DNA from: Anaerovoracaceae bacterium
GTDB taxonomy: Bacteria > Bacillota > Clostridia > Peptostreptococcales > Anaerovoracaceae
NCBI GenBank assembly: GCA_036637375.1
Contig: JAVWMQ010000004.1
Location: forward strand, 4,698-68,697
Direction: 5' to 3'
Length of the DNA: 64,000 nucleotides
Shown: piece after piece, positions 1-64,000 of the stretch
Layout of the letters: each line of letters begins with the position of its first letter
Numbering within the stretch: position 1 is the first letter of the stretch
The notes under the pieces: model-generated
The model's database searches: none
Told to the model about the DNA's origin: nothing
The model's input: only the letters and a program-made list of their open reading frames with translations
Program-made: the position numbers and the translations under genes

Positions 1-503
1 TTGATACTGGAGATATGCTTGCAACTTCAAGAATTAAAATTAACAAAAAAACAGGCGGGGAGTTACATGATGAACTTTCTGTTATAGGTGCAGAACTTTT
101 AAGAGAGAATCTGGAAAAAATTGAAATGGGTCAGCTAATACCAATTAAGCAAGACGATAGTCAAGCAACATATGCACAGATGATTTTCAAAAAAGATGCA
201 ATGTTAGATTTTTCTAAATCTGCAGTGGAAATTGAAAGAGCAATACGAGGTTTTAACCCTTGGCCAGTGTGTTATACAAGCTATAATGGCAATATGTTAA
301 AGATTTGGGAAGCGGATGTTGCTGATACAAATAATGAGAAGGTACCAGGAACAATTCTTAGTGCCTCAAAAGATGGAATTGAGATTGCAACAGGTAAAGG
401 AAGCCTGATTGCCAAGAAAGTTCAAGTAGCAGGCAAGAAACCTATGAAGGTTGAAGACTTCTTACGTGGTAATAACATTGAAATATTATCAGTTTTAGGG
501 TAA
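1..503 (+). CDS. fmt: Methionyl-tRNA formyltransferase, C-terminal part (5' end lies outside the window)
   Basis: The frame is open from the window edge to the stop at 501-503. The translation (FNPWPVCYT, KIWEA, GKKPMKVEDFLRG) looks like the Fmt C-terminal domain. rsmB follows, as in the conserved fmt-rsmB arrangement. Confidence 0.85.
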   Translation, partial: DTGDMLATSRIKINKKTGGELHDELSVIGAELLRENLEKIEMGQLIPIKQDDSQATYAQMIFKKDAMLDFSKSAVEIERAIRGFNPWPVCYTSYNGNMLKIWEADVADTNNEKVPGTILSASKDGIEIATGKGSLIAKKVQVAGKKPMKVEDFLRGNNIEILSVLG

Positions 504-586
504 AATATAATAAGCGAATTTATAACTGTTTTGACAGTAAACAAGTATGAATATATTTAGAATAATTAGGATAGGAGGCGACATTA

Positions 587-1879
587 GTGGACATTAATAG
601 AAAGACGGCATATTTCACTTTGATGGATATAGAACAAAAAAAACAATATTCAAATTTAGCACTAAATCATCACATACTATGTATGAAGCCGACATCGCAA
701 GGCTTTGTTAGGGAACTTGTGTATGGGGTACTAGAGAACAAATATTTAATAGACTATATCATTAATCAACTGATACCAAAGGATGTTTCCAAAGTCAAGA
801 AGCAAGATTTGACTATTTTGAGAATGGGAATTTATCAAATTGCAAAAATGAATTCAGTGCCAGAATATGCAGCGGTAAATGAAAGCGTAATGTTAGCAAA
901 GAAATTCGCAAGAGGCAGAGAAAAGTTTGTTAATGGTGTTCTAAGATCATATATTAGCAATAGATTTAGTATCAATCTACCAAAGAGGGAAGATGACGAA
1001 ATACGATATTTATCAGTTAAATATTCATATGAGCCATGGATTGTTAAACTTTGGCTTTCTGAATATGATGTGGAGTTTGTAGAGAAACTTCTTGAAGAAG
1101 GAAATAAGACTCCAGGAGTTACAATACGTCTAAATTGGTTAAAAGGTATGAAACGTGATGTAATTAAGGGTCTTGAAGAACGAGGCTTTGAAGTAGAGCA
1201 AGGTAAGCTTTGTAGCAATGCTTTACATGTAAAGGGGGGAGACCTACTTGATACAGGAATGTACAAAATGGGTGTTTTTTCCATACAGGATGAAGCTTCT
1301 CAACTTGTGGTAAATATGCTTGAACCTAATGATACGGATGTTGTTATGGATGTGTGCGCAGCACCTGGTGGTAAAACTTTAGCTATAGCAGAGGCTATGA
1401 ACAATAAGGGCACAGTAATAGCTAGAGATATATATAAACGTAAAGTTGAAATAATAAATAAAGAAGCAAAGCGACTAGGATTAACTAATGTTCAGACGGG
1501 GACATGGGATGCTGCAAAGCTAGACTCAAGTATGGTTGAGCAAGCAGATAAGGTACTAGTTGATGCACCATGCTCTGGTTTAGGTGTTATTCGTAGAAAA
1601 CCAGAAATTAAATACAAAAAACTAACAGAGGAATTAAGACTATTACCTGTCAAGCAATTGTCAATTCTAAAGACAGCGGCTAAATACGTCAAACCGGGTG
1701 GGATTTTAATGTACAGCACATGTACAATTAACTCTTACGAAAATCAAAAGGTTGTCGCAGATTTTTTGAGAAACAATAGTAGGTTTGATTTAATTGAATC
1801 AAGGCAACTTTTGCCGCATGTTGACGGGGCAGATGGATTTTATATATGTAAAATGATTAAAAAGGATAGTATTATTTAA
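587..1879 (+). CDS. rsmB: 16S rRNA (cytosine967-C5)-methyltransferase RsmB/Sun
   Basis: 430 aa with a GTG start preceded by GGAGG. N-terminal NusB-like region, SAM motif DVCAAPGGKT, and catalytic Cys motifs DAPCSGLG and YSTCT. Confidence 0.9.
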   Translation: MDINRKTAYFTLMDIEQKKQYSNLALNHHILCMKPTSQGFVRELVYGVLENKYLIDYIINQLIPKDVSKVKKQDLTILRMGIYQIAKMNSVPEYAAVNESVMLAKKFARGREKFVNGVLRSYISNRFSINLPKREDDEIRYLSVKYSYEPWIVKLWLSEYDVEFVEKLLEEGNKTPGVTIRLNWLKGMKRDVIKGLEERGFEVEQGKLCSNALHVKGGDLLDTGMYKMGVFSIQDEASQLVVNMLEPNDTDVVMDVCAAPGGKTLAIAEAMNNKGTVIARDIYKRKVEIINKEAKRLGLTNVQTGTWDAAKLDSSMVEQADKVLVDAPCSGLGVIRRKPEIKYKKLTEELRLLPVKQLSILKTAAKYVKPGGILMYSTCTINSYENQKVVADFLRNNSRFDLIESRQLLPHVDGADGFYICKMIKKDSII

Positions 1880-1898
1880 TTAGAGTGGAGAGCAAAGT

Positions 1899-2648
1899 AT
1901 GATACAAATAGGCTTTAAGAGCGACAGAGGTAAAAGGCGAAATAACAACGAGGATGCCTGCTTTGTTATGCCTAAGGAAAATGTTTATATGGTTGCAGAT
2001 GGAGTTGGTGGCAACAATGCTGGAGAATGTGCAAGCAATATGGCAGTTAGCAAAATTGCTGAATGTATTAGAGAAAACTCTTTGACTGGAATAGAAGATC
2101 AAAATGAAATAGCAATATGTTTGAAAAGATATATTGAAATTGCAAACAAAGAAATAATTGATTTTGCACTACACAATAAGGAAAATCGTGGTATGGCAAC
2201 AACCTTAGTGATGTGCTATATCAAGGGAGATACACTTTATATTGCAAATATTGGTGACAGTAGAGCATATATTTATAGACAAGGAGAGTTGTTTCAAATC
2301 ACAGAGGATCATAGCTATGTGAACTCGTTAATAAAAATGGGGGCAATTACTCATGAGGAAGCTAAAGATCACGAAAAGGGACACATGATTACAAAAGCGC
2401 TTGGTGCGGCAAAGGAAGCAGATGCAGACTACTATCAAACAAAAATAGTAGATGGAGATGTTGTTTTGCTTTGCACAGATGGGCTTTATGGAGAATTATC
2501 TGAAGGAGAAATTGAAAAATTAATATCACAAGAGGGTGACATGAGTAAACTAGCAGAGAAACTAATTGCTTATGCTAATGAAGCAGGGGGACGAGACAAT
2601 ATTACCGCTGTGTGCATTAAAACAAAGGGAGGATGCCAATATGAATAA
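1899..2648 (+). CDS. stp: PP2C-family Ser/Thr protein phosphatase
   Basis: 249 aa with motifs RRNNNEDA, MVADGVGG, DGLYGEL and GGRDNITAV. It overlaps the partner kinase gene by 8 nt. Confidence 0.9.
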   Translation: MIQIGFKSDRGKRRNNNEDACFVMPKENVYMVADGVGGNNAGECASNMAVSKIAECIRENSLTGIEDQNEIAICLKRYIEIANKEIIDFALHNKENRGMATTLVMCYIKGDTLYIANIGDSRAYIYRQGELFQITEDHSYVNSLIKMGAITHEEAKDHEKGHMITKALGAAKEADADYYQTKIVDGDVVLLCTDGLYGELSEGEIEKLISQEGDMSKLAEKLIAYANEAGGRDNITAVCIKTKGGCQYE

Positions 2649-4593
2649 CAATGTTATTGCTGGAAGATATGAGCTGATAGAAAAAATCGGCGATGGCGGC
2701 ATGGCTGTTGTGTACAAAGCAAAGTGTCGATTGTTAAAGAGGTTTGTTGCAGTAAAAATACTCAAACCAGAATTTACAAATGATGTGAAGTTTATTGAAA
2801 GCTTTAGGAGAGAATCTCATGCGGCTGCTAGTCTTTCTCATCCTAATATTGTGAATATTTTTGATGTTGGAAGAGAAGGAAATATTAACTATATTGTGAT
2901 GGAGTTAGTAACAGGCGAAACTCTAAGTGAGATGATCAAAAGAGAAGCTCCAATGGATTATAGAAAAGCTATAGAAATTACTAAGCAAATTGCAGCGGGA
3001 TTATCTGCAGCTCATAAACATAGCATTGTCCATAGAGATGTAAAGCCTCACAATATACTTATTACAGAAGATGGAATAGCTAAGATTACAGACTTTGGTA
3101 TTGCAAAGGCTGTGACAAATACAACTATAGTAGATAAAACTAATGATAGGGTTATGGGATCAGTACATTACTTTTCGCCAGAGCAAGCAAGAGGTGGATA
3201 CGTTGATGAAAAGTCAGATATATATTCACTAGGTATTGTTTTGTTTGAAATGCTAACAGGCAGAGTACCTTTTGATGGAGACAACCCAGTTACTATAGCA
3301 TTAATGCAAATAAATGAGGAAATAACACCTCCAACAGCGCTAGTACATGGAATACCTCCAAGACTTGAAAAAATTGTATTAAAGGCAACTGAAAAATATC
3401 CAACAAAGAGATTTAAGAGTGCTGATGAAATGATTGAAGCATTGGACAATTTGGAGCTAGTTACAAGAGTAGTTGGAGCATCAGTATTTAAACCTGCTGA
3501 TGATGAATACATGAGAAAAAGTGAAAAAGATTATCTAAAGAATCTTAGGGACTATGATGATGAAGACGATGACGATGATTACAAACCGTCAAAGGCTAAG
3601 CCTAAGAAGAAGAAAAGTAATAAGTCAAAAAAAGGTAAAAAGAATAAACTAAAGATAATAATTCCAGTAGTTGCAGGAATTCTAGTTATTGCAATTGGTT
3701 TAGGTCTTGCTTTTTCAATGGGTTGGCTAGGTAAAAAAGACATAAAAGTTCCAGATGTAAAAGGAATGACATTTGAAGAGGCAGAATCGGCATTAGAGGC
3801 TGTTAAGCTAAAAATAGAAGTTGGCGAGTATGTTTACTCAGAGGATTATAAACAAGATGATGTATCATCTCAAGATCCAGAAGCCGGGGAAATGGCTCGA
3901 AAAGGTCAAACTGTAACTGTTGAAATTTCTAAAGGCTCAGAAAAAGGTGTAGTTCCTAACTTGCTTGGCAAAACTGAGGCTGAGGCAAAACAGATGATAG
4001 AGCAATACGGATATAAGCTTGGAGATGTAAAAGAAAAAGAGGGTGCTGAGGAAGCTGGAACTGTGCTAGAACAAGACCCTAAAGCAGGAGAAGAGGCTAA
4101 ACCAGGAGACACTATTAATATCGTAATTAGTGATGGAAAAGGAAAAAAAGAAGCTGAAGTTCCAAATCTTTTAGGTATGGATTTAGAGGCTGCTAAGACA
4201 GCGCTTGAAAATGCAGGATTAAAAGTTGGTAGAGTATCAGAGGGAGTTAGCGATAGTTATAACTCTGGTGAAGTTATGTGGCAACAATACAACAGTGGTA
4301 CAAAGCTTAAAGAAGGAGACACTGTTAATATTAGAGTAAGCCAAGGACAATCATCAGCTGTTGACATTTATGTTGATTTTGGAAGTGCAGAAGAAGAAGT
4401 ATTCTACATGACAGTTACAGTCTCTGATAGTAATGGAACTAGAAATATTATTACAAGAGAACAAAAGAAAAAGGCAGATGGTGGTGAAACTATTAGAGTC
4501 AAGGGTAGCGGAAGCGGTACAATTACTGTAATATTTGACGACAAGACTGTAATGAAGAAAACTGTTAACTTCTCAGCAGGAGATGTTGGCTGA
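2641..4593 (+). CDS. prkC: Ser/Thr protein kinase with PASTA repeats (PrkC/PknB type)
   Basis: The ORF-track start at 2566 lies inside stp. ATG 2641 follows a GGGAGGA RBS. Hanks kinase motifs are present (GDGGMAVVYKA, HRDVKPHN, DFG, SPE). There is one TM segment, three PASTA repeats (PDVKG, VPNLLG x2) and a C-terminal beta-rich domain. Confidence 0.9.
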   Translation: MNNNVIAGRYELIEKIGDGGMAVVYKAKCRLLKRFVAVKILKPEFTNDVKFIESFRRESHAAASLSHPNIVNIFDVGREGNINYIVMELVTGETLSEMIKREAPMDYRKAIEITKQIAAGLSAAHKHSIVHRDVKPHNILITEDGIAKITDFGIAKAVTNTTIVDKTNDRVMGSVHYFSPEQARGGYVDEKSDIYSLGIVLFEMLTGRVPFDGDNPVTIALMQINEEITPPTALVHGIPPRLEKIVLKATEKYPTKRFKSADEMIEALDNLELVTRVVGASVFKPADDEYMRKSEKDYLKNLRDYDDEDDDDDYKPSKAKPKKKKSNKSKKGKKNKLKIIIPVVAGILVIAIGLGLAFSMGWLGKKDIKVPDVKGMTFEEAESALEAVKLKIEVGEYVYSEDYKQDDVSSQDPEAGEMARKGQTVTVEISKGSEKGVVPNLLGKTEAEAKQMIEQYGYKLGDVKEKEGAEEAGTVLEQDPKAGEEAKPGDTINIVISDGKGKKEAEVPNLLGMDLEAAKTALENAGLKVGRVSEGVSDSYNSGEVMWQQYNSGTKLKEGDTVNIRVSQGQSSAVDIYVDFGSAEEEVFYMTVTVSDSNGTRNIITREQKKKADGGETIRVKGSGSGTITVIFDDKTVMKKTVNFSAGDVG

Positions 4594-5459
4594 TGGAAGG
4601 ATTAATTATTAAGGGCATTGCTGGGTTTTATTACGTTAAAACCCATGATGGAAAAGTTTATCAATGTAAAGCTAGGGGGTTATTCAAAAAAAAGGGCATA
4701 ACCCCTTTTGTAGGTGATAATGTGATTTTTGAAATTCTTGAAGATGGTGATGGCATTATAGATGAAATTTTACCACGCAAAAATCAATATATTAGGCCAC
4801 CTATTGCTAATATAGATATGTTTGTAGTTGTTACATCGGCAACAAGCCCACAGCCAAATCCAAGGGTTATTGATAAATTCTTAGTTATGGCAGAAAAAAG
4901 CCAAGCTGAGATAATTCTATGTATCAACAAGATTGATATTGCAACAAAAGAGGAAATTGAAAATTTAAAAGATATATATGGAAATATATATAAAATGATT
5001 TTTGTAAGTGGCGAAAAAAGTATTGGAATAGAGCAATTGAGAAATGCCTTGAGCAAAAAGAAAACGGCTTTTGCAGGGCCTTCTGGAGTTGGAAAGTCTA
5101 CATTAATTAATAAACTTGAACCAAGAATGAACCTTGAAACAGGCGAAATTAGTGCAAAAACAAACAGAGGTAAACACACAACAAGACATGTTGAAATTTT
5201 TGATATGAGCTTTGGTGGTATGATATTTGATACACCAGGCTTTACAGCATTTGATGTTTTGGAAGCTGAAGCAGCTGAACTACAGTTTTTATATCCTGAA
5301 ATGGATGACTATATTGGAGAATGTAGATTTGATAATTGTAGGCATTTAAAAGAGCCTGGATGTGCAGTTTTAAATGCTAAGGATAAGGGAGATATTCATA
5401 ATTCAAGATATGAATCATATAAATCCCAAATGGAAGAAATCATAAATCAAAAGAAATAG
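4593..5459 (+). CDS. rsgA: Ribosome small-subunit-dependent GTPase A
   Basis: 288 aa. The ATG overlaps the prkC stop (TGATG). Circularly permuted GTPase with NKID, P-loop GPSGVGKST and DTPG. C-terminal zinc motif CRFDNCRHLKEPGC. Confidence 0.9.
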   Translation: MEGLIIKGIAGFYYVKTHDGKVYQCKARGLFKKKGITPFVGDNVIFEILEDGDGIIDEILPRKNQYIRPPIANIDMFVVVTSATSPQPNPRVIDKFLVMAEKSQAEIILCINKIDIATKEEIENLKDIYGNIYKMIFVSGEKSIGIEQLRNALSKKKTAFAGPSGVGKSTLINKLEPRMNLETGEISAKTNRGKHTTRHVEIFDMSFGGMIFDTPGFTAFDVLEAEAAELQFLYPEMDDYIGECRFDNCRHLKEPGCAVLNAKDKGDIHNSRYESYKSQMEEIINQKK

Positions 5460-5473
5460 TGAGAGGAAATGTT

Positions 5474-6124
5474 ATGAATAAATTAGCACCGTCAATTTTG
5501 TCAGCGGATTTTAGCAGACTTGGTGAAGATGTAAAAGTAATTGAAGATGCAGGGGCACATATAATACATGTAGATGTAATGGATGGACATTTTGTCCCCA
5601 ATATTAGCTATGGAGCGACTGTAATGAAAAGCTTGTTAGGAAAAACGAATATGCCTTTTGACGTACATCTAATGATTGAAAATGCTGATCAATTCATAGA
5701 AGATTTTGTCACTCCAAATACTGAGTATATAACAGTTCATGAGGAAGCGTGCAGACATTTACATAGGACTGTTAGCTATATTAAATCTTTTGGTATTAAG
5801 GCAGGTGTTGCAATTAATCCAGCTACACCAGTTAGTTCTTTGGAATGTATACTAGAAGATGTCGATATGGTTTTGGTTATGTCAGTGAACCCAGGGTTTG
5901 GTGGGCAAAAGTTCATACCATCATCATTAAAGAAGGTAAAAGAACTTGATGAGATTAGAAAAAAACATAACCTTAATTTTGAAATAGAGATTGATGGTGG
6001 AATTAATTTGGACAATGTTGAAGAAGTTGTTTTGGCGGGAGTTAATATTGTAGTTGCAGGTTCATCTGTTTTTAAGGCTGATGATGTTGCTTTAAGAACT
6101 AAGGAATTTATTGGAAAAATATAG
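5474..6124 (+). CDS. rpe: Ribulose-phosphate 3-epimerase
   Basis: ATG 5474 follows a GAGAGG RBS; the ORF-track GTG at 5459 is a less likely start. Motifs HVDVMDGHFVPN, MSVNPGFGGQKF and IDGGIN. Confidence 0.9.
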   Translation: MNKLAPSILSADFSRLGEDVKVIEDAGAHIIHVDVMDGHFVPNISYGATVMKSLLGKTNMPFDVHLMIENADQFIEDFVTPNTEYITVHEEACRHLHRTVSYIKSFGIKAGVAINPATPVSSLECILEDVDMVLVMSVNPGFGGQKFIPSSLKKVKELDEIRKKHNLNFEIEIDGGINLDNVEEVVLAGVNIVVAGSSVFKADDVALRTKEFIGKI

Positions 6125-6142
6125 GGTTATAACGGTACTAAT

Positions 6143-7465
6143 ATGAGAGCAGATAAGCATAAAAGTAAATTTAAAAAGGTTACAAACGAATTGTTGAAGG
6201 AAAAGAAAAGTGTCAACAAGGGAGCAAAAAGTGCGAAAAAAAACACTAGAGTTAAAGCATCATTTCCAAGTAAAGATACTAGAGAATTAGCAGAGAACAA
6301 AGAAGCTGCTTTGAATCTTAAGAAGGAGTATACGGCAAAACAAGGACCGCTATCTTCAACAGAGGAAAGACGCATTAAAAGAGAACAAAAAAAGAAAAGA
6401 AAGAAAAGACTTGGATGTATAATTCCACTTGTATTAGTGTTATGCTTAATCATCACTGGTGGTGTAGTAGCTAAAAAAGGTTATAATTACGTTTATGGTA
6501 AATTAGAAAAGATGAATCATAAAGAAGTAAACAAAGATGATTTGGAAATATCAAAAAGGAGTAGCAATGATTTAAAAGATTTTAGGAATATTGCTATTCT
6601 TGGGATTGATACTCGTGAAGGAGAAGACGATGAAACTTGTAGAACTGATGCAATAATTATGGCAACAGTGGACAAAAAATCCAAAAAAATCAAGTTAACA
6701 TCAATAGACAGAGATACATACTGGACAGTAGACGAGGTTGGAGTAAAAAGATTAGATAAAACTAATCATGCTCACGCATACGGTGGACCAGCTGGAACTA
6801 TGAGAGCTTTAAATAGAAATGCAGACTTAAATGTAGATGGTTTTGTTAGAGTTAATTGGAAAACAGTTGCAGATACGGTAGATGCTATGGGAGGTCTTGT
6901 ATTACCAATTAAAGATTATGAAATAAACGAAATGAATAAGTATATTAGAGATACAAATAAAAATCTTCATGGCGATGATACACCAATTACAAAAGCAGGT
7001 AAACAAAAGTTAAATGGAATACAGGCTGTAACTTATTGCAGAATAAGAAAAGTTGGAAATGGAGATACAGAGAGAGCTGAAAGAATGAGAAGAACTCTTG
7101 AAGCATGTATTTCTAAGGTGAAAACTATGAGCTTTAAAGAAATTGATGCGATGGCTGATAAAATTTTGCCTGAAATAACGACTAATTTAACATCAAAAGA
7201 AATCATAAGACTTATGATTACTGCTGCAAGATGTAAAATTGAAAATAGTGGAGGTTTTCCATATGTTTCTGACGGAAAAGTAATAAACGGGGTTTGGTAC
7301 ACGCCGCCAATAACGTTAGAAAAAAATGTAATAGAGTTGCATAAAAGATTATTTGGGCAAAAAGATTATGTACCAAGTGAAGAAGTGCAGCTAATCAACA
7401 ACGAGATTATACAAGCTACAGGCTTTGATGGTACGGGGTATCCAGAACCAGGAGAGGAAAATTAA
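6143..7465 (+). CDS. LytR-CpsA-Psr (LCP) family cell-wall glycopolymer ligase
   Basis: 440 aa. A roughly 90 aa Lys-rich cytoplasmic tail is followed by one TM segment and an LCP domain with RTDAIIMATVD and LTSIDRDTY. Confidence 0.8.
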   Translation: MRADKHKSKFKKVTNELLKEKKSVNKGAKSAKKNTRVKASFPSKDTRELAENKEAALNLKKEYTAKQGPLSSTEERRIKREQKKKRKKRLGCIIPLVLVLCLIITGGVVAKKGYNYVYGKLEKMNHKEVNKDDLEISKRSSNDLKDFRNIAILGIDTREGEDDETCRTDAIIMATVDKKSKKIKLTSIDRDTYWTVDEVGVKRLDKTNHAHAYGGPAGTMRALNRNADLNVDGFVRVNWKTVADTVDAMGGLVLPIKDYEINEMNKYIRDTNKNLHGDDTPITKAGKQKLNGIQAVTYCRIRKVGNGDTERAERMRRTLEACISKVKTMSFKEIDAMADKILPEITTNLTSKEIIRLMITAARCKIENSGGFPYVSDGKVINGVWYTPPITLEKNVIELHKRLFGQKDYVPSEEVQLINNEIIQATGFDGTGYPEPGEEN

Positions 7466-8268
7466 TGGAATTAATAAATATAGTCAAAGAGCATATTGAG
7501 TGGAGACACCAAATATTCAAATTGGCAAAGTCGGATTTAAGAAAAACTTATAGTGGAGCGGCATTAGGCTGGGCATGGGCAGTTATTAAACCAACTATAA
7601 CCATATTTATCTATTGGTTTGCTTTCTCTGTAGGACTTAGGAATCGTGCAGGTATTGAAGGTTTCCCATTCTTTTTATGGTTAATTGCAGGAATTATTTC
7701 ATGGTTCTATATGCAGGAAATGTGGTCAATGGGACCTATGATAATGAGGAAATACAAGTTTTTGATTACAAAGATGAAGTTTCCAACGTCTACAATACCG
7801 ACGTTTTTTAGCTTGTCAAGTATAGTTGTTCATCTATTTTTGTTAGGCCTTGTAGTAATAATTTACATTATTGCGGGATATGGTGTTTCGATTTATTACA
7901 TTCAAATACCATTTTATATGCTTATGATGTTCTTGATGTTCACTGGATGGGGACTTTTTTCCTCAGTTCTTGGTGCTATGAGCAAGGACTTTTCAAACTT
8001 GATTAAATCCTTTACATTGGCATTGTTTTGGCTATCTGGAATTATGTGGCCAATTTCAAATATTAGCAGTGTTTGGGGGCAAAGATTATTGCAGTTAAAC
8101 CCTGTTACATATATTGTTGAAGGATATAGAAACTGTTTTGTTCATCACGTGTGGTTTTTTGAGCAACCAAAGGTTTTGCTTTTATTTGTTGCAGAACTAG
8201 TTATTATGTGGGCATTTGCGATAGTTATGTACAAAAAACTAAAGAAAGAAATGCCAGATGTGCTATAG
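7465..8268 (+). CDS. ABC-2 type polysaccharide/teichoic-acid export permease (TagG-like)
   Basis: 267 aa multi-pass membrane protein. Its start overlaps the LCP stop, and an ATPase gene follows directly. Confidence 0.75.
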   Translation: MELINIVKEHIEWRHQIFKLAKSDLRKTYSGAALGWAWAVIKPTITIFIYWFAFSVGLRNRAGIEGFPFFLWLIAGIISWFYMQEMWSMGPMIMRKYKFLITKMKFPTSTIPTFFSLSSIVVHLFLLGLVVIIYIIAGYGVSIYYIQIPFYMLMMFLMFTGWGLFSSVLGAMSKDFSNLIKSFTLALFWLSGIMWPISNISSVWGQRLLQLNPVTYIVEGYRNCFVHHVWFFEQPKVLLLFVAELVIMWAFAIVMYKKLKKEMPDVL

Positions 8269-8280
8269 GAGAAAATTTAC

Positions 8281-9009
8281 ATGGGAAATACAGTTATAGA
8301 ATTTAAAAATGTTTCTAAAATATATAAACTATATAAGAATGACAAAATGAGATTGCTTAGTGCATTCTTTAAGAATATAAAGTACAAAGAAAAAATGGCA
8401 GTACAGAATTTAAGTTTTACTGTAAAAAAAGGAGAAGCAGTTGCATTGTTTGGAAAAAACGGAGCAGGAAAATCGACTGTTTTAAAAATGATTACTGAGG
8501 TAACATATCCTACAAAGGGTGAAGTTATAATTAACGGTAGAGTTAGTGCTTTGCTAGAATTAACATCTGGATTTGATAGAGAACTTTCTGGTAGAGAAAA
8601 TATTTATCTAAAAGGACAATTAATGGGGCTCAAGGACAAAGAAATTAAATTAGTTGAGCAAACTATAATAGATTTTGCAGAACTAGGGGACTATATTGAT
8701 CAACCAGTTAGATCTTATTCAAGTGGAATGAAGGCTAGATTAGGATTTGGCATTAATGTAAATATTAATCCAGAAATATTAATTGTAGATGAAGCTTTAA
8801 GCGTTGGAGATGCGTCTTTTAGAAAAAAATGTTTAAAAAAGGTAAATGAAATAATGGACAAAGACGATATAACTTTATTATTTGTTACTCACTCAACTAA
8901 AACCGCTAGAGAATTTTGCAAGCGTGGAATTGTGTTAAAAAAGGGTAAGTTAATACTGGATGGAGACATTGAGGAGGCTATTACAGCTTATAAAAAGGCA
9001 AATAAGTAA
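8281..9009 (+). CDS. ABC transporter ATP-binding protein (TagH/Wzt-like, short form)
   Basis: 242 aa with Walker A GKNGAGKST, signature YSSGMKARL and Walker B ILIVDEAL. Paired with the ABC-2 permease upstream. Confidence 0.8.
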   Translation: MGNTVIEFKNVSKIYKLYKNDKMRLLSAFFKNIKYKEKMAVQNLSFTVKKGEAVALFGKNGAGKSTVLKMITEVTYPTKGEVIINGRVSALLELTSGFDRELSGRENIYLKGQLMGLKDKEIKLVEQTIIDFAELGDYIDQPVRSYSSGMKARLGFGINVNINPEILIVDEALSVGDASFRKKCLKKVNEIMDKDDITLLFVTHSTKTAREFCKRGIVLKKGKLILDGDIEEAITAYKKANK

Positions 9010-9020
9010 TAGAAGTGATA

Positions 9021-10088
9021 ATGAAAAGTGATAAACTAAATTTATTAATATTATTCGGTGGTATTTCTTTGGAGCATGAAGTTTCGTGCATGTCAGCGGC
9101 ATCTATTTTAAAGAATATTGATAAGGATAAGTATGAAATAACTACTGTTGGGATTACTAAAGAGGGAACATGGCTAATGACGGAGGCTTCGGCAGACGAA
9201 ATTCAAAATGGAACTTGGCAAGATCATAAGATGAATAAGGTTGGTAATCTTCTTCTTTCAAGAGAACCGAGTGGATTCAAACTTGATGATGGAACTTTAA
9301 TAAAATTCGATTGTGTTTTTCCAATTATGCATGGCAAATATGGTGAAGATGGAGCGATGCAAGGTGTATTTGAAGTTGCAGGGATTCCATATGTTGGGCC
9401 TAAAGTTTTGGCAAGCTCAACAGGAATGGACAAGATTATGTCTAAGCTTGTAATTGCAAATACGGGAATTAAACAGGCAGATTACTATGATACAGATAGA
9501 TATAATTTTTCTAGTAATCCACTTGGAGAGCTTGAGGCAATTGAAAAAAGGTTTGGCGGAAAGTATCCACTATTTGTTAAGCCTGCAAATACAGGATCTT
9601 CAGTAGGAGTTACAAAAGTCAACAATGACAGAGAACTTTTTGAAGGAATTAAAATAGCAGCAGAAATTGACCATAGAATTTTAATTGAGAGAGGTGTTTC
9701 TGGTAGAGAAATTGAGGTTGCGGTTCTCGGTAACAGGAAACCACAAGCTTCAGTTGTTGGTGAGATAATAGCGGCAAATGAGTTTTATGATTATGAAGCA
9801 AAATATAAAAATGCTGAATCAAAAACAAAAATCATTGATGATTTGCCAGTTGAAGAATTAGATAGAATTCGTGAAACAGCGATTTCAATATATAAACGTT
9901 TTTCGTGTAGAGGATTCACTAGAGTTGATTTCTTTTATACGGAAGAAGGAGAATTGATTTTTAATGAAATCAATACCATTCCTGGATTTACCATTATTAG
10001 TATGTATCCTAAACTTTGGGAAGAAACAGGAATTGAATATGGAGAGTTAATAGATAGACTTATAGAACTTGCGATGGAGGAAATATAA
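9021..10088 (+). CDS. ddl: D-alanine--D-alanine ligase
   Basis: ATP-grasp fold with FGGISLEHEVS, HGKYGEDGAMQG, GSSVGV and NEINTIPGFT. The start is either ATG 9021 or GTG 9015. Confidence 0.9.
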   Translation: MKSDKLNLLILFGGISLEHEVSCMSAASILKNIDKDKYEITTVGITKEGTWLMTEASADEIQNGTWQDHKMNKVGNLLLSREPSGFKLDDGTLIKFDCVFPIMHGKYGEDGAMQGVFEVAGIPYVGPKVLASSTGMDKIMSKLVIANTGIKQADYYDTDRYNFSSNPLGELEAIEKRFGGKYPLFVKPANTGSSVGVTKVNNDRELFEGIKIAAEIDHRILIERGVSGREIEVAVLGNRKPQASVVGEIIAANEFYDYEAKYKNAESKTKIIDDLPVEELDRIRETAISIYKRFSCRGFTRVDFFYTEEGELIFNEINTIPGFTIISMYPKLWEETGIEYGELIDRLIELAMEEI

Positions 10089-10089
10089 A

Positions 10090-11838
10090 ATGGCAAAACA
10101 AACAATTGATTTTAATAACGAAGAAATGAGAAATGCGTATAGACATACAACTTCTCATATTTTAGCACAGGCAGTAAAGACACTATGGCCAGAAGCAAAG
10201 CTTGCAATTGGACCTGCTATTGATAACGGGTTTTATTATGACTTTGATTTAGAACATAAATTTACTGACGATGACTTAAAGAAAATCGAAAAAGAAATGA
10301 AAAAGATTATTAAAGCTGGTCTTCCGCTTGAAAAATACGAAATGTCAAGGGAAGAAGCAATTAAAACTATGAAAGATCTTGGAGAAGATTATAAGGTGGA
10401 GTTAATTGAAGACCTTCCAGAAGATGAAATTCTATCATTTTACAAACAGGGAGATTTCTTTGATTTATGTGCTGGTCCTCATATGGAAAAAACAAGCAAC
10501 ATCAAGGCTGTTAAGTTAACAAGTGTTGCGGGTGCATATTGGAGAGGCGATTCTGACAGAAAAATGCTTCAGAGAATTTATGGTACATCATTCCCAAGCC
10601 AGGAAGAATTAGATGAATACTTAAAGAAAATTGAAGAAGCAAAGAAGAGAGACCACCGTAAAATTGGTAAGGAAATGGATTTGTTTGCAATCTATGAAGA
10701 AGGTCCAGGATTCCCATTCTTCATGCCTAAAGGTATGGTTCTTAGAAACGAATTGGAACGTTTTTGGAGAGAAATTCATAAATTAAATGGTTATGAAGAA
10801 ATCAAAACACCTTTAATTCTAAATGAAGATTTATGGCATACATCAGGACACTGGGATAACTACAAGGATAATATGTACTTTACTAAAATTGATGGTGAAG
10901 ATTATGCAATTAAACCTATGAACTGCCCAGGATCAATGCTTGCGTACAAGAGAAAAATGTACTCATATAGAGATTTTCCAATGAGAGTTGGTGAACTAGG
11001 ACAGGTTCATAGACATGAGCTTTCAGGTGCACTTCATGGATTAATGAGAGTTAGAACATTTACTCAAGATGATGCTCATATATTCATGCTTCCTGAACAA
11101 ATCAAAGAAGAAATCAAAGGCGTAATTAGATTAATCGATTATGTTTATAGCGATATATTTGGATTTAAGTATCACATTGAATTATCAACAAGACCAGAAA
11201 AGAAATTTATTGGTACAGTTGAATTATGGGATAAAGCTACAGATGCTCTTAGAGAAGCCATGGAAGAAGAAGGTTTAGAATACATTATCAATGAAGGTGA
11301 TGGTGCTTTTTATGGTCCTAAATTAGACTTCCACTTAGAAGATTCTATTGGCAGAACTTGGCAGTGTGGAACTATTCAGCTAGACTACATGATGCCAGAA
11401 AGATTTGATTTAACATACGTTGGATCTGATGGTGAAAAACATAGACCAGTAATGATTCATAGAGTAATATTTGGTTCAATTGAAAGATTTATTGGAATTT
11501 TGACAGAACATTATGCTGGTAAATTCCCTCTATGGTTAGCTCCAGTTCAGGTTAAACTACTAACTGTAGCTGAAAGTTTTGAGCCTTATGCAAGAAAGGT
11601 TGCTAAGGTATTAGAAGCGGCTGGCATTAGAGTTGAACTTGATGTTAGAAATGAAAAGATTGGATATAAGCTAAGAGAAGCTAGAAATGAAAGAGTTACT
11701 TATATCGGAATTATTGGTGAAAGAGAAGCAGAAGCTGAATCTTTAACTTTACGTCATAACGTTGAAGGCGAAATTGGCGAGATGAAACTTGATGAGTTTA
11801 AAGAAAAGCTTATTAAGGAAATTGGGGATAAGAAATAA
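10090..11838 (+). CDS. thrS: Threonine--tRNA ligase (no N-terminal TGS domain)
   Basis: ATG 10090 lies 9 nt after GGAGGA and 1 nt after the ddl stop. 582 aa, starting directly at the editing domain (HTTSHILAQAV). Class II core motifs are present (FRDFPMRVGELGQVHRHELSG, HRPVMIHRVIFGSIERF), followed by an anticodon-binding domain. Confidence 0.9.
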   Translation: MAKQTIDFNNEEMRNAYRHTTSHILAQAVKTLWPEAKLAIGPAIDNGFYYDFDLEHKFTDDDLKKIEKEMKKIIKAGLPLEKYEMSREEAIKTMKDLGEDYKVELIEDLPEDEILSFYKQGDFFDLCAGPHMEKTSNIKAVKLTSVAGAYWRGDSDRKMLQRIYGTSFPSQEELDEYLKKIEEAKKRDHRKIGKEMDLFAIYEEGPGFPFFMPKGMVLRNELERFWREIHKLNGYEEIKTPLILNEDLWHTSGHWDNYKDNMYFTKIDGEDYAIKPMNCPGSMLAYKRKMYSYRDFPMRVGELGQVHRHELSGALHGLMRVRTFTQDDAHIFMLPEQIKEEIKGVIRLIDYVYSDIFGFKYHIELSTRPEKKFIGTVELWDKATDALREAMEEEGLEYIINEGDGAFYGPKLDFHLEDSIGRTWQCGTIQLDYMMPERFDLTYVGSDGEKHRPVMIHRVIFGSIERFIGILTEHYAGKFPLWLAPVQVKLLTVAESFEPYARKVAKVLEAAGIRVELDVRNEKIGYKLREARNERVTYIGIIGEREAEAESLTLRHNVEGEIGEMKLDEFKEKLIKEIGDKK

Positions 11839-12839
11839 TGGATGTTCAGAAAAAAAGTAAGAAGCCGATTATAATATTTGTCAGTATAATCACAGGGATA
11901 ATTGTTCTAGGTATTATAACTGCGGGTATTTCTTTTGACTTTGCAGTTGACGAGGATGGAGGCAACTCAGGAAGCGATGCTGTTGCAAATGTTTCTGAGG
12001 ATTTCATTGCATCACTTAGTGTTCAAGGAGCCATTTCAGGATCATCAAATTCCATAGAAGATAGTGATTATGATCATCAGTTTATGCTTGACTCAATAGA
12101 CGGACTAATGGCCAATGCACATAACAAAGGACTGTTTCTATTTGTAAATTCTCCAGGTGGGGGAGTTTATGAAAGTGATGAACTTTATCTAAAGATCATG
12201 AAGTACAAAGAAGTCACTAATAGACCAGTATATGCATACTTTGGATCAACTGCGGCTTCTGGAGGATACTATATATCGGCAGGAGCAGACAAAATAATTG
12301 CAAATCGTAATTGTTTAACTGGTTCAATAGGTGTAACTATAGGAACTGTTTATGATGTGAGTGGATTTTTGGAAAAACATGGAATCAAACACCAAACTAT
12401 AACATCTGGAAAGAATAAGGCAATGGGATCTCCTGTTGATAAGCTAACTAAGGAGCAAAGAGCTATTTACCAATCAGTTGTAGATGAAAGTTATGATCAA
12501 TTTACATCTATTGTTGCAGATGGTAGAGATATGCCAATTAAGACTGTTCGTAAAATTGCTGATGGACGAGTATATACTGCTAAACAAGCAAAAAAGAATG
12601 GGCTTATAGATGATATAGCAACTAGAGACGAAGCGTTAGCACTTATGATGGAAGATGAAAACTTATTAGGTGTAGAGGTAAAACAATTTGCCCCTGCAAA
12701 AAAAGACTTTATTAGCAAACTTCTAGGTTCTGCTAAGAGTTTCACTAAATCAGGTGTAAATGATCTCGATAAATTGCTTAATATTGGGCAGAATGAGGGT
12801 GGACTAGAGATTAATTATATAAGCGATATTCTGAAATAA
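11838..12839 (+). CDS. sppA: Signal peptide peptidase SppA (36K type)
   Basis: 333 aa with an N-terminal TM segment and ClpP/crotonase-like S49 motifs NSPGGGVYES and GSTAASGGYYIS. Confidence 0.85.
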   Translation: MDVQKKSKKPIIIFVSIITGIIVLGIITAGISFDFAVDEDGGNSGSDAVANVSEDFIASLSVQGAISGSSNSIEDSDYDHQFMLDSIDGLMANAHNKGLFLFVNSPGGGVYESDELYLKIMKYKEVTNRPVYAYFGSTAASGGYYISAGADKIIANRNCLTGSIGVTIGTVYDVSGFLEKHGIKHQTITSGKNKAMGSPVDKLTKEQRAIYQSVVDESYDQFTSIVADGRDMPIKTVRKIADGRVYTAKQAKKNGLIDDIATRDEALALMMEDENLLGVEVKQFAPAKKDFISKLLGSAKSFTKSGVNDLDKLLNIGQNEGGLEINYISDILK

Positions 12840-12862
12840 AAAGTAAACTATTGACTATAATG

Positions 12863-12895
12863 AAACGCTACTGATGATATTTAGTAGCGTTTTTG
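12863..12895 (+). terminator. Rho-independent terminator after sppA
   Basis: AAACGCTACT (12863-12872) pairs with AGTAGCGTTT (12883-12892), followed by a T run. Confidence 0.6.
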
Positions 12896-12920
12896 TATGA
12901 ATTGACAAAAGAGAGAAAGA

Positions 12921-14285
12921 ATGGAAAGAGAAAATAAACTGGGAATTGAACCTATAAATAAATTGATTTTAACCATGGCATTACCAGCAGTGGCTGCACA
13001 GCTGGTAAATGTTTTTTACAATATTGTAGATAGAATGTATATTGGACATATAGCTGATATTGGACCTTTTGCATTAACAGGTCTTGGCCTTTGTTTGCCA
13101 ATAACTATGGGAATATTAGCCTTTAGCGCTTTTGTAGGTGCGGGAGGTGCTCCTTTAGCAGCAATTGAATTGGGGAGAAAAAATAAGGAACAGGCCGAAA
13201 GAATTTTAGGTAATGGAGTAACTATGATAGTTACATTATCAATAATTTTATCCGTTGTTATTATAATTGCCAAAAAACCGTTGCTCTACGCATTTGGGGC
13301 TAGCGACATTACATATACTTATGCAAATGAGTATTTGTCAATATATGGGCTCGGCACGATATTTGTTATGATTTCACTTGGTTTAAATAACTTTATAATT
13401 TGCCAAGGACAATCAAAAACCGCTATGATTTCGGTATTAATAGGTGCGGCACTTAATATTATTCTTGACCCAATATTTATATTTTTGCTAGACATGGGAG
13501 TTACAGGTGCAGCAATTGCAACTGTAATATCTCAGTTTGTAAGTTCTGTTTGGATAGTTAGATTTCTTATCTCAAAAAAAAGTGAAATAAAGATCAAAAA
13601 GCAAAACTTAAAGGTGAATCCAAAGGTATTAGCTGCAATAATGGCCCTTGGTATTTCACCGTTTATTATGCAGATTACAGAAAGTATTGTTAATATAACA
13701 TTTAATGTTGGACTGCAAAAGTATGGCGGCGATTTGTATGTAGGGGCAATGACTATTATGCAAAGTGTAATGCAGCTTGTTGTTATACCAGTAATGGGGC
13801 TAACTCAGGGGACTCAGCCAATCATAAGTTATAATTATGGTGCAAATAATTTTGATAGAGTAAAGGAAGCATTCAAAAAAATATTGATAATTACAGTATT
13901 GATAACTACAGCTGCAACATTATGTACATGGGTTTTCCCTCAAATATTTGCTAGAATATTTACTACAAACGGAGAACTAATTGATTTGGTTTCTAAGCTA
14001 CTACCTATTTTTATGGCTGGAATATTTATTTTTGGCGTTCAAATGGCTTGTCAATCAGCGTTTATGGGTATGGGGCAGGCAAAAATTTCATTGTTCTTAG
14101 CATTGCTTAGAAAGGTATTTTTACTGATTCCATTGGCTATTATTTTGCCAATGTTTGTAGGTGTAAAAGGGATTATAATTGCAGAGCCAATATCTGATAT
14201 CATAGCAGCAGTGACAACAGGAACAATTTTCCTTTTATACATAAAGAAACTTTTTAGAAATCAAAATAAAAGTGAAATTAATTAA
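12921..14285 (+). CDS. MATE family efflux transporter
   Basis: 454 aa, about 12 TM segments, with the typical MATE N-terminus (LGIEPINKLILTMALPAVAAQLVNVFYNIVDRMYIG). Confidence 0.85.
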   Translation: MERENKLGIEPINKLILTMALPAVAAQLVNVFYNIVDRMYIGHIADIGPFALTGLGLCLPITMGILAFSAFVGAGGAPLAAIELGRKNKEQAERILGNGVTMIVTLSIILSVVIIIAKKPLLYAFGASDITYTYANEYLSIYGLGTIFVMISLGLNNFIICQGQSKTAMISVLIGAALNIILDPIFIFLLDMGVTGAAIATVISQFVSSVWIVRFLISKKSEIKIKKQNLKVNPKVLAAIMALGISPFIMQITESIVNITFNVGLQKYGGDLYVGAMTIMQSVMQLVVIPVMGLTQGTQPIISYNYGANNFDRVKEAFKKILIITVLITTAATLCTWVFPQIFARIFTTNGELIDLVSKLLPIFMAGIFIFGVQMACQSAFMGMGQAKISLFLALLRKVFLLIPLAIILPMFVGVKGIIIAEPISDIIAAVTTGTIFLLYIKKLFRNQNKSEIN

Positions 14286-14305
14286 TAACCTTCAAGTAAA
14301 ATAAC

Positions 14306-14334
14306 TTGACAGATGTAGTGGTTTATGATAAATT
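14306..14334 (+). promoter_or_regulatory. Candidate sigma-A promoter for ylxM-ffh-rpsP operon
   Basis: TTGACA (14306-14311), 17 nt spacer, TAAATT (14329-14334), with a TG dinucleotide two nt upstream of the -10. Confidence 0.5.
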
Positions 14335-14390
14335 AGTTGAGGTGGCAAGTGAGAGTACTTGACACATATAATTGGAGGAAGCAAATATTA

Positions 14391-14750
14391 ATGATGTTTG
14401 ATGAAATTACAAGAGTTAGCCTGTTATATGATTTTTATGGTGAATTGCTTACAGATAGACAAAAGGATGTAATGAAATTATACCATGAAGAAAATTTGTC
14501 ATTATCTGAAATTGCAGATGAATTTGGAATTAGCAGACAGGGTGTACATGATGCTCTAAAGAATGCAGAGAAAGCATTAACTACATATGAGAGTAAACTT
14601 GGTTTAGTTAAGAAATTTGAAATAAACAAAGAGGCTGTAAATATGATAGACAGGGAGTTGAATATTCTTATTTCTGAAAACGACAATGTGGAATTAATTA
14701 CGAGGCTTAAGGATATTAAGCAAATAATAGACAATATTAGTGAACAATAG
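14391..14750 (+). CDS. ylxM: YlxM/UPF0122 helix-turn-helix protein (putative SRP operon protein)
   Basis: ATG 14391 follows a GGAGGA RBS; the ORF-track start at 14337 is upstream of the RBS. The sigma-70 region-4-like segment LSLSEIADEFGISRQGVHDALK is present. Located immediately upstream of ffh, as in other Firmicutes. Confidence 0.8.
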   Translation: MMFDEITRVSLLYDFYGELLTDRQKDVMKLYHEENLSLSEIADEFGISRQGVHDALKNAEKALTTYESKLGLVKKFEINKEAVNMIDRELNILISENDNVELITRLKDIKQIIDNISEQ

Positions 14751-14762
14751 GAAGGAGCCAGT

Positions 14763-16100
14763 ATGGCATTTGAAGGATTATCAGACAAATTACAAGACGT
14801 CTTTAAAGGCCTTAAAGGTAAGGGCTCACTGACAGAAAAAGACATAGATACTGCAATGAGAGAGGTTAAATTAGCCTTGCTTGAAGCAGACGTAAACTTC
14901 AAGGTTGTTAAGGACTTTGTGAAGACTGTTAAGGAGAAATCCTTAGGGGCAGATGTTCTTGAAAGCTTAACACCTGCACAGCAAGTTATTAAAATAGTTG
15001 ATGGCGAGTTAACTGAATTAATGGGTGGCTCAAACAGTAAACTTACATACTCACCGAGAGGATTTACAGTCCTATTAATGGTAGGTTTGCAAGGTACTGG
15101 TAAGACAACAACCTGTGGTAAGCTTGCATCATGGCTTAAACAAAATGGCAAAAAGCCAATGCTTTGCGCATGCGACATATATAGACCAGCAGCGATAGAT
15201 CAGTTAGAAGTTGTTGGTAAATCTGTAGATACTCCTGTTTTTACAATGAGAGACTGCAAGGAACCAGAAAAAATTGCACTTAGTGCAATGAAGGAAGCTG
15301 AAGTAAAAGGTTACGACGTATTGATTGTCGATACTGCGGGACGTTTACAAATAGATGAAGCTTTGATGGAAGAGCTTGTTACAATCAAGTCTGCAATCAA
15401 GCCTCACGAAATATTGCTGGTAGTTGATGCACTTACAGGACAAGATGCTGTAAATGCTGCCGAAGGATTCAATGATAGACTTGGAATTGATGGAATAATC
15501 ATGACTAAGATGGATGGTGACTCAAGAGGTGGTGCTGCACTTTCAGCAAAAAAAGTAACTGGGAAACCTGTTAAATTCATAGGTATGGGTGAAAAGATGG
15601 ATGCGCTTGAACCGTTCCATCCTGAACGTATGGCTAGTAGAATTCTAGGTATGGGCGATGTGATGTCTCTAATTGAGACTGCAGAAGCTGCATATGATGA
15701 GGAACAGGCCGAAAGATTAGAAAAACGAATTAAGAAAAACCAATTTACATTGGAAGATTTCCTTGAGCAAATGGGGCAAATCAAAAAAATGGGTGGTGTA
15801 TCTAAAATCGTTGGAATGATTCCAGGACTTAGCTCAAAACAAATGAGCGAGGTGGATATTGAACGAGGCGAAAAAGAATTCGTTCAGATGGAAGCCATTA
15901 TCTACTCAATGACCAAACAAGAGAGACAAGACCCGTCAATCTTAAATGCGAGTAGAAGGAAGAGAATTGCCGCAGGTTCAGGACAACCTGTTAGCAAAAT
16001 AAATAATTTGGTTAAGCGTTATCAGGAAACAAAAAAGATGATGAAACAGTTTTCTAAACCAAACGCTAAATTGCCAAGAATGTTTAAAGGTTTACAATAA
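14763..16100 (+). CDS. ffh: Signal recognition particle protein Ffh
   Basis: 445 aa. NG domain with GLQGTGKTTTCGKLA, DTAGR and TKMDGD, followed by a Met-rich M domain. Confidence 0.95.
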   Translation: MAFEGLSDKLQDVFKGLKGKGSLTEKDIDTAMREVKLALLEADVNFKVVKDFVKTVKEKSLGADVLESLTPAQQVIKIVDGELTELMGGSNSKLTYSPRGFTVLLMVGLQGTGKTTTCGKLASWLKQNGKKPMLCACDIYRPAAIDQLEVVGKSVDTPVFTMRDCKEPEKIALSAMKEAEVKGYDVLIVDTAGRLQIDEALMEELVTIKSAIKPHEILLVVDALTGQDAVNAAEGFNDRLGIDGIIMTKMDGDSRGGAALSAKKVTGKPVKFIGMGEKMDALEPFHPERMASRILGMGDVMSLIETAEAAYDEEQAERLEKRIKKNQFTLEDFLEQMGQIKKMGGVSKIVGMIPGLSSKQMSEVDIERGEKEFVQMEAIIYSMTKQERQDPSILNASRRKRIAAGSGQPVSKINNLVKRYQETKKMMKQFSKPNAKLPRMFKGLQ

Positions 16101-16127
16101 TTAATATTTTTTAGGAGGAAATTACAA

Positions 16128-16367
16128 ATGGTAAAGATTAGATTAAAGAGAATGGGAGCAAACAAAAAGCCTTTTTATAGAGTGGTTGTTGCAGATTCAC
16201 GTTCACCAAGAGACGGAAAGTTCATTGAAGAAATTGGGTACTTCAACCCATTAACTGAACCAGCAGATATTAAAATTGATGGAGAAAAAGCTCAGAAATG
16301 GTTAGGCGACGGTGCACAGCCTACAAGTACAGTTAAAGCACTTTTCAAAAAAGCAGGCATCATTTAA
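16128..16367 (+). CDS. rpsP: 30S ribosomal protein S16
   Basis: 79 aa starting [41 protein letters not shown], preceded by an AGGAGG RBS. Confidence 0.95.
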
Positions 16368-16388
16368 GAGAGAAAGCGGTGAAGACTA

Positions 16389-16619
16389 ATGGTAGAATTG
16401 GTTGAGGTAATTGCAAAGTCACTAGTTGACAATAAGGAAGCTGTAGAAGTTTCTAAGTCAATGGACAAGCAGACTACTATTGTCCAGCTTAAGGTTGCCC
16501 CAGAAGATATGGGTAAAGTAATTGGTAAGCACGGAAGAATCGCAAAGGCTCTTCGTACTGTTGTAAAAGCAGCAGCAACAAAAGCAAACGAAAAAGTAGT
16601 AGTTGAGATAGTTCAATAA
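16389..16619 (+). CDS. KH-domain RNA-binding protein (YlqC family)
   Basis: 76 aa with the KH GXXG motif VIGKHGRIAKALRTV. Conserved position between rpsP and rimM. Confidence 0.85.
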   Translation: MVELVEVIAKSLVDNKEAVEVSKSMDKQTTIVQLKVAPEDMGKVIGKHGRIAKALRTVVKAAATKANEKVVVEIVQ

Positions 16620-16678
16620 ATTATTAGGGCACATATATTCTGTTTGAGTATATGTGCCTAAGTACTAAGTGGAGAGAT

Positions 16679-17176
16679 ATGGAAAAGATAACAATAGGAA
16701 AAGTAGTTAATGTTGTTGGGCTAAAAGGTGAGCTGAAAATATATAACTACTCAGATGACCGTGAAAGGTTTGAAAGACTTGAAGAAATATTTATTGGAAA
16801 TAACAAGCACAAAATTGAAAAAGTAAGATATAAAGACAATATGGTGATACTGAAAGTAGATGGTATAGATAATAGAGATCAAAGTGAAGCAGTAAAAAAT
16901 CAAATGGTATATATTACTGAGGACGATCTTGAAGAACTACCTGAAGGAGTTTACTATATTAGAGATATGATTGGTATGGAAGTTTTTTCACATGAGGGTG
17001 TTAAGTTAGGTATTCTTGATGATGTGAATACAAATGTACCACAGAAACTTTATGTTGTTAAGAGAGAAGGCAAGAGTGATATTTTGATACCTGGAGTTGA
17101 TGAATTCATTTTGGATATAGATATGGAAAAGAGAATTATTACGGTAAAAGTGATAGAGGGACTTTATGAAGATTAA
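16679..17176 (+). CDS. rimM: 16S rRNA processing protein RimM
   Basis: ATG 16679 is preceded by GGAGAG; the ORF-track start at 16652 falls inside a hairpin. The protein has RimM N-terminal and PRC-barrel regions. Its 3' end overlaps trmD by 11 nt. Confidence 0.85.
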   Translation: MEKITIGKVVNVVGLKGELKIYNYSDDRERFERLEEIFIGNNKHKIEKVRYKDNMVILKVDGIDNRDQSEAVKNQMVYITEDDLEELPEGVYYIRDMIGMEVFSHEGVKLGILDDVNTNVPQKLYVVKREGKSDILIPGVDEFILDIDMEKRIITVKVIEGLYED

Positions 17177-17906
17177 CGTTTTGACACTCTTTAAAGAAAT
17201 GTTTGTTGCAGTTAAAGAAAGCAGCATTTTGGGCAAGGCCTGTGAAAAAGGTGCGTTAGAAATAACTTTAACAGATATAAGGGACTATACTTTAAATAAA
17301 CATAACAAAGTTGACGATTATCCCTATGGCGGAGGAGTTGGAATGCTAATGCAGGCTGAACCAATATTTAGATGTCTAGAGGATGTAGGGGCGAGAAATA
17401 AAAAGATAATCTATATGTCTCCAAAAGGCAAGGTTCTTAATCAAGAAAAAGTTTTTGAACTTGCAAAAGAGGAAGAACTTGTAATATTGTGTGGACATTA
17501 TGAGGGTGTTGATCAAAGAGTGTTAGACTACTGGAATGTTGAAGAAATATCAATAGGCGACTACATTTTGACAGGAGGAGAGCCAGCTGCAATAGTCTTA
17601 ATTGATTCAATTGCAAGGCTTGTACCAGGCGTGCTAGGTGATAAAACCTCAGCAACAGAGGAATCTATTTATTCCGGATTATTGGAGCATCCTCAATATA
17701 CAAAACCAAGAGAATATGAAGGTCTATGTGTTCCTGAAGTATTAGTAAATGGAAACCATAAACTTATACATTTGTGGCAGTTTGAAAAATCTTTGGAACT
17801 TACAAAACAAAGACGACCTGACTTGTTTGAAAAGTTTTGTGAAGATACTTCTGCTTTAACCAAAGAAGAAAAAATAATATTGGAAAAAATATGCAAAATG
17901 GTGTAA
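17166..17906 (+). CDS. trmD: tRNA (guanine37-N1)-methyltransferase
   Basis: 246 aa with YPYGGGVGMLM, CGHYEGVDQRV and GDYILTGGE. Confidence 0.95.
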   Translation: MKINVLTLFKEMFVAVKESSILGKACEKGALEITLTDIRDYTLNKHNKVDDYPYGGGVGMLMQAEPIFRCLEDVGARNKKIIYMSPKGKVLNQEKVFELAKEEELVILCGHYEGVDQRVLDYWNVEEISIGDYILTGGEPAAIVLIDSIARLVPGVLGDKTSATEESIYSGLLEHPQYTKPREYEGLCVPEVLVNGNHKLIHLWQFEKSLELTKQRRPDLFEKFCEDTSALTKEEKIILEKICKMV

Positions 17907-17927
17907 AATGTTATATGGAGATATATT

Positions 17928-18938
17928 ATGCCGAAGATAAAGAGAAAAACAATTTTAATCTTGGTGATGGTAGCATGTATCATATATGTGACGACAGAAA
18001 TGCTTCCGGCACTCTTAGATAGAGTTACACCAACAGTAACTATAGAATATGGTGAATTAATCACAGAAGATGAAGTACCAGTTTATATCCTTAGAGATGA
18101 AACTGTTTATTCTGCTACAACTTCGGGTAAGATAGAGTACAGGGTAGAGAATGGAACTCAAATTAAGGCGGGGAGCAAGGTTATTCGCTTTAAAAAGGAT
18201 AAGGATGAAATCAAAGAAGGCTTTGATAAAACTGATACAAAAGGTAGCTTGACATCAAAGTATAATGATATTATTGACAAGCTTGGAACAGATGCTAAAT
18301 TCTATAATGGTGAGAAGGCTAAACAAAAGGGTGTATTTAGCACATTCATTGATGGTAACGAAAACTATTTTACAGTAGAAAATTTTGATAAAATAACAGA
18401 AGAAAAGGCAAAAGATTTATCTGATAAAGCCGAAGATGTATCAAGAGATAAGGTTTCAGCAAAAGAACCGATATATAAAATAACAGATAATAGTAAATGG
18501 TATATGATGTGTTTCATAGATTCGGAAAAAACAAGCAGATATGAAGAAGGCCATAGGGTAAAAGTTAGACTTCCAAAAGGCGAGGTTAAATGTACAGTAG
18601 AAAAGATTGTCGCAGATAAAGATAAGTGGAAAGTTCTTCTTTCTACAAATCGATATTGCAAAGGCTTTAATGAAATTAGAAGTGCTGATGCTATGGTTAC
18701 GACATTAGATATTGAAGGTATATTAGTTCCAAATAGTTGCATTACAACTAAGAACGGTGTAGTTGGAGTATATGTTGTACAAAAGACTGGGGATAACACT
18801 TTTGTTCCCGTTAGGGTTCTTGGAAACGATGGGGAAACCTCAGCAGTTAGTGAAGGATATTTTTATGATAAAAAAGGAAACTTTGTTTCCAGTGTAAAGA
18901 TATATGATGAAATAATCAAAAAACCAAAAAAAGAATAA
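17928..18938 (+). CDS. Membrane-anchored HlyD-like (barrel-sandwich hybrid) protein, function unknown
   Basis: 336 aa. An N-terminal TM anchor is followed by a lipoyl-like segment (GKIEYRVENGTQIKAGSKVIRF), a coiled region and a C-terminal beta barrel. The family call rests on weak similarity only. Confidence 0.5.
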   Translation: MPKIKRKTILILVMVACIIYVTTEMLPALLDRVTPTVTIEYGELITEDEVPVYILRDETVYSATTSGKIEYRVENGTQIKAGSKVIRFKKDKDEIKEGFDKTDTKGSLTSKYNDIIDKLGTDAKFYNGEKAKQKGVFSTFIDGNENYFTVENFDKITEEKAKDLSDKAEDVSRDKVSAKEPIYKITDNSKWYMMCFIDSEKTSRYEEGHRVKVRLPKGEVKCTVEKIVADKDKWKVLLSTNRYCKGFNEIRSADAMVTTLDIEGILVPNSCITTKNGVVGVYVVQKTGDNTFVPVRVLGNDGETSAVSEGYFYDKKGNFVSSVKIYDEIIKKPKKE

Positions 18939-18965
18939 AAGTTTAAGCTAAGGAAGGTGCGTTAA

Positions 18966-19628
18966 ATGCAAGAGATTAAAAAAAATCTGGAAGATATAAG
19001 AAACACCTTAAATGAAAACGTTCTTTTGGTTGCAGTTACAAAAACTCATACACCAGAAGAAATAAATGTTGCAATTGATGAAGGTGTAACAGACATTGGT
19101 GAAAATAAAGTACAAGAAATTTTAGATAAATATGAAAAAGTAAAACCAGTGAGATGGCATTTAATAGGGCATCTTCAAACAAACAAGGTTAAGTATATTA
19201 TAGATAAAGTAGCTATGATTCATTCTGTTGATTCTATGAAATTGGCAGCAGAAATAAATAAAAGAGCAGGTAGCCAAGGTATTTCGATGGACATTTTAAT
19301 ACAGGTTAACCCAGCACAAGAAGAAAGCAAGTTTGGTATTAAAACAGAAGAAACTAAGGACATGATAAATGAAATATTAGAAACGTGTCCGAATATAAAT
19401 ATTAAAGGCTTGATGTGTATTGCACCATTTGAAGAAAATCCAGAAGATGTAAGAGGTTATTTCGCAATGGTAAAAGAGCAATATGATGAGTTTAGTCAAA
19501 TTAGTCATGAAAGACTTGATTTTAAATATTTATCAATGGGAATGTCACACGATTACAAGGTGGCAATGGAAGAAGGATCAAATTTAGTGAGAGTAGGTAG
19601 CGCAATTTTTGGTACTAGAGTATATTAA
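18966..19628 (+). CDS. yggS: YggS/YlmE family pyridoxal-phosphate homeostasis protein
   Basis: 220 aa with LVAVTKTH (PLP lysine), HLIGHLQTNKV and LSMGMSHDY. Confidence 0.85.
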   Translation: MQEIKKNLEDIRNTLNENVLLVAVTKTHTPEEINVAIDEGVTDIGENKVQEILDKYEKVKPVRWHLIGHLQTNKVKYIIDKVAMIHSVDSMKLAAEINKRAGSQGISMDILIQVNPAQEESKFGIKTEETKDMINEILETCPNINIKGLMCIAPFEENPEDVRGYFAMVKEQYDEFSQISHERLDFKYLSMGMSHDYKVAMEEGSNLVRVGSAIFGTRVY

Positions 19629-19644
19629 TTATTAGGAGGATCAC

Positions 19645-20115
19645 ATGGGAGTATTCGATAAGTTTAAGGATTTAGTTGGAATTGAAGAAATCGATGAAGA
19701 CGATATCACAGAAGAAGAAATAGCCGAGGCTGAAAGCCGCATTGAGAGACAACCAATAGACGCAAAACCTCGTTACCAAAGAACGAATAGGGAAAACGTA
19801 GTGCCTTTAAATAGCAGAGCTACATCAGCACTTAAGTTAGTTGTAATTGAGCCTACAGGATTTGATGAATCACCAAGATTAGTGGATTCTTTAAAGGACA
19901 GGAAACCAGTAATTATCAATCTTGAGAGAATTGATTCAGAAACAGCTAGAAAGATTTTTGATTTCCTAAGTGGAGCAACATATGCTTTAAATGGAAATGT
20001 ACAAAAAATCGCAAACAATATTTTTGTATTTGCACCGGAGAATGTTGATATAACTGCAAATGATAGCGGAAGTGAATTCGATTTTTCTGGAATTAATAAA
20101 GATACTTGGAGGTAG
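19645..20115 (+). CDS. sepF: Cell division protein SepF
   Basis: 156 aa with the conserved C-terminal core VVIEPTGFDESPRLVDSLKDRKPVIINL. Confidence 0.85.
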   Translation: MGVFDKFKDLVGIEEIDEDDITEEEIAEAESRIERQPIDAKPRYQRTNRENVVPLNSRATSALKLVVIEPTGFDESPRLVDSLKDRKPVIINLERIDSETARKIFDFLSGATYALNGNVQKIANNIFVFAPENVDITANDSGSEFDFSGINKDTWR

Positions 20116-20119
20116 ATAG

Positions 20120-20677
20120 ATGATTACACCAGCAGAAATTCAAAACAAAGATTTTTCTAAAAGCCTAAGAGGCTACAATGAAGAAGAAGTTGATATGTTC
20201 CTTGATCTTATTACACTTGATTTAGAAAAGTTAATAAAAGAGAATATCAACCTAAAGGCGCAAGTTGCAACACTTGAAAAAGAAAAGGGTGACATTGATG
20301 GCACAGATATCTCAATTAGAGAAACTCTTGAAACAGCCAAAGCCTTAATGGATGATATTTCAGCAAGTTCTGAAAAAAGAGCTCAGAATTTATTGCGAAA
20401 CGCAGAAGCTGATGCTGCAATATTAATAAAGGATGCTAAACTTCAGTCAGAAAGACTAAAAGAAGAAAGTGCTGAATTAGCAAGAAATTATAAAGTATTT
20501 AGAGAAGAATACAAGAGAATGTTAGAAAGAGAACTTAGTAAGATGAATGACGAACCTGGAATTAAATTGGAAGAGTCAAAAGAAGATCAGTTAAGTTCTA
20601 TATTTGGTATGAATTCTAGCGAAAGCGTAAGTGAAGACGATGATCGCAAAACTAGAATTAATATTAAGTACGAATAA
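20120..20677 (+). CDS. divIVA: DivIVA domain protein
   Basis: 185 aa. The N-terminal lipid-binding motif ITPAEIQNKDFSKSLRGYNEEEVDMFLD is followed by a coiled coil. Confidence 0.8.
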   Translation: MITPAEIQNKDFSKSLRGYNEEEVDMFLDLITLDLEKLIKENINLKAQVATLEKEKGDIDGTDISIRETLETAKALMDDISASSEKRAQNLLRNAEADAAILIKDAKLQSERLKEESAELARNYKVFREEYKRMLERELSKMNDEPGIKLEESKEDQLSSIFGMNSSESVSEDDDRKTRINIKYE

Positions 20678-20690
20678 ATTAGTTAGGAGG

Positions 20691-20718
20691 CGGGGCATTT
20701 TGTGCCCCGTAGTTTTTA
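20691..20718 (+). terminator. Hairpin plus T run after divIVA (partial terminator/attenuator overlapping the lspA start)
   Basis: CGGGGCA (20691-20697) pairs with TGCCCCG (20703-20709), followed by TAGTTTTTA. Confidence 0.5.
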
Positions 20719-21170
20719 TGTATTATATTGTTATAATTGCTGTCGTGCTAATTGATCAAATCATTAAGATTATGGTGCGAGGTCAGATGGAGTTATTTGA
20801 GAGTTACCCACTTTTGGGGGATTTTTTTTCTTTTACATATATTGAAAATTATGGTGCTGCATTTAGTATGTTTAGTGGTCAAAGATTTGTACTTTTGGCT
20901 ATACCAACAGCAGTGGTTGTTTTGGGCATATACTATTTGATGATTAATAAAAATAAAAAAGACAAGATTATGCTTTATAGTGTTGCACTTTTAATTGGAG
21001 GAGGACTTGGCAACTTAATTGATAGGTTCATTTTTGGAAGTGTTACAGATTATTTTGATTTAAAAAGTTTTGCTATATTTAATTTTGCAGATATATGTGT
21101 TTGTGTAGGGTGTTTTTTGATTTGTATATATGTGATTTTTTTGGAGGGAAGAAAAGAACGTGAAAAATAA
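20700..21170 (+). CDS. lspA: Lipoprotein signal peptidase (signal peptidase II)
   Basis: TTG 20700 lies 9 nt after AGGAGG; ATG 20718 is an alternative start. The ORF-track start at 20631 overlaps divIVA. Motifs NYGAAFSMF, GGGLGNLIDR and FNFADICV. Confidence 0.85.
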   Translation: MCPVVFMYYIVIIAVVLIDQIIKIMVRGQMELFESYPLLGDFFSFTYIENYGAAFSMFSGQRFVLLAIPTAVVVLGIYYLMINKNKKDKIMLYSVALLIGGGLGNLIDRFIFGSVTDYFDLKSFAIFNFADICVCVGCFLICIYVIFLEGRKEREK

Positions 21171-22086
21171 TATATGGATAATTACGCCACAAGATGCAGG
21201 GATTAGGCTTGATGCGTGGCTTGCAAAAACTATTGAAGAAAAATCTCGAAGTTTTTGTCAGAAACTTGTTGATGATGGATGTGTCAAAGTTAATGGCAAT
21301 GAGTGTAGTGTTAAAAAATATAAGCTAAAGGAAAGTGATGAAATTATAGTAGATATACCAGAGCCCAAAGAGGTGGCCATAGTTTCAGAAGATATTCCAT
21401 TAAACATAGTTTACGAAGATGAAGATGTATTGGTTATAGATAAAGTTAAGGGCATGGTAGTTCATCCTGCTGTTGGGAATTATCAAGGAACCATGGTGAA
21501 TGCTATTATGCATCATTGTGGCGATAGTTTATCATCGATTAATGGGGAAATTAGACCAGGAATAGTTCATAGAATTGACAAAGATACTAGTGGTTTAATT
21601 ATGGTAGCAAAAAATGATTTTGCTCATAATTCCTTAGCTAAGCAACTTGCAGAACACACAATCACAAGAGGATACAAGGCAATAGTTTATAACAATTTCA
21701 AAGATGATCAGGGCAAAGTGGATGCACCAATAGGTAGAAATAAAAAAAATAGGCTGAAACAAGCTATTGATTATGAAAATGGTAAGAGAGCTGTAACGAA
21801 CTACAAGGTTTTAGAAAAGTATTCTAAGTTTTGTCTTATTGAAGCAAGACTTGAAACAGGTAGAACCCATCAAATTAGAGTTCATATGGCAAGTATCAAT
21901 CATCCATTGCTAGGGGATTTTGTATATGGACCAGAAAAAAATAAATATAAGATAAGTGGACAGATGCTTCATGCTTATTTGCTTGGATTTGTTCACCCAA
22001 GAACAGAGGAATATATGGAATTTACAAGTGAACTTCCGGAAATATTTGTAACAACAATTGAAAAATTAAAGAAGGAGATGCAATGA
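21160..22086 (+). CDS. rluD: RluA-family 23S rRNA pseudouridine synthase (RluD-like)
   Basis: 308 aa with a GTG start. S4 domain, catalytic HRIDKDTSGLIMVAK, and GRTHQIRVHM. Confidence 0.85.
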   Translation: MKNNIWIITPQDAGIRLDAWLAKTIEEKSRSFCQKLVDDGCVKVNGNECSVKKYKLKESDEIIVDIPEPKEVAIVSEDIPLNIVYEDEDVLVIDKVKGMVVHPAVGNYQGTMVNAIMHHCGDSLSSINGEIRPGIVHRIDKDTSGLIMVAKNDFAHNSLAKQLAEHTITRGYKAIVYNNFKDDQGKVDAPIGRNKKNRLKQAIDYENGKRAVTNYKVLEKYSKFCLIEARLETGRTHQIRVHMASINHPLLGDFVYGPEKNKYKISGQMLHAYLLGFVHPRTEEYMEFTSELPEIFVTTIEKLKKEMQ

Positions 22087-22709
22087 ACAAAAGAAGCTTT
22101 AAACCAGGAACAATGCTAAATCCTGTGCCAGTAGTAATGGTTTCAGTTGGAACTATGGAAGGCGAAAATAATATAATTACAATTGCGTGGACAGGTATTA
22201 TTAATTCTGAACCACCTATGACTTATGTATCCATTAGAAAAGAACGTTTTTCTCATCATATCATTGAGGAAAATCAAGAATTTGTTATAAATCTAGTTAA
22301 TGAGAAACTAACATTTGCTACTGATTTTTGTGGAGTTAAATCAGGAAAAGATTTAGATAAATGGGAAGTACAAAATTTGACTCGTGAAAAAGGCAAAGTT
22401 GTAAATGTTCCAATGATTAAAGAATCTCCAGTGAATTTAGAGTGTAAGGTTGTTGATATAAAGAGAATGCCTACCCATGATATGTATATTGGAGAAATAG
22501 TAAACGTAAATGTGGACGAAAGTCTAATTAATGAAAATGGTAGAATTGAACTTGATAAGGCCAAGATGGTATGCTATAACCATGGAGAATATTTTGGAAT
22601 AAAGAGAGAACCTCTTGGCAAGTTTGGCTATTCAATAATGAAACCAAAGACAAAGAAGAGACTTGCAAAAGCTAAGCAAGGCAAATTCACTAAAGCAAAG
22701 AAAAAATAA
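22083..22709 (+). CDS. Flavin reductase-like (FMN-binding split barrel) protein with Lys-rich C-terminal tail
   Basis: 208 aa with an ATGA overlap with rluD. Flavin_Reduct-like core (PVPVVMVS, NIITIAWTG), then the tail KPKTKKRLAKAKQGKFTKAKKK. Confidence 0.7.
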   Translation: MNKRSFKPGTMLNPVPVVMVSVGTMEGENNIITIAWTGIINSEPPMTYVSIRKERFSHHIIEENQEFVINLVNEKLTFATDFCGVKSGKDLDKWEVQNLTREKGKVVNVPMIKESPVNLECKVVDIKRMPTHDMYIGEIVNVNVDESLINENGRIELDKAKMVCYNHGEYFGIKREPLGKFGYSIMKPKTKKRLAKAKQGKFTKAKKK

Positions 22710-22710
22710 A

Positions 22711-22757
22711 ATTGCCACAGATGATTTATATGAAGGCAAATCATCTGCAGCAATTAA
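22711..22757 (-). terminator. Hairpin terminator for the minus-strand small gene (abuts the 3' end of the flavin reductase gene)
   Basis: ATTGCCACAGATGATTT and AAATCATCTGCAGCAAT form an imperfect 17 nt stem. On the minus strand it is followed by TTTATTTTTT. Confidence 0.5.
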
Positions 22758-22815
22758 AAGAAAGTAACCCCAGTATATGTTAAAACAATATTTGTTTCAA
22801 CTATTTAAGTTATAG

Positions 22816-22950
22816 CTATTTAAGTTTTGTGAAATCGATTTCAAAAGCTTTGATATCGTCGATACAGTCTTCACAAATGTATTTGTCATAAAACTGTACT
22901 GAATGCAACGAATATGTTTCACAAAGATTGCATTGGTTATTCTTACTCAT
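22816..22950 (-). CDS. gin: 44 aa Gin/CsfB-like zinc-ribbon protein (putative anti-sigma-G/E factor); below the ORF-track size cutoff
   Basis: Translation is MSKNNQCNLCETYSLHSVQFYDKYICEDCIDDIKAFEIDFTKLK. An AAAGGAG RBS lies 6 nt upstream. The C-x2-C-x15-C-x2-C spacing and the Y-x-K-[FY]-I-C-x-D-C core match B. subtilis CsfB as I recall it. A terminator lies downstream. Confidence 0.6.
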   Translation of the reverse strand: MSKNNQCNLCETYSLHSVQFYDKYICEDCIDDIKAFEIDFTKLK

Positions 22951-23132
22951 TTCGCGCTCCTTTCTATTAAATTCGAAATATAACTTTTATAGATAATAGT
23001 GTTTTGTGTGATAAGATTATCACGTTTTGTGAGATAAGGCAAGGGGTTTTGTAAAAATATTACAAAAAGGGAAAAAAAGGTGATTTGGTAATGAAACACC
23101 CCCATTTTACGGGAAAAAGGAGGTATAAATTA

Positions 23133-23978
23133 ATGAAAGAGTTGGTATTAAACAATTATAAAGACGGTCCACTTGTTGCATATGAGTGGGACATTCACGA
23201 TCCAAAGCATATGGTTGTACTAATTCATGGTATTGGAGAATACGCAGCTAGATATAATCGAGTAGCTTCAGAATTCAATAAAAATGGAATAGCAGTATTT
23301 AGTATGGATTTAAAAGGCCATGGGATAAGTTATGGTAAACGTGGACATTGTGCACCAAGAACGGAAGTGTTTAGAGATATTGATTTATTAATAGAATATG
23401 CCAAGGATAAACATCCAGATGCTCCTATAGTTTTATATGGACATAGTATGGGAGGAAATATTAGTTTAAATTACAGATATAACGGTAAACTTAATAGCCT
23501 TATGGAGGGCTATATTATATCCGCTCCGTGGGTAACCTTAGTTAGACCAGTTCCGTCATATCAGTACAAAAGCATTAAAGTTTTATCAAAAATATTCCCG
23601 CAAAAAACGATTTCATCTAAGATCGATGAAAAGGATTTAGGTAATTTAAAAAATGTAAAAGGATATAACAAAGACCCATTAGTTCACGAAAAAATTTCGT
23701 TTTTGTGTGCTCTTGAAGGTTTTGAAATTGCAAAAAAAATGGCGAATAATACCATTACTAAGACTGGTGAGGGCAGCAAAAAACCCATGCTGTTAATGCA
23801 TGGGGATGCTGATGTTGTTTGCAGTGTTGTGGGTAGTAGGCAAATCAAAGAAAACGAAGGTGATATTTGCACTTATGTTGAATGGGAAGGCCTAAGCCAT
23901 GAAATTCACAATGGTGGCAAAATCAGTGAAGGTAATGAAGTTATTGCTAAAGCTATTGAATGGATTCAGGCGCTTTAG
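23133..23978 (+). CDS. Alpha/beta hydrolase (lysophospholipase / monoacylglycerol lipase family)
   Basis: ATG 23133 follows an AAAGGAGG RBS; the ORF-track start at 23085 is upstream of it. Oxyanion motif HGIGE, nucleophile elbow GHSMGG, and distal HGDAD and SHE. Confidence 0.75.
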   Translation: MKELVLNNYKDGPLVAYEWDIHDPKHMVVLIHGIGEYAARYNRVASEFNKNGIAVFSMDLKGHGISYGKRGHCAPRTEVFRDIDLLIEYAKDKHPDAPIVLYGHSMGGNISLNYRYNGKLNSLMEGYIISAPWVTLVRPVPSYQYKSIKVLSKIFPQKTISSKIDEKDLGNLKNVKGYNKDPLVHEKISFLCALEGFEIAKKMANNTITKTGEGSKKPMLLMHGDADVVCSVVGSRQIKENEGDICTYVEWEGLSHEIHNGGKISEGNEVIAKAIEWIQAL

Positions 23979-25626
23979 GTGTAACATAAACAGTTTTATT
24001 ATCAGTAAATATAACCATTCCAGGCTTTGCACCGGAAGGTTTTTTGACAAAACGTACTTGTGTATAATCTACAGGTACGTTTTCTGATTCTTTACCCTTA
24101 CTGTGAAAAGCAGCAATAGCAGCAGCTTCAAAAATTGCAACATCACTAGGTTCTTTACCCTGTGTAAATAGGATTGTGTGGGAACCTGGTATGTCTTTTG
24201 TGTGAAACCAAATGTCGGTTCTATTTGCTGTTTTAAATGTTAATATATCGTTATCCTTGTTGTTTCGGCCAACTAAAATTGTAAAGCCATCAGAACTTTC
24301 GTATTTATATGGTTCTGGCTTTATTTTTTTTGTATTTCTATTTATTTGTTTACGTCTTCTAATGATTCCACATTCAATAAGCTCATCTTTGATTTTATCA
24401 ATGTCCTCTGTTTTTTCTGCAGACTCAATGAAGCTAATTACAGATTCAAGGTACTGCACCTCGCTATCAGTTTCTTCTAACTGAATGTTTTTTTCAACAA
24501 TTGCGGTTTTAGCTTTATTGTATTTTTTGTAATATGCCTGAGCATTTTTTGCAGGCGTTAATCTAGTATTTAGACTAATAGTAACCTGACTGTTGTCATA
24601 ATAATTTAGAACAGTTGTTTTGCTATCACTGGACTTTACCTGGTGAAGATTAGCAGTCAAAAGTTCGCCAAAAAGCCTGTATTTATCAGCATTTTCGGCT
24701 TTTTGTATATCTTCTAAAAGTCTTTGCTTTTTGAGATATAGTTTCTTTAAAAGATTTAAAACTGTGCGATGTAGATCAGATGATTTTTGTTTAACTCTGT
24801 TTGAACTTTCTTTGTGAGCATAATAGTAAGAAATAGTCTCACTTACAGTATTGAATTTTTTACATGTAAGTTCCCTATAAGAATCTATTTCCAGCACATG
24901 AAAGTCAAGAGGTGTGTTATCTTGATCAAAATAAACGCAAGGAGTTAAATCCATATCTCTCAATTGCATCTTAAATGAATTAAGCTTTGCAAGTCTATCT
25001 TCGCTTTCAAAGATTTCTCGAGCAATTAAAGGTGATATGCCTTGTATATTTTCAAGAATATCTTTTGGGCTAGTTGATTCCAAAAGAGTATTCCCACTAT
25101 AAGTATCAAAGGCTTCCTTGTTTTGTGAAGGTGGATATTCATAAGTAAGACCAGGCAAAATTTGACGAGCCCTGTTTACATCAATTGAAACTCTTTTGAT
25201 ACAATCTAGTATTTTGAGAGTAGATGTTTCAATAAGTATTATATTACTGTGCTTGCCCATTATTTCTATAATTAGTTTTTTGTTTGTATTAAATCCAAGT
25301 TCATCTCGAGTTTCAAAGTCTATTTCTATTATTCGTTCAAAGTCCTTTTGTGTAACAGCGACAATTCGTCCATTTTGTAAGTGCTTACGCAAAAGCATGC
25401 AAAAACTACTTGGACTTGCTGGGTTTTGGTAGTTATCCTCAGTTAAATAAATTCCAGCATGATTAGTTGATACAGAAGCATATACTTTGAGCTTTCCATT
25501 TTTTGTGTGAACAAAAAATACAAGTTCATCTTTTTCTGGTTGATAAACTTTTTCTATTTTACCTAATAGTAAATGGGAGTTTAATTCATTCACTATAGCT
25601 CTACAAGTTATTCCGTCGAATGCCAT
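23953..25626 (-). CDS. rqcH: Ribosome quality-control protein RqcH (NFACT/FbpA family)
   Basis: 557 aa. NFACT-N domain (MAFDGITCRAIVNEL), coiled-coil middle and NFACT-R/DUF814 (TDIWFHTKDIPGSH). Confidence 0.85.
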   Translation of the reverse strand: MAFDGITCRAIVNELNSHLLLGKIEKVYQPEKDELVFFVHTKNGKLKVYASVSTNHAGIYLTEDNYQNPASPSSFCMLLRKHLQNGRIVAVTQKDFERIIEIDFETRDELGFNTNKKLIIEIMGKHSNIILIETSTLKILDCIKRVSIDVNRARQILPGLTYEYPPSQNKEAFDTYSGNTLLESTSPKDILENIQGISPLIAREIFESEDRLAKLNSFKMQLRDMDLTPCVYFDQDNTPLDFHVLEIDSYRELTCKKFNTVSETISYYYAHKESSNRVKQKSSDLHRTVLNLLKKLYLKKQRLLEDIQKAENADKYRLFGELLTANLHQVKSSDSKTTVLNYYDNSQVTISLNTRLTPAKNAQAYYKKYNKAKTAIVEKNIQLEETDSEVQYLESVISFIESAEKTEDIDKIKDELIECGIIRRRKQINRNTKKIKPEPYKYESSDGFTILVGRNNKDNDILTFKTANRTDIWFHTKDIPGSHTILFTQGKEPSDVAIFEAAAIAAFHSKGKESENVPVDYTQVRFVKKPSGAKPGMVIFTDNKTVYVTPKAPESIQ

Positions 25627-25652
25627 AAAGTATTCCTTTCCTTTCTTATATG

Positions 25653-25661
25653 TGATATAAT
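25653..25661 (+). promoter_or_regulatory. Extended -10 element, candidate promoter for yicC-gmk-rpoZ
   Basis: TGATATAAT (TGnTATAAT) lies 42 nt upstream of the yicC ATG. The -35 is weak. Confidence 0.4.
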
Positions 25662-25702
25662 ATATATATTATCATAAATCGAAGTAAAAAGGAGAAAATT
25701 GT

Positions 25703-26587
25703 ATGATAAAAAGTATGACAGGATTTGGTAAAGGTGAATTTACCGATTCAAAAAGAAACATCACAGTTGAAATGAAATCTGTAAATCACAGATATGTTGA
25801 TATTCATGTAAAGATGCCAAGACGATATGCTTTTGCCGAAGAACAGATTAAATCATTAATTAAGGAAACGGTCAAAAGAGGCAAGGTTGAGATATCAGTT
25901 ATGGTTGAAAATTTAACAGAAGAAGATGTAAAAGTTAGATTAAATCATATGGTGGCAAAGCAATATTTAGAAAACCTAACAGAGTTAAAGGAATTGTTTT
26001 CGCTTAAGGACGAGGTTACTCTTCAATATTTGGCAAGCTTACCAGATGTAATGAAGTCAGTGCCAGACGTTGAAAGTGAAGAAGAAATCCGAGAAACAAT
26101 TGCTGCAGCTGTTTCAATGGCAATTAAGAACTTCGATAATATGAGAATAACTGAAGGTGAGAAACTAGGTGAAGACCTATTGATGCGAGGCGATTTAATT
26201 AGAGACTATGTAAAGAAAATCGAGCTTAAAGCACCACTTGTTGGAGAAATATACGCAAAGAAACTAAAGGATAGAATTAGTGATCTTTTGGCAAACAATG
26301 TTGAAATTCCAGAGGACAGAATTTTGATGGAAGCTGCTATTTTTGCAGATAAGGCAAATGTGACAGAAGAACTGGTAAGACTTGATAGTCACATTATTCA
26401 GCTAAATAATATAATCAAAAAAGGAACTAAATCAGAAGGCAAGAAACTTGATTTTTTAGTTCAAGAAATGAATCGAGAAACTAATACAATAGGGTCAAAA
26501 GCTAATGATCTTGAAGTGACAGAAACTGTTTTAGAGATAAAAAGCGAAGTTGAAAAAATAAGGGAACAAGTTCAAAATATTGAGTAA
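25703..26587 (+). CDS. yicC: YicC/YloC family endoribonuclease
   Basis: 294 aa with MTGFGKG, KSVNHRY and a C-terminal DUF1732-like region (LDFLVQEMNRETNTIGSKAN). Confidence 0.85.
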   Translation: MIKSMTGFGKGEFTDSKRNITVEMKSVNHRYVDIHVKMPRRYAFAEEQIKSLIKETVKRGKVEISVMVENLTEEDVKVRLNHMVAKQYLENLTELKELFSLKDEVTLQYLASLPDVMKSVPDVESEEEIRETIAAAVSMAIKNFDNMRITEGEKLGEDLLMRGDLIRDYVKKIELKAPLVGEIYAKKLKDRISDLLANNVEIPEDRILMEAAIFADKANVTEELVRLDSHIIQLNNIIKKGTKSEGKKLDFLVQEMNRETNTIGSKANDLEVTETVLEIKSEVEKIREQVQNIE

Positions 26588-26652
26588 AAATATTGAAATC
26601 ATTACAAAACAATGATATAATCAAATGTCATAAAAAGAATTCAAAAGGAGTA

Positions 26653-27267
26653 ATGATGAATAAAGGACGCTTATTGATTATTTCCGGACCATCGGGTGCG
26701 GGTAAAGGTACAATTTGTAAGGAACTGTTTAAAGAAAAAGACGATGTTGTTTTTTCAGTTTCCATGACTACTAGGAAACCAAGACCTGGTGAGATAGATG
26801 GCAAAAATTATTATTTTGTTTCAAAAGAAGAATTTGAATCTAAGATTGACGCAGATGGATTTTTGGAATATGCCAGTGTATTTGAAAACTACTATGGGAC
26901 ACCAAAGGATTTGGTATTAGAAGAACTTAACAAAGGTAATGATGTTTTACTTGAAATAGACATTCAAGGAGCAATGCAAATTAAAAACGTATACAAAGAG
27001 GGTGTTTTTATTTTTATAATGCCCCCATCAATGAAGGTTTTAGAAGAACGAATTACTGGTAGAGGAACAGAAACAAAAGATAGTTTGAAGCTTCGTTTAG
27101 GTAAGGCGTTAAAAGAAATTGCATATATCGACAAATATGATTATGCAGTTATTAATGACAAATTAGAGGATGCTGTAGCTAGAGTTAAAGCAATCATCGA
27201 AGCAGAACATTCAAAAGTCAGAGAAGATATTTATAAGTTAATTGAGAAATACAAGGAGGAAGAGTAA
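26653..27267 (+). CDS. gmk: Guanylate kinase
   Basis: ATG 26653 follows an AAAGGAG RBS. P-loop GPSGAGKGT, TTRKPRPGE and YYGT. Confidence 0.9.
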   Translation: MMNKGRLLIISGPSGAGKGTICKELFKEKDDVVFSVSMTTRKPRPGEIDGKNYYFVSKEEFESKIDADGFLEYASVFENYYGTPKDLVLEELNKGNDVLLEIDIQGAMQIKNVYKEGVFIFIMPPSMKVLEERITGRGTETKDSLKLRLGKALKEIAYIDKYDYAVINDKLEDAVARVKAIIEAEHSKVREDIYKLIEKYKEEE

Positions 27268-27464
27268 TGTTATACCCATCCGTAAATGAGATTAGAAAAA
27301 AAGCTGATAGTAGATATACTTTAGTAGTTCTTGCTGCAAAGCGTGCGAGAGATATTATTGATGGTAAACCTATGCTTGTTGAAGATGGTAACCCAGAAAA
27401 ACCTGTTTCTGTGGCTGCTGTTGAAATTGCAAAAGACTATATCACGTACAGAAGAGAAGAATAA
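27267..27464 (+). CDS. rpoZ: DNA-directed RNA polymerase subunit omega
   Basis: 65 aa with YTLVVLAAKRARDI. The start overlaps the gmk stop (TAATG). Confidence 0.85.
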   Translation: MLYPSVNEIRKKADSRYTLVVLAAKRARDIIDGKPMLVEDGNPEKPVSVAAVEIAKDYITYRREE

Positions 27465-27592
27465 AGCTAATTTTAGCGCCGAGTTTATATTTATATGGAC
27501 CAGGCGCTTTTTAATTAATATATATTATTTGAAAACGCATATAAATTTATAAAAGTTAACACCGGTAGAGAGGTAATACACGAGGGGAAATT

Positions 27593-27937
27593 ATGCTAGA
27601 AAAATATATTATTGTAAAGAACAACAAGGAAGTTTCTAAAGTTGCGCTTAATAGCGTTGATTATTTTTTTAAGGATGAGGGGCGATGGAGAATACTTGTA
27701 AATGGTGAAACCTGTGACGTTAAAGCGGATTTTGATCAATTCAGAGAATATTTGGGTGAGGAGTTTTATTTTTGTAATAGAACAAGATGTTTAAATTTAA
27801 ATAGGATTAACAAATGTGGAAACTGTGAAATAGTTTTTGATAATGGGAATATCCTAACTATTGGTAAAAATACTTGTTATGAAACGCAAAAGAAATTTAC
27901 TGATTTTATTATGAATAAAATAATAGAAAAGCGTTGA
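27593..27937 (+). CDS. Stand-alone LytTR-type DNA-binding domain protein
   Basis: 114 aa with a GAGGGG RBS. The layout looks like a LytTR fold: VDYFFKDEGRWRILVNGE, then LGEEFYFCNRTRCLNLNRI, then VFDNGNILTIGKN. There is no receiver or sensor domain. Confidence 0.6.
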   Translation: MLEKYIIVKNNKEVSKVALNSVDYFFKDEGRWRILVNGETCDVKADFDQFREYLGEEFYFCNRTRCLNLNRINKCGNCEIVFDNGNILTIGKNTCYETQKKFTDFIMNKIIEKR

Positions 27938-27943
27938 AAACTA

Positions 27944-27972
27944 TTGCAATTGAACTTGGAATGGTGTATTAT
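27944..27972 (+). promoter_or_regulatory. Candidate promoter for rpsB-tsf
   Basis: TTGCAA (27944-27949), 17 nt spacer, TATTAT (27967-27972). This leaves a leader of roughly 110 nt. Confidence 0.4.
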
Positions 27973-28092
27973 ATTACAGGTGTTGTTCATAAGGGAACGC
28001 ACAAGTAATCACGCTGAACGACTTAAAAGGTGGTGCCTTATTGGCTCCTTTTAAGGGAAGTATCAGTGGAAGGAAATAACCAGGAGGAAAAT

Positions 28093-28830
28093 ATGTCAGT
28101 AATTTCAATGAAACAGCTTTTAGAAGCAGGTGTTCACTTTGGACATCAGACAAGAAGATGGAACCCAAAAATGGCTCCATACATTTTTACAGAAAGAAAT
28201 GGTATTTACATCATCGACTTACAGAAAACTGTAAGAAAGATTGATGAAGCTTACTCTTTCATGAAGGAAGTTGGCGAAAGCGGCAAACCAGTATTATTCG
28301 TAGGAACAAAGAAACAGGCTCAGGCTGCTATCAAAGATGAAGCTGCTAGATGCGGAATGTACTACGTTAACCAGAGATGGTTAGGCGGAATGCTAACTAA
28401 CTACAAGACAATTTCTGCTAGAATTAAGAGACTTAATGATATTAAGAGAATGTCTGAAGATGGAACTTTTGCTAAATTAGGTAAGAGAGAAGTTCTAACA
28501 CTTGAAAGAGAATATGAAAGATTAGAAAAATTCTTAGGCGGTATCAAAGACATGAAAGGTATGCCAGGAGCAATCTTCGTTGTTGACCCTAAGAAAGAAA
28601 GAATTGCAGTTAAAGAAGCTAGAATTCTAGGAATTCCAGTTGTTGGTATCGTAGATACAAACTGTGACCCTGATGATGTTGATTACATTATTCCTGCTAA
28701 TGATGATGCTATTAGAGCAGTTAAATTAATTGCTGGTGGCATGGCTGACGCTATCATCGAAGGCAGACAGGGAGAAAGTTTCGATGAAGGAGAAGCTACT
28801 TCAGAAGTAGCAGAAAGCGAGGCAGAATAA
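28093..28830 (+). CDS. rpsB: 30S ribosomal protein S2
   Basis: ATG 28093 follows AGGAGG. The protein begins [27 protein letters not shown]. Confidence 0.95.
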
Positions 28831-29753
28831 TGGCAGTAACAGCACAGATGGTAAAAGAACTTAGAGAAATCACAGGCGCAGGCATGATGGATTGCAAAAA
28901 AGTTCTTGTTGAAACAGATGGCGATATTGAAAAAGGTATTGAGCTACTAAGAGAAAAAGGACTTGCTAAAGCAGCTAAAAAAGCTGGAAGAGTTGCAGCA
29001 CAGGGTCTTGTAAGACTTGCATTCTCAGCAGATGGCAAAAAAGCAGCTATTATCGAAGTAAACTCAGAAACAGACTTCGTTGCAAAGAATGATGATTTCA
29101 TTAACTTTGTTGAAGGGCTAGCAAACTTAGCATTAGAATCAGATGTAGCAGACCTAGAAGCATTCATGGCTCTTTCATTTGGTGAAGGTACAGTTCAGGA
29201 TAGCTTAAACAACAAGATTGCAACAATCGGTGAAAACATGAACATCAGAAGATTTGAAAAGTTCGAAGAGCCAGGAGTTGTTTATGGCGGTTATGTTCAC
29301 GGAAACGGAACAATCGGTGTAATCGTTGGAATTAAAACAGATGCTACTGTTGAAGAAATTCAGGTTGTAGGTAAAGACGTTGCAATGCAGGTTGCTTCAA
29401 TGAACCCACAGTTCTTAGATGAATCTTCAGTAGATCCAGCATACATTGCACACGAAAGAGAAATCCTAACTCAGCAGGTTCTAAACGAAGGTAAAAAGCC
29501 AGAAATGGTTGACAGAATCGTTGATGGAAAAATCAAAAAAGAAATCAAAGAAGTTTGCCTAGTTGAACAGAAATTTGTTAAGAATGGCGATGTAACAGTT
29601 AAGCAGTATGTTGCTGAAGCTGGTGCAGCTATTGGCAAAGATATGGAAGTTGCTTCAATGCTTCGTTATGAAGTAGGCGAAGGAATCGAAAAAGTTGAAG
29701 AAGACTTTGCAGCAGAAGTAGCAGCACAGCAGGCAGCTGCAGCAGCTAAATAA
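28830..29753 (+). CDS. tsf: Elongation factor Ts
   Basis: 307 aa with a UBA-like N-terminus (MVKELREITGAGMMDCKKVL). The start overlaps the rpsB stop (TAATG). Confidence 0.95.
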   Translation: MAVTAQMVKELREITGAGMMDCKKVLVETDGDIEKGIELLREKGLAKAAKKAGRVAAQGLVRLAFSADGKKAAIIEVNSETDFVAKNDDFINFVEGLANLALESDVADLEAFMALSFGEGTVQDSLNNKIATIGENMNIRRFEKFEEPGVVYGGYVHGNGTIGVIVGIKTDATVEEIQVVGKDVAMQVASMNPQFLDESSVDPAYIAHEREILTQQVLNEGKKPEMVDRIVDGKIKKEIKEVCLVEQKFVKNGDVTVKQYVAEAGAAIGKDMEVASMLRYEVGEGIEKVEEDFAAEVAAQQAAAAAK

Positions 29754-29793
29754 GCAAAGAATATTCTAAACAACACAATTAAATTAGAAATAA

Positions 29794-29829
29794 AATGAAC
29801 ACAGAATTTCTGTGTTCATTTTTTTTTTA
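29794..29829 (+). terminator. Rho-independent terminator after tsf
   Basis: AATGAACACAG (29794-29804) pairs with CTGTGTTCATT (29810-29820), followed by a run of about 10 T. Confidence 0.85.
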
Positions 29830-29855
29830 TGCCTAAAATTCGTATAAATAAATCT

Positions 29856-29873
29856 TTATACAATCTTAATACA
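29856..29873 (+). promoter_or_regulatory. Candidate KdpE (OmpR-family) direct-repeat box upstream of kdpF
   Basis: TTATACA (29856-29862) and TAATACA (29867-29873) are 11 bp apart start to start, about 90 nt upstream of kdpF. Confidence 0.3.
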
Positions 29874-29952
29874 TTACATATATATGTTAATGCACAATTA
29901 ATACCCAAAGTGGTAATCTTGGTATATCAGTTATTAAGTAAGGAGGACAGAC

Positions 29953-30042
29953 ATGGGAATATTGATACCAATTATTGGCGGAGTAATGGTTTCGTTACTA
30001 GTGTATTATGTAGTGATTTTATTAAGAGGAGATAAGCAATGA
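29953..30042 (+). CDS. kdpF: Potassium-transporting ATPase subunit F; below the ORF-track size cutoff
   Basis: 29 aa hydrophobic peptide [35 protein letters not shown] lies 7 nt upstream. The stop overlaps the kdpA start (ATGA). Confidence 0.7.
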   Translation: MGILIPIIGGVMVSLLVYYVVILLRGDKQ

Positions 30043-31856
30043 GAGATATAATTATAGAATATGCAATGTATTTAATAATTTTGGTAGGACTTGGAATTCC
30101 ACTTGGAGCATATATTGGAAAAGTTATGAATGGAGAAAAAACTTTTTTGTCCAAAATATTAGTTCCTTGTGAGAACTTAGTATATAAAGTTATAAAGATA
30201 GATAAGAACCAGGAAATGACATGGAAAAAATATGCATTAAGTGCATTAGTATTTAGTGGAGTAAGCTTTTTAGTTGTATTTGGTTTACAGCTAGCTCAAG
30301 GATTTTTGCCAGGCAATCCACAAAACCTTCAAGGTGTTGCTCCTGACTTATCCTTTAACACTGCGGTTAGTTTTATAACAAATACAAACTGGCAGTCATA
30401 CAGTGGAGAAGCCACTTTGAGCTACTTGACACAGGCATTAGGATTAACAGTTCAGAACTTTGTATCAGCAGCAACAGGTATAGCAGTATTGTTTGCATTA
30501 ATTAGAGGCTTTACAAGGATAAATGAAAAAGGTGTTGGTAATTATTTCAAAGACATGACAAGAGTTCTTATTCATGTTCTGATTCCAATTAATATTGTAA
30601 TAGCTATGCTACTTGTTGGTGGTGGTGTTGTTCAAAATATGAACCAAGCACAAGAAGTTGCATTACTTGAACCTATTGCAGTTACAGCAGAAGGGGAGAT
30701 TATCAAAGATGCAAAAATAGATTTGGAAAATAAAACGGTAAAAGTAGAAGATAACATCGTAAAAGATGCTGAAATTGTTACAAAGCAATTTGTACCACAG
30801 GGACCAGCGGCAAGTCAGGTTGCAATTAAACAGACAGGAACCAATGGTGGTGGTTTCTTTGGAACTAACTCTGCACACCCACTAGAAAATCCAAATGGAT
30901 TTACAAATTTAATTGAAATGATTTCAATATTGCTTATCCCAGTAGCTCTTTGTTTTACATTTGGTAGAAATATCAAAAATAAACGACAAGGGGTAGCAAT
31001 ATTTATGGCAATGTTTATATGTTTAGTAGTTGCTCTAAGTACAATTGCTGTTAATGAACAAATGGCTACAGCACAACTTGCGCAAGATGGTGCTGTTAAT
31101 ATGACAACAGTTGAGCAAGCTGGTGGAAATATGGAAGGCAAAGAAAGTAGATTTGGTATTGCCGCATCATCGACTTGGACAGCATTTACAACAGCAGCAT
31201 CAAGTGGTTCTGTAAACTCAATGATAGATAGTTACACTCCAATTGGAGGACTTGTAGCAATGTTACAGATGCAACTAGGAGAAGTTATATTTGGTGGTGT
31301 TGGATCAGGATTATATGGTATGTTAGCATTTGCAATATTAACTGTATTTATTGCAGGTCTAATGGTTGGAAGAACACCAGAATTTTTAGGCAAAAAAATA
31401 GAGCCATACGAGATGAAATGGGCTGTACTAGTTTGTTTAGCAACTCCTGCAGCGATATTAATTGGCAGTGGTATTAGTGCAATGCTTCCAGGAACTATAG
31501 ATAACCTTGCTAATGGAGGCGCCCATGGATTTTCTGAAATGCTGTATGCATATACATCAGCTGGTGGGAATAATGGCTCTGCATTTGCAGGATACAATGG
31601 TAACACATTGTTTGGAAATATATCATTAGGAATGTCAATGTTATTTGCTAGATTTTTACCTATAGTGGGTACACTTGCAATTGCAGGAAGTCTTGCAAAG
31701 AAAAAGAAAATTGCTGAAACAGCAGGTACATTATCAACAACAAACGGTACATTTGTATTTTTACTAATATTTGTTGTTTTACTAATAGGCGCATTAAGCT
31801 TTGTACCAGCTTTGGCACTTGGACCTATTGCTGAGTTTTTTGGAAGTTTAGTATAG
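30039..31856 (+). CDS. kdpA: Potassium-transporting ATPase subunit A
   Basis: 605 aa polytopic membrane protein with selectivity-filter-like motifs [17 protein letters not shown] and SSGSVNSM. Confidence 0.95.
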
Positions 31857-31869
31857 GAGGAGTATAGAA

Positions 31870-33927
31870 ATGATTAAACAAGGAACTATGAAAATGGATA
31901 CTATAGGAAGGGCAGTTAAGGATTCTTTTGTGAAACTATCACCTAAGACACAAGTAAAAAATCCTGTAATGCTTCTTGTATATATATCATCAATTTTAAC
32001 TACAATACTATGGGGCGCATCATTAATGGGTGTTAGTGATGCTCCATCATATTATACTCTAGCTATTGCAATAATTTTATGGTTTACTGTATTGTTTGGA
32101 AACTTTGCAGAATCAATTGCAGAAGGTAAGGGTAAAGCACAAGCAGATTCATTGAGAGCTGCAAAAAAGGATGTAGAAGCTCATAAAATAAAGAGTATAG
32201 AGACAAAGGATCAAATAGAAAATATTTCATCAGCGCTTTTGAAAAAAGGTGACATAGTTATAGTAAAGGCTGGCGAGCAGATTCCAGCTGATGGTGATGT
32301 TATTGATGGAGCTGCATCAGTTGATGAAAGTGCAATTACAGGGGAATCAGCACCTGTAATTCGTGAAAGTGGCGGAGATAGAAGTGCTGTTACTGGTGGT
32401 ACAACGGTTCTTTCAGATTGGATTATTATTGAAATTGTAAATGAAGCAGGTAAAAGCTTTTTGGACAAAATGATAGCCATGGTAGAAGGAGCTGCTAGAA
32501 AGAAAACTCCAAATGAAATTGCTTTACAAATATTTTTGGTAGCATTATCAATTATATTTATATTAGTAACACTTTCACTTTATGCTTATTCAAATTTTAC
32601 AGCATCATTAGCAGGAATTAAAAATCCAACGTCAGTGACAACATTGGTAGCACTTCTTGTTTGTCTAGCGCCAACAACAATTGGAGCTTTACTATCTTCA
32701 ATAGGAATTGCAGGAATGAGTAGGCTGAACCAAGCCAATGTACTTGCAATGAGCGGTAGAGCTATTGAAGCAGCAGGAGATGTTGATATATTAATGCTTG
32801 ACAAAACAGGGACAATAACTCTTGGTAATAGACAGGCTTCAGAATTTATACCAGTAGATGGTGTAGATATTAAAGAATTAGCAGATGCAGCCCAGTTATC
32901 ATCATTAGCAGATGAGACACCAGAAGGCAGAAGCATTGTAGTTCTTGCAAAAGAACAATTTGATATTAGAGGACGAGATTTAAAAGGCAAGGGGATGACA
33001 TTTGTACCTTTTACTGCAAAAACTAGAATGAGTGGTGTGGATTTTGATGGAAATGAAATTCGTAAAGGTGCAGCAGATTCTGTTAAATCATATGTAATTG
33101 CAGCTGGAAATACTTATAGTGATGAGTGCGATGATGTGGTGAGAAAAATAGCAGAAAAAGGTGGCACACCTTTAGTTGTGTCAAAGAATCATAAAGTTTT
33201 AGGGGTTGTTTATCTAAAAGATATTATTAAGCAAGGTGTAAAAGAAAAATTCAATGATTTAAGACGTATGGGAATTAAGACTATAATGATTACAGGTGAT
33301 AATCCTTTGACAGCAGCGGCAATAGCAGCTGAAGCAGGTGTTGATGACTTCCTAGCAGAAGCAACACCAGAAGGCAAGCTTGAAATGATTAGGGATTTTC
33401 AGGCAAATGGGCACCTTGTAGCTATGACAGGTGATGGTACAAATGATGCACCAGCGCTAGCACAAGCAGACGTTGCAGTTGCAATGAATACGGGAACACA
33501 AGCAGCAAAAGAAGCTGGAAATATGGTTGACCTTGATTCATCACCAACAAAATTAATTGATATTGTTAGAATAGGTAAGCAACTATTAATGACAAGGGGA
33601 AGTTTAACGACTTTTTCTATTGCCAATGACTTAGCAAAATATTTTGCTATAATACCTGCTTTATTTATTAGTATATATCCTCAGCTTGGAGTTCTAAATG
33701 TAATGAATTTACATTCTCCAGAGACAGCAGTGCTTAGTGCGATAATATATAATGCATTAATTATTATTGCCCTTATACCTTTGGCGCTAAAAGGGGTTAA
33801 ATACAGAGAAGTGTCAGCAGGAAAATTATTAAAGAGCAACTTACTAATTTATGGCGTTGGTGGGCTAATTGCACCATTTATAGCAATTAAGTTAATCGAT
33901 ATGCTTTTAGTAATGATGGGAATGTAG
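31870..33927 (+). CDS. kdpB: Potassium-transporting ATPase subunit B (P-type ATPase)
   Basis: 685 aa with DKTGTIT, TGDN and [13 protein letters not shown]. Confidence 0.95.
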
Positions 33928-33941
33928 GAAGGAGAAAAGAA

Positions 33942-34529
33942 ATGAATGTATTTGCGAAATCAATAAAGTTTTTATTGATTATGACATTGATATGTGGGAT
34001 TCTTTACACTGGCGTAATAACAGTTTTGGGACAAACTTTTTTTGCAAAGCAAGCAAACGGTAGTATTATTGAAATAGATGGTACTAAATATGGCTCTGAA
34101 CATATGGGACAATATTATGATTCTGACAAACATATGTGGGGTAGAATTATGAACATTGATGTAAACACTTATAAAAATAAAGATGGGGAAAGATTAATGT
34201 ATTCTGCTCCATCTAACATGAGCCCTGCAAGTGAAGAATTTAGAAAAATAGTTGCTCAAAGGGTAGAAACAATAAAGGAAGCAAATGGCAATGAAATGGA
34301 GCCTGTTCCAAATGAGCTTGTTACAGGTTCAGGTAGTGGACTTGACCCAGCAATATCTGTTGCAGCTGCTAAATATCAAGTTGAAAGATTAGCAAAAGCA
34401 AATGACATAAGTGAAGAAACTGTTTCTAGATATATTGACAAGGCTACCAAAGGCGAATTCCTAGGCATATTTGGACAAAAAACAGTTAATGTTTTGGAAG
34501 TGAATCTAATGATTGATGGGATTTTATAA
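33942..34529 (+). CDS. kdpC: Potassium-transporting ATPase subunit C
   Basis: 195 aa with an N-terminal TM segment and the GSGSGLDP motif. Confidence 0.9.
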   Translation: MNVFAKSIKFLLIMTLICGILYTGVITVLGQTFFAKQANGSIIEIDGTKYGSEHMGQYYDSDKHMWGRIMNIDVNTYKNKDGERLMYSAPSNMSPASEEFRKIVAQRVETIKEANGNEMEPVPNELVTGSGSGLDPAISVAAAKYQVERLAKANDISEETVSRYIDKATKGEFLGIFGQKTVNVLEVNLMIDGIL

Positions 34530-34571
34530 ATTTTATGATATAATATGTACATCAAACGGAGGAAATAATAT

Positions 34572-37256
34572 ATGGAACGCAAGAGGCTTGATCCAGATGA
34601 CATTTTAAAAAAAATTAAAGAAGAGGCTGAAGGTACACAAAGAGGACATTTAAAGATATTTTTTGGATATGCTGCAGGTGTTGGTAAGACATTTACCATG
34701 CTTGAAGCAGCCCATAGTGCCAAAGATAGGGGAATTGACGTAGTTGTAGGATATATAGAACCTCACACAAGACCTGCAACAACGGCACTTCTTTCGGGGC
34801 TTGAAGTTATGCAGCCACTAAAGACCAAGCATAAGGGCATAGATGTAAGAGATTTTGATATAGATGCTGCAATAAAGAGAAATCCAGAAATAATATTAGT
34901 AGATGAGCTGGCACATACTAATGTTGAAGGATGCAGACACAAAAAGCGATACCAAGATATTGAAGAACTTTTGAAGGCTGGTATTGATGTTTACACAACA
35001 GTAAATGTTCAGCACCTTGAAAGTTTAAATGATGTTGTTGCATCAATTACAGGAGTTTTAGTTCGTGAGAGAATACCAGATCATGTATTTGATGGGGCAG
35101 AGCAAGTTGAACTTGTTGACATTGAACCAGAAGAATTAATCAGACGATTAAACGAAGGTAAAATATATGTGGGTGAGCAAAAACATAGGGCTATTGGTAA
35201 CTTTTTTAGCATTGAAAATTTAATTGCTCTTAGAGAAATTGCTCTTAGGAGATCTGCCGATAGAGTTAATCGACGTTCAGAGCGAAATAAACTTTCTGGC
35301 GGTGATGCTGAGGTAGAAGAAAACATACTTGTTTGTATATCTCCATCGGCATCAAATAGCAGGATAATTAGAACTGCAGCTAGAATGGCAAATGTTTTTA
35401 AGGGTAGCTTTATGGCTCTTTATGTAGAAACACCAAAATCAAGTGGTATAAGTGAAAAGGACAAAGAGGTTCTTAGAAACAATATGCGTTTAGCAGAGCA
35501 ACTTGGTGCCAAAATAGAAATAGTATATGGAGATGATGTGCCGTTCCAAATTGCAGAATTTGCACGAATGTCTGGAACATCAAAAATAATTTTAGGTAAA
35601 AATAATTGGAAGAGAAATAAAACTTTTGGTGGATCTTCCTTAGGAGAAAAATTAACTAGAATAACAAGTGATATAGAAATATGCATCATCCCAAATAGGA
35701 AAAATGATAGATATAAAGCGGCTATTAAACCGCCTGGTTTTAAATTTGAGATTTCAGATTTAATTAAAAGTATAGCAATACTTTTGTCCGCAACTTTCAT
35801 AGGTGTGTTTTTTTATGAGGTTGGATTTAGCGAGGCTAATACAATTACAATATATATTTTAAGTGTATTAATAACTGCAGTTGTAACAACCCAGCGGATT
35901 TATAGTTTAGTATCTTCAATTCTCAGTGTGCTTGTATTTAATTTTGTATTTACTGAGCCAAGGTTTACTTTAAATGCTTACGATGCAGGTTACGCAACAA
36001 CATTTTTTATTATGTTTGTATCTGCATTTATTACAAGTTCCCTTGCAGTAAAAATAAAGGAAAGTGCTAGACAAACCTCTCAAAAGGCATTTAGAACTAA
36101 AATCCTACTTGAGACAAACCAATTACTTCAATCACAAAATGCTACTGCAGGTATTGTGGCAGTTACAGTTAAACAATTAATGAAGTTACTTGGCAAGGAT
36201 ATAGTGTTTTATGCAGTTGAGGACAACAAGCTTGGTTCTCCAACTGTGTTTATGTCGCTTGAAACAGATGTAAATAATGATTACATTAGTGAAAACGAAA
36301 AAGCTGTTGCTGCGTGGGTTTTTAAAAATAATAAACATGCAGGGGCGACTACTAACACGTTAGGAAATGCTAAATGCTTGTATTTGGCAGTAAGGGTTAA
36401 GAATAAGGTTTATGGCGTTGTAGGTATTGTTACAGATAATGAGCCTTTAGAAGCCTTCGAAAACAGCGTTGTCCTATCAGTTTTAGGTGAGTGTGCTCTT
36501 GCAATGGAGAACAAAAAGGTGCAAGAAGAACGTGAAGAGGCAGCTGTTTTGGCAAAGAACGAACAGCTACGAGCTAACCTTTTGAGGGCGATTTCTCATG
36601 ATCTTAGAACACCTCTAACATCTATCTCAGGCAATGCAGGAATACTTCTTTCAAGTGGGACAGCGATTGCAGAGGATAAGAAAATTGATTTATATAAGGG
36701 CATATATGATGATTCTCTTTGGTTAATCAATTTAGTAGAAAACCTGCTTTCTGTAACAAGACTTTCTGATGGAACAATGAATCTTAATTTTAATGCTGAA
36801 CTTGTAGAGGAAGTTGTTGAAGAGGCATTATCACAAATCAAAAGGAGAAATGCGACTCATAATATAATAGTTAACCAAAAGGACGAGTTTTTACTTGCCA
36901 AAATGGATGCAAGATTGATAATGCAAGTAATCATCAATATCGTGGAAAATGCAATTAAATATACCGAGGAAGGTTCTAATATTGAAATTTTGGTAAGAAA
37001 AATTAAAGATGAAATTGTTGTTGACATTGCAGATAACGGCAATGGCATATCAGATGAATCAAAAGAAAAAATATTTGATATGTTTTATACAGACAATAAA
37101 CTTGCAGATAGTAGACGTAGCTTGGGACTTGGGCTAGCGTTGTGCAAATCAATAATTTTGGCACATGAAGGTGAGATTTCTGTATTTGATAATATTCCTA
37201 AGGGAACTGTTTTTCGTTTTACATTACCAGCAGAGGAGGTAGTATTACATGAATAA
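34572..37256 (+). CDS. kdpD: Sensor histidine kinase KdpD
   Basis: 894 aa. N-terminal KdpD domain with GYAAGVGKT, USP-like domain, four TM segments, GAF-like region, H-box SHDLRTPLTSI and HATPase (DNGNGI, GLGLGLA). Confidence 0.9.
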   Translation: MERKRLDPDDILKKIKEEAEGTQRGHLKIFFGYAAGVGKTFTMLEAAHSAKDRGIDVVVGYIEPHTRPATTALLSGLEVMQPLKTKHKGIDVRDFDIDAAIKRNPEIILVDELAHTNVEGCRHKKRYQDIEELLKAGIDVYTTVNVQHLESLNDVVASITGVLVRERIPDHVFDGAEQVELVDIEPEELIRRLNEGKIYVGEQKHRAIGNFFSIENLIALREIALRRSADRVNRRSERNKLSGGDAEVEENILVCISPSASNSRIIRTAARMANVFKGSFMALYVETPKSSGISEKDKEVLRNNMRLAEQLGAKIEIVYGDDVPFQIAEFARMSGTSKIILGKNNWKRNKTFGGSSLGEKLTRITSDIEICIIPNRKNDRYKAAIKPPGFKFEISDLIKSIAILLSATFIGVFFYEVGFSEANTITIYILSVLITAVVTTQRIYSLVSSILSVLVFNFVFTEPRFTLNAYDAGYATTFFIMFVSAFITSSLAVKIKESARQTSQKAFRTKILLETNQLLQSQNATAGIVAVTVKQLMKLLGKDIVFYAVEDNKLGSPTVFMSLETDVNNDYISENEKAVAAWVFKNNKHAGATTNTLGNAKCLYLAVRVKNKVYGVVGIVTDNEPLEAFENSVVLSVLGECALAMENKKVQEEREEAAVLAKNEQLRANLLRAISHDLRTPLTSISGNAGILLSSGTAIAEDKKIDLYKGIYDDSLWLINLVENLLSVTRLSDGTMNLNFNAELVEEVVEEALSQIKRRNATHNIIVNQKDEFLLAKMDARLIMQVIINIVENAIKYTEEGSNIEILVRKIKDEIVVDIADNGNGISDESKEKIFDMFYTDNKLADSRRSLGLGLALCKSIILAHEGEISVFDNIPKGTVFRFTLPAEEVVLHE

Positions 37257-37947
37257 ACCAACGATCTTAGTAGTTGAAGATGATAGTGCTATTAGAAATT
37301 TAATTTCGACAACTATGGAAACACAAGAATATAAATATCATGTAGCGGTAACTGGCAAAGATGCTATACTTGAGGCTGTTACTCATAAACCTGATGTGAT
37401 TTTGCTTGACCTTGGGCTACCTGATATGGATGGTGTATCGGTAATTAAAAAAATTCGTACATGGTCAAATGTTCCTATTATTGTAATAAGTGCGAGAAGT
37501 GAGGAAACAGATAAAATTGAAGCGCTGGATTTTGGGGCTGATGATTATTTGACGAAACCTTTTTCGGTTGAAGAATTACTTGCAAGGTTGAGAGTTACCT
37601 TTCGTAGGTTAAATCACACTCCGAATAGTGAAAACCTTGAAAAATCAATATTTATAAATGGAAATTTGAAAATTGATTATAGTGCAGGGTGTGGATACAT
37701 GAATGATAAAGAAATTCATTTTACACCAATAGAGTTTAAATTAATAGTTTTGCTTTCCAAAAACGTAGGCAAAGTGTTGACACATAAATATATTACACAG
37801 GAAATTTGGGGAAGTTCATGGGATAGTGATGTGGCATCTCTAAGGGTTTTTATGGCAACATTAAGAAAAAAAATAGACAAACTCGATGGCAAGAATCAGT
37901 ATATTCAAACTCATGTGGGAGTTGGATATAGAATGTTAAGAGTATAA
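37249..37947 (+). CDS. kdpE: Response regulator KdpE (OmpR family)
   Basis: 232 aa with an 8 nt overlap with kdpD. Receiver domain (VVEDD, ILLDLGLPDMDG) plus winged helix (VGVGYRM). Confidence 0.9.
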   Translation: MNKPTILVVEDDSAIRNLISTTMETQEYKYHVAVTGKDAILEAVTHKPDVILLDLGLPDMDGVSVIKKIRTWSNVPIIVISARSEETDKIEALDFGADDYLTKPFSVEELLARLRVTFRRLNHTPNSENLEKSIFINGNLKIDYSAGCGYMNDKEIHFTPIEFKLIVLLSKNVGKVLTHKYITQEIWGSSWDSDVASLRVFMATLRKKIDKLDGKNQYIQTHVGVGYRMLRV

Positions 37948-37950
37948 GAT

Positions 37951-37980
37951 AAGGGCTATAGCATAATTGCTGTAGCCCTT
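37951..37980. terminator. Bidirectional hairpin between convergent kdpE and pepP
   Basis: AAGGGCTATAGC pairs with GCTGTAGCCCTT (one G-U pair). Both flanks are AT-rich. Confidence 0.6.
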
Positions 37981-37999
37981 ATAAATTTAAAATTTTTGA

Positions 38000-39781
38000 T
38001 TATATTTTTTGTGTTGCATTTTTGAGCCAAGAAACCTCATCTGGATTAAGTAAAGGTGAAATTTTCTCAAATACAATTTGATGATATGTATTTAAAGACT
38101 CTCGTGTTTCATTTGAAATATATGATAAATCAATGCCTGCAAGATCAAAAGGAACAAAAGTTAAGTATTCAAATGCTAATAACTCTGGGCTAACATCGGA
38201 TTTAACACAAAGCATTTCGTTTTCGTGTCTAATGCCGTATTCCCCTTCAATATAAAGCCCAGGTTCGTTAGAGTTTATCATACCAGCTTCCATTGGCACA
38301 GAGTAACCAACATTCTTGCAATTAATATTATTTGGAAATTCATGGACGTTAAGCATATGACCAACACCATGACCTGTACCATGGTTGTAGTCTAAACCTA
38401 ATTTCCATAGGGGGCTCCTAGCAATAACATCTAGCTGTGCAGCCGCAAATGTATTTGGGAAAACTGCATTTCCAAGGGCAAACATACCCGACAAAACCGC
38501 TGTGAAGTGTAACTTCATAGTATCACTTAATGGGCCCAGTACAATTGTTCTAGTAATATCGGTCGTTCCTCCCATATAATGTCCGCCTGTATCAACTAAA
38601 ACTAAACCTTCATCTAAGAGTTTAACATCTGTTTCTTCAGTTGCCTCGTAATGGACAATAGCACCATGAGCATTATAGCCTACAATTGCAGCAAAACTTT
38701 CGTCAAAGCAACCTTGTTCTTTTCTAAACTCATATAGTTTTTTGCTTGCGCTTAATTCTGTTATTTGCCCTGTTGCAACGTTTTCTTTTAGCCATTTTAT
38801 AAATCTAATCATGGCAACTGCATCCTTGAGATGGACTTCTTTTGTTGAAGCAATTTCAATGGAATTTTTGATTGCCTTTGCAGTGGTTGTTGGATTTACT
38901 GCTAGAACTACTTTTAATCTTTCCATTAACTTTGATCCTATCTCGTAATTTGTAAATTCAGGACTAATTAAAATTGACATATCTTTTTTGAGGGTATCTA
39001 CGAATGTGTAGATATGATTGTAAGGCATAATTGTAATGTCAAGGCCTTTAAGGTAATCTGACATTTCAGTATTAAATTTACATTCATCTGCAAACAATAT
39101 GAACTCATTTTGTGAAATATATGCATAGCTTAGAATGAGTGGGTTGAAATCTATATCAGCACCACGAATGTTTAAAAGCCAAGCGATATCGTCTAGAGTT
39201 GTTAGTATGTGTCCATTAACATTTGCTTTAGTCAATTCATTGCGCAAATTTGCGATTTTGTTTGTTGAATGAATCCCTGTATATTTTTCATCTATTAAAT
39301 ATGCGGGTGCTTTGGATAATTCTGGTCTAGCTGTCCACACTTGATCTACTAAGTCAAGATTAGTGACTAAAGATACACCATTTGCTGAAAGTTCATTATT
39401 TAACGCTGTACCAAACTCAAGAGAAATGGTACGACCGTCAAGTCCAAGCCTATCACCACAGATTAAGTTTGTTGACAAAAATTCTGTAATTGTTGGAACG
39501 TTCTTTTCTCCCATTTTTTGAAGTTTGATTTCAGTGTTAGAAAGCTGCTTTGCAGCTTGAATGAAGTACCTGCCATCAGTCCAAAGGTGGGCTTCTTGAT
39601 TGGTGACAATAAGTGTGCCAGAGGAACCAGTGAAACCTGACATATATTCTCTACACTTAAAATAGTCGCCTACATATTCAGATAGATGGAAGTCATCTGT
39701 TCCAATGTAATAAGCATCTATGTTGTTGCTAATCATCAGCTCTCTTAGCTTGTTGATTCTTCTTGATATTTCATTTTTCAT
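38000..39781 (-). CDS. pepP: Xaa-Pro aminopeptidase (M24B, three-domain APP1-like)
   Basis: 593 aa. Creatinase-like N domains are followed by an M24 pita-bread core with DTGGHY, HGTGHGVG and NEPG. Confidence 0.85.
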   Translation of the reverse strand: MKNEISRRINKLRELMISNNIDAYYIGTDDFHLSEYVGDYFKCREYMSGFTGSSGTLIVTNQEAHLWTDGRYFIQAAKQLSNTEIKLQKMGEKNVPTITEFLSTNLICGDRLGLDGRTISLEFGTALNNELSANGVSLVTNLDLVDQVWTARPELSKAPAYLIDEKYTGIHSTNKIANLRNELTKANVNGHILTTLDDIAWLLNIRGADIDFNPLILSYAYISQNEFILFADECKFNTEMSDYLKGLDITIMPYNHIYTFVDTLKKDMSILISPEFTNYEIGSKLMERLKVVLAVNPTTTAKAIKNSIEIASTKEVHLKDAVAMIRFIKWLKENVATGQITELSASKKLYEFRKEQGCFDESFAAIVGYNAHGAIVHYEATEETDVKLLDEGLVLVDTGGHYMGGTTDITRTIVLGPLSDTMKLHFTAVLSGMFALGNAVFPNTFAAAQLDVIARSPLWKLGLDYNHGTGHGVGHMLNVHEFPNNINCKNVGYSVPMEAGMINSNEPGLYIEGEYGIRHENEMLCVKSDVSPELLAFEYLTFVPFDLAGIDLSYISNETRESLNTYHQIVFEKISPLLNPDEVSWLKNATQKI

Positions 39782-39969
39782 AATATACCTTCTTTCTGTC
39801 CTTTAGTTAATTTTACCACAAAAAAGACAAGTATAATATAATGTATTTAGAACTTTTACTGGTAGTAAAAATGATTTTTGTAAATTTGCTTATACTTCTT
39901 TTTTTTTATGTAATTGAGGAGTATACTACAAATGTAGACGTTGATATTATCATCAAAGGAGTAATGATT

Positions 39970-40731
39970 ATGGAAACTTTTGGAAAAATCTACTTTAGCC
40001 CTTCGGGGGGAACAAAATTAATTGCCGATAAACTAGAGACACATCTTGGAAAGGTAGGAACGAATTACGATTTGTTACTAAATCCACCTAAAGAGGTAGT
40101 TGAGTTTAAAGAAAATGATTTAGTTATAGTTCTAATGCCAGTTTTTGCAGGGAGGATTCCCAAAATTTGTCCAGAAATGTTGGGCAAGTTTAATGGTAAT
40201 GGTGCAAATGCAATTTCAATAGTGGTTTACGGGAATAGAGACTATGATGACGCTTTACTTGAACTTGAAAATATTTTGAAAGAGAATAATTTTAGAGTTG
40301 TAGCTGCAGGTGCATTTATTTCAAAACATACGATATTTACTGAGGTTGCAGCAGATAGACCAGATAGTAAAGACGAAGAGATAATTAAAAGATTTTGCAA
40401 AGAAGTGCTAGCAAAGATAAAAGATAATGATTACAAGAGAATTGATGTAAAGGGAAATTACCCATACAAACCTTATGGAACAATTTCGGTTCAACCTGAC
40501 ACCCAAAAGACATGTACAGGGTGCGGTAAATGTGTAGATATTTGCCCAGTTAATGCTATTGATATTAAGGATATTGCAGTGACCAATGAATACAAGTGTA
40601 TAACATGCACAGCATGTATTAGTATATGTGATATTGGCGCAAGAGGATTTCATGGGATTAAATATAAGACAGCAGCAAAAGGGTTTATGATTAAATGTGC
40701 ATCACGAAAAGAACCTGAGATTTTTGTTTAA
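39970..40731 (+). CDS. EFR1-like flavodoxin-fold protein with C-terminal 2x[4Fe-4S] ferredoxin domain
   Basis: ATG 39970 lies 9 nt after AAGGAG; the ORF-track N-terminal extension from 39841 is an AT-rich artefact. Two cluster motifs are present, CTGCGKCVDICP and CITCTACISICD. Confidence 0.65.
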   Translation: METFGKIYFSPSGGTKLIADKLETHLGKVGTNYDLLLNPPKEVVEFKENDLVIVLMPVFAGRIPKICPEMLGKFNGNGANAISIVVYGNRDYDDALLELENILKENNFRVVAAGAFISKHTIFTEVAADRPDSKDEEIIKRFCKEVLAKIKDNDYKRIDVKGNYPYKPYGTISVQPDTQKTCTGCGKCVDICPVNAIDIKDIAVTNEYKCITCTACISICDIGARGFHGIKYKTAAKGFMIKCASRKEPEIFV

Positions 40732-40749
40732 ATTATTTTGTAAACAGTA

Positions 40750-40778
40750 TTGACAATTAACACTAGATATAGTATATT
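40750..40778 (+). promoter_or_regulatory. Sigma-A promoter driving the ZTP riboswitch-pflAB transcript
   Basis: TTGACA (40750-40755), 17 nt spacer, TATATT (40773-40778). Confidence 0.6.
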
Positions 40779-40786
40779 CAAAATAT

Positions 40787-40888
40787 CGAAATCGTATGAC
40801 TGACGGAACAGTGGAATAACCACGTGAAGTATGATTTTTAGAGAGCCGACCGTCTGGGCAGAGTACCAGATTAGTGGGCTCTTTTTTA
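40787..40888 (+). promoter_or_regulatory. ZTP (pfl-motif) riboswitch with intrinsic terminator expression platform
   Basis: The P1 strands are AAAUCGUAU (40789-40797) and GUAUGAUUU (40829-40837). They enclose the conserved GACUGACGG and the P2 hairpin GUGG-AAUAA-CCAC. The 3' subdomain carries GCCGACCGUCUGGGCA (40845-40860). A terminator follows, with AGAGCCGAC pairing to GUGGGCUCU and then UUUUUU. Confidence 0.8.
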
Positions 40889-40918
40889 TTCCTATGGTAC
40901 TTTTATGGAGGAAAGCGT

Positions 40919-41620
40919 ATGAAAGGTTATGTACATTCTATTGAAAGTATGGGTTTGGTTGACGGTCCAGGCGTGAGAACTGTAATATTTTTGCAAGGGT
41001 GCAACTTGCGATGTATTTACTGTCATAATCCAGATACTTGGAAATTAAATGAAGGCGAACTTTTAGATGTTTCAGAAATAATAAAAAAGGTATTAAGATA
41101 TAAACCGTATTACAAAGATACTGGTGGGGTTACTATATCTGGTGGAGAGCCACTATTGCAAAAGGAGTTTTTAATAGAACTGCTCAAAGGCCTAAAAGAA
41201 AATGGAATTCATACTTGCATTGACACGGCTGGTGTTGGTGCGTCCGGCTATGAAGAAATTCTAAAGTATGTAGATTTGATAATCTACGATATAAAACATT
41301 TTGATGAGGAAGGCTACAAATATATTACTAAAAGAAACAATAGTGAAACTTTGAACTTCTTGGAAACAGCTACAAAAATGAACATTCCAATGTGGGTTAG
41401 GCATGTTGTTGTGCCAGGTATAACAGATAGTGAAGAGCATATTGCCAAGTTAAGTGAATATGTTAAAACTCTTTCAAATGTAGTCAAGGTTGAGCTTTTG
41501 CCATATCACCTTTTAGGCAAGAATAAATATGAAGCTATGGACATGAAATATCCGTTAGAGGGTGTTTCGGCAATGGACAAAGAAGTTACAAAAAAATTAC
41601 AGGATAAATATTTTATTTAA
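40919..41620 (+). CDS. pflA: Pyruvate formate-lyase activating enzyme (radical SAM)
   Basis: ATG 40919 follows GGAGGA; the ORF-track start at 40874 lies inside the riboswitch terminator. [10 protein letters not shown] cluster and [11 protein letters not shown]. Confidence 0.9.
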
Positions 41621-41633
41621 GGAGGATATAAGA

Positions 41634-43862
41634 ATGAACAAAGGATGGAACGATTTCAAAGAAGGTATTTGGACAGAAGAAATAGATGTAAGAAATTTTA
41701 TACAAAAAAACTATAAACTATACGAAGGCGATGACAAATTCTTAGAAGGTACTACAGAAAAAACAGATAAAGTTTGGGCTAAGTGCCATGATCTAATTGT
41801 AGAAGAAGTTGAAAAAGGTATCCTTGGCGTTGATGTAGATACAGTATCTGGCATAGATAATTTTGCTCCTGGATATATTGATGAAGAGAACGAAGTAATT
41901 GTAGGACTTCAGACAGACAAACCATTAAAGAGAATAGTTAACCTTTATGGTGGAATGAGAATGGCTACATCTGCTCTTGAGCAGTATGGATACAAAATGA
42001 ATGAAGAAATTCTAGCTCATTTTGAAGAGTACCACAAGACACATAATGAAGGTGTATTTGATGCATATCCAGCAAGAGTTAGAGATGCTAGAAGTGCAGG
42101 GCTTTTGACAGGGCTTCCTGATGCTTATGGTAGAGGCAGAATCATTGGAGACTATAGAAGAGTTGCGCTATATGGTATGGATTTTTTGGCGCAAAAGAAG
42201 AAGGAAGATTTAGAAAACCTAGATGGCCCAATGACAGAAGAAAGAATTAGATTAAGAGAAGAAGTACAGGAACAGATCAAAGCAATGAAGAGAATTGTTT
42301 CTATGGCTAGTAAATATGGTGTGGATATCACAAAGCCAGCGACAACTGCAAGAGAGGCAGTGCAGCATTTATACATGGCATACCTTGCTGGTATTAAACA
42401 AAATAATGGTGCAGCAACATCTCTAGGTAGAACATCTACATTCATTGATATTTATATTGAAAGAGACCTAAAGAATGGGGTTATTACAGAAAAAGAAGCA
42501 CAAGAAATAATAGATCAATTTATCATTAAACTAAGATTAGTTAGGCATTTAAGAACTCCAGAATACAATGAATTATTTGGTGGAGATCCAACTTGGGTAA
42601 CTGAATCTATAGGTGGCGTAGGAATTAATGGTAAAGCATTAGTAACAAAGACTTCATTTAGATTTTTACACTCATTAACAAATATCGGTACAGCACCAGA
42701 GCCAAACTTAACAGTTTTATGGAGCCAATATTTACCTAAGAATTTCAAAGATTATTGTGCAAAGATGAGTATTGCAACAGATTCTATTCAGTACGAAAAT
42801 GATGATGTAATGAGACCTATTTATGGGGATGATTATGGTATAGCTTGTTGTGTTTCTGCAATGGCAATTGGTAAACAAATGCAGTTCTTTGGAGCTAGAG
42901 CTAATGTTGCTAAATCTCTACTATATGCAATTAATGGTGGGGTTGATGAAATCAAAGGCAAAAAAGTTATTCCAGGAATTGAGCCTATTACAGACGATGT
43001 ACTTGAAATTGACAAGGTTTACAGCAACTACAAGAAGGTTTTATCTTATGTAGCAGAGCTTTATACTGATGCGTTAAATATTATTCACTACATGCATGAT
43101 AAATATGCCTATGAATCAAGTCAGATGGCATTACATGATACAGATGTTGAAAGACTAACAGCCTATGGAATGGCAGGTATATCAGTAGTAGCAGACTCTT
43201 TATCTGCAATTAAATATGCAAAGGTTAAACCTATTAGAAATGAAAATGGAATTGCTATTGACTTTGATGTTGAAGGGGATTTCCCTAAATATGGTAACGA
43301 TGATGACAGAGCAGATGATTTTGCTGTAAATGTTGCAAGTTACTTCTCAAAAGAATTAAAGAAACATCCGTTTTATAGAAATTCAAAACATACACTATCT
43401 GCACTAACAATTACAAGTAACGTAATGTATGGAAAGAAAACAGGAAGTACTCCAGATGGACGTAAACTTGGAGAACCTTTAGCACCAGGCGCAAACCCAA
43501 TGCATGGTAGAGACGAAAATGGAGCATTAGCATCATTAAACTCAGTTGCAAAAATTGGATACAGAGATATTTGTCAGGATGGAGTTTCAAATACATTCTC
43601 AATTGTACCTAATGCTTTAGGCAAGAGTGAGGACCAGAGAATTGACAATCTAGTAAGTATTTTGGATGGATACTTTATTCAAGGTGCACACCATCTAAAT
43701 GTAAATGTTCTTGATAGAGAATTACTTGAAGATGCTATGGAGCACCCAGAAAAATATCCGACTCTAACAATTAGAGTTTCAGGTTATGCAGTAAACTTTA
43801 GTAGATTATCTAAGGAACAGCAAAGAGAAGTAATTAAGAGAACTTTCCACGAAAGTATGTAA
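41634..43862 (+). CDS. pflB: Formate C-acetyltransferase (pyruvate formate-lyase)
   Basis: ATG 41634 follows AGGAGGA. 742 aa with the catalytic Cys-Cys in GIACCVSA and the glycyl-radical motif [11 protein letters not shown]. Confidence 0.95.
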
Positions 43863-43877
43863 TTAGATAAAACCATA

Positions 43878-43905
43878 AACCCCTTCAAAATGAAGGGGTT
43901 TTAAA
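43878..43905 (+). terminator. Terminator after pflB
   Basis: AAACCCCTTC pairs with GAAGGGGTTT across a 5 nt loop, followed by a short T run. Confidence 0.6.
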
Positions 43906-43951
43906 ATTAACTAACAAGTGGTATCATGTTTAAGAAAAGGAGAATTTGGAT

Positions 43952-44605
43952 ATGATAATTAAAGGCGCAATTTTTGATTTAGATGGAACGTTACTAGATT
44001 CCATGCATGTTTGGCAAAAAATTGGATCGGAGTATTTAAAAGGAAGAGGCATTGTTCCAGCGGAAAATTTAGACGAAGAAATACTCACAATGTCAATTGT
44101 AGACGCAGCAATGTTTATGAAAAAAAATTATGGGCTAAAGGATGAGTGCGAAGACATTATTAAAGGTGTAAATAGTATGATAGATAATCTATACGCCAAC
44201 GAAATAAAATTAAAGGCTGGAATACTTAATCTTCTAGAGCTACTTAAGGCAAAAGGTGTAAAAATGAGTGTTGCAACTGCAACTGACAGATATATGGTTA
44301 TTGCAGCACTAAAAAACAACAATATAGAAGAATATTTTGAAGAAATTTTTACATGTACTGAAGTAGGAGCAGGTAAGGAAGAACCAATTATTTTTGAAGA
44401 GGCATTAAAATGTCTTGGAACTCAAAAAGAAGAAACATATGTATTTGAAGATGCAATCCATGCTATTAGAACTTGCAAAAATGCAGGGTTTAAGGTTGTA
44501 GGTATTAATGACATTTGGTCAAAAAATCACCAGAGCGAAATAATGGAATTAGCTGATATATATATTAACAGTGAAGAAGATTTTGTTAATTACTTTGAAA
44601 AATAA
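43952..44605 (+). CDS. HAD-superfamily hydrolase (subfamily IA, beta-phosphoglucomutase-like)
   Basis: ATG 43952 lies 9 nt after GGAG. Motif I is FDLDGTLLDS; motif III/IV region is FEDAIHAI. Confidence 0.75.
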   Translation: MIIKGAIFDLDGTLLDSMHVWQKIGSEYLKGRGIVPAENLDEEILTMSIVDAAMFMKKNYGLKDECEDIIKGVNSMIDNLYANEIKLKAGILNLLELLKAKGVKMSVATATDRYMVIAALKNNNIEEYFEEIFTCTEVGAGKEEPIIFEEALKCLGTQKEETYVFEDAIHAIRTCKNAGFKVVGINDIWSKNHQSEIMELADIYINSEEDFVNYFEK

Positions 44606-44610
44606 GATAA

Positions 44611-44646
44611 AAAATACCATTTATGAAAAATCATAAATGGTATTTT
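44611..44646. terminator. Bidirectional terminator between the HAD hydrolase and acyl-CoA ligase genes
   Basis: Perfect 16 bp stem, AAAATACCATTTATGA with TCATAAATGGTATTTT, and a 4 nt loop. Confidence 0.75.
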
Positions 44647-44648
44647 GT

Positions 44649-46379
44649 TTACTTGAAATGTCTTTTAATTAGTTCAATTTCCTCGTGTCTTTTGACTTTT
44701 GCTGTAGATGTTTTAATCATAGGCTCGTCAGTTATTATTACACGAATTAAATTTTTGTAATGAGGCATAGTTTCATTTATTTTATCTATATCATTTTTAA
44801 TTATTTTTTCTAAATCTTCAGTGGAGATATCACCGTAGGTGGTTTTTATATATTCTCCATTATATACTATTTTAACCCCAAGGATAAGATCTGTTTCATC
44901 GTCTGCCTTAGGCATACCAAAGACAAAGTTTTCTGCTACATATGGTAGACTTGAAATTAATAACTCGATTTCTTCTGGATAAACATTTTTACCATTTTTG
45001 AGAACAACAACATTCTTGGAACGACCACTCAAAAATAAGAACCCATCTTTGTCAATATATCCAAGGTCACCTGTATTAAACCAACCATCTACAAACACTT
45101 TATCTGTTTCTTCTTGGTTTTGATAATAACCAACCATTACATTTGGACCTTTAACAAATACATCACCAATACCTTCGGAGTTTGGTTCGTTGATTTTAAT
45201 ATCAACGTTGCACATTGCTTTACCTACTGAGCCGATTCTAATATTATTGTTATTTTCGGCAGATACAACAGGGGAAGTTTCGGTAAGTCCATAGCCTTGT
45301 ACAGCAACAATACCAAGGTCTAGGAAACATTCCAATGCTTTTTTATCAATTGCAGAAGCTCCAGTAATTAAAAGTCTTAGATGTCCACCTAATTGTTCGT
45401 GTATACTAGCAAATACTTTACGTCTAATATCAATTTTGAACTTCAAAAGAAATCTAGTTAGCTTAATCATAGTATTAAAAGTTTTTTCTTTGCCTTCTTT
45501 TTTTACTTTTGTCATTATTTTCTTGTAAATACTTTCTATAAGCAAAGGAACACAGAAAAATACAGAGATTTTATACTCTATAAGATTTTTATTAATGTAT
45601 TTAAGACCATCACAAAATGCTGTACTAACACCAGATGCTAACATTAGCAGTGTTCCTGTTGAACCAAAAGTGTGATGTAGTGGTAGAAGTGCTAAACTAC
45701 GCTCGCCTTCAAAAATAAATTCAGAAGATTGAAGTGCATATAAGTTTGAAAGTATATTTTGCTGAGTAAGTGCAACTATTTTAGACATTGATGTTGTACC
45801 AGAAGTAAAAAGTAAAATAGTTACTTCGTCTTTATCTATTACTTTTTCATCATATGCAGTACTTCCATTATTGATTAATTCAAGCCCTTGGCTCTTAATA
45901 GTTTCAAGTTCTATAAAATCAGTTGAACTATTAAGATTTACAAATAGGTTTACTGTTGTAGAATGTTCATCTTGTATTTTTTTTGCAGTTTCAAGGTGAC
46001 CATCATCAAAGAATAAAATATCAGCTTCACTACGTGTTATAGAGGATAGTGTTTCTTCAAATGTTAGACCTTTGTCTAATGGTATTACAATGCCAACACC
46101 AGCTAGAGTCGCATAGTATGCCAAAAGCCAATTGTAAGAGTTATCTCCTATAATTGCAATTTTTTTGTTTTCGTAGCCAAGGTTTAGCAATGCTGTGGCA
46201 ACAGCTTTTACATCCAAGCAAAATTGATCATAGCTAACTGATGTATAAGTTATTTCTTTTTTAACCTTTTTCTTTAAAATAAAAGCCTCTTTACCTGAAT
46301 ATCTAGTTGCAATATCTGCAAAAAAATCTTTAAAATCAGAATAATGGGGCTTTTGGAATTCTATTGGTAGCTTATTCAT
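44649..46379 (-). CDS. AMP-dependent acyl-CoA synthetase (long-chain fatty acid--CoA ligase-like)
   Basis: 576 aa with LFTSGTTSMSKIV, GYGLTETS, NTGDLGY and GRSKNVVVLKNGKNVYPEEIE. Confidence 0.8.
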   Translation of the reverse strand: MNKLPIEFQKPHYSDFKDFFADIATRYSGKEAFILKKKVKKEITYTSVSYDQFCLDVKAVATALLNLGYENKKIAIIGDNSYNWLLAYYATLAGVGIVIPLDKGLTFEETLSSITRSEADILFFDDGHLETAKKIQDEHSTTVNLFVNLNSSTDFIELETIKSQGLELINNGSTAYDEKVIDKDEVTILLFTSGTTSMSKIVALTQQNILSNLYALQSSEFIFEGERSLALLPLHHTFGSTGTLLMLASGVSTAFCDGLKYINKNLIEYKISVFFCVPLLIESIYKKIMTKVKKEGKEKTFNTMIKLTRFLLKFKIDIRRKVFASIHEQLGGHLRLLITGASAIDKKALECFLDLGIVAVQGYGLTETSPVVSAENNNNIRIGSVGKAMCNVDIKINEPNSEGIGDVFVKGPNVMVGYYQNQEETDKVFVDGWFNTGDLGYIDKDGFLFLSGRSKNVVVLKNGKNVYPEEIELLISSLPYVAENFVFGMPKADDETDLILGVKIVYNGEYIKTTYGDISTEDLEKIIKNDIDKINETMPHYKNLIRVIITDEPMIKTSTAKVKRHEEIELIKRHFK

Positions 46380-46469
46380 TTATTGTTCCCTTTCGTGAGT
46401 GTTAATTTCGTTGATAATAACCACTAGGTTATGTAGTAATTAATACTATGTTACAACGTTAATTGTAAT

Positions 46470-46487
46470 TTGTCAACTAGTTGACAA
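46470..46487. promoter_or_regulatory. Perfect 18 bp palindrome (candidate operator) in a divergent intergenic region
   Basis: TTGTCAACTAGTTGACAA. It presents a TTGACA hexamer on each strand. Confidence 0.4.
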
Positions 46488-46536
46488 TAAAAATAACATA
46501 TGATATTCTTTTTATAGCCAAAGGAGAAAAGAAAGT

Positions 46537-47016
46537 ATGGAAAATAATTTTAAATTACCAAGATGGGATGATATTCCAGATGTTGACCTTTATTTGGAAC
46601 AAGTTATTTCACTAATAGACAAATGGTTAAAGCCGATTTTGGAAGATGGGGAAAAGAAAGTCGTAACCAAAACGATGATTAACAATTATGTGAAGTTAAA
46701 GATTATAAATCCGCCTGTTAATAAGAAATATGATAAACTAGCGGTTGCATCACTAATTGTAGTTGTAATTTTGAAGCCGGTCTGTTCAATACTAGAAATT
46801 GGAAAGTTGATTGATCTTGCATTAAAGGCAAACGATAGAGATGTTAGTTACAATCAATTTTGCGAAGTAATAGAGGAAGCGGTTAAGACAGTTTTTGGTG
46901 GGAAAGGAATATCTCCTAGGGGGGATCTAAATGAACCACAATATATACTGAGGAATATAGGAACTGCATTTGCTTGTCAACTATATGTAAAGAAAACCTA
47001 TTTGTTAAAAGACTAG
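46537..47016 (+). CDS. DUF1836-like protein, function unknown
   Basis: 159 aa with an AAAGGAG RBS. The N-terminal region (PRWDDIPDVDLYLEQVISLID, TKTMINNYVK) resembles the DUF1836 family as I recall it. Confidence 0.5.
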   Translation: MENNFKLPRWDDIPDVDLYLEQVISLIDKWLKPILEDGEKKVVTKTMINNYVKLKIINPPVNKKYDKLAVASLIVVVILKPVCSILEIGKLIDLALKANDRDVSYNQFCEVIEEAVKTVFGGKGISPRGDLNEPQYILRNIGTAFACQLYVKKTYLLKD

Positions 47017-47044
47017 TTGCAAATATTGGCATAATAAAGAGAAT

Positions 47045-47072
47045 TTTTAAAAGGAACCTAGGACATCAAGTC
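47045..47072 (+). terminator. Terminator after the DUF1836 gene
   Basis: AACCTAGGAC pairs with GTCCTAGGTT across a 5 nt loop, followed by TTTTT. Confidence 0.75.
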
Positions 47073-47158
47073 CTAGGTTTTTGAATTAATTAATATTTTA
47101 TATCTTAATTAATTCAAGACAAAAAGCATATTTACTAATGATAATGATTAAAAAATAT

Positions 47159-47166
47159 TGTATAAT
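47159..47166 (+). promoter_or_regulatory. Extended -10 (TGTATAAT) upstream of the hybrid kinase gene
   Basis: TGTATAAT lies 37 nt upstream of ATG 47203. There is no good -35. Confidence 0.35.
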
Positions 47167-47202
47167 TAATGGACTAAAGCTGCAATTGAATATGGTGGAA
47201 AT

Positions 47203-49962
47203 ATGAATAAGATTAAAAGATGTTTGCTATTAATGCAGGTATTAGTTTTAATAATGTTGAGTGTATCATTAGCACCGGCAATGGCGACGAACAATGAAAA
47301 GGTAATTAGAGTACCATTTGTTCCACTTGCGGGTTTCTTTGAGATGGATGAAAGAGGGAACAGAACAGGATATGGTGCGGAGTATTTGACAGAAATCGGT
47401 ATTGTGTCTGGCTACAGAATCGAATATGTTGATTTCAAGTCATGGGATGCCAGTGTTAAAGGGTTTTATGATGGAAAAGTGGATGCTATTTTGCCAGTAG
47501 AATTTGATGAAAAAACACGATATGATATTGAACTTACAAGAGTGTCAATAGTGGATACTTCATTTGTTTTACTTGGCAAAAAAGGCAGAAATGATTTGTA
47601 TTATAATGATGCTGCTGGAATTCGGAACGTTAGGGTTGGCGCAAAAAAAAGTGAGCTAGACAAATTGACTTCAAAAGAAAAAAAGGACATTGGAATTACT
47701 AGTAGTAATGTTACATATTATGATACCTTTCAACAATTAAGCATTGCATTACATAAGAATAAAGTGGATGCAATTTTTACAAATATTATTAATTATAGTG
47801 ACGAGTATGAGATGTTGGCGGATACACATTGGATTAAAAACTATATTGCAATGAAGAAAGGTGACAAGAGGATTACCGATATAGAGGATGCTATGGAAAC
47901 TATTAGTCTTCAAAGCGGTTATTTTGCAAATAATTTGCGAGAAAAATATTTTCATAATATTAACATGATTCCTTTTACAAAAGAAGAAGAATTATTTGTA
48001 GATGAGCATAAAGTGATAAAAGTAGGTGTTTTGGGAAATAGAAAACCAATAGTTTACTATGATTCAAAAACAAAAAAAGCCAGAGGTATTATAATTGATA
48101 TTATGGATAAAGTCGCGGAAAAAACAGGCTTAAATATTAAGTATGAGGTATATAAGGGGGAAAAAGAATTATCAGAAGCATTAAGTCAACATAAAGTTGA
48201 TATGGCAATTCCTTATTCAGGTAAACAGTATTATGGAGATGGTGTAAAGCTTGTTAAAAGTGTTTCAATGTTCGGAACTTTTGTTAACCTTGAGAATTTT
48301 GGAGGAAACAAGAAGTTACTTGGAGATAAAATTAGAGTTGGCGTGCCAAAAGAGAGGCGCAGTGAAATTCATTTCCTAGAAAGATCGAATCCAAAGTTTG
48401 AAGTGGTTGTATTTGATAATGAATTAGAGGAATTAAATGCTTTGAAGGTTGGTGAAATAGACGCAATAGCACACGATACTTTTACTATATCTATGCTAAA
48501 TGAAAATCCACGATATGATGGTATAGAAATAATTCCAAGTTATATGTATTATGTTGAGTGTAATGGAGTTAGTTTGTGTCAAGACAAAATTCTAATTGAG
48601 ATTATTAATAAAGGGCTTGAGCGCTTCAAGGTGCATGAAAAAGAGGAAGTCGTAAATAATTATATCACATATGCCAGCTATGAAATGACAATAGGAGACT
48701 ATGTTTATAAATACTGGAAAGCTTTTTTATTCTTTTCAATAATTATTGAAATAATAGTGATTGCGGTAATATTTTATAACAAGAAAAAAGAGGAATATTA
48801 TAAGGATATAGAGCAGAAAAATATTGAAGTTTTAGCAGCAAATAAAGCAAAAAATGATTTTATGTCGAGAATGAGTCATGATTTACGAACTCCAATGAAT
48901 GCAATTATTGGACTTTCTGATAATAATCTTGTTACATCAAAAGAATACGAGTGCAAAGAAATGATGGACAAAATAAATCATGCAGGTAAGTATATGCTCA
49001 GTCTTGTAAATGACATTTTGGATTTTGCAAAAATAGAAAACGGAAATTTACATATTAATAATGGACCTCTAAGATATATGAATGTAAAAAAGAATATTGA
49101 CGATATAATATTTAATTTGGCAGCAAAAAGTGGACTTACTTATAAATCCATCTTTGATGGCAACGAAAATACTACTATTAGTATTGATGGACTGAGATTA
49201 GAGCAAATTTGCATAAACTTGCTAAATAATACAGTTAAGTTTACAAAGTCTGGTGGACACATTAGTATAAAAGTTACCCAAGAGATAATTGGTGAAAAAG
49301 CTTTATTAAAAATATGTGTTGAGGATAATGGTATTGGAATGAGCGAAGAATTCCAAAAAACTATGTTTGATCCATTTGAGCAAGAAAACAGAGGTGACTT
49401 CTGCTCAGATAAAGGTACTGGACTTGGTCTAACTATTATTAAAGAGCTAGTTGAACTTATGAAGGGCAAAATATCGGTTAGAAGTGAAATTAATGGTGGA
49501 ACCAGGTTTGACCTTGAATTTTTGTGTGATGTTCTGGAAAAGGATGGGAAGTATATAGCGACTAAGGAGAATTACGAAGAACTTAGAGGCAAGCGAATTT
49601 TAGTCGTTGAGGATCACCCTGTAAACCTAGTAGTAGCAAAAAAAGTATTAGAGAAGGTCGGTATGATTGTTGAAAGCTGTTCAAATGGTGATGAGGCTAT
49701 TTTGGAACTTAGCAAATCAGAACCAGGGTATTATGACTGTATTTTGATGGATATTAGAATGCCAGTAAAAGATGGCATCCAAGCGTCAAAAGAAATAAGG
49801 AGTATGGATAGAGCGGATGGAAAAACTATACCTATAATTGCAATGTCTGCAAATACATTTGAAGATGACAAAATTAGATCAAAAGAAGCAGGAATCAATG
49901 TTCATTTGTCAAAACCAATTGATTCAAATGAATTATATTACACTTTAAAAAAATTGTTGTAA
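47203..49962 (+). CDS. Hybrid sensor histidine kinase/response regulator with two extracytoplasmic solute-binding (SBP type 3/VFT) domains
   Basis: 919 aa. A signal/anchor sequence is followed by two SBP-like domains of about 220 aa and a TM segment (FLFFSIIIEIIVIAVIFY). Then come the H-box SHDLRTPMNAI, the HATPase domain (DNGIGM, GTGLGL) and a receiver (VVEDHPVN, ILMDIRMPVKDG, KP). No Hpt domain is visible. Confidence 0.85.
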   Translation: MNKIKRCLLLMQVLVLIMLSVSLAPAMATNNEKVIRVPFVPLAGFFEMDERGNRTGYGAEYLTEIGIVSGYRIEYVDFKSWDASVKGFYDGKVDAILPVEFDEKTRYDIELTRVSIVDTSFVLLGKKGRNDLYYNDAAGIRNVRVGAKKSELDKLTSKEKKDIGITSSNVTYYDTFQQLSIALHKNKVDAIFTNIINYSDEYEMLADTHWIKNYIAMKKGDKRITDIEDAMETISLQSGYFANNLREKYFHNINMIPFTKEEELFVDEHKVIKVGVLGNRKPIVYYDSKTKKARGIIIDIMDKVAEKTGLNIKYEVYKGEKELSEALSQHKVDMAIPYSGKQYYGDGVKLVKSVSMFGTFVNLENFGGNKKLLGDKIRVGVPKERRSEIHFLERSNPKFEVVVFDNELEELNALKVGEIDAIAHDTFTISMLNENPRYDGIEIIPSYMYYVECNGVSLCQDKILIEIINKGLERFKVHEKEEVVNNYITYASYEMTIGDYVYKYWKAFLFFSIIIEIIVIAVIFYNKKKEEYYKDIEQKNIEVLAANKAKNDFMSRMSHDLRTPMNAIIGLSDNNLVTSKEYECKEMMDKINHAGKYMLSLVNDILDFAKIENGNLHINNGPLRYMNVKKNIDDIIFNLAAKSGLTYKSIFDGNENTTISIDGLRLEQICINLLNNTVKFTKSGGHISIKVTQEIIGEKALLKICVEDNGIGMSEEFQKTMFDPFEQENRGDFCSDKGTGLGLTIIKELVELMKGKISVRSEINGGTRFDLEFLCDVLEKDGKYIATKENYEELRGKRILVVEDHPVNLVVAKKVLEKVGMIVESCSNGDEAILELSKSEPGYYDCILMDIRMPVKDGIQASKEIRSMDRADGKTIPIIAMSANTFEDDKIRSKEAGINVHLSKPIDSNELYYTLKKLL

Positions 49963-49987
49963 AGCTTTGTGTCTTATTTGTGATGTG

Positions 49988-50029
49988 AATAGGTTACCTA
50001 TTGCGTTTTATGTAAATTGAGAGTATAAT
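49988..50029 (+). promoter_or_regulatory. 15 bp palindrome abutting a candidate promoter of the secreted peptidase gene
   Basis: AATAGGTTACCTATT (49988-50002) overlaps TTGCGT (50001-50006). A 17 nt spacer follows, then TATAAT (50024-50029). Confidence 0.4.
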
Positions 50030-50061
50030 AATTACAGCCTTGTAATAAAGGAGGAGCAGTT

Positions 50062-51654
50062 ATGATAGAAAATCGAAGGATACTCAGTTTAATAATAGCA
50101 CTAACAGTAATGATAACGAGCGTATTTACATTAAATATAAATACAGCCGAGGCGTCTACTGGTTATTTTAGTGTTGAGGACCTAACGGTACCCACTGTAT
50201 TTGAAGAGGGCCAATCGGTAGATCTTGAGGGTATTATCAAGTCTAAATACAAAATGACTTATGCAAAGATAGGTATTGTTAATGAGAAACAAGATTGGAT
50301 TAAAAAGAATTCTATTGAAGTAAAACCTAACAAAACTTCGTATAATTTAAAGTCAATTAACTCTAAATTGGATTTTTCAAAGTTAAAGGTTGGGACTTAC
50401 TACTTTAAGGTGAGAGCAAAAGATGAAAAGAAGCATATTGACAATGCAGTATTGAAAGCTTTTGTTGTAAAAGAACCACCGGCATTCCAAATGTCAGATG
50501 AGACAATTCCAACAAAGACTCATGTAGGAAATCCATTTACATTGAAGGGTAAAATTAAATCATACCATGAAATGAAAGAGGTATATGTTGGGATTACAGA
50601 TACAAAAGGTCAATGGAAAAAAGGGTATTATACAAAGGTAAACCCAAAAAGCACTAATTTTGATATTAATAAGGTGGATTCAAAGGTAAAAATTTCTAAG
50701 CTTGTATCTGGAGTATACAAATATAAAGTTACGACAAAAGATATAAAGAATAGAGAAACCACATTAGTGGATGAACAATTTACGGTTTCAAAATTAAAAG
50801 TGGAAAAAGAGTCAAAGCCGACAGTTATTACTAAAGGCAGAGGATTTGGAATTGTAGGAATTGTAAAATCTAAGTTTACGATTGTTGATGTTAAGGTTGG
50901 AGTTGTAGATAAAAAGGGAGACTGGCAGCCTGATACAATAGCGACAGCATCACCAGAAAAAACTGGCTATGATATAAAGAAACTTGACGCTAAAGTTCAA
51001 TTTGATAAGCTAGATGAAGGAGACTATAAATATAAGGTTATCGCAGAGGATAAATATGGAATAGATAGAACTTTGGTTGACCAATCATTTAAGGTCGTTG
51101 AACCAGAAGTTACACCTCCATCACCTCCAAGTGGTGGCGGGGACAATACTGATATTCCGACTTCAGCGGTAGGTAAGAAATTGAGATATAATGCAGACAA
51201 GTTTTATGCTATCGGCAAACAACCGTTTTCAGGTCCATGTGGATTATATGCAATGGCATATGGTAGATTAGTAATGGATGGAGACTTTGATATGGGTGGA
51301 TATTCTTCGTACTATGACAAGCTTCGTGCAGAATATGGTATGAATTCAGATTCAGCTCATTGGGGAGAGGCTGGTGCAGGTTCGGTTTATTCAACATCAA
51401 CGAAAGCTGTTGCACAAATGGCTTTAGCTGAAATTGAAAAAGGAAAACCAGTAATATTGGACTTAAAGAGTGGGTATACCGGAAATCAGCATTTCGTATT
51501 AGTTATCGGTTACGTACGAGGTACAACATCGAGTAATGTTAATTCGGGTAGCTTCATTATTTTGGATCCGGCTTCTGGTACGGAAAGGTTAATGTCAGAT
51601 TATCCTCTTTATCAAATTGATGATGTGCAAAAGAGAGTAATTAGATATTACTAA
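50062..51654 (+). CDS. Secreted protein: three ~100 aa beta-rich repeats, Pro/Gly linker, C-terminal papain-fold (Peptidase_C39-like) cysteine peptidase domain
   Basis: 530 aa with an AGGAGG RBS. Signal peptide with an AEA/S cleavage site. Three repeats share the pattern G-x-I-KS-x-V-x-V-G-[IV]-x-D-x-G-x-W, then K-x-D-x-K-V-x-[FI]-x-KL-x-x-G-x-Y-KYKV. The linker is PPSPPSGGG. The putative catalytic residues are Q387/C393 (GKQPFSGPCGLYAMAYG), H477 (NQHFVLVIGY) and D502 (ILDPASG). Confidence 0.6.
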   Translation: MIENRRILSLIIALTVMITSVFTLNINTAEASTGYFSVEDLTVPTVFEEGQSVDLEGIIKSKYKMTYAKIGIVNEKQDWIKKNSIEVKPNKTSYNLKSINSKLDFSKLKVGTYYFKVRAKDEKKHIDNAVLKAFVVKEPPAFQMSDETIPTKTHVGNPFTLKGKIKSYHEMKEVYVGITDTKGQWKKGYYTKVNPKSTNFDINKVDSKVKISKLVSGVYKYKVTTKDIKNRETTLVDEQFTVSKLKVEKESKPTVITKGRGFGIVGIVKSKFTIVDVKVGVVDKKGDWQPDTIATASPEKTGYDIKKLDAKVQFDKLDEGDYKYKVIAEDKYGIDRTLVDQSFKVVEPEVTPPSPPSGGGDNTDIPTSAVGKKLRYNADKFYAIGKQPFSGPCGLYAMAYGRLVMDGDFDMGGYSSYYDKLRAEYGMNSDSAHWGEAGAGSVYSTSTKAVAQMALAEIEKGKPVILDLKSGYTGNQHFVLVIGYVRGTTSSNVNSGSFIILDPASGTERLMSDYPLYQIDDVQKRVIRYY

Positions 51655-51666
51655 AATGATAATATA

Positions 51667-51703
51667 CTGGGTAGGTACTTGTTTTGTGCTTACTCAGTTT
51701 TTT
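51667..51703 (+). terminator. Terminator after the secreted peptidase gene
   Basis: CTGGGTAGGTAC pairs with GTGCTTACTCAG (12 bp including three G-U pairs), followed by TTTTTT. Confidence 0.65.
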
Positions 51704-51820
51704 GTTGTATAGGTTTTGTGACACTTTGTTAAAGAGTATGTCATAGTTCCGTAACAATAAAATTATATAATGTAGCATAGGTATAAGCTTAAAACTAACT
51801 AGAGAAAGGTTGGAAAATGT

Positions 51821-53683
51821 ATGTGTGGATTTATTGGATTCTTAGATAAGAATCGAGATTATGATGGAGATTCAATTATTGAACAAATGATTGAAAGAAT
51901 TAGACATAGAGGTCCTGATTCCCAGAGACACTATGTTGATGATGAAATTGCTTTGGGCTTTGCAAGACTAAGTATTATTGATGAAGCAAATGGTGTTCAG
52001 CCTATGGGGAATGAGGAAGGAATGTTAGAATTAGTATTTAATGGTGAGATATATAACTATCTTGAATTAAAAAAAGAATTAATTGATAAGGGGCATACTT
52101 TTGCAACGGATTCTGATACTGAAGTTTTGTTACATGGTTTTGAAGAATATGGCAATAGCTTACCATCTAAATTAAGAGGTATGTTTTCATTTGTAATATG
52201 GGATAAAGTAAACAAAAAAGTTTTTGGTTGTAGAGACCATTTTGGAATAAAACCATTTTATTATTGTGAAATAAATGGAGGATTATTGTTTGGATCTGAA
52301 ATTAAAGGATTTTTGCCACATCCAAGATTTGTAAAGAAATTTAATGAACAAAGACTACCAGATTATTTGACATTTAGCTGTGTTCCAGGATATGATACTT
52401 TTTTTGAAGGGGTATATAAATTAAAACCGGGGCATTACTTTGAATATGCAGATGGATACCTTAATGTGGTAAAGTATTTTGACAACAGATTGAAAATCGA
52501 CCATAGTAAGAATGAAAAATATTTTGTAGATAAAATTAAAGATACACTTGAAGAATCAGTATCAAAACATTTAATCAGTGATTTTGAAGTTGGATGCTTT
52601 TTATCAAGTGGAGTTGACTCAAGCTTTGTAACTTCAGAAGTTAGAAAACATCAAGAGGTAAAGACATATTCACTAGGATATGCAGATGAAAAATACAATG
52701 AGGCAGCTTTAGCTAAAGCTTTTTCGGAAGAAATTGGTGCTGAAAATAGACAAGTTATTATCTCGGCAGAGGACTACTTTAATTCCGTAGGAAAGGTACA
52801 ATATCATTTAGATGAACCTTTAGCAAACCCTTCAGCAAATTTACTTTATTTGCTTTCTCAGAGGGCGGCTATGGACTTAAAAGTTGTTTTGTCTGGCGAA
52901 GGTGCTGATGAAATGTTTGGCGGATATAATGTTTATAAGGAACCTTTTGTAGTCAATAAGTACAAAAGAGTTGTTCCGAAGGGAGTTAGAAAGGCTCTTG
53001 CTAACTTTGTTAAAGACAAGAAAAGTTTTAAAGGGAAAGATTTTTTGACTCGTGGAAATATGACAATTGAAGAAAGATATATTGGAAACAGCAATCTATT
53101 TAGGGTTTCTGAGAGAGATTCATACTTGGCAAAAAAATATGATTCCAAGTTACCTGGTGAATATACTAAGCCGTTTTATGATGCTGCAAAAGATTTAGAT
53201 GATGTTAGCAAGATGCAATATCTGGATATTAACGTTTGGATGGTTCAAGAAATCTTGTTAAAAGCCGACAAAATGAGTATGGCGAATTCTTTGGAACTTA
53301 GAGTGCCACTTTTGGACAAGGAAGTGTTTGAAGTTGCTAGAACCATTCCTACAAAGTTTAAAGTGGATGGCAAGCAAACTAAACTTGCATTTAGAAAAGT
53401 TGCAGAGCAAAGCATTAATATGGATAGTGCTAGTAGAACTAAAAAAGCCTTTCCGTTGCCACTTGTTGAGTGGATAAGGGAAGACAGATACTATGAACTA
53501 ATTAAAAGTTATCTTTTAAGTGAAACAGCTAAAACATTTTTTAACAATCAAAAAGTAATAGAACTTCTTGAAAAACATAAAAATGGTGAAGGGAATTATG
53601 CTAGAAAAATATGGGCAATATTTACCTTCTTAGTATGGTATGAACAGTTCTTTGGGAATGAAGTAGAAATGAAATCTGAATAA
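51821..53683 (+). CDS. asnB: Asparagine synthase (glutamine-hydrolysing)
   Basis: 620 aa. N-terminal nucleophile MCGF, GATase-II motifs (RGPDS, FNGEIYN, DSDTEV) and PP-loop SSGVDSS. Confidence 0.9.
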   Translation: MCGFIGFLDKNRDYDGDSIIEQMIERIRHRGPDSQRHYVDDEIALGFARLSIIDEANGVQPMGNEEGMLELVFNGEIYNYLELKKELIDKGHTFATDSDTEVLLHGFEEYGNSLPSKLRGMFSFVIWDKVNKKVFGCRDHFGIKPFYYCEINGGLLFGSEIKGFLPHPRFVKKFNEQRLPDYLTFSCVPGYDTFFEGVYKLKPGHYFEYADGYLNVVKYFDNRLKIDHSKNEKYFVDKIKDTLEESVSKHLISDFEVGCFLSSGVDSSFVTSEVRKHQEVKTYSLGYADEKYNEAALAKAFSEEIGAENRQVIISAEDYFNSVGKVQYHLDEPLANPSANLLYLLSQRAAMDLKVVLSGEGADEMFGGYNVYKEPFVVNKYKRVVPKGVRKALANFVKDKKSFKGKDFLTRGNMTIEERYIGNSNLFRVSERDSYLAKKYDSKLPGEYTKPFYDAAKDLDDVSKMQYLDINVWMVQEILLKADKMSMANSLELRVPLLDKEVFEVARTIPTKFKVDGKQTKLAFRKVAEQSINMDSASRTKKAFPLPLVEWIREDRYYELIKSYLLSETAKTFFNNQKVIELLEKHKNGEGNYARKIWAIFTFLVWYEQFFGNEVEMKSE

Positions 53684-53684
53684 A

Positions 53685-53723
53685 TAAAAAAAGCTACAGG
53701 CTCGCACTTCCTGTAGCTTTTTT
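53685..53723 (+). terminator. Rho-independent terminator after asnB
   Basis: AAAAAAGCTACAGG pairs with CCTGTAGCTTTTTT across a 9 nt loop. Confidence 0.8.
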
Positions 53724-53911
53724 GGTTATACTAAATATTGTTAATAAGAAGTATCAAAGTATTGTTATAAAAGATAGGACAAATTCATATCTTATTTGCA
53801 CAGTTTAACAGAAAATTTTCTTTAAATCAAGAGTATTTTTAATATTTTTTGTATATAAATAACAAATAAAATTAAATAAAACTGTGAGAATTTAACAAAA
53901 CTGTTGATTGC

Positions 53912-54202
53912 TTATTCGTTTGTAACATCCTCAACGGTGCCAGAACCGCTATCTGTTCCTCCATTTTCGTTTTTGTCACCAACATCTTCTCCGCTTGAAA
54001 CGTTGTCTTCTTCTGGTTTGTCTGGAACAACATCTTCCTTAGGTTCTTCAGTTGTTATAGCTGGTTTTTTAACCTCATCATTATCTTTGGTTTTGTAAAG
54101 TGTGTTATAGATAATAAAGCCACCAATAGCTAAGGCAAGTATTACCAAAACAACAATGACGATTAACCAAATTGATTTTTTTTCTTTATTACTTCTAGAC
54201 AT
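53912..54202 (-). CDS. Small membrane-anchored protein with acidic, low-complexity extracytoplasmic tail (hypothetical)
   Basis: 96 aa. A basic N-terminus is followed by a TM segment (IWLIVIVVLVILALAIGGFIIY) and an E/D/K/P-rich tail. The RBS (AAGGA) is weak. It is the only minus-strand gene in this neighbourhood. Confidence 0.45.
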   Translation of the reverse strand: MSRSNKEKKSIWLIVIVVLVILALAIGGFIIYNTLYKTKDNDEVKKPAITTEEPKEDVVPDKPEEDNVSSGEDVGDKNENGGTDSGSGTVEDVTNE

Positions 54203-54317
54203 TTATCAGTATTCCTTTCATAAAATTCACAATAACTTAGTTTTATAATATCAATTTTTATGTTATAATACAACAAGATATTTATAGTTACAAAAACAAT
54301 ACACAAAGGAGAAGTAT

Positions 54318-55022
54318 ATGGAACCTAAATATAAGCGAATTATACTAAAAGTGAGTGGAGAAGCCCTAGCTGGTGAAGATAAATTTGGACTTAATGAGGA
54401 AATGCTAAAAAAAATAGCAAGACAAGTTAAGGAGGTTTATGAGCTTGGAGTAGAAGTTGCCATTGTTGTAGGTGGCGGAAACTTCTGGAGAGGCAGAACT
54501 AGCAAGGATATGGACAAAGCAACAGCTGACTATATGGGTATGCTTGCAACAGTAATTAACGCACTTGCGCTTCAAGATGCTTTTGAGTCTATTGATATAC
54601 CAACAAGAGTTCAAACAGCAATTGAAATGAAGGAAATTGCGGAACCGTATATTAGACGTAAAGCTGTACATCATCTTGAGGGAAACAAGGTAGTTATATT
54701 TGGAGCAGGAATAGGAAGCCCATTCTTTTCTACAGATACAACTGCAGCACTAAGAGCAGCAGAAATTGATGCAGATGTTATATTACTTGCCAAAAAAATT
54801 GATGCTGTATATTCTGATGACCCAGAAATAAATAAAGACGCTGTTAAATATGATGAATTAACACACTTTGATATTTTAGAAAAGGATTTAAAAGTTATGG
54901 ATTCTACAGCGGCATCTTTGTGCAAAGACAATAATATTGCAATACATGTATTTGGAATTGCAGAAGATGGAAATGTTATGAAAGCAGTTTGTGGAGAAAA
55001 AATAGGCACAATTATTAAATAA
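54318..55022 (+). CDS. pyrH: UMP kinase
   Basis: 234 aa with [21 protein letters not shown] and [10 protein letters not shown]. Confidence 0.95.
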
Positions 55023-55041
55023 TTATTTGGAGGACAAAAAA

Positions 55042-55599
55042 ATGAGTAAACAAATTTTAGATCAGTTAGAAGCAAAAATTGAAAAGTCGGTAAATAACCT
55101 AAAGGAAGAATTACTAGGCGTAAGAGCAGGAAGAGCAAATGCTGCTATAGTGGATAAGGTTTTAGTAGAATATTATGGAGCACCTACACCACTTAAACAG
55201 CTTGCAAATATTTCAATTCCAGATCCAAAGACAATTGCGATTTCACCTTTTGACTCTTCAATTATTAAAGAAATTGAACATGGAATTAATGTTGCAAACA
55301 TTGGTATTAACCCAAGCAATGACGGAAAAACTATTAGATTAGTAATTCCACCAATGACAGAAGAAAGAAGAAAAGAACTAACAAAAACAGTTAAAGCATT
55401 AGGAGAAGAAGCAAAGGTTGCTATTAGAAACCTAAGAAGAAATGCTAACGATCACTTGAAGAAAGAAGAAAAAGCAGGTGAGTTAACAGAAGATATGCTT
55501 AAAGAAGAACTTGATAAAGCACAAAAAGATACAGATGCAGGAATTAAAAAAATTGATGATTTGATTGTTGCAAAAGACAAGGAGATAATGGAAGTATAA
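55042..55599 (+). CDS. frr: Ribosome recycling factor
   Basis: ATG 55042 follows GGAGGA. 185 aa with GVRAGRANAAIVD and PPMTEERRKEL. Confidence 0.95.
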   Translation: MSKQILDQLEAKIEKSVNNLKEELLGVRAGRANAAIVDKVLVEYYGAPTPLKQLANISIPDPKTIAISPFDSSIIKEIEHGINVANIGINPSNDGKTIRLVIPPMTEERRKELTKTVKALGEEAKVAIRNLRRNANDHLKKEEKAGELTEDMLKEELDKAQKDTDAGIKKIDDLIVAKDKEIMEV

Positions 55600-55605
55600 T
55601 TATTT

Positions 55606-56322
55606 ATGTTAGATTTAAATAGAATACCCAATCACGTTGCCATCATTATGGATGGCAACGGAAGATGGGCTAATAAACGTAATATACCAAGGGTTATGGG
55701 GCATAATGCTGGAATGAAGGCAATGAAAGAAATTGTAAAGCAAAGCTCTATACTAGGTATCAAACATTTAACCGTATACGCTTTTTCTACAGAAAACTGG
55801 AAGAGAACAGAAGAAGAAGTAAACGGTATTTTTGGATTGCTTATTAAATATGTGGATAAGGAATTAACAGAAATATGTGAGAATAATGTGAAACTTACAG
55901 TTATTGGCGATATGTCAGCAATGCCAGAAAAGGTAAAAAGCAAACTAGATTTAGCGTTAGATAAAACTAAGAACAATGATGGATTGCAATTTAATATAGC
56001 TCTTAATTATGGTGGTAGAGCTGAGATTGTTGAAGCTGTAAAGGCTATCGGAAACAATATTGCAAATGGGAATATTAATGTTGATGATATTAACGAAGAA
56101 ATGATTTCAAACAGTCTATTTACGGGGGGAGCAGCAATTCCAGATCCAGATTTATTGATTAGAACTTCTGGAGAAATTAGGCTTTCAAACTTCTTGCTTT
56201 GGCAGTTAGCCTACAGTGAAATGGCATTTACTGATGTGCTATGGCCAGATTTTACACCAGCTGAATTTGAAAAAGCAATAATGGAATATCAAAGTAGAGA
56301 TAGACGTTTTGGTGGAAGGTAG
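55606..56322 (+). CDS. uppS: Undecaprenyl diphosphate synthase (isoprenyl transferase)
   Basis: 238 aa with HVAIIMDGNGRWA, FSTENWKR and IRTSGEIRLSNFLLWQ. Confidence 0.95.
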   Translation: MLDLNRIPNHVAIIMDGNGRWANKRNIPRVMGHNAGMKAMKEIVKQSSILGIKHLTVYAFSTENWKRTEEEVNGIFGLLIKYVDKELTEICENNVKLTVIGDMSAMPEKVKSKLDLALDKTKNNDGLQFNIALNYGGRAEIVEAVKAIGNNIANGNINVDDINEEMISNSLFTGGAAIPDPDLLIRTSGEIRLSNFLLWQLAYSEMAFTDVLWPDFTPAEFEKAIMEYQSRDRRFGGR

Positions 56323-56328
56323 GCTTAT

Positions 56329-57111
56329 ATGAAAACGAGAATAATTTCCGGATTGATTATGTTACCACTATTGGGGGTAATATATTTAGGTGGATATGTG
56401 TTATCTGCTTTTTGTGTATTAATTGCAATTGGCGGAGTATATGAATTTTATAAAGGGTTTCATGCACTTGATATTAAACCAAGTTTTACCATTGGAGTAA
56501 TTTCAGCTTTAGGACTGTTTGCTGTTGGACTTTTTGCAAATGAACCTAAGTTTTATATGGTGTGGTTGTTTTTGACAGTATTAGCATGTCTCCTTTATCT
56601 ATTTAAGATTGAGGAAAGAAAACTTGAGGATGCATTGGCAACACTAATAGGCATTGTGTATGTAGTATACTTCTCATTCCATGTGGTATTAGTTGATCAA
56701 ACAGGAGAACCAAGCATTTTAGTTTGGCTAATTGTACTATCTGCTTTTGGAACAGATGTAATGGCATACTTTGCAGGTGTTACTTTAGGCAAGCATAAGC
56801 TTTGTCCAAAAATCAGTCCCAAAAAGAGTATAGAAGGTTCAATTGGTGGAATAATTGGCAGCATCACTATTTGTGGTATATTTGGGTATTTCTTTGCTAA
56901 TGAATACTTTATCCATGCACTTATCATTGGTGCACTTGGAGGTGTAGTTTCACAATTTGGAGACCTTACAGCTTCAATCTTTAAACGAAAGATGGGTATT
57001 AAAGACTATGGGAATTTAATTCCAGGTCATGGTGGTGTTCTTGATAGATTTGACAGTGTATTATTTACAGCGCCATTAGTTTATTATTATATTGATTTAT
57101 TTATTTTATAA
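56329..57111 (+). CDS. cdsA: Phosphatidate cytidylyltransferase
   Basis: 260 aa membrane protein with the signature SIFKRKMGIKDYGNLIPGHGGVLDRFDS. Confidence 0.9.
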   Translation: MKTRIISGLIMLPLLGVIYLGGYVLSAFCVLIAIGGVYEFYKGFHALDIKPSFTIGVISALGLFAVGLFANEPKFYMVWLFLTVLACLLYLFKIEERKLEDALATLIGIVYVVYFSFHVVLVDQTGEPSILVWLIVLSAFGTDVMAYFAGVTLGKHKLCPKISPKKSIEGSIGGIIGSITICGIFGYFFANEYFIHALIIGALGGVVSQFGDLTASIFKRKMGIKDYGNLIPGHGGVLDRFDSVLFTAPLVYYYIDLFIL

Positions 57112-57120
57112 GGTGTCAAA

Positions 57121-58251
57121 GTGAAAAAGATAGGAATATTAGGTAGTACGGGGTCAATAGGTACACAAAGTTTAGATATTGTTTCAAATAATCAAGAACA
57201 GTTCAAGGTAACTGTTCTTAGTTGTGCTACTAGAATAAAAGAACTATCTTTGCAAATTGAAGAATTTAGTCCTGAAATAGTCGTTGTAAAAAACGAAAAA
57301 GATGCAATAGAATTGCAAAAAAAATACAAGCAGGTTGATGTGCTTTTTGGGAAAAAGGGTTTAATTGATGCTGCAAAACTAGGGAATTATGATATTTTAT
57401 TAAATTCATTGATGGGGATAAAAGGTCTTGAGCCAACATATGAAGCGATTAATGCGGGCAAAGATATAGCTCTTGCGAATAAAGAAACTTTAGTGGCAGG
57501 AGGAGAAATCATTATGAAAGCGGTGAAAGAAAAAGGTGTGGCTATGCTACCTGTTGATAGCGAGCATAGTGCTATCTTTCAGGCGCTTGAAGGAAATAAA
57601 CGAAGCGAATTAAGTAGAATTTTGTTAACAGCTTCTGGGGGGCCGTTTAGAGGATACACTTTGGATGGACTAAAAAATGTAAAAAAAGAGGAAGCATTAA
57701 ATCACCCTAAGTGGACAATGGGGAGTAAAATTACAATAGATTCTGCAACTATGATGAATAAAGGTTTAGAAGTTATTGAAGCGAAATGGTTGTTTGGAGT
57801 TGATGAGGAAAATATTGAAATATTGGTTCATCCTCAAAGTATTGTTCATTCAATGGTAGAATATGTAGATGGTAGTGTTATTGCACAACTTGGAAGTCCG
57901 GATATGAGAACGCCTATTGCATATGCTTTTAGTTACCCAAATAGGATTAAGAGCGATTTGCCAAAGCTGAATTTTTTTGAGGAGGGTGCAAACTTAACTT
58001 TTGAAAAACCAGACAGAAATACATTTAAGTGTATTGACTTGGCATACAAGGCGTCAAAGGCGGGAGGAAGTTATCCTGTAGTTCTAAATGGAGCAAATGA
58101 AGTGCTAGTTGATAGGTTTTTGAGAGGGGAAATTGAATTTATAGAGATTCAAGAAAGTCTTGAGAGAATTCTTGATGAACATAAACCTAAATATCAATTA
58201 TCGTTAAAAGAGGTAATTGAAATTGATGAGAAAGTAAGGAAAGAAATATGA
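57121..58251 (+). CDS. dxr: 1-deoxy-D-xylulose 5-phosphate reductoisomerase
   Basis: 376 aa with a GTG start. Motifs GSTGSIGTQSL, LANKETLV, PVDSEHSAIFQ and NKGLEVIEA. Confidence 0.95.
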   Translation: MKKIGILGSTGSIGTQSLDIVSNNQEQFKVTVLSCATRIKELSLQIEEFSPEIVVVKNEKDAIELQKKYKQVDVLFGKKGLIDAAKLGNYDILLNSLMGIKGLEPTYEAINAGKDIALANKETLVAGGEIIMKAVKEKGVAMLPVDSEHSAIFQALEGNKRSELSRILLTASGGPFRGYTLDGLKNVKKEEALNHPKWTMGSKITIDSATMMNKGLEVIEAKWLFGVDEENIEILVHPQSIVHSMVEYVDGSVIAQLGSPDMRTPIAYAFSYPNRIKSDLPKLNFFEEGANLTFEKPDRNTFKCIDLAYKASKAGGSYPVVLNGANEVLVDRFLRGEIEFIEIQESLERILDEHKPKYQLSLKEVIEIDEKVRKEI

Positions 58252-59261
58252 CGATAATATATGCTATTTTGATGTTTTGTATATTGATCTTCATACATGA
58301 GCTTGGACACTTTGCTGCAGCAAAAGCTTGCGGGGTAAAGGTTAATGAATTTGCTCTAGGTATGGGACCAACAATTGTAAGTAAGCAAAAGGGGGAAACA
58401 AAATATTCTCTTCGTGCAATTCCAATAGGTGGATTTTGTGCAATGGAAGGTGAGGATGAAGAATCCAATGATGATAGAGCGTTTAACAACAAAAAAGCGT
58501 GGCAAAAAACTATAATTGTAATTGCAGGCTCTTTTATGAACGTTTTATTAGCATTAATTTTGATTACAATTGTAGTTTATAATATGGGGTTCCCAAGTAC
58601 AACTATTGCAAATGTTCAAAAAGACAGTCCAGCATACCATGCTGGGATTCAAGTGGGAGATAAGATTACAAGTGTTAATGGCACAAAAATTAATGAATGG
58701 CAAGAGCTTAGTGTTTTAATTAAAAAAGATGCAGATCAAAAGACTGTTAATCTTGGAATAAATAGAGATGGCAAGAACTTAGTTATAAATTCTGAGTTGA
58801 AGAAAGCACAAGATGGTAGAATGGTAATGGGTGTTCTCGCAGATAGAGAAAAAAACATTGGCAAATCTATAATCAATGGGCCTAAAGCAACTTTAGCCAT
58901 GACAAAAGATATGTATGGAGTTCTAAAGAAACTTGTTACAGGAGAAGTTTCTACAAAGGAATTATCAGGTCCAGTTGGAATTGTTTATATGGTTGACAAA
59001 AGTGCAGAGCAAGGATTCATTACGGTACTGTACTTTATGGCATTAATAAGCTTGAATTTGGGTATTGTAAATATGTTACCACTACCAGCTCTTGATGGCG
59101 GTAGATTGGTGTTTATAATTATTAGAAAAATAACAGGACAAGCAATAACTGACGAGATGGAAGGCAGGGTTCATATTGCAGGAATGGTGTTATTATTAAC
59201 ATTAATGCTTTATGTGACGTGGAATGATATATTTAGATTTATTGTACCAGTTTTTAAATAG
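58248..59261 (+). CDS. rseP: RIP metalloprotease RseP/RasP (M50 site-2 protease)
   Basis: 337 aa with HELGHF, a single PDZ domain (AGIQVGDKITSVNG) and NMLPLPALDGG. Confidence 0.85.
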   Translation: MTIIYAILMFCILIFIHELGHFAAAKACGVKVNEFALGMGPTIVSKQKGETKYSLRAIPIGGFCAMEGEDEESNDDRAFNNKKAWQKTIIVIAGSFMNVLLALILITIVVYNMGFPSTTIANVQKDSPAYHAGIQVGDKITSVNGTKINEWQELSVLIKKDADQKTVNLGINRDGKNLVINSELKKAQDGRMVMGVLADREKNIGKSIINGPKATLAMTKDMYGVLKKLVTGEVSTKELSGPVGIVYMVDKSAEQGFITVLYFMALISLNLGIVNMLPLPALDGGRLVFIIIRKITGQAITDEMEGRVHIAGMVLLLTLMLYVTWNDIFRFIVPVFK

Positions 59262-59269
59262 GTGATCTT

Positions 59270-60343
59270 ATGACAAAAAAAATCAGGTGTGGTGACCTTT
59301 ACATAGGTGGCGACTTCCCAATCACAATACAATCAATGACAAATACAGATACACGAGATGTTAAGTCAACACTTCTACAAATTGAAAAATTAAGGGAAGC
59401 AGGGTGTGAAATAATAAGGCTGGCAGTTCCAGATATGGAAGCGGCACAAGCTTTTGGTGAGATTAAAACTAAGATTAAAATGCCTATGGTTGCAGATATA
59501 CATTTTGATTATAGATTGGCAATTGAAGCTATAAAAATGGGAGCTGACAAAATTAGGATTAACCCAGGAAACATAGGAAGCGTGGATAGGGTTAAAGCTG
59601 TTGTGGATATGGCAAAGAGCCGAGAAATTCCAATTAGGATTGGAGTTAATTCGGGTTCACTAGAAAAAGATATACTAGAAAAAGAAGGTGGGGTTACAGC
59701 TAACGGGCTAGTTGAAAGTGCAATTAGAAATGTAAGATTGCTTGAAGATTTAGACTTTGGCGATATTGTAATTTCACTAAAGGCATCTGACCCTAAGATG
59801 AATTACGATGGATATATGTCCATATCAAAAATGAGTGACTATCCGCTGCACATTGGTGTTACAGAGGCAGGAACTGTTTCGAGAGGAAAAATTAAGAGTG
59901 CGGTAGGAATTGGTGCATTACTATTGGCTGGCGTTGGAGATACTATGAGAGTATCATTAACAGGAGATCCAGTTAATGAAATATATGTTGCAAAATCCAT
60001 ACTTGCATCTGCTGGTATTAAAAAGGAAGCTATTAATTTGGTATCATGTCCAACTTGTGGTAGAACTTGTGTGGATCTATCAAAGATTACAGATGAACTC
60101 GAAGAAAAGCTAGTTAAGGTGACAAATGAACGTATAATAAAAGGGCTACCAGAATTGACAGTTGCAGTTATGGGCTGTGTTGTTAACGGTCCAGGGGAAG
60201 CTAGGAGTGCAGACCTTGGAGTGGCTTGTGGTATTGGAGAAGGCTTGCTATTTATTAAAGGCAAGACAATACGCAAAGTGAAAGAAGAAGAAATTTGTAA
60301 TAGTTTAATAGATATGGTGAAAAATTATGAAAGGTATGTTTGA
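59270..60343 (+). CDS. ispG: 4-hydroxy-3-methylbut-2-en-1-yl diphosphate synthase
   Basis: 357 aa with PITIQSMTNT, RINPGNIG, CPTCGR and GCVVNGPGE. Confidence 0.95.
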   Translation: MTKKIRCGDLYIGGDFPITIQSMTNTDTRDVKSTLLQIEKLREAGCEIIRLAVPDMEAAQAFGEIKTKIKMPMVADIHFDYRLAIEAIKMGADKIRINPGNIGSVDRVKAVVDMAKSREIPIRIGVNSGSLEKDILEKEGGVTANGLVESAIRNVRLLEDLDFGDIVISLKASDPKMNYDGYMSISKMSDYPLHIGVTEAGTVSRGKIKSAVGIGALLLAGVGDTMRVSLTGDPVNEIYVAKSILASAGIKKEAINLVSCPTCGRTCVDLSKITDELEEKLVKVTNERIIKGLPELTVAVMGCVVNGPGEARSADLGVACGIGEGLLFIKGKTIRKVKEEEICNSLIDMVKNYERYV

Positions 60344-63300
60344 TAACTTATTAAAGAACAACTATTCATACGAAATAAAAGAAGCCTTAATGTCAAGTGA
60401 AACAAAGAAGTTGGAAATTGGTATAAGGCTTAATTTTGTTATTCCAATAGAAGATGTGAATAGAGAAAAAAACAAGATACTAGAAATGGTACCTGAACTA
60501 AAAGGTGTTGATTTTCGTTTTAAATACTTTGATATGGAGCAGGATAAGGAAACTATAATAGCGAATATGTTGCCTCATTTAATCAGTATTGTAAATGGCA
60601 AATATGACCATATCACCAAAACTATTAATCTTAATAGATTTGATATAAATAACAATGAAATAACTTTTTTTGCTGTTGGTAAAATTATGTGCGATATGCT
60701 AAATGATGAGGTTGCAATTAAGTTTAAGGAAATTTTAAATAATAGATTTGGATATGAAGATAATATAGTCTTTTGTAATGATGAGTGTGCTTACAAAACA
60801 GCTAAAAAAGAAGTGGTTGAGGAAATTCCAAGTGTTATGCAAAAAACAATTCAGCCAAAGAGTGAAAACAAAGAATTCAAAACAAAAGAGAAGGCAACTA
60901 AAAAAGAAAAGAATGTCGAAATGGTAGGCAACAGAGTTATGGGTAAGCCTATTGCCAAGGAACCTATGAAAATGATTGATTTTAGTGAATCCAGTGGTGA
61001 TGCCTGTGTTATGGGTGAAATTTTTAGCATAACGAAAAAGGATATAAAGAACAACAAAAAAATTGTAACGATTTTACTGACAGATAATCAAACGTCAATA
61101 TGTGCAAAGGCCTTTGCAACAGAAGAAAAATGGACTGTAATAGAGGAAAACCTTAAAGAAGGCGACCATATAAAAATAAAAGGAAATGCTGAATGGGATA
61201 GTTTTGCAAATACACCTGTTTTGATGATTAAGGATTTAGAAAAAATACAAGCCTTTGAGGGGCGAATGGATGATGCTGAGGAAAAACGTGTAGAACTTCA
61301 CGCCCATACAAAAATGAGTTCTATGGACGGGCTTCAGGATGTTAAACATATGGTTAAATTAGCTGCTTCATGGGGGCACAAAGCAATTGCCATTACAGAC
61401 CATGGTGTAGTTCAAGCATTTCCAGATGCAGCAAGGGCAGCAGGTGGCAAAGATATAAAAATCATATATGGTGTAGAGGGTTATTTGTTTGATGACAAGG
61501 ATTGCAAAAATGAAGATGGAACAATTGAGTACAAAAAAAAGCCTACAAATCATGTGATTATTTTGGCGAAAACTCAAGAAGGGCTCAAAAACTTATATAA
61601 GTTAGTATCTCTGTCACATCTTGAATATTTTTACAAGAAACCAAGAATACCAAAATCTGTGTTGACACAAAATAGAGAAGGACTAATTGTAGGTTCTGCC
61701 TGTGAAGCGGGAGAAGTATATAGAAGTCTTGTTCAGAAAAAATCAAAAGAAGAGATTGACGAAATTGTAAACTACTACGACTATTTGGAAATCCAGCCTT
61801 TAATAAATAACCAGTTTATGATAGACAAGGGGATTGTAAATAGCAGGGAAGATTTGGTTAACCTTAATAAAAGAATAGTTGAACTTGGCAGGGAACATGG
61901 CAAAACTGTTGTAGCAACATGTGATGCTCACTATGCAAACGAAGAGGATGCTATATATAGAAAAATATTGATGTCAGGACAAGGATATAAGGACTTAGGT
62001 GAAGGCGGACTTTACCTTAGAACTACTGATGAAATGCTAGAAGAATTTTCATATTTGGGCAGAGAAATTGCAAAAGAAGTCGTAATTACAAATCCTAATT
62101 TAATTGCAGATTCAATTGAAGCCATTAGACCTGTACCAAAGGGTAAATTCCCACCACACATTGATAATGCAGATGTGACTTTAAGGCAGGAGTGTTATGA
62201 CAAAGCTCATTCAATTTATGGAGATCCTTTGCCAGAGGAAATACAAAAACGACTTGATGATGAATTAAGTGCAATTATCGATGAGGGATATGCGGTGATG
62301 TATGTTTCGGCTCAGATGCTCGTTAGGAAGTCTATGGAAGACGGATACCTTGTAGGTTCTCGAGGTTCTGTAGGATCGTCCTTTGCAGCAACGATGGCTG
62401 GTATAACGGAGGTAAATCCATTGCCACCACATTATATTTGTCCAAATTGCAAGAACCTTGAATGGGGCGATGAAAATGAATACGATTGTGGTGTCGATAT
62501 GCCACAAAAAAATTGTCCAAAATGTGGTGAAGCTTATAAACAAGAAGGGTTTACAATTCCTTTTGAAACGTTTTTGGGTATTCCCGGAAAGCAAAAGGAA
62601 CCAGATATTGACCTTAACTTTGCAGGTGAGTATCAGCCTATAGCTCATAAATATGTAGATGAAATATTTGGCAGCAAGAATGTGTTTAAGGCAGGAACAA
62701 TTGGTACTATCGCTGGCAAAACTGCTTATGGATTTGTTATGAAATATTTTGAGGAAAGGCAACAGCCTGTAAATAAATATGAAATAGATAGACTTACAAG
62801 GTGTTGTGAGGGAGTTAAAAGGACTACAGGACAGCATCCAGGGGGAATTATCATTTTGCCAGAGGGGCATGAAATATATGAGTTTTGTCCGGTACAACAC
62901 CCTGCGAATGATGCAAGTACAGGAATTATAACAACTCACTTTGATTATCATGCTATTGATGAAAACTTGCTTAAACTAGATATTCTAGGTCACGATGCGC
63001 CGTCTATGATTAGACAATTACAGGATATGACTGGACTTGATCCAATGGACGTTCCGCTAAAAGATGAAAAAGTAAATAGCTTGTTTTTAGGCACAGAGGC
63101 TTTGGGAATTAAGGATCCGGACTATATTTTTAAGCATGGTAGTTTTGGGATTCCTGAATTTGGAACTAAATTTGTAAGGCAGATGTTAGATGATACAAAA
63201 CCAACTAAATTTGCCGACCTTGTTAGAATTTCAGGGTTTTCCCATGGTACAAATGTATGGCTTGGCAATGCTCAATATTATATCAAGGAAGGAATTGCAA

Positions 63301-64000
63301 CAATGCAAAACGCAATTTCGACTAGAGATGACATTATGAACTATTTAATACTTAAAGGTGTTCCGAGTATTCCAGCATTTACTATTATGGAAAAAGTGCG
63401 TAAAGGTAAAGGAGTTAGCGATGAGGAAGCTGCCTTAATGACAACTCATGGTGTTCCGAGTTGGTATATCGATTCATGCAGAGCAATTTCATACATGTTC
63501 CCAAGGGCTCATGCTGTTGCATATGTTACCATGGCATATAGAATTGCTTATTTCAAAGTTTATTATCCACCAGAGTTTTATGCAGTCTATTTGACAACGA
63601 AGATTGCAGACTTCAACTGGGAAGTTATAAAGCAAGGTTCTAAATCTATTTTGAAGAGAATAGAGGAAATAACATTGAAAGGTAAGAATGCAACAAAAAA
63701 AGAAGAAGACGAAGTTACTGTTTTGGAAATTTGCTATGAAATGTATTCTAGAGGTTATCAATTTGCACCTCCAGCACTTGGAGAATCTACAGCTTTAAGA
63801 TTTTCTGTAAAAGATGGTAAGGTTCTAGTTCCGTTTTGTGCATTAAACGGTGTTGGCGAGAGTGCAGGCAAGGCTATTTATGAAGAATTCCAAAAGAAGC
63901 CTTTTGAAACTATTGAGGAAATTAGAGAAAGAGCCAAGGCGAACAAGACGGCAATCGAATCTTTGAGAAATGCAGGTGTGCTAAAAGGACTTCCAGAAAC
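60327..64000 (+). CDS. polC: PolC-type DNA polymerase III alpha subunit, 3' end outside the window; lacks the DEDD exonuclease insert
   Basis: The frame is open from ATG 60327 to the window end with no stop, so it is absent from the ORF track. ATG 60327 overlaps ispG by 17 nt; ATG 60336 is an alternative start. The translation is collinear with Gram-positive PolC. It shows an N domain, an OB fold and a PHP domain (VELHAHTKMSSMDG, AITDHG). It also has the zinc module CPNCK...CPKCG, the palm motifs (GSRGSVGSSF, EPDIDLNF, GQHPGGII) and HFDYH...LDILGHD. Confidence 0.9.
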   Translation, partial: MKGMFDNLLKNNYSYEIKEALMSSETKKLEIGIRLNFVIPIEDVNREKNKILEMVPELKGVDFRFKYFDMEQDKETIIANMLPHLISIVNGKYDHITKTINLNRFDINNNEITFFAVGKIMCDMLNDEVAIKFKEILNNRFGYEDNIVFCNDECAYKTAKKEVVEEIPSVMQKTIQPKSENKEFKTKEKATKKEKNVEMVGNRVMGKPIAKEPMKMIDFSESSGDACVMGEIFSITKKDIKNNKKIVTILLTDNQTSICAKAFATEEKWTVIEENLKEGDHIKIKGNAEWDSFANTPVLMIKDLEKIQAFEGRMDDAEEKRVELHAHTKMSSMDGLQDVKHMVKLAASWGHKAIAITDHGVVQAFPDAARAAGGKDIKIIYGVEGYLFDDKDCKNEDGTIEYKKKPTNHVIILAKTQEGLKNLYKLVSLSHLEYFYKKPRIPKSVLTQNREGLIVGSACEAGEVYRSLVQKKSKEEIDEIVNYYDYLEIQPLINNQFMIDKGIVNSREDLVNLNKRIVELGREHGKTVVATCDAHYANEEDAIYRKILMSGQGYKDLGEGGLYLRTTDEMLEEFSYLGREIAKEVVITNPNLIADSIEAIRPVPKGKFPPHIDNADVTLRQECYDKAHSIYGDPLPEEIQKRLDDELSAIIDEGYAVMYVSAQMLVRKSMEDGYLVGSRGSVGSSFAATMAGITEVNPLPPHYICPNCKNLEWGDENEYDCGVDMPQKNCPKCGEAYKQEGFTIPFETFLGIPGKQKEPDIDLNFAGEYQPIAHKYVDEIFGSKNVFKAGTIGTIAGKTAYGFVMKYFEERQQPVNKYEIDRLTRCCEGVKRTTGQHPGGIIILPEGHEIYEFCPVQHPANDASTGIITTHFDYHAIDENLLKLDILGHDAPSMIRQLQDMTGLDPMDVPLKDEKVNSLFLGTEALGIKDPDYIFKHGSFGIPEFGTKFVRQMLDDTKPTKFADLVRISGFSHGTNVWLGNAQYYIKEGIATMQNAISTRDDIMNYLILKGVPSIPAFTIMEKVRKGKGVSDEEAALMTTHGVPSWYIDSCRAISYMFPRAHAVAYVTMAYRIAYFKVYYPPEFYAVYLTTKIADFNWEVIKQGSKSILKRIEEITLKGKNATKKEEDEVTVLEICYEMYSRGYQFAPPALGESTALRFSVKDGKVLVPFCALNGVGESAGKAIYEEFQKKPFETIEEIRERAKANKTAIESLRNAGVLKGLPE

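Follow-up and report, generated by a model that had tools for sequence, protein, structure and literature searches.

A DnaQ-like DEDDh 3'-5' exonuclease lodged inside the PHP domain (termed here Exo) is called a 'hallmark' of PolC, and the textbook enzyme, inhibitors of which are being developed clinically for use on Gram-positive pathogens, is defined by this built-in DnaQ-type proofreader. The PolC of the Anaerovoracaceae dispenses with that domain. An Exo-less architecture as such has been catalogued since 2014, when Timinskas et al. (PMC3919608) found 6% of PolCs to be without Exo, all of them in Clostridia or Negativicutes save for one extra copy in Thermotogae, and with an intact PHP motif in their Exo-less examples. 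This catalogued variant belongs to the PolC+DnaE1 type of system in Clostridia and Negativicutes, and is exemplified by a 1191-aa protein of Acidaminococcus fermentans (YP_003399045.1; PMC3919608) with the domain order NTD+OB+PHP+Pol3+HhH.

The PHP domain itself can proofread in some related polymerases. Nine of its residues hold the trinuclear Zn centre with which Mycobacterium tuberculosis (Mtb) DnaE1 proofreads. The site that corresponds to the Exo insertion is, in DnaE1, a loop along the groove leading to the PHP active site, with 29 aa in the Mtb enzyme and 18 aa in that of Taq (PMC5636811); a PHP exonuclease has been demonstrated both for Mtb DnaE1 and for Thermus Pol III α. Five of the nine ligands are lost from E. 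coli α, and one is changed in Geobacillus kaustophilus (Gka) PolC, which reportedly shows no PHP exonuclease activity (PMC5636811). The pattern HHDHEH[C/H]DH is the 'active' PHP motif of a further survey (PMC12926913). A genuine proofreading role for the PHP domain of PolC has been in question since 2014, and support for it has so far been indirect genetics: the C669Y substitution in PolC of Clostridium thermocellum, a clostridial species with a PolC+DnaE1 genome, yields a roughly 30-fold hypermutator (bioRxiv 10.1101/2021.07.30.454558). That PolC retains Exo, the way in which the substitution raises mutation was inferred, and it may act through structure instead of catalysis. The PolCs of the Anaerovoracaceae, which lack Exo, are natural material for asking this question.

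Here one such PolC is described from a window (that is, the whole 64-kb stretch of DNA that was analysed) whose 3' end falls within the polC gene (Table 1). Read as an ORF of the window, the gene starts with the ATG at 60327 (N-terminus MKGMFDNLL...), and its product is identical to a full-length database protein (P0001) of 1231 aa ending in ...PETDQLSLF, close to the approximately 1240 aa predicted in an earlier note on this DNA. The protein scores above the equivalog cut-offs of the PolC models NF001688 (NCBIfam; 1467.7 bits, cut-off 873) and TIGR01405 (1331.2 bits, cut-off 1043.45), while DnaE models give 130-245 bits against cut-offs of 434-1806, which leaves it outside the DnaE1 clade. 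Its domains follow the PolC-type order: an N-terminal domain, an OB fold that precedes the PHP domain (unlike the arrangement in DnaE), a Pol3 core (residues 618-1028 by Pfam), a helix-hairpin-helix (HhH) domain (residues 1145-1222) and a C-terminal clamp-binding motif, QLSLF, just past the end of the window. No Pfam match was found in the N-terminal region (residues 1 to ~211). The gene is the orthologous replicative PolC (DNA polymerase III α, Gram-positive type) of a member of the Anaerovoracaceae (Clostridia, Family XIII).

Table 1. Features of the polC region, in window coordinates.
Feature	Coordinates	Strand	Details
Upstream context pyrH-frr-uppS-cdsA-dxr-rseP-ispG, conserved	54318..60343	+	ispG stop overlaps polC start by 17 nt
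polC ORF	60327..64000	+	1224 of 1231 codons inside window; remaining TDQLSLF (7 codons) and stop beyond window end
PolC N-terminal region, poorly conserved	60327..60959	+	residues 1 to ~211; boundary approximate
OB fold	61008..61241	+	residues 228-305; PF01336, E 2.8e-5, 24.4 bits, just under curated cut-off of 27
PHP domain core with nine metal ligands	61293..61931	+	PF02811, 1.3e-34, single uninterrupted stretch (323-490)
Loop G385-N408	61479..61550	+	24 residues, GYLFDDKDCKNEDGTIEYKKKPTN; occupies DnaQ-like Exo site of canonical PolC
Polymerase core (palm, thumb, fingers)	62178..63410	+	PF07733, 6.1e-55; PF17657, 1.1e-22
Tandem helix-hairpin-helix domain	63759..63992	+	HHH_6, PF14579, 2.1e-10

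That this PolC is without the proofreading exonuclease domain, the central claim of the earlier note, is borne out by each of several comparisons. A Pfam search of the ORF gave no match to RNase_T (PF00929) even at E ≤ 1, and NF001688 was matched in two stretches, and in the better of these residue 398 of the query falls at profile position 605. The closest Exo-bearing relative (P0271; 1425 aa) is collinear with the query on both sides of the junction, as had been claimed, query residues 1-392 corresponding to 20-397 (with 38% identity over residues 11-392) and 400-1231 to 594-1425; at the junction itself it has 196 residues where the window PolC has 7. The crystallised protein 3F2B, which we take to be an Exo-deleted G. 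kaustophilus PolC construct, aligns in one piece from residue 212 onward, the OB region included (1049 bits), whereas the full-length PolC 9QPC aligns in two pieces, leaving its chain residues ~449-631 without a counterpart. In 3F2B, 3F2C and 3F2D an engineered linker sits exactly where the window PolC has its natural 24-residue loop; 3F2B owes its deletion to engineering, and native Gka PolC does have an Exo domain. Positions 61491-61550, to which the earlier note had drawn attention, encode D389-N408 (DDKDCKNEDGTIEYKKKPTN), most of the loop between the PHP ligands E384 and H409. The translation that it quoted for 61440-61620 was reproduced exactly in frame 1, and its failure to find a D-x-E-T-T-G-like motif in the 1224 residues visible extends to the looser pattern D-x-E-[TS]-[TSN]-G in all forward frames of the ORF. 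An exonuclease-domain match inside the ORF, which the note had named beforehand as speaking against its reading, was obtained neither with PF00929 nor with a custom Exo HMM built from 106 PolC Exo inserts.

The same custom HMM gave no significant match in six-frame translations of the whole window and of loci L001-L004, its top match (11.6 bits) falling on a YlxM-like ORF at 14337-14750; this rules out a hidden or frameshifted Exo domain there. Relocation of the domain to another part of the protein, of the kind seen in Bacteroidetes DnaE1 with its N-terminal fusions, was likewise rejected, no Exo-less PolC having an Exo HMM match anywhere, as was a split into an adjoining gene: no DnaQ-like ORF occurs in the window or within 10 kb on either side of polC in L003, L004 or any of the Exo-less genome loci. 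Judged by its sequence, the window PolC belongs with the described Exo-less variant rather than with canonical PolC because the DnaQ-like insert is missing. It adds one more member to a catalogued variant and no new kind of system. In evolutionary terms, a clean deletion, in frame and of domain size, has taken the DnaQ-like DEDDh exonuclease out of the PHP domain and left the 24-residue loop behind. The remainder of the enzyme looks fully functional from its conserved motifs: the catalytic aspartates (D760 and D762 in PDIDLNF, D885 in LDILGHD) and the zinc motif of the polymerase core (CPNC705...CPKC730), all conserved in the 3F2B alignment, together with the HhH domain and the QLSLF clamp motif.

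The architecture is shared throughout the lineage. All 120 of the closest homologues (59-77% identity; 1212-1326 aa) are without PF00929, so that the survey of relatives proposed in the earlier note found the same deletion in every case; these homologues belong to the Anaerovoracaceae / Family XIII and include Anaerovorax odorimutans, Anoxybacterium hadale, Sinanaerobacter and Aminipila, with cultured species among them. The loop at the Exo site is 21-26 aa long in 120/120, and its core repeatedly resembles EDG[TS]I[DE]YK. Likewise, the 55 genome loci of species representatives in which the junction is covered all lack Exo as classified by HMM (a regular-expression classifier of the junction was too strict and missed many loci), among them those of Clostridium aminobutyricum, Mogibacterium kristiansenii, Gallibacter intestinalis and Lentihominibacter hominis; Eubacteriales bacterium KG125, with a complete genome (CP171222.1), is also among the Exo-less loci. 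Other complete genomes with an Exo-less PolC are those of Anoxybacterium hadale (CP042469.1) and Aminipila butyrica (GCA_010669305.1). Replication in an entire family of anaerobes from gut and mouth (Mogibacterium, Anaerovorax, Aminipila and others) relies on an Exo-less PolC.

The gene occupies its canonical place. The order rpsB-tsf-pyrH-frr-uppS-cdsA-dxr-rseP-ispG-polC-rimP-nusA-ylxR-L7Ae-infB provides the reference, and the orthologous position (ispG/proS-polC-rimP-nusA-infB) is seen in its upstream half in the window and in L001, and in full in the relatives L003 and L004. The other ORFs of the window are all housekeeping or metabolic. A strong positive GC skew together with a bias of genes towards one strand is typical of PolC-driven replication; across the window the skew is strongly positive (+0.10 to +0.31) and nearly all genes lie on one strand. 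No dnaE occurs within the 64 kb; we infer a DnaE1 partner in this genome from the two surveys (PMC3919608; PMC12926913), in which every species has a DnaE-type subunit.

All nine PHP ligands are present in the window PolC (H325, H327, D334, H359, E384, H409, C459, D533 and H535), comprising the HxH and DH residues pointed out in the earlier note and the other five as well. They spell HHDHEHCDH, which equals the 'active' motif and is invariant in the alignment of all 120 homologues; such invariance down to 59% overall identity argues for selection on the PHP site. An AF2 model predicts a PHP fold (pLDDT 89) with TM scores of 0.7-0.86 to PHP domains of PolC and DnaE, and block-mean pLDDT across the 24-residue loop is 91-96. 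Against the PHP domain of 3F2B the predicted fold gives a TMq of 0.80; at the ligand where Gka PolC has Asn (GNVHY), however, the window PolC keeps the consensus Asp (TCDAHY). The cysteine mutated in C. thermocellum (C669) is a PHP metal-binding residue that corresponds to C459. Mtb DnaE1 and Thermus Pol III α resemble the window PolC in having an uninterrupted PHP domain with nine trinuclear-metal ligands (TMq ~0.7), the loop at the Exo position being intermediate in length here; they differ from it in belonging to the DnaE1 branch, in their C-terminal OB fold and other C-terminal domain, and in lacking the PolC N-terminal domain, and their exonuclease is established by experiment while the window PolC is known here from its sequence. 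By analogy, the window PolC may work like these DnaE1 PHP proofreaders though it lies outside their clade. The Exo-less PolC of Acidaminococcus has the same domain order, HHDHEHCDH in all nine positions, a C-terminal clamp motif and the phylum in common with the window PolC, but belongs to the Negativicutes rather than to the Anaerovoracaceae / Family XIII and has a bridging loop of different sequence and length.

A broader comparison used representatives of PolC clustered at 50% identity. The intact PHP motif, as read from an automatic alignment and counted without phylogenetic correction, occurs in 21 of 22 Exo-less but in 70 of 113 insert-bearing PolCs (Fisher p = 0.001); when these counts are restricted to representatives with at least 45% core identity to the query, it is kept in 20/20 versus 64/97 (p = 0.0008). 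The sole Exo-less exception (P0209) has the degenerate motif HRSLENSDQ, and because of it at least some PolC-like proteins can be said, as far as their motifs indicate, to exist with neither proofreader. Exo loss recurs over many lineages, with loop lengths of 10-38 aa and about 15 state changes on a crude neighbour-joining (NJ) tree (Kimura distances, no support values), a figure to be read as an order of magnitude only. This tree, which does not include Acidaminococcus, suggests that Exo losses among Exo-less lineages are in general independent. Decayed Exo inserts are seen in two further representatives (P0130 and P0145).

The most likely mechanism, and one that we consider somewhat more probable than all others together, is proofreading in cis by the PHP domain, after the fashion of M. 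tuberculosis DnaE1, because the nine ligands are intact and invariant and because the motif is kept in 21 of the 22 Exo-less representatives. With a PHP domain uninterrupted as in DnaE1-type polymerases and all nine trinuclear-metal ligands kept, a mismatched 3' primer end would be edited in cis by a metal-dependent 3'-5' exonuclease of the PHP domain, as in Mtb DnaE1 and Thermus Pol III α, and such editing would render the DnaQ-like insert dispensable. To the observed architecture, lineage-wide conservation, canonical locus and intact PHP motif this adds that the PHP site is presumably catalytically active and sufficient for proofreading. The motif by itself is not specific evidence of compensation, since most Exo-bearing representatives (70/113) also keep the nine residues; the literature searched yielded no biochemical assay of an Exo-less PolC. 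PHP proofreading and a trans-acting exonuclease, the two functional options offered in the earlier note, are those discussed in the literature.

A rather unlikely alternative is that this PolC does not proofread at all, being a specialised enzyme or one of lower fidelity, with DnaE1 responsible for the bulk of high-fidelity replication. Timinskas et al. raised this possibility for PolC+DnaE1 systems, and in their data every Exo-less PolC sits in a clostridial genome with DnaE1 and some Clostridia have DnaE1 only (PMC3919608); recurrent Exo loss and decayed inserts likewise suggest that Exo is dispensable in a clostridial background. Such a polymerase is argued against by nine PHP ligands that stay invariant among homologues down to 59% overall identity, by the canonical locus, and by an intact catalytic triad, zinc motif and consensus QLSLF clamp motif; the GC skew and one-strand gene bias, which fit PolC-driven replication, are weak evidence in the same direction.

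Proofreading in trans seems improbable to us: either a stand-alone DnaQ-like (ε-type) exonuclease would dock onto the PHP domain of PolC in the manner of E. coli Pol III, or the editing site of another polymerase, such as the PHP of a co-resident DnaE1, would correct the errors of PolC. Stand-alone DnaQ homologues average more than three per bacterial proteome, and in B. subtilis the PolC Exo proofreads errors of DnaE3, an instance of trans-complementation between replicases (PMC12926913); moreover, in Clostridia and Negativicutes the DnaE1 that is paired with PolC combines an intact PHP site with a putative ε-binding patch that is conserved (PMC3919608). Against this, the neighbourhoods searched for DnaQ-like ORFs show no conserved linkage of such a gene to polC, no Exo-less PolC has a relocated Exo domain, and a mere docking platform would not need all nine ligands, as the loss of five from E. 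coli α illustrates.

That the missing domain reflects an assembly or annotation artefact, a decaying pseudogene or an accessory paralogue is effectively refuted: although the source is a metagenome-assembled genome and the contig ends ~70 nt past the polC stop, an identical protein is carried by 8 contigs (an independent Logan assembly among them), so that the mis-assembly at the junction which the earlier note had flagged as damaging shows no sign, the 1231 codons run without interruption, the Exo-less architecture recurs in isolate genomes and complete chromosomes, all functional motifs are intact, and a paralogue is argued against by canonical synteny and by a species scan in which no genome gave a second polC locus (query-specific peptide patterns were used, which could miss a divergent copy).

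Returning to PHP proofreading in cis, a more general and more tentative proposal, held at a little under even confidence, is that clostridial PolCs may have in their PHP trinuclear-metal site a replicative proofreader of full competence, next to which the DnaQ-like insert is redundant. This would explain why Exo has repeatedly and independently been lost (the order of 15 state changes on the crude NJ tree) or has decayed to remnants, why losses occur almost only where the nine ligands are kept (21/22 in the uncorrected counts), and why whole families, such as the Anaerovoracaceae, replicate with a PolC resembling mycobacterial DnaE1 in this respect. The recurrence of Exo loss and its strict dependence on the PHP site go somewhat beyond the explicit statements of the 2014 and 2026 surveys.

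The survey in PMC12926913 includes Aminipila butyrica and Mogibacterium diversum among the genomes analysed. Names found among the other Exo-less representative clusters include Thermoclostridium sp. and 'Clostridia bacterium'.

The PolC encoded within the window lacks the DnaQ-like DEDDh 3'-5' exonuclease domain (Exo; PF00929) that in canonical PolC is inserted within the PHP domain, as an earlier note had claimed; that note's in-frame translation is exact on re-translation, and Pfam, NCBIfam, PDB alignment, comparison with an Exo-bearing relative, and motif and custom-profile searches all agree on the absence. A Pfam scan of the protein yields no match to RNase_T (PF00929) even at E ≤ 1. The NCBIfam PolC equivalog profile scores 1467.7 bits (cut-off 873) and is matched in two stretches, the best of which aligns query residue 398 with profile position 605. 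Alignment to PDB 3F2B--a G. kaustophilus PolC construct from which Exo was deleted--is in one piece; alignment to full-length PolC (PDB 9QPC) is in two pieces, with residues ~449-631 of the latter unmatched. The closest Exo-bearing relative among those found (P0271; 1425 aa, 59% core identity) pairs its residues 20-397 and 594-1425 with query residues 1-392 and 400-1231, so that 196 of its residues are replaced by 7. No D-x-E-T-T-G-like motif occurs in any forward frame of the polC ORF, and a custom profile derived from 106 PolC Exo inserts has no significant match among six-frame translations of the window.

Features of the window and of its PolC (nucleotide positions are those of the window)
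Feature	Position	Strand	Remarks
polC ORF	start ATG 60327, past window end	+	1224 codons visible
OB	residues 228-305		Pfam, 24.4 bits, slightly under cut-off of 27
PHP	residues 323-490		Pfam, single continuous stretch
DNA_pol3_alpha, DNA_pol3_finger, HHH_6			Pfam matches
Loop	residues G385-N408		24 residues, bounded by PHP ligands E384 and H409
Codons for D389-N408	61491-61550		within the loop
tsf	28830-29753
Block between tsf and pyrH	29754-54317		~24.5 kb
pyrH	54318-55022
Large minus-strand ORFs	23953-25626, 38000-39781, 44649-46379	-	the only ones

The catalytic aspartates lie within motifs PDIDLNF and LDILGHD, and both the zinc motif (CPNC/CPKC) and the clamp motif QLSLF are kept, the identical full-length protein (P0001, 1231 aa, titled 'MAG: PolC-type DNA polymerase III [Anaerovoracaceae bacterium]') ending in ...GLPETDQLSLF. 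The PHP domain keeps its full set of nine metal ligands (H325, H327, D334, H359, E384, H409, C459, D533 and H535), each of them invariant across 120 of 120 homologues, in all of which the loop spans 21-26 residues, an EDG[TS]I[DE]YK-like core recurring among them. AlphaFold2 models residues 310-625 with confidence (pLDDT 89.2, pTM 0.88), also within the loop (block-mean pLDDT 91-96); the predicted fold resembles the PHP domains of PolC (TMq 0.80-0.86) and of DnaE (TMq ~0.7), the latter including those of Thermus and M. tuberculosis DnaE1.

This architecture has been on record since 2014. Timinskas et al. (PMC3919608) found 6% of PolCs to be Exo-less; except for an extra copy from Thermotogae, these all came from Clostridia and Negativicutes, lineages that pair PolC with DnaE1, and 16% of the PolCs in such systems lack Exo. 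Their supplementary table lists a comparable Acidaminococcus fermentans PolC (1191 aa, NTD+OB+PHP+Pol3+HhH, PC+E1 system) whose PHP motif, HHDHEHCDH, is complete (9/9). A 2026 survey (PMC12926913) counts PHP as 'active' when this motif reads HHDHEH[C/H]DH and assigns three candidate proofreaders to most Clostridia. Together these records answer the earlier note's question of whether the architecture was already catalogued; the literature searched contains no biochemical study of any Exo-less PolC.

The PHP domain of an Exo-less PolC is a putative proofreader acting in cis, and evidence from PHP ligands, loop, a mutator allele and motif counts favours this reading, with modest confidence, for the window's PolC. 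In M. tuberculosis DnaE1, the same nine residues bind a trinuclear zinc centre that serves as the replicative proofreader; G. kaustophilus PolC, with one PHP ligand altered, has no PHP exonuclease activity (PMC5636811). The window's PolC has the consensus Asp (TCDAHY) at the position altered there (GNVHY). The Exo insertion point is a loop lining the groove into the PHP active site (PMC5636811), and at 24 aa this loop falls between those of M. tuberculosis (29 aa) and Taq (18 aa), E. coli having 9 aa. In Clostridium thermocellum, which has PolC and DnaE1, PolC C669Y produces a ~30-fold hypermutator (bioRxiv 10.1101/2021.07.30.454558); C669 is the PHP cysteine equivalent to C459. Among 50%-identity representatives, aligned automatically, the nine-ligand motif is complete in 21 of 22 Exo-less versus 70 of 113 insert-bearing PolCs (p=0.001) and, among those sharing ≥45% core identity with the query, in 20/20 versus 64/97 (p=0.0008), by Fisher tests that ignore phylogeny. 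This retention fits a need to keep at least one proofreader. That PolC is instead non-proofreading, with DnaE1 as the main replicase, seems rather unlikely. Editing in trans, by a DnaQ-like subunit or the DnaE1 PHP domain, is improbable: the window contains no DnaQ-like gene, neither do the 10 kb on either side of polC in the Exo-less loci examined, nor does Exo occur elsewhere in the chain of any Exo-less PolC examined. The structural reading of the earlier note is supported and its functional reading is plausible; whether the PHP domain of PolC proofreads is an experimental question, for which cultured relatives serve as well as the window.

That the missing Exo is an artefact is hardly conceivable, the identical protein occurring on 8 contigs, including one of 83 kb (JAVWJZ010000003.1, GCA_036638735.1) and an independent Logan assembly of SRR25820360. 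The Exo-less PolC is most probably neither an artefact nor a side copy. The 120 best homologues (59-77% identity; 1212-1326 aa) all lack PF00929 and include the cultured Anaerovorax odorimutans, Anoxybacterium hadale, Sinanaerobacter chloroacetimidivorans and Aminipila. Scanning species-representative genomes yielded 55 junction-covering loci without Exo (among them Clostridium aminobutyricum, Mogibacterium kristiansenii, Gallibacter intestinalis, Lentihominibacter hominis, Alterileibacterium massiliense and, on a complete chromosome, Eubacteriales bacterium KG125) and, in other families, 22 with Exo inside polC (e.g., Acidaminobacter and Metaclostridioides). The locus is canonical (rpsB-tsf-pyrH-frr-uppS-cdsA-dxr-rseP-ispG-polC-rimP-nusA-ylxR-L7Ae-infB-rbfA-nrnA-truB-ribF), and query-specific peptide patterns, which a divergent copy could escape, revealed no second polC locus in any genome scanned.

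Exo has likely been lost repeatedly, judging from scattered clades, varied loops and apparent remnants. When the conserved core is placed on a crude neighbor-joining tree, representatives without Exo fall into many separate clades, with ~15 state changes, and their bridging loops differ in length (10-38 aa) and sequence. Lineages with Exo-less PolC that have a name include Anaerovoracaceae, Thermoclostridium sp. and Acidaminococcus. At the Exo site two other representatives, P0130 and P0145, carry inserts (~160 and ~141 residues) that do not match the Exo profile and appear to be decayed remnants; P0130 has YVAIYFANQQ where the D-x-E (Exo I) motif is expected. For Pol III alpha subunits, the 2026 survey (PMC12926913) places the inactivation in the PHP domain rather than in the DnaQ proofreader. 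A further PolC-like representative (P0209; 1178 aa, a cluster of 9 members on contigs of up to 134 kb) has a 10-11-aa bridge in place of Exo and a PHP motif, HRSLENSDQ, that is not intact, and therefore no recognisable proofreader; like the extra Thermotogae PolC of Timinskas et al., it may be accessory. The polC of a Eubacteriales Family XIII MAG (locus L030, isolate Ct408_bin15; 10001-14134) is unusually long (~1400 aa) and may hold extra sequence at the junction (~68 residues by rough regex); the Exo HMM does not match it.

The reading frames of ispG and polC overlap at 60327-60343, the polC start codon preceding the ispG stop by 17 nt, which suggests translational coupling; in two relatives' loci (L003 and L004) an NfeD/Band_7 gene pair stands between these genes instead. 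In the same two loci tsf and pyrH are adjacent or nearly so; the block separating them in the window resembles a lineage-specific insertion that interrupts an otherwise conserved cluster (rpsB-tsf-pyrH-frr). It contains kdpABC, kdpDE, an M24 peptidase, a ferredoxin-like protein, a HAD hydrolase, an AMP-binding enzyme, a PFL-activating radical-SAM enzyme with a PFL-like glycyl-radical enzyme, DUF1836, asnB, a hybrid histidine kinase with an SBP_bac_3 domain, and a 530-aa PKD/C39-like protein. GC skew is strongly positive across the window (positions 1-64000; +0.10 to +0.31 per 4 kb) and the plus strand carries almost every large ORF, which places the window on the leading strand with marked gene co-orientation.
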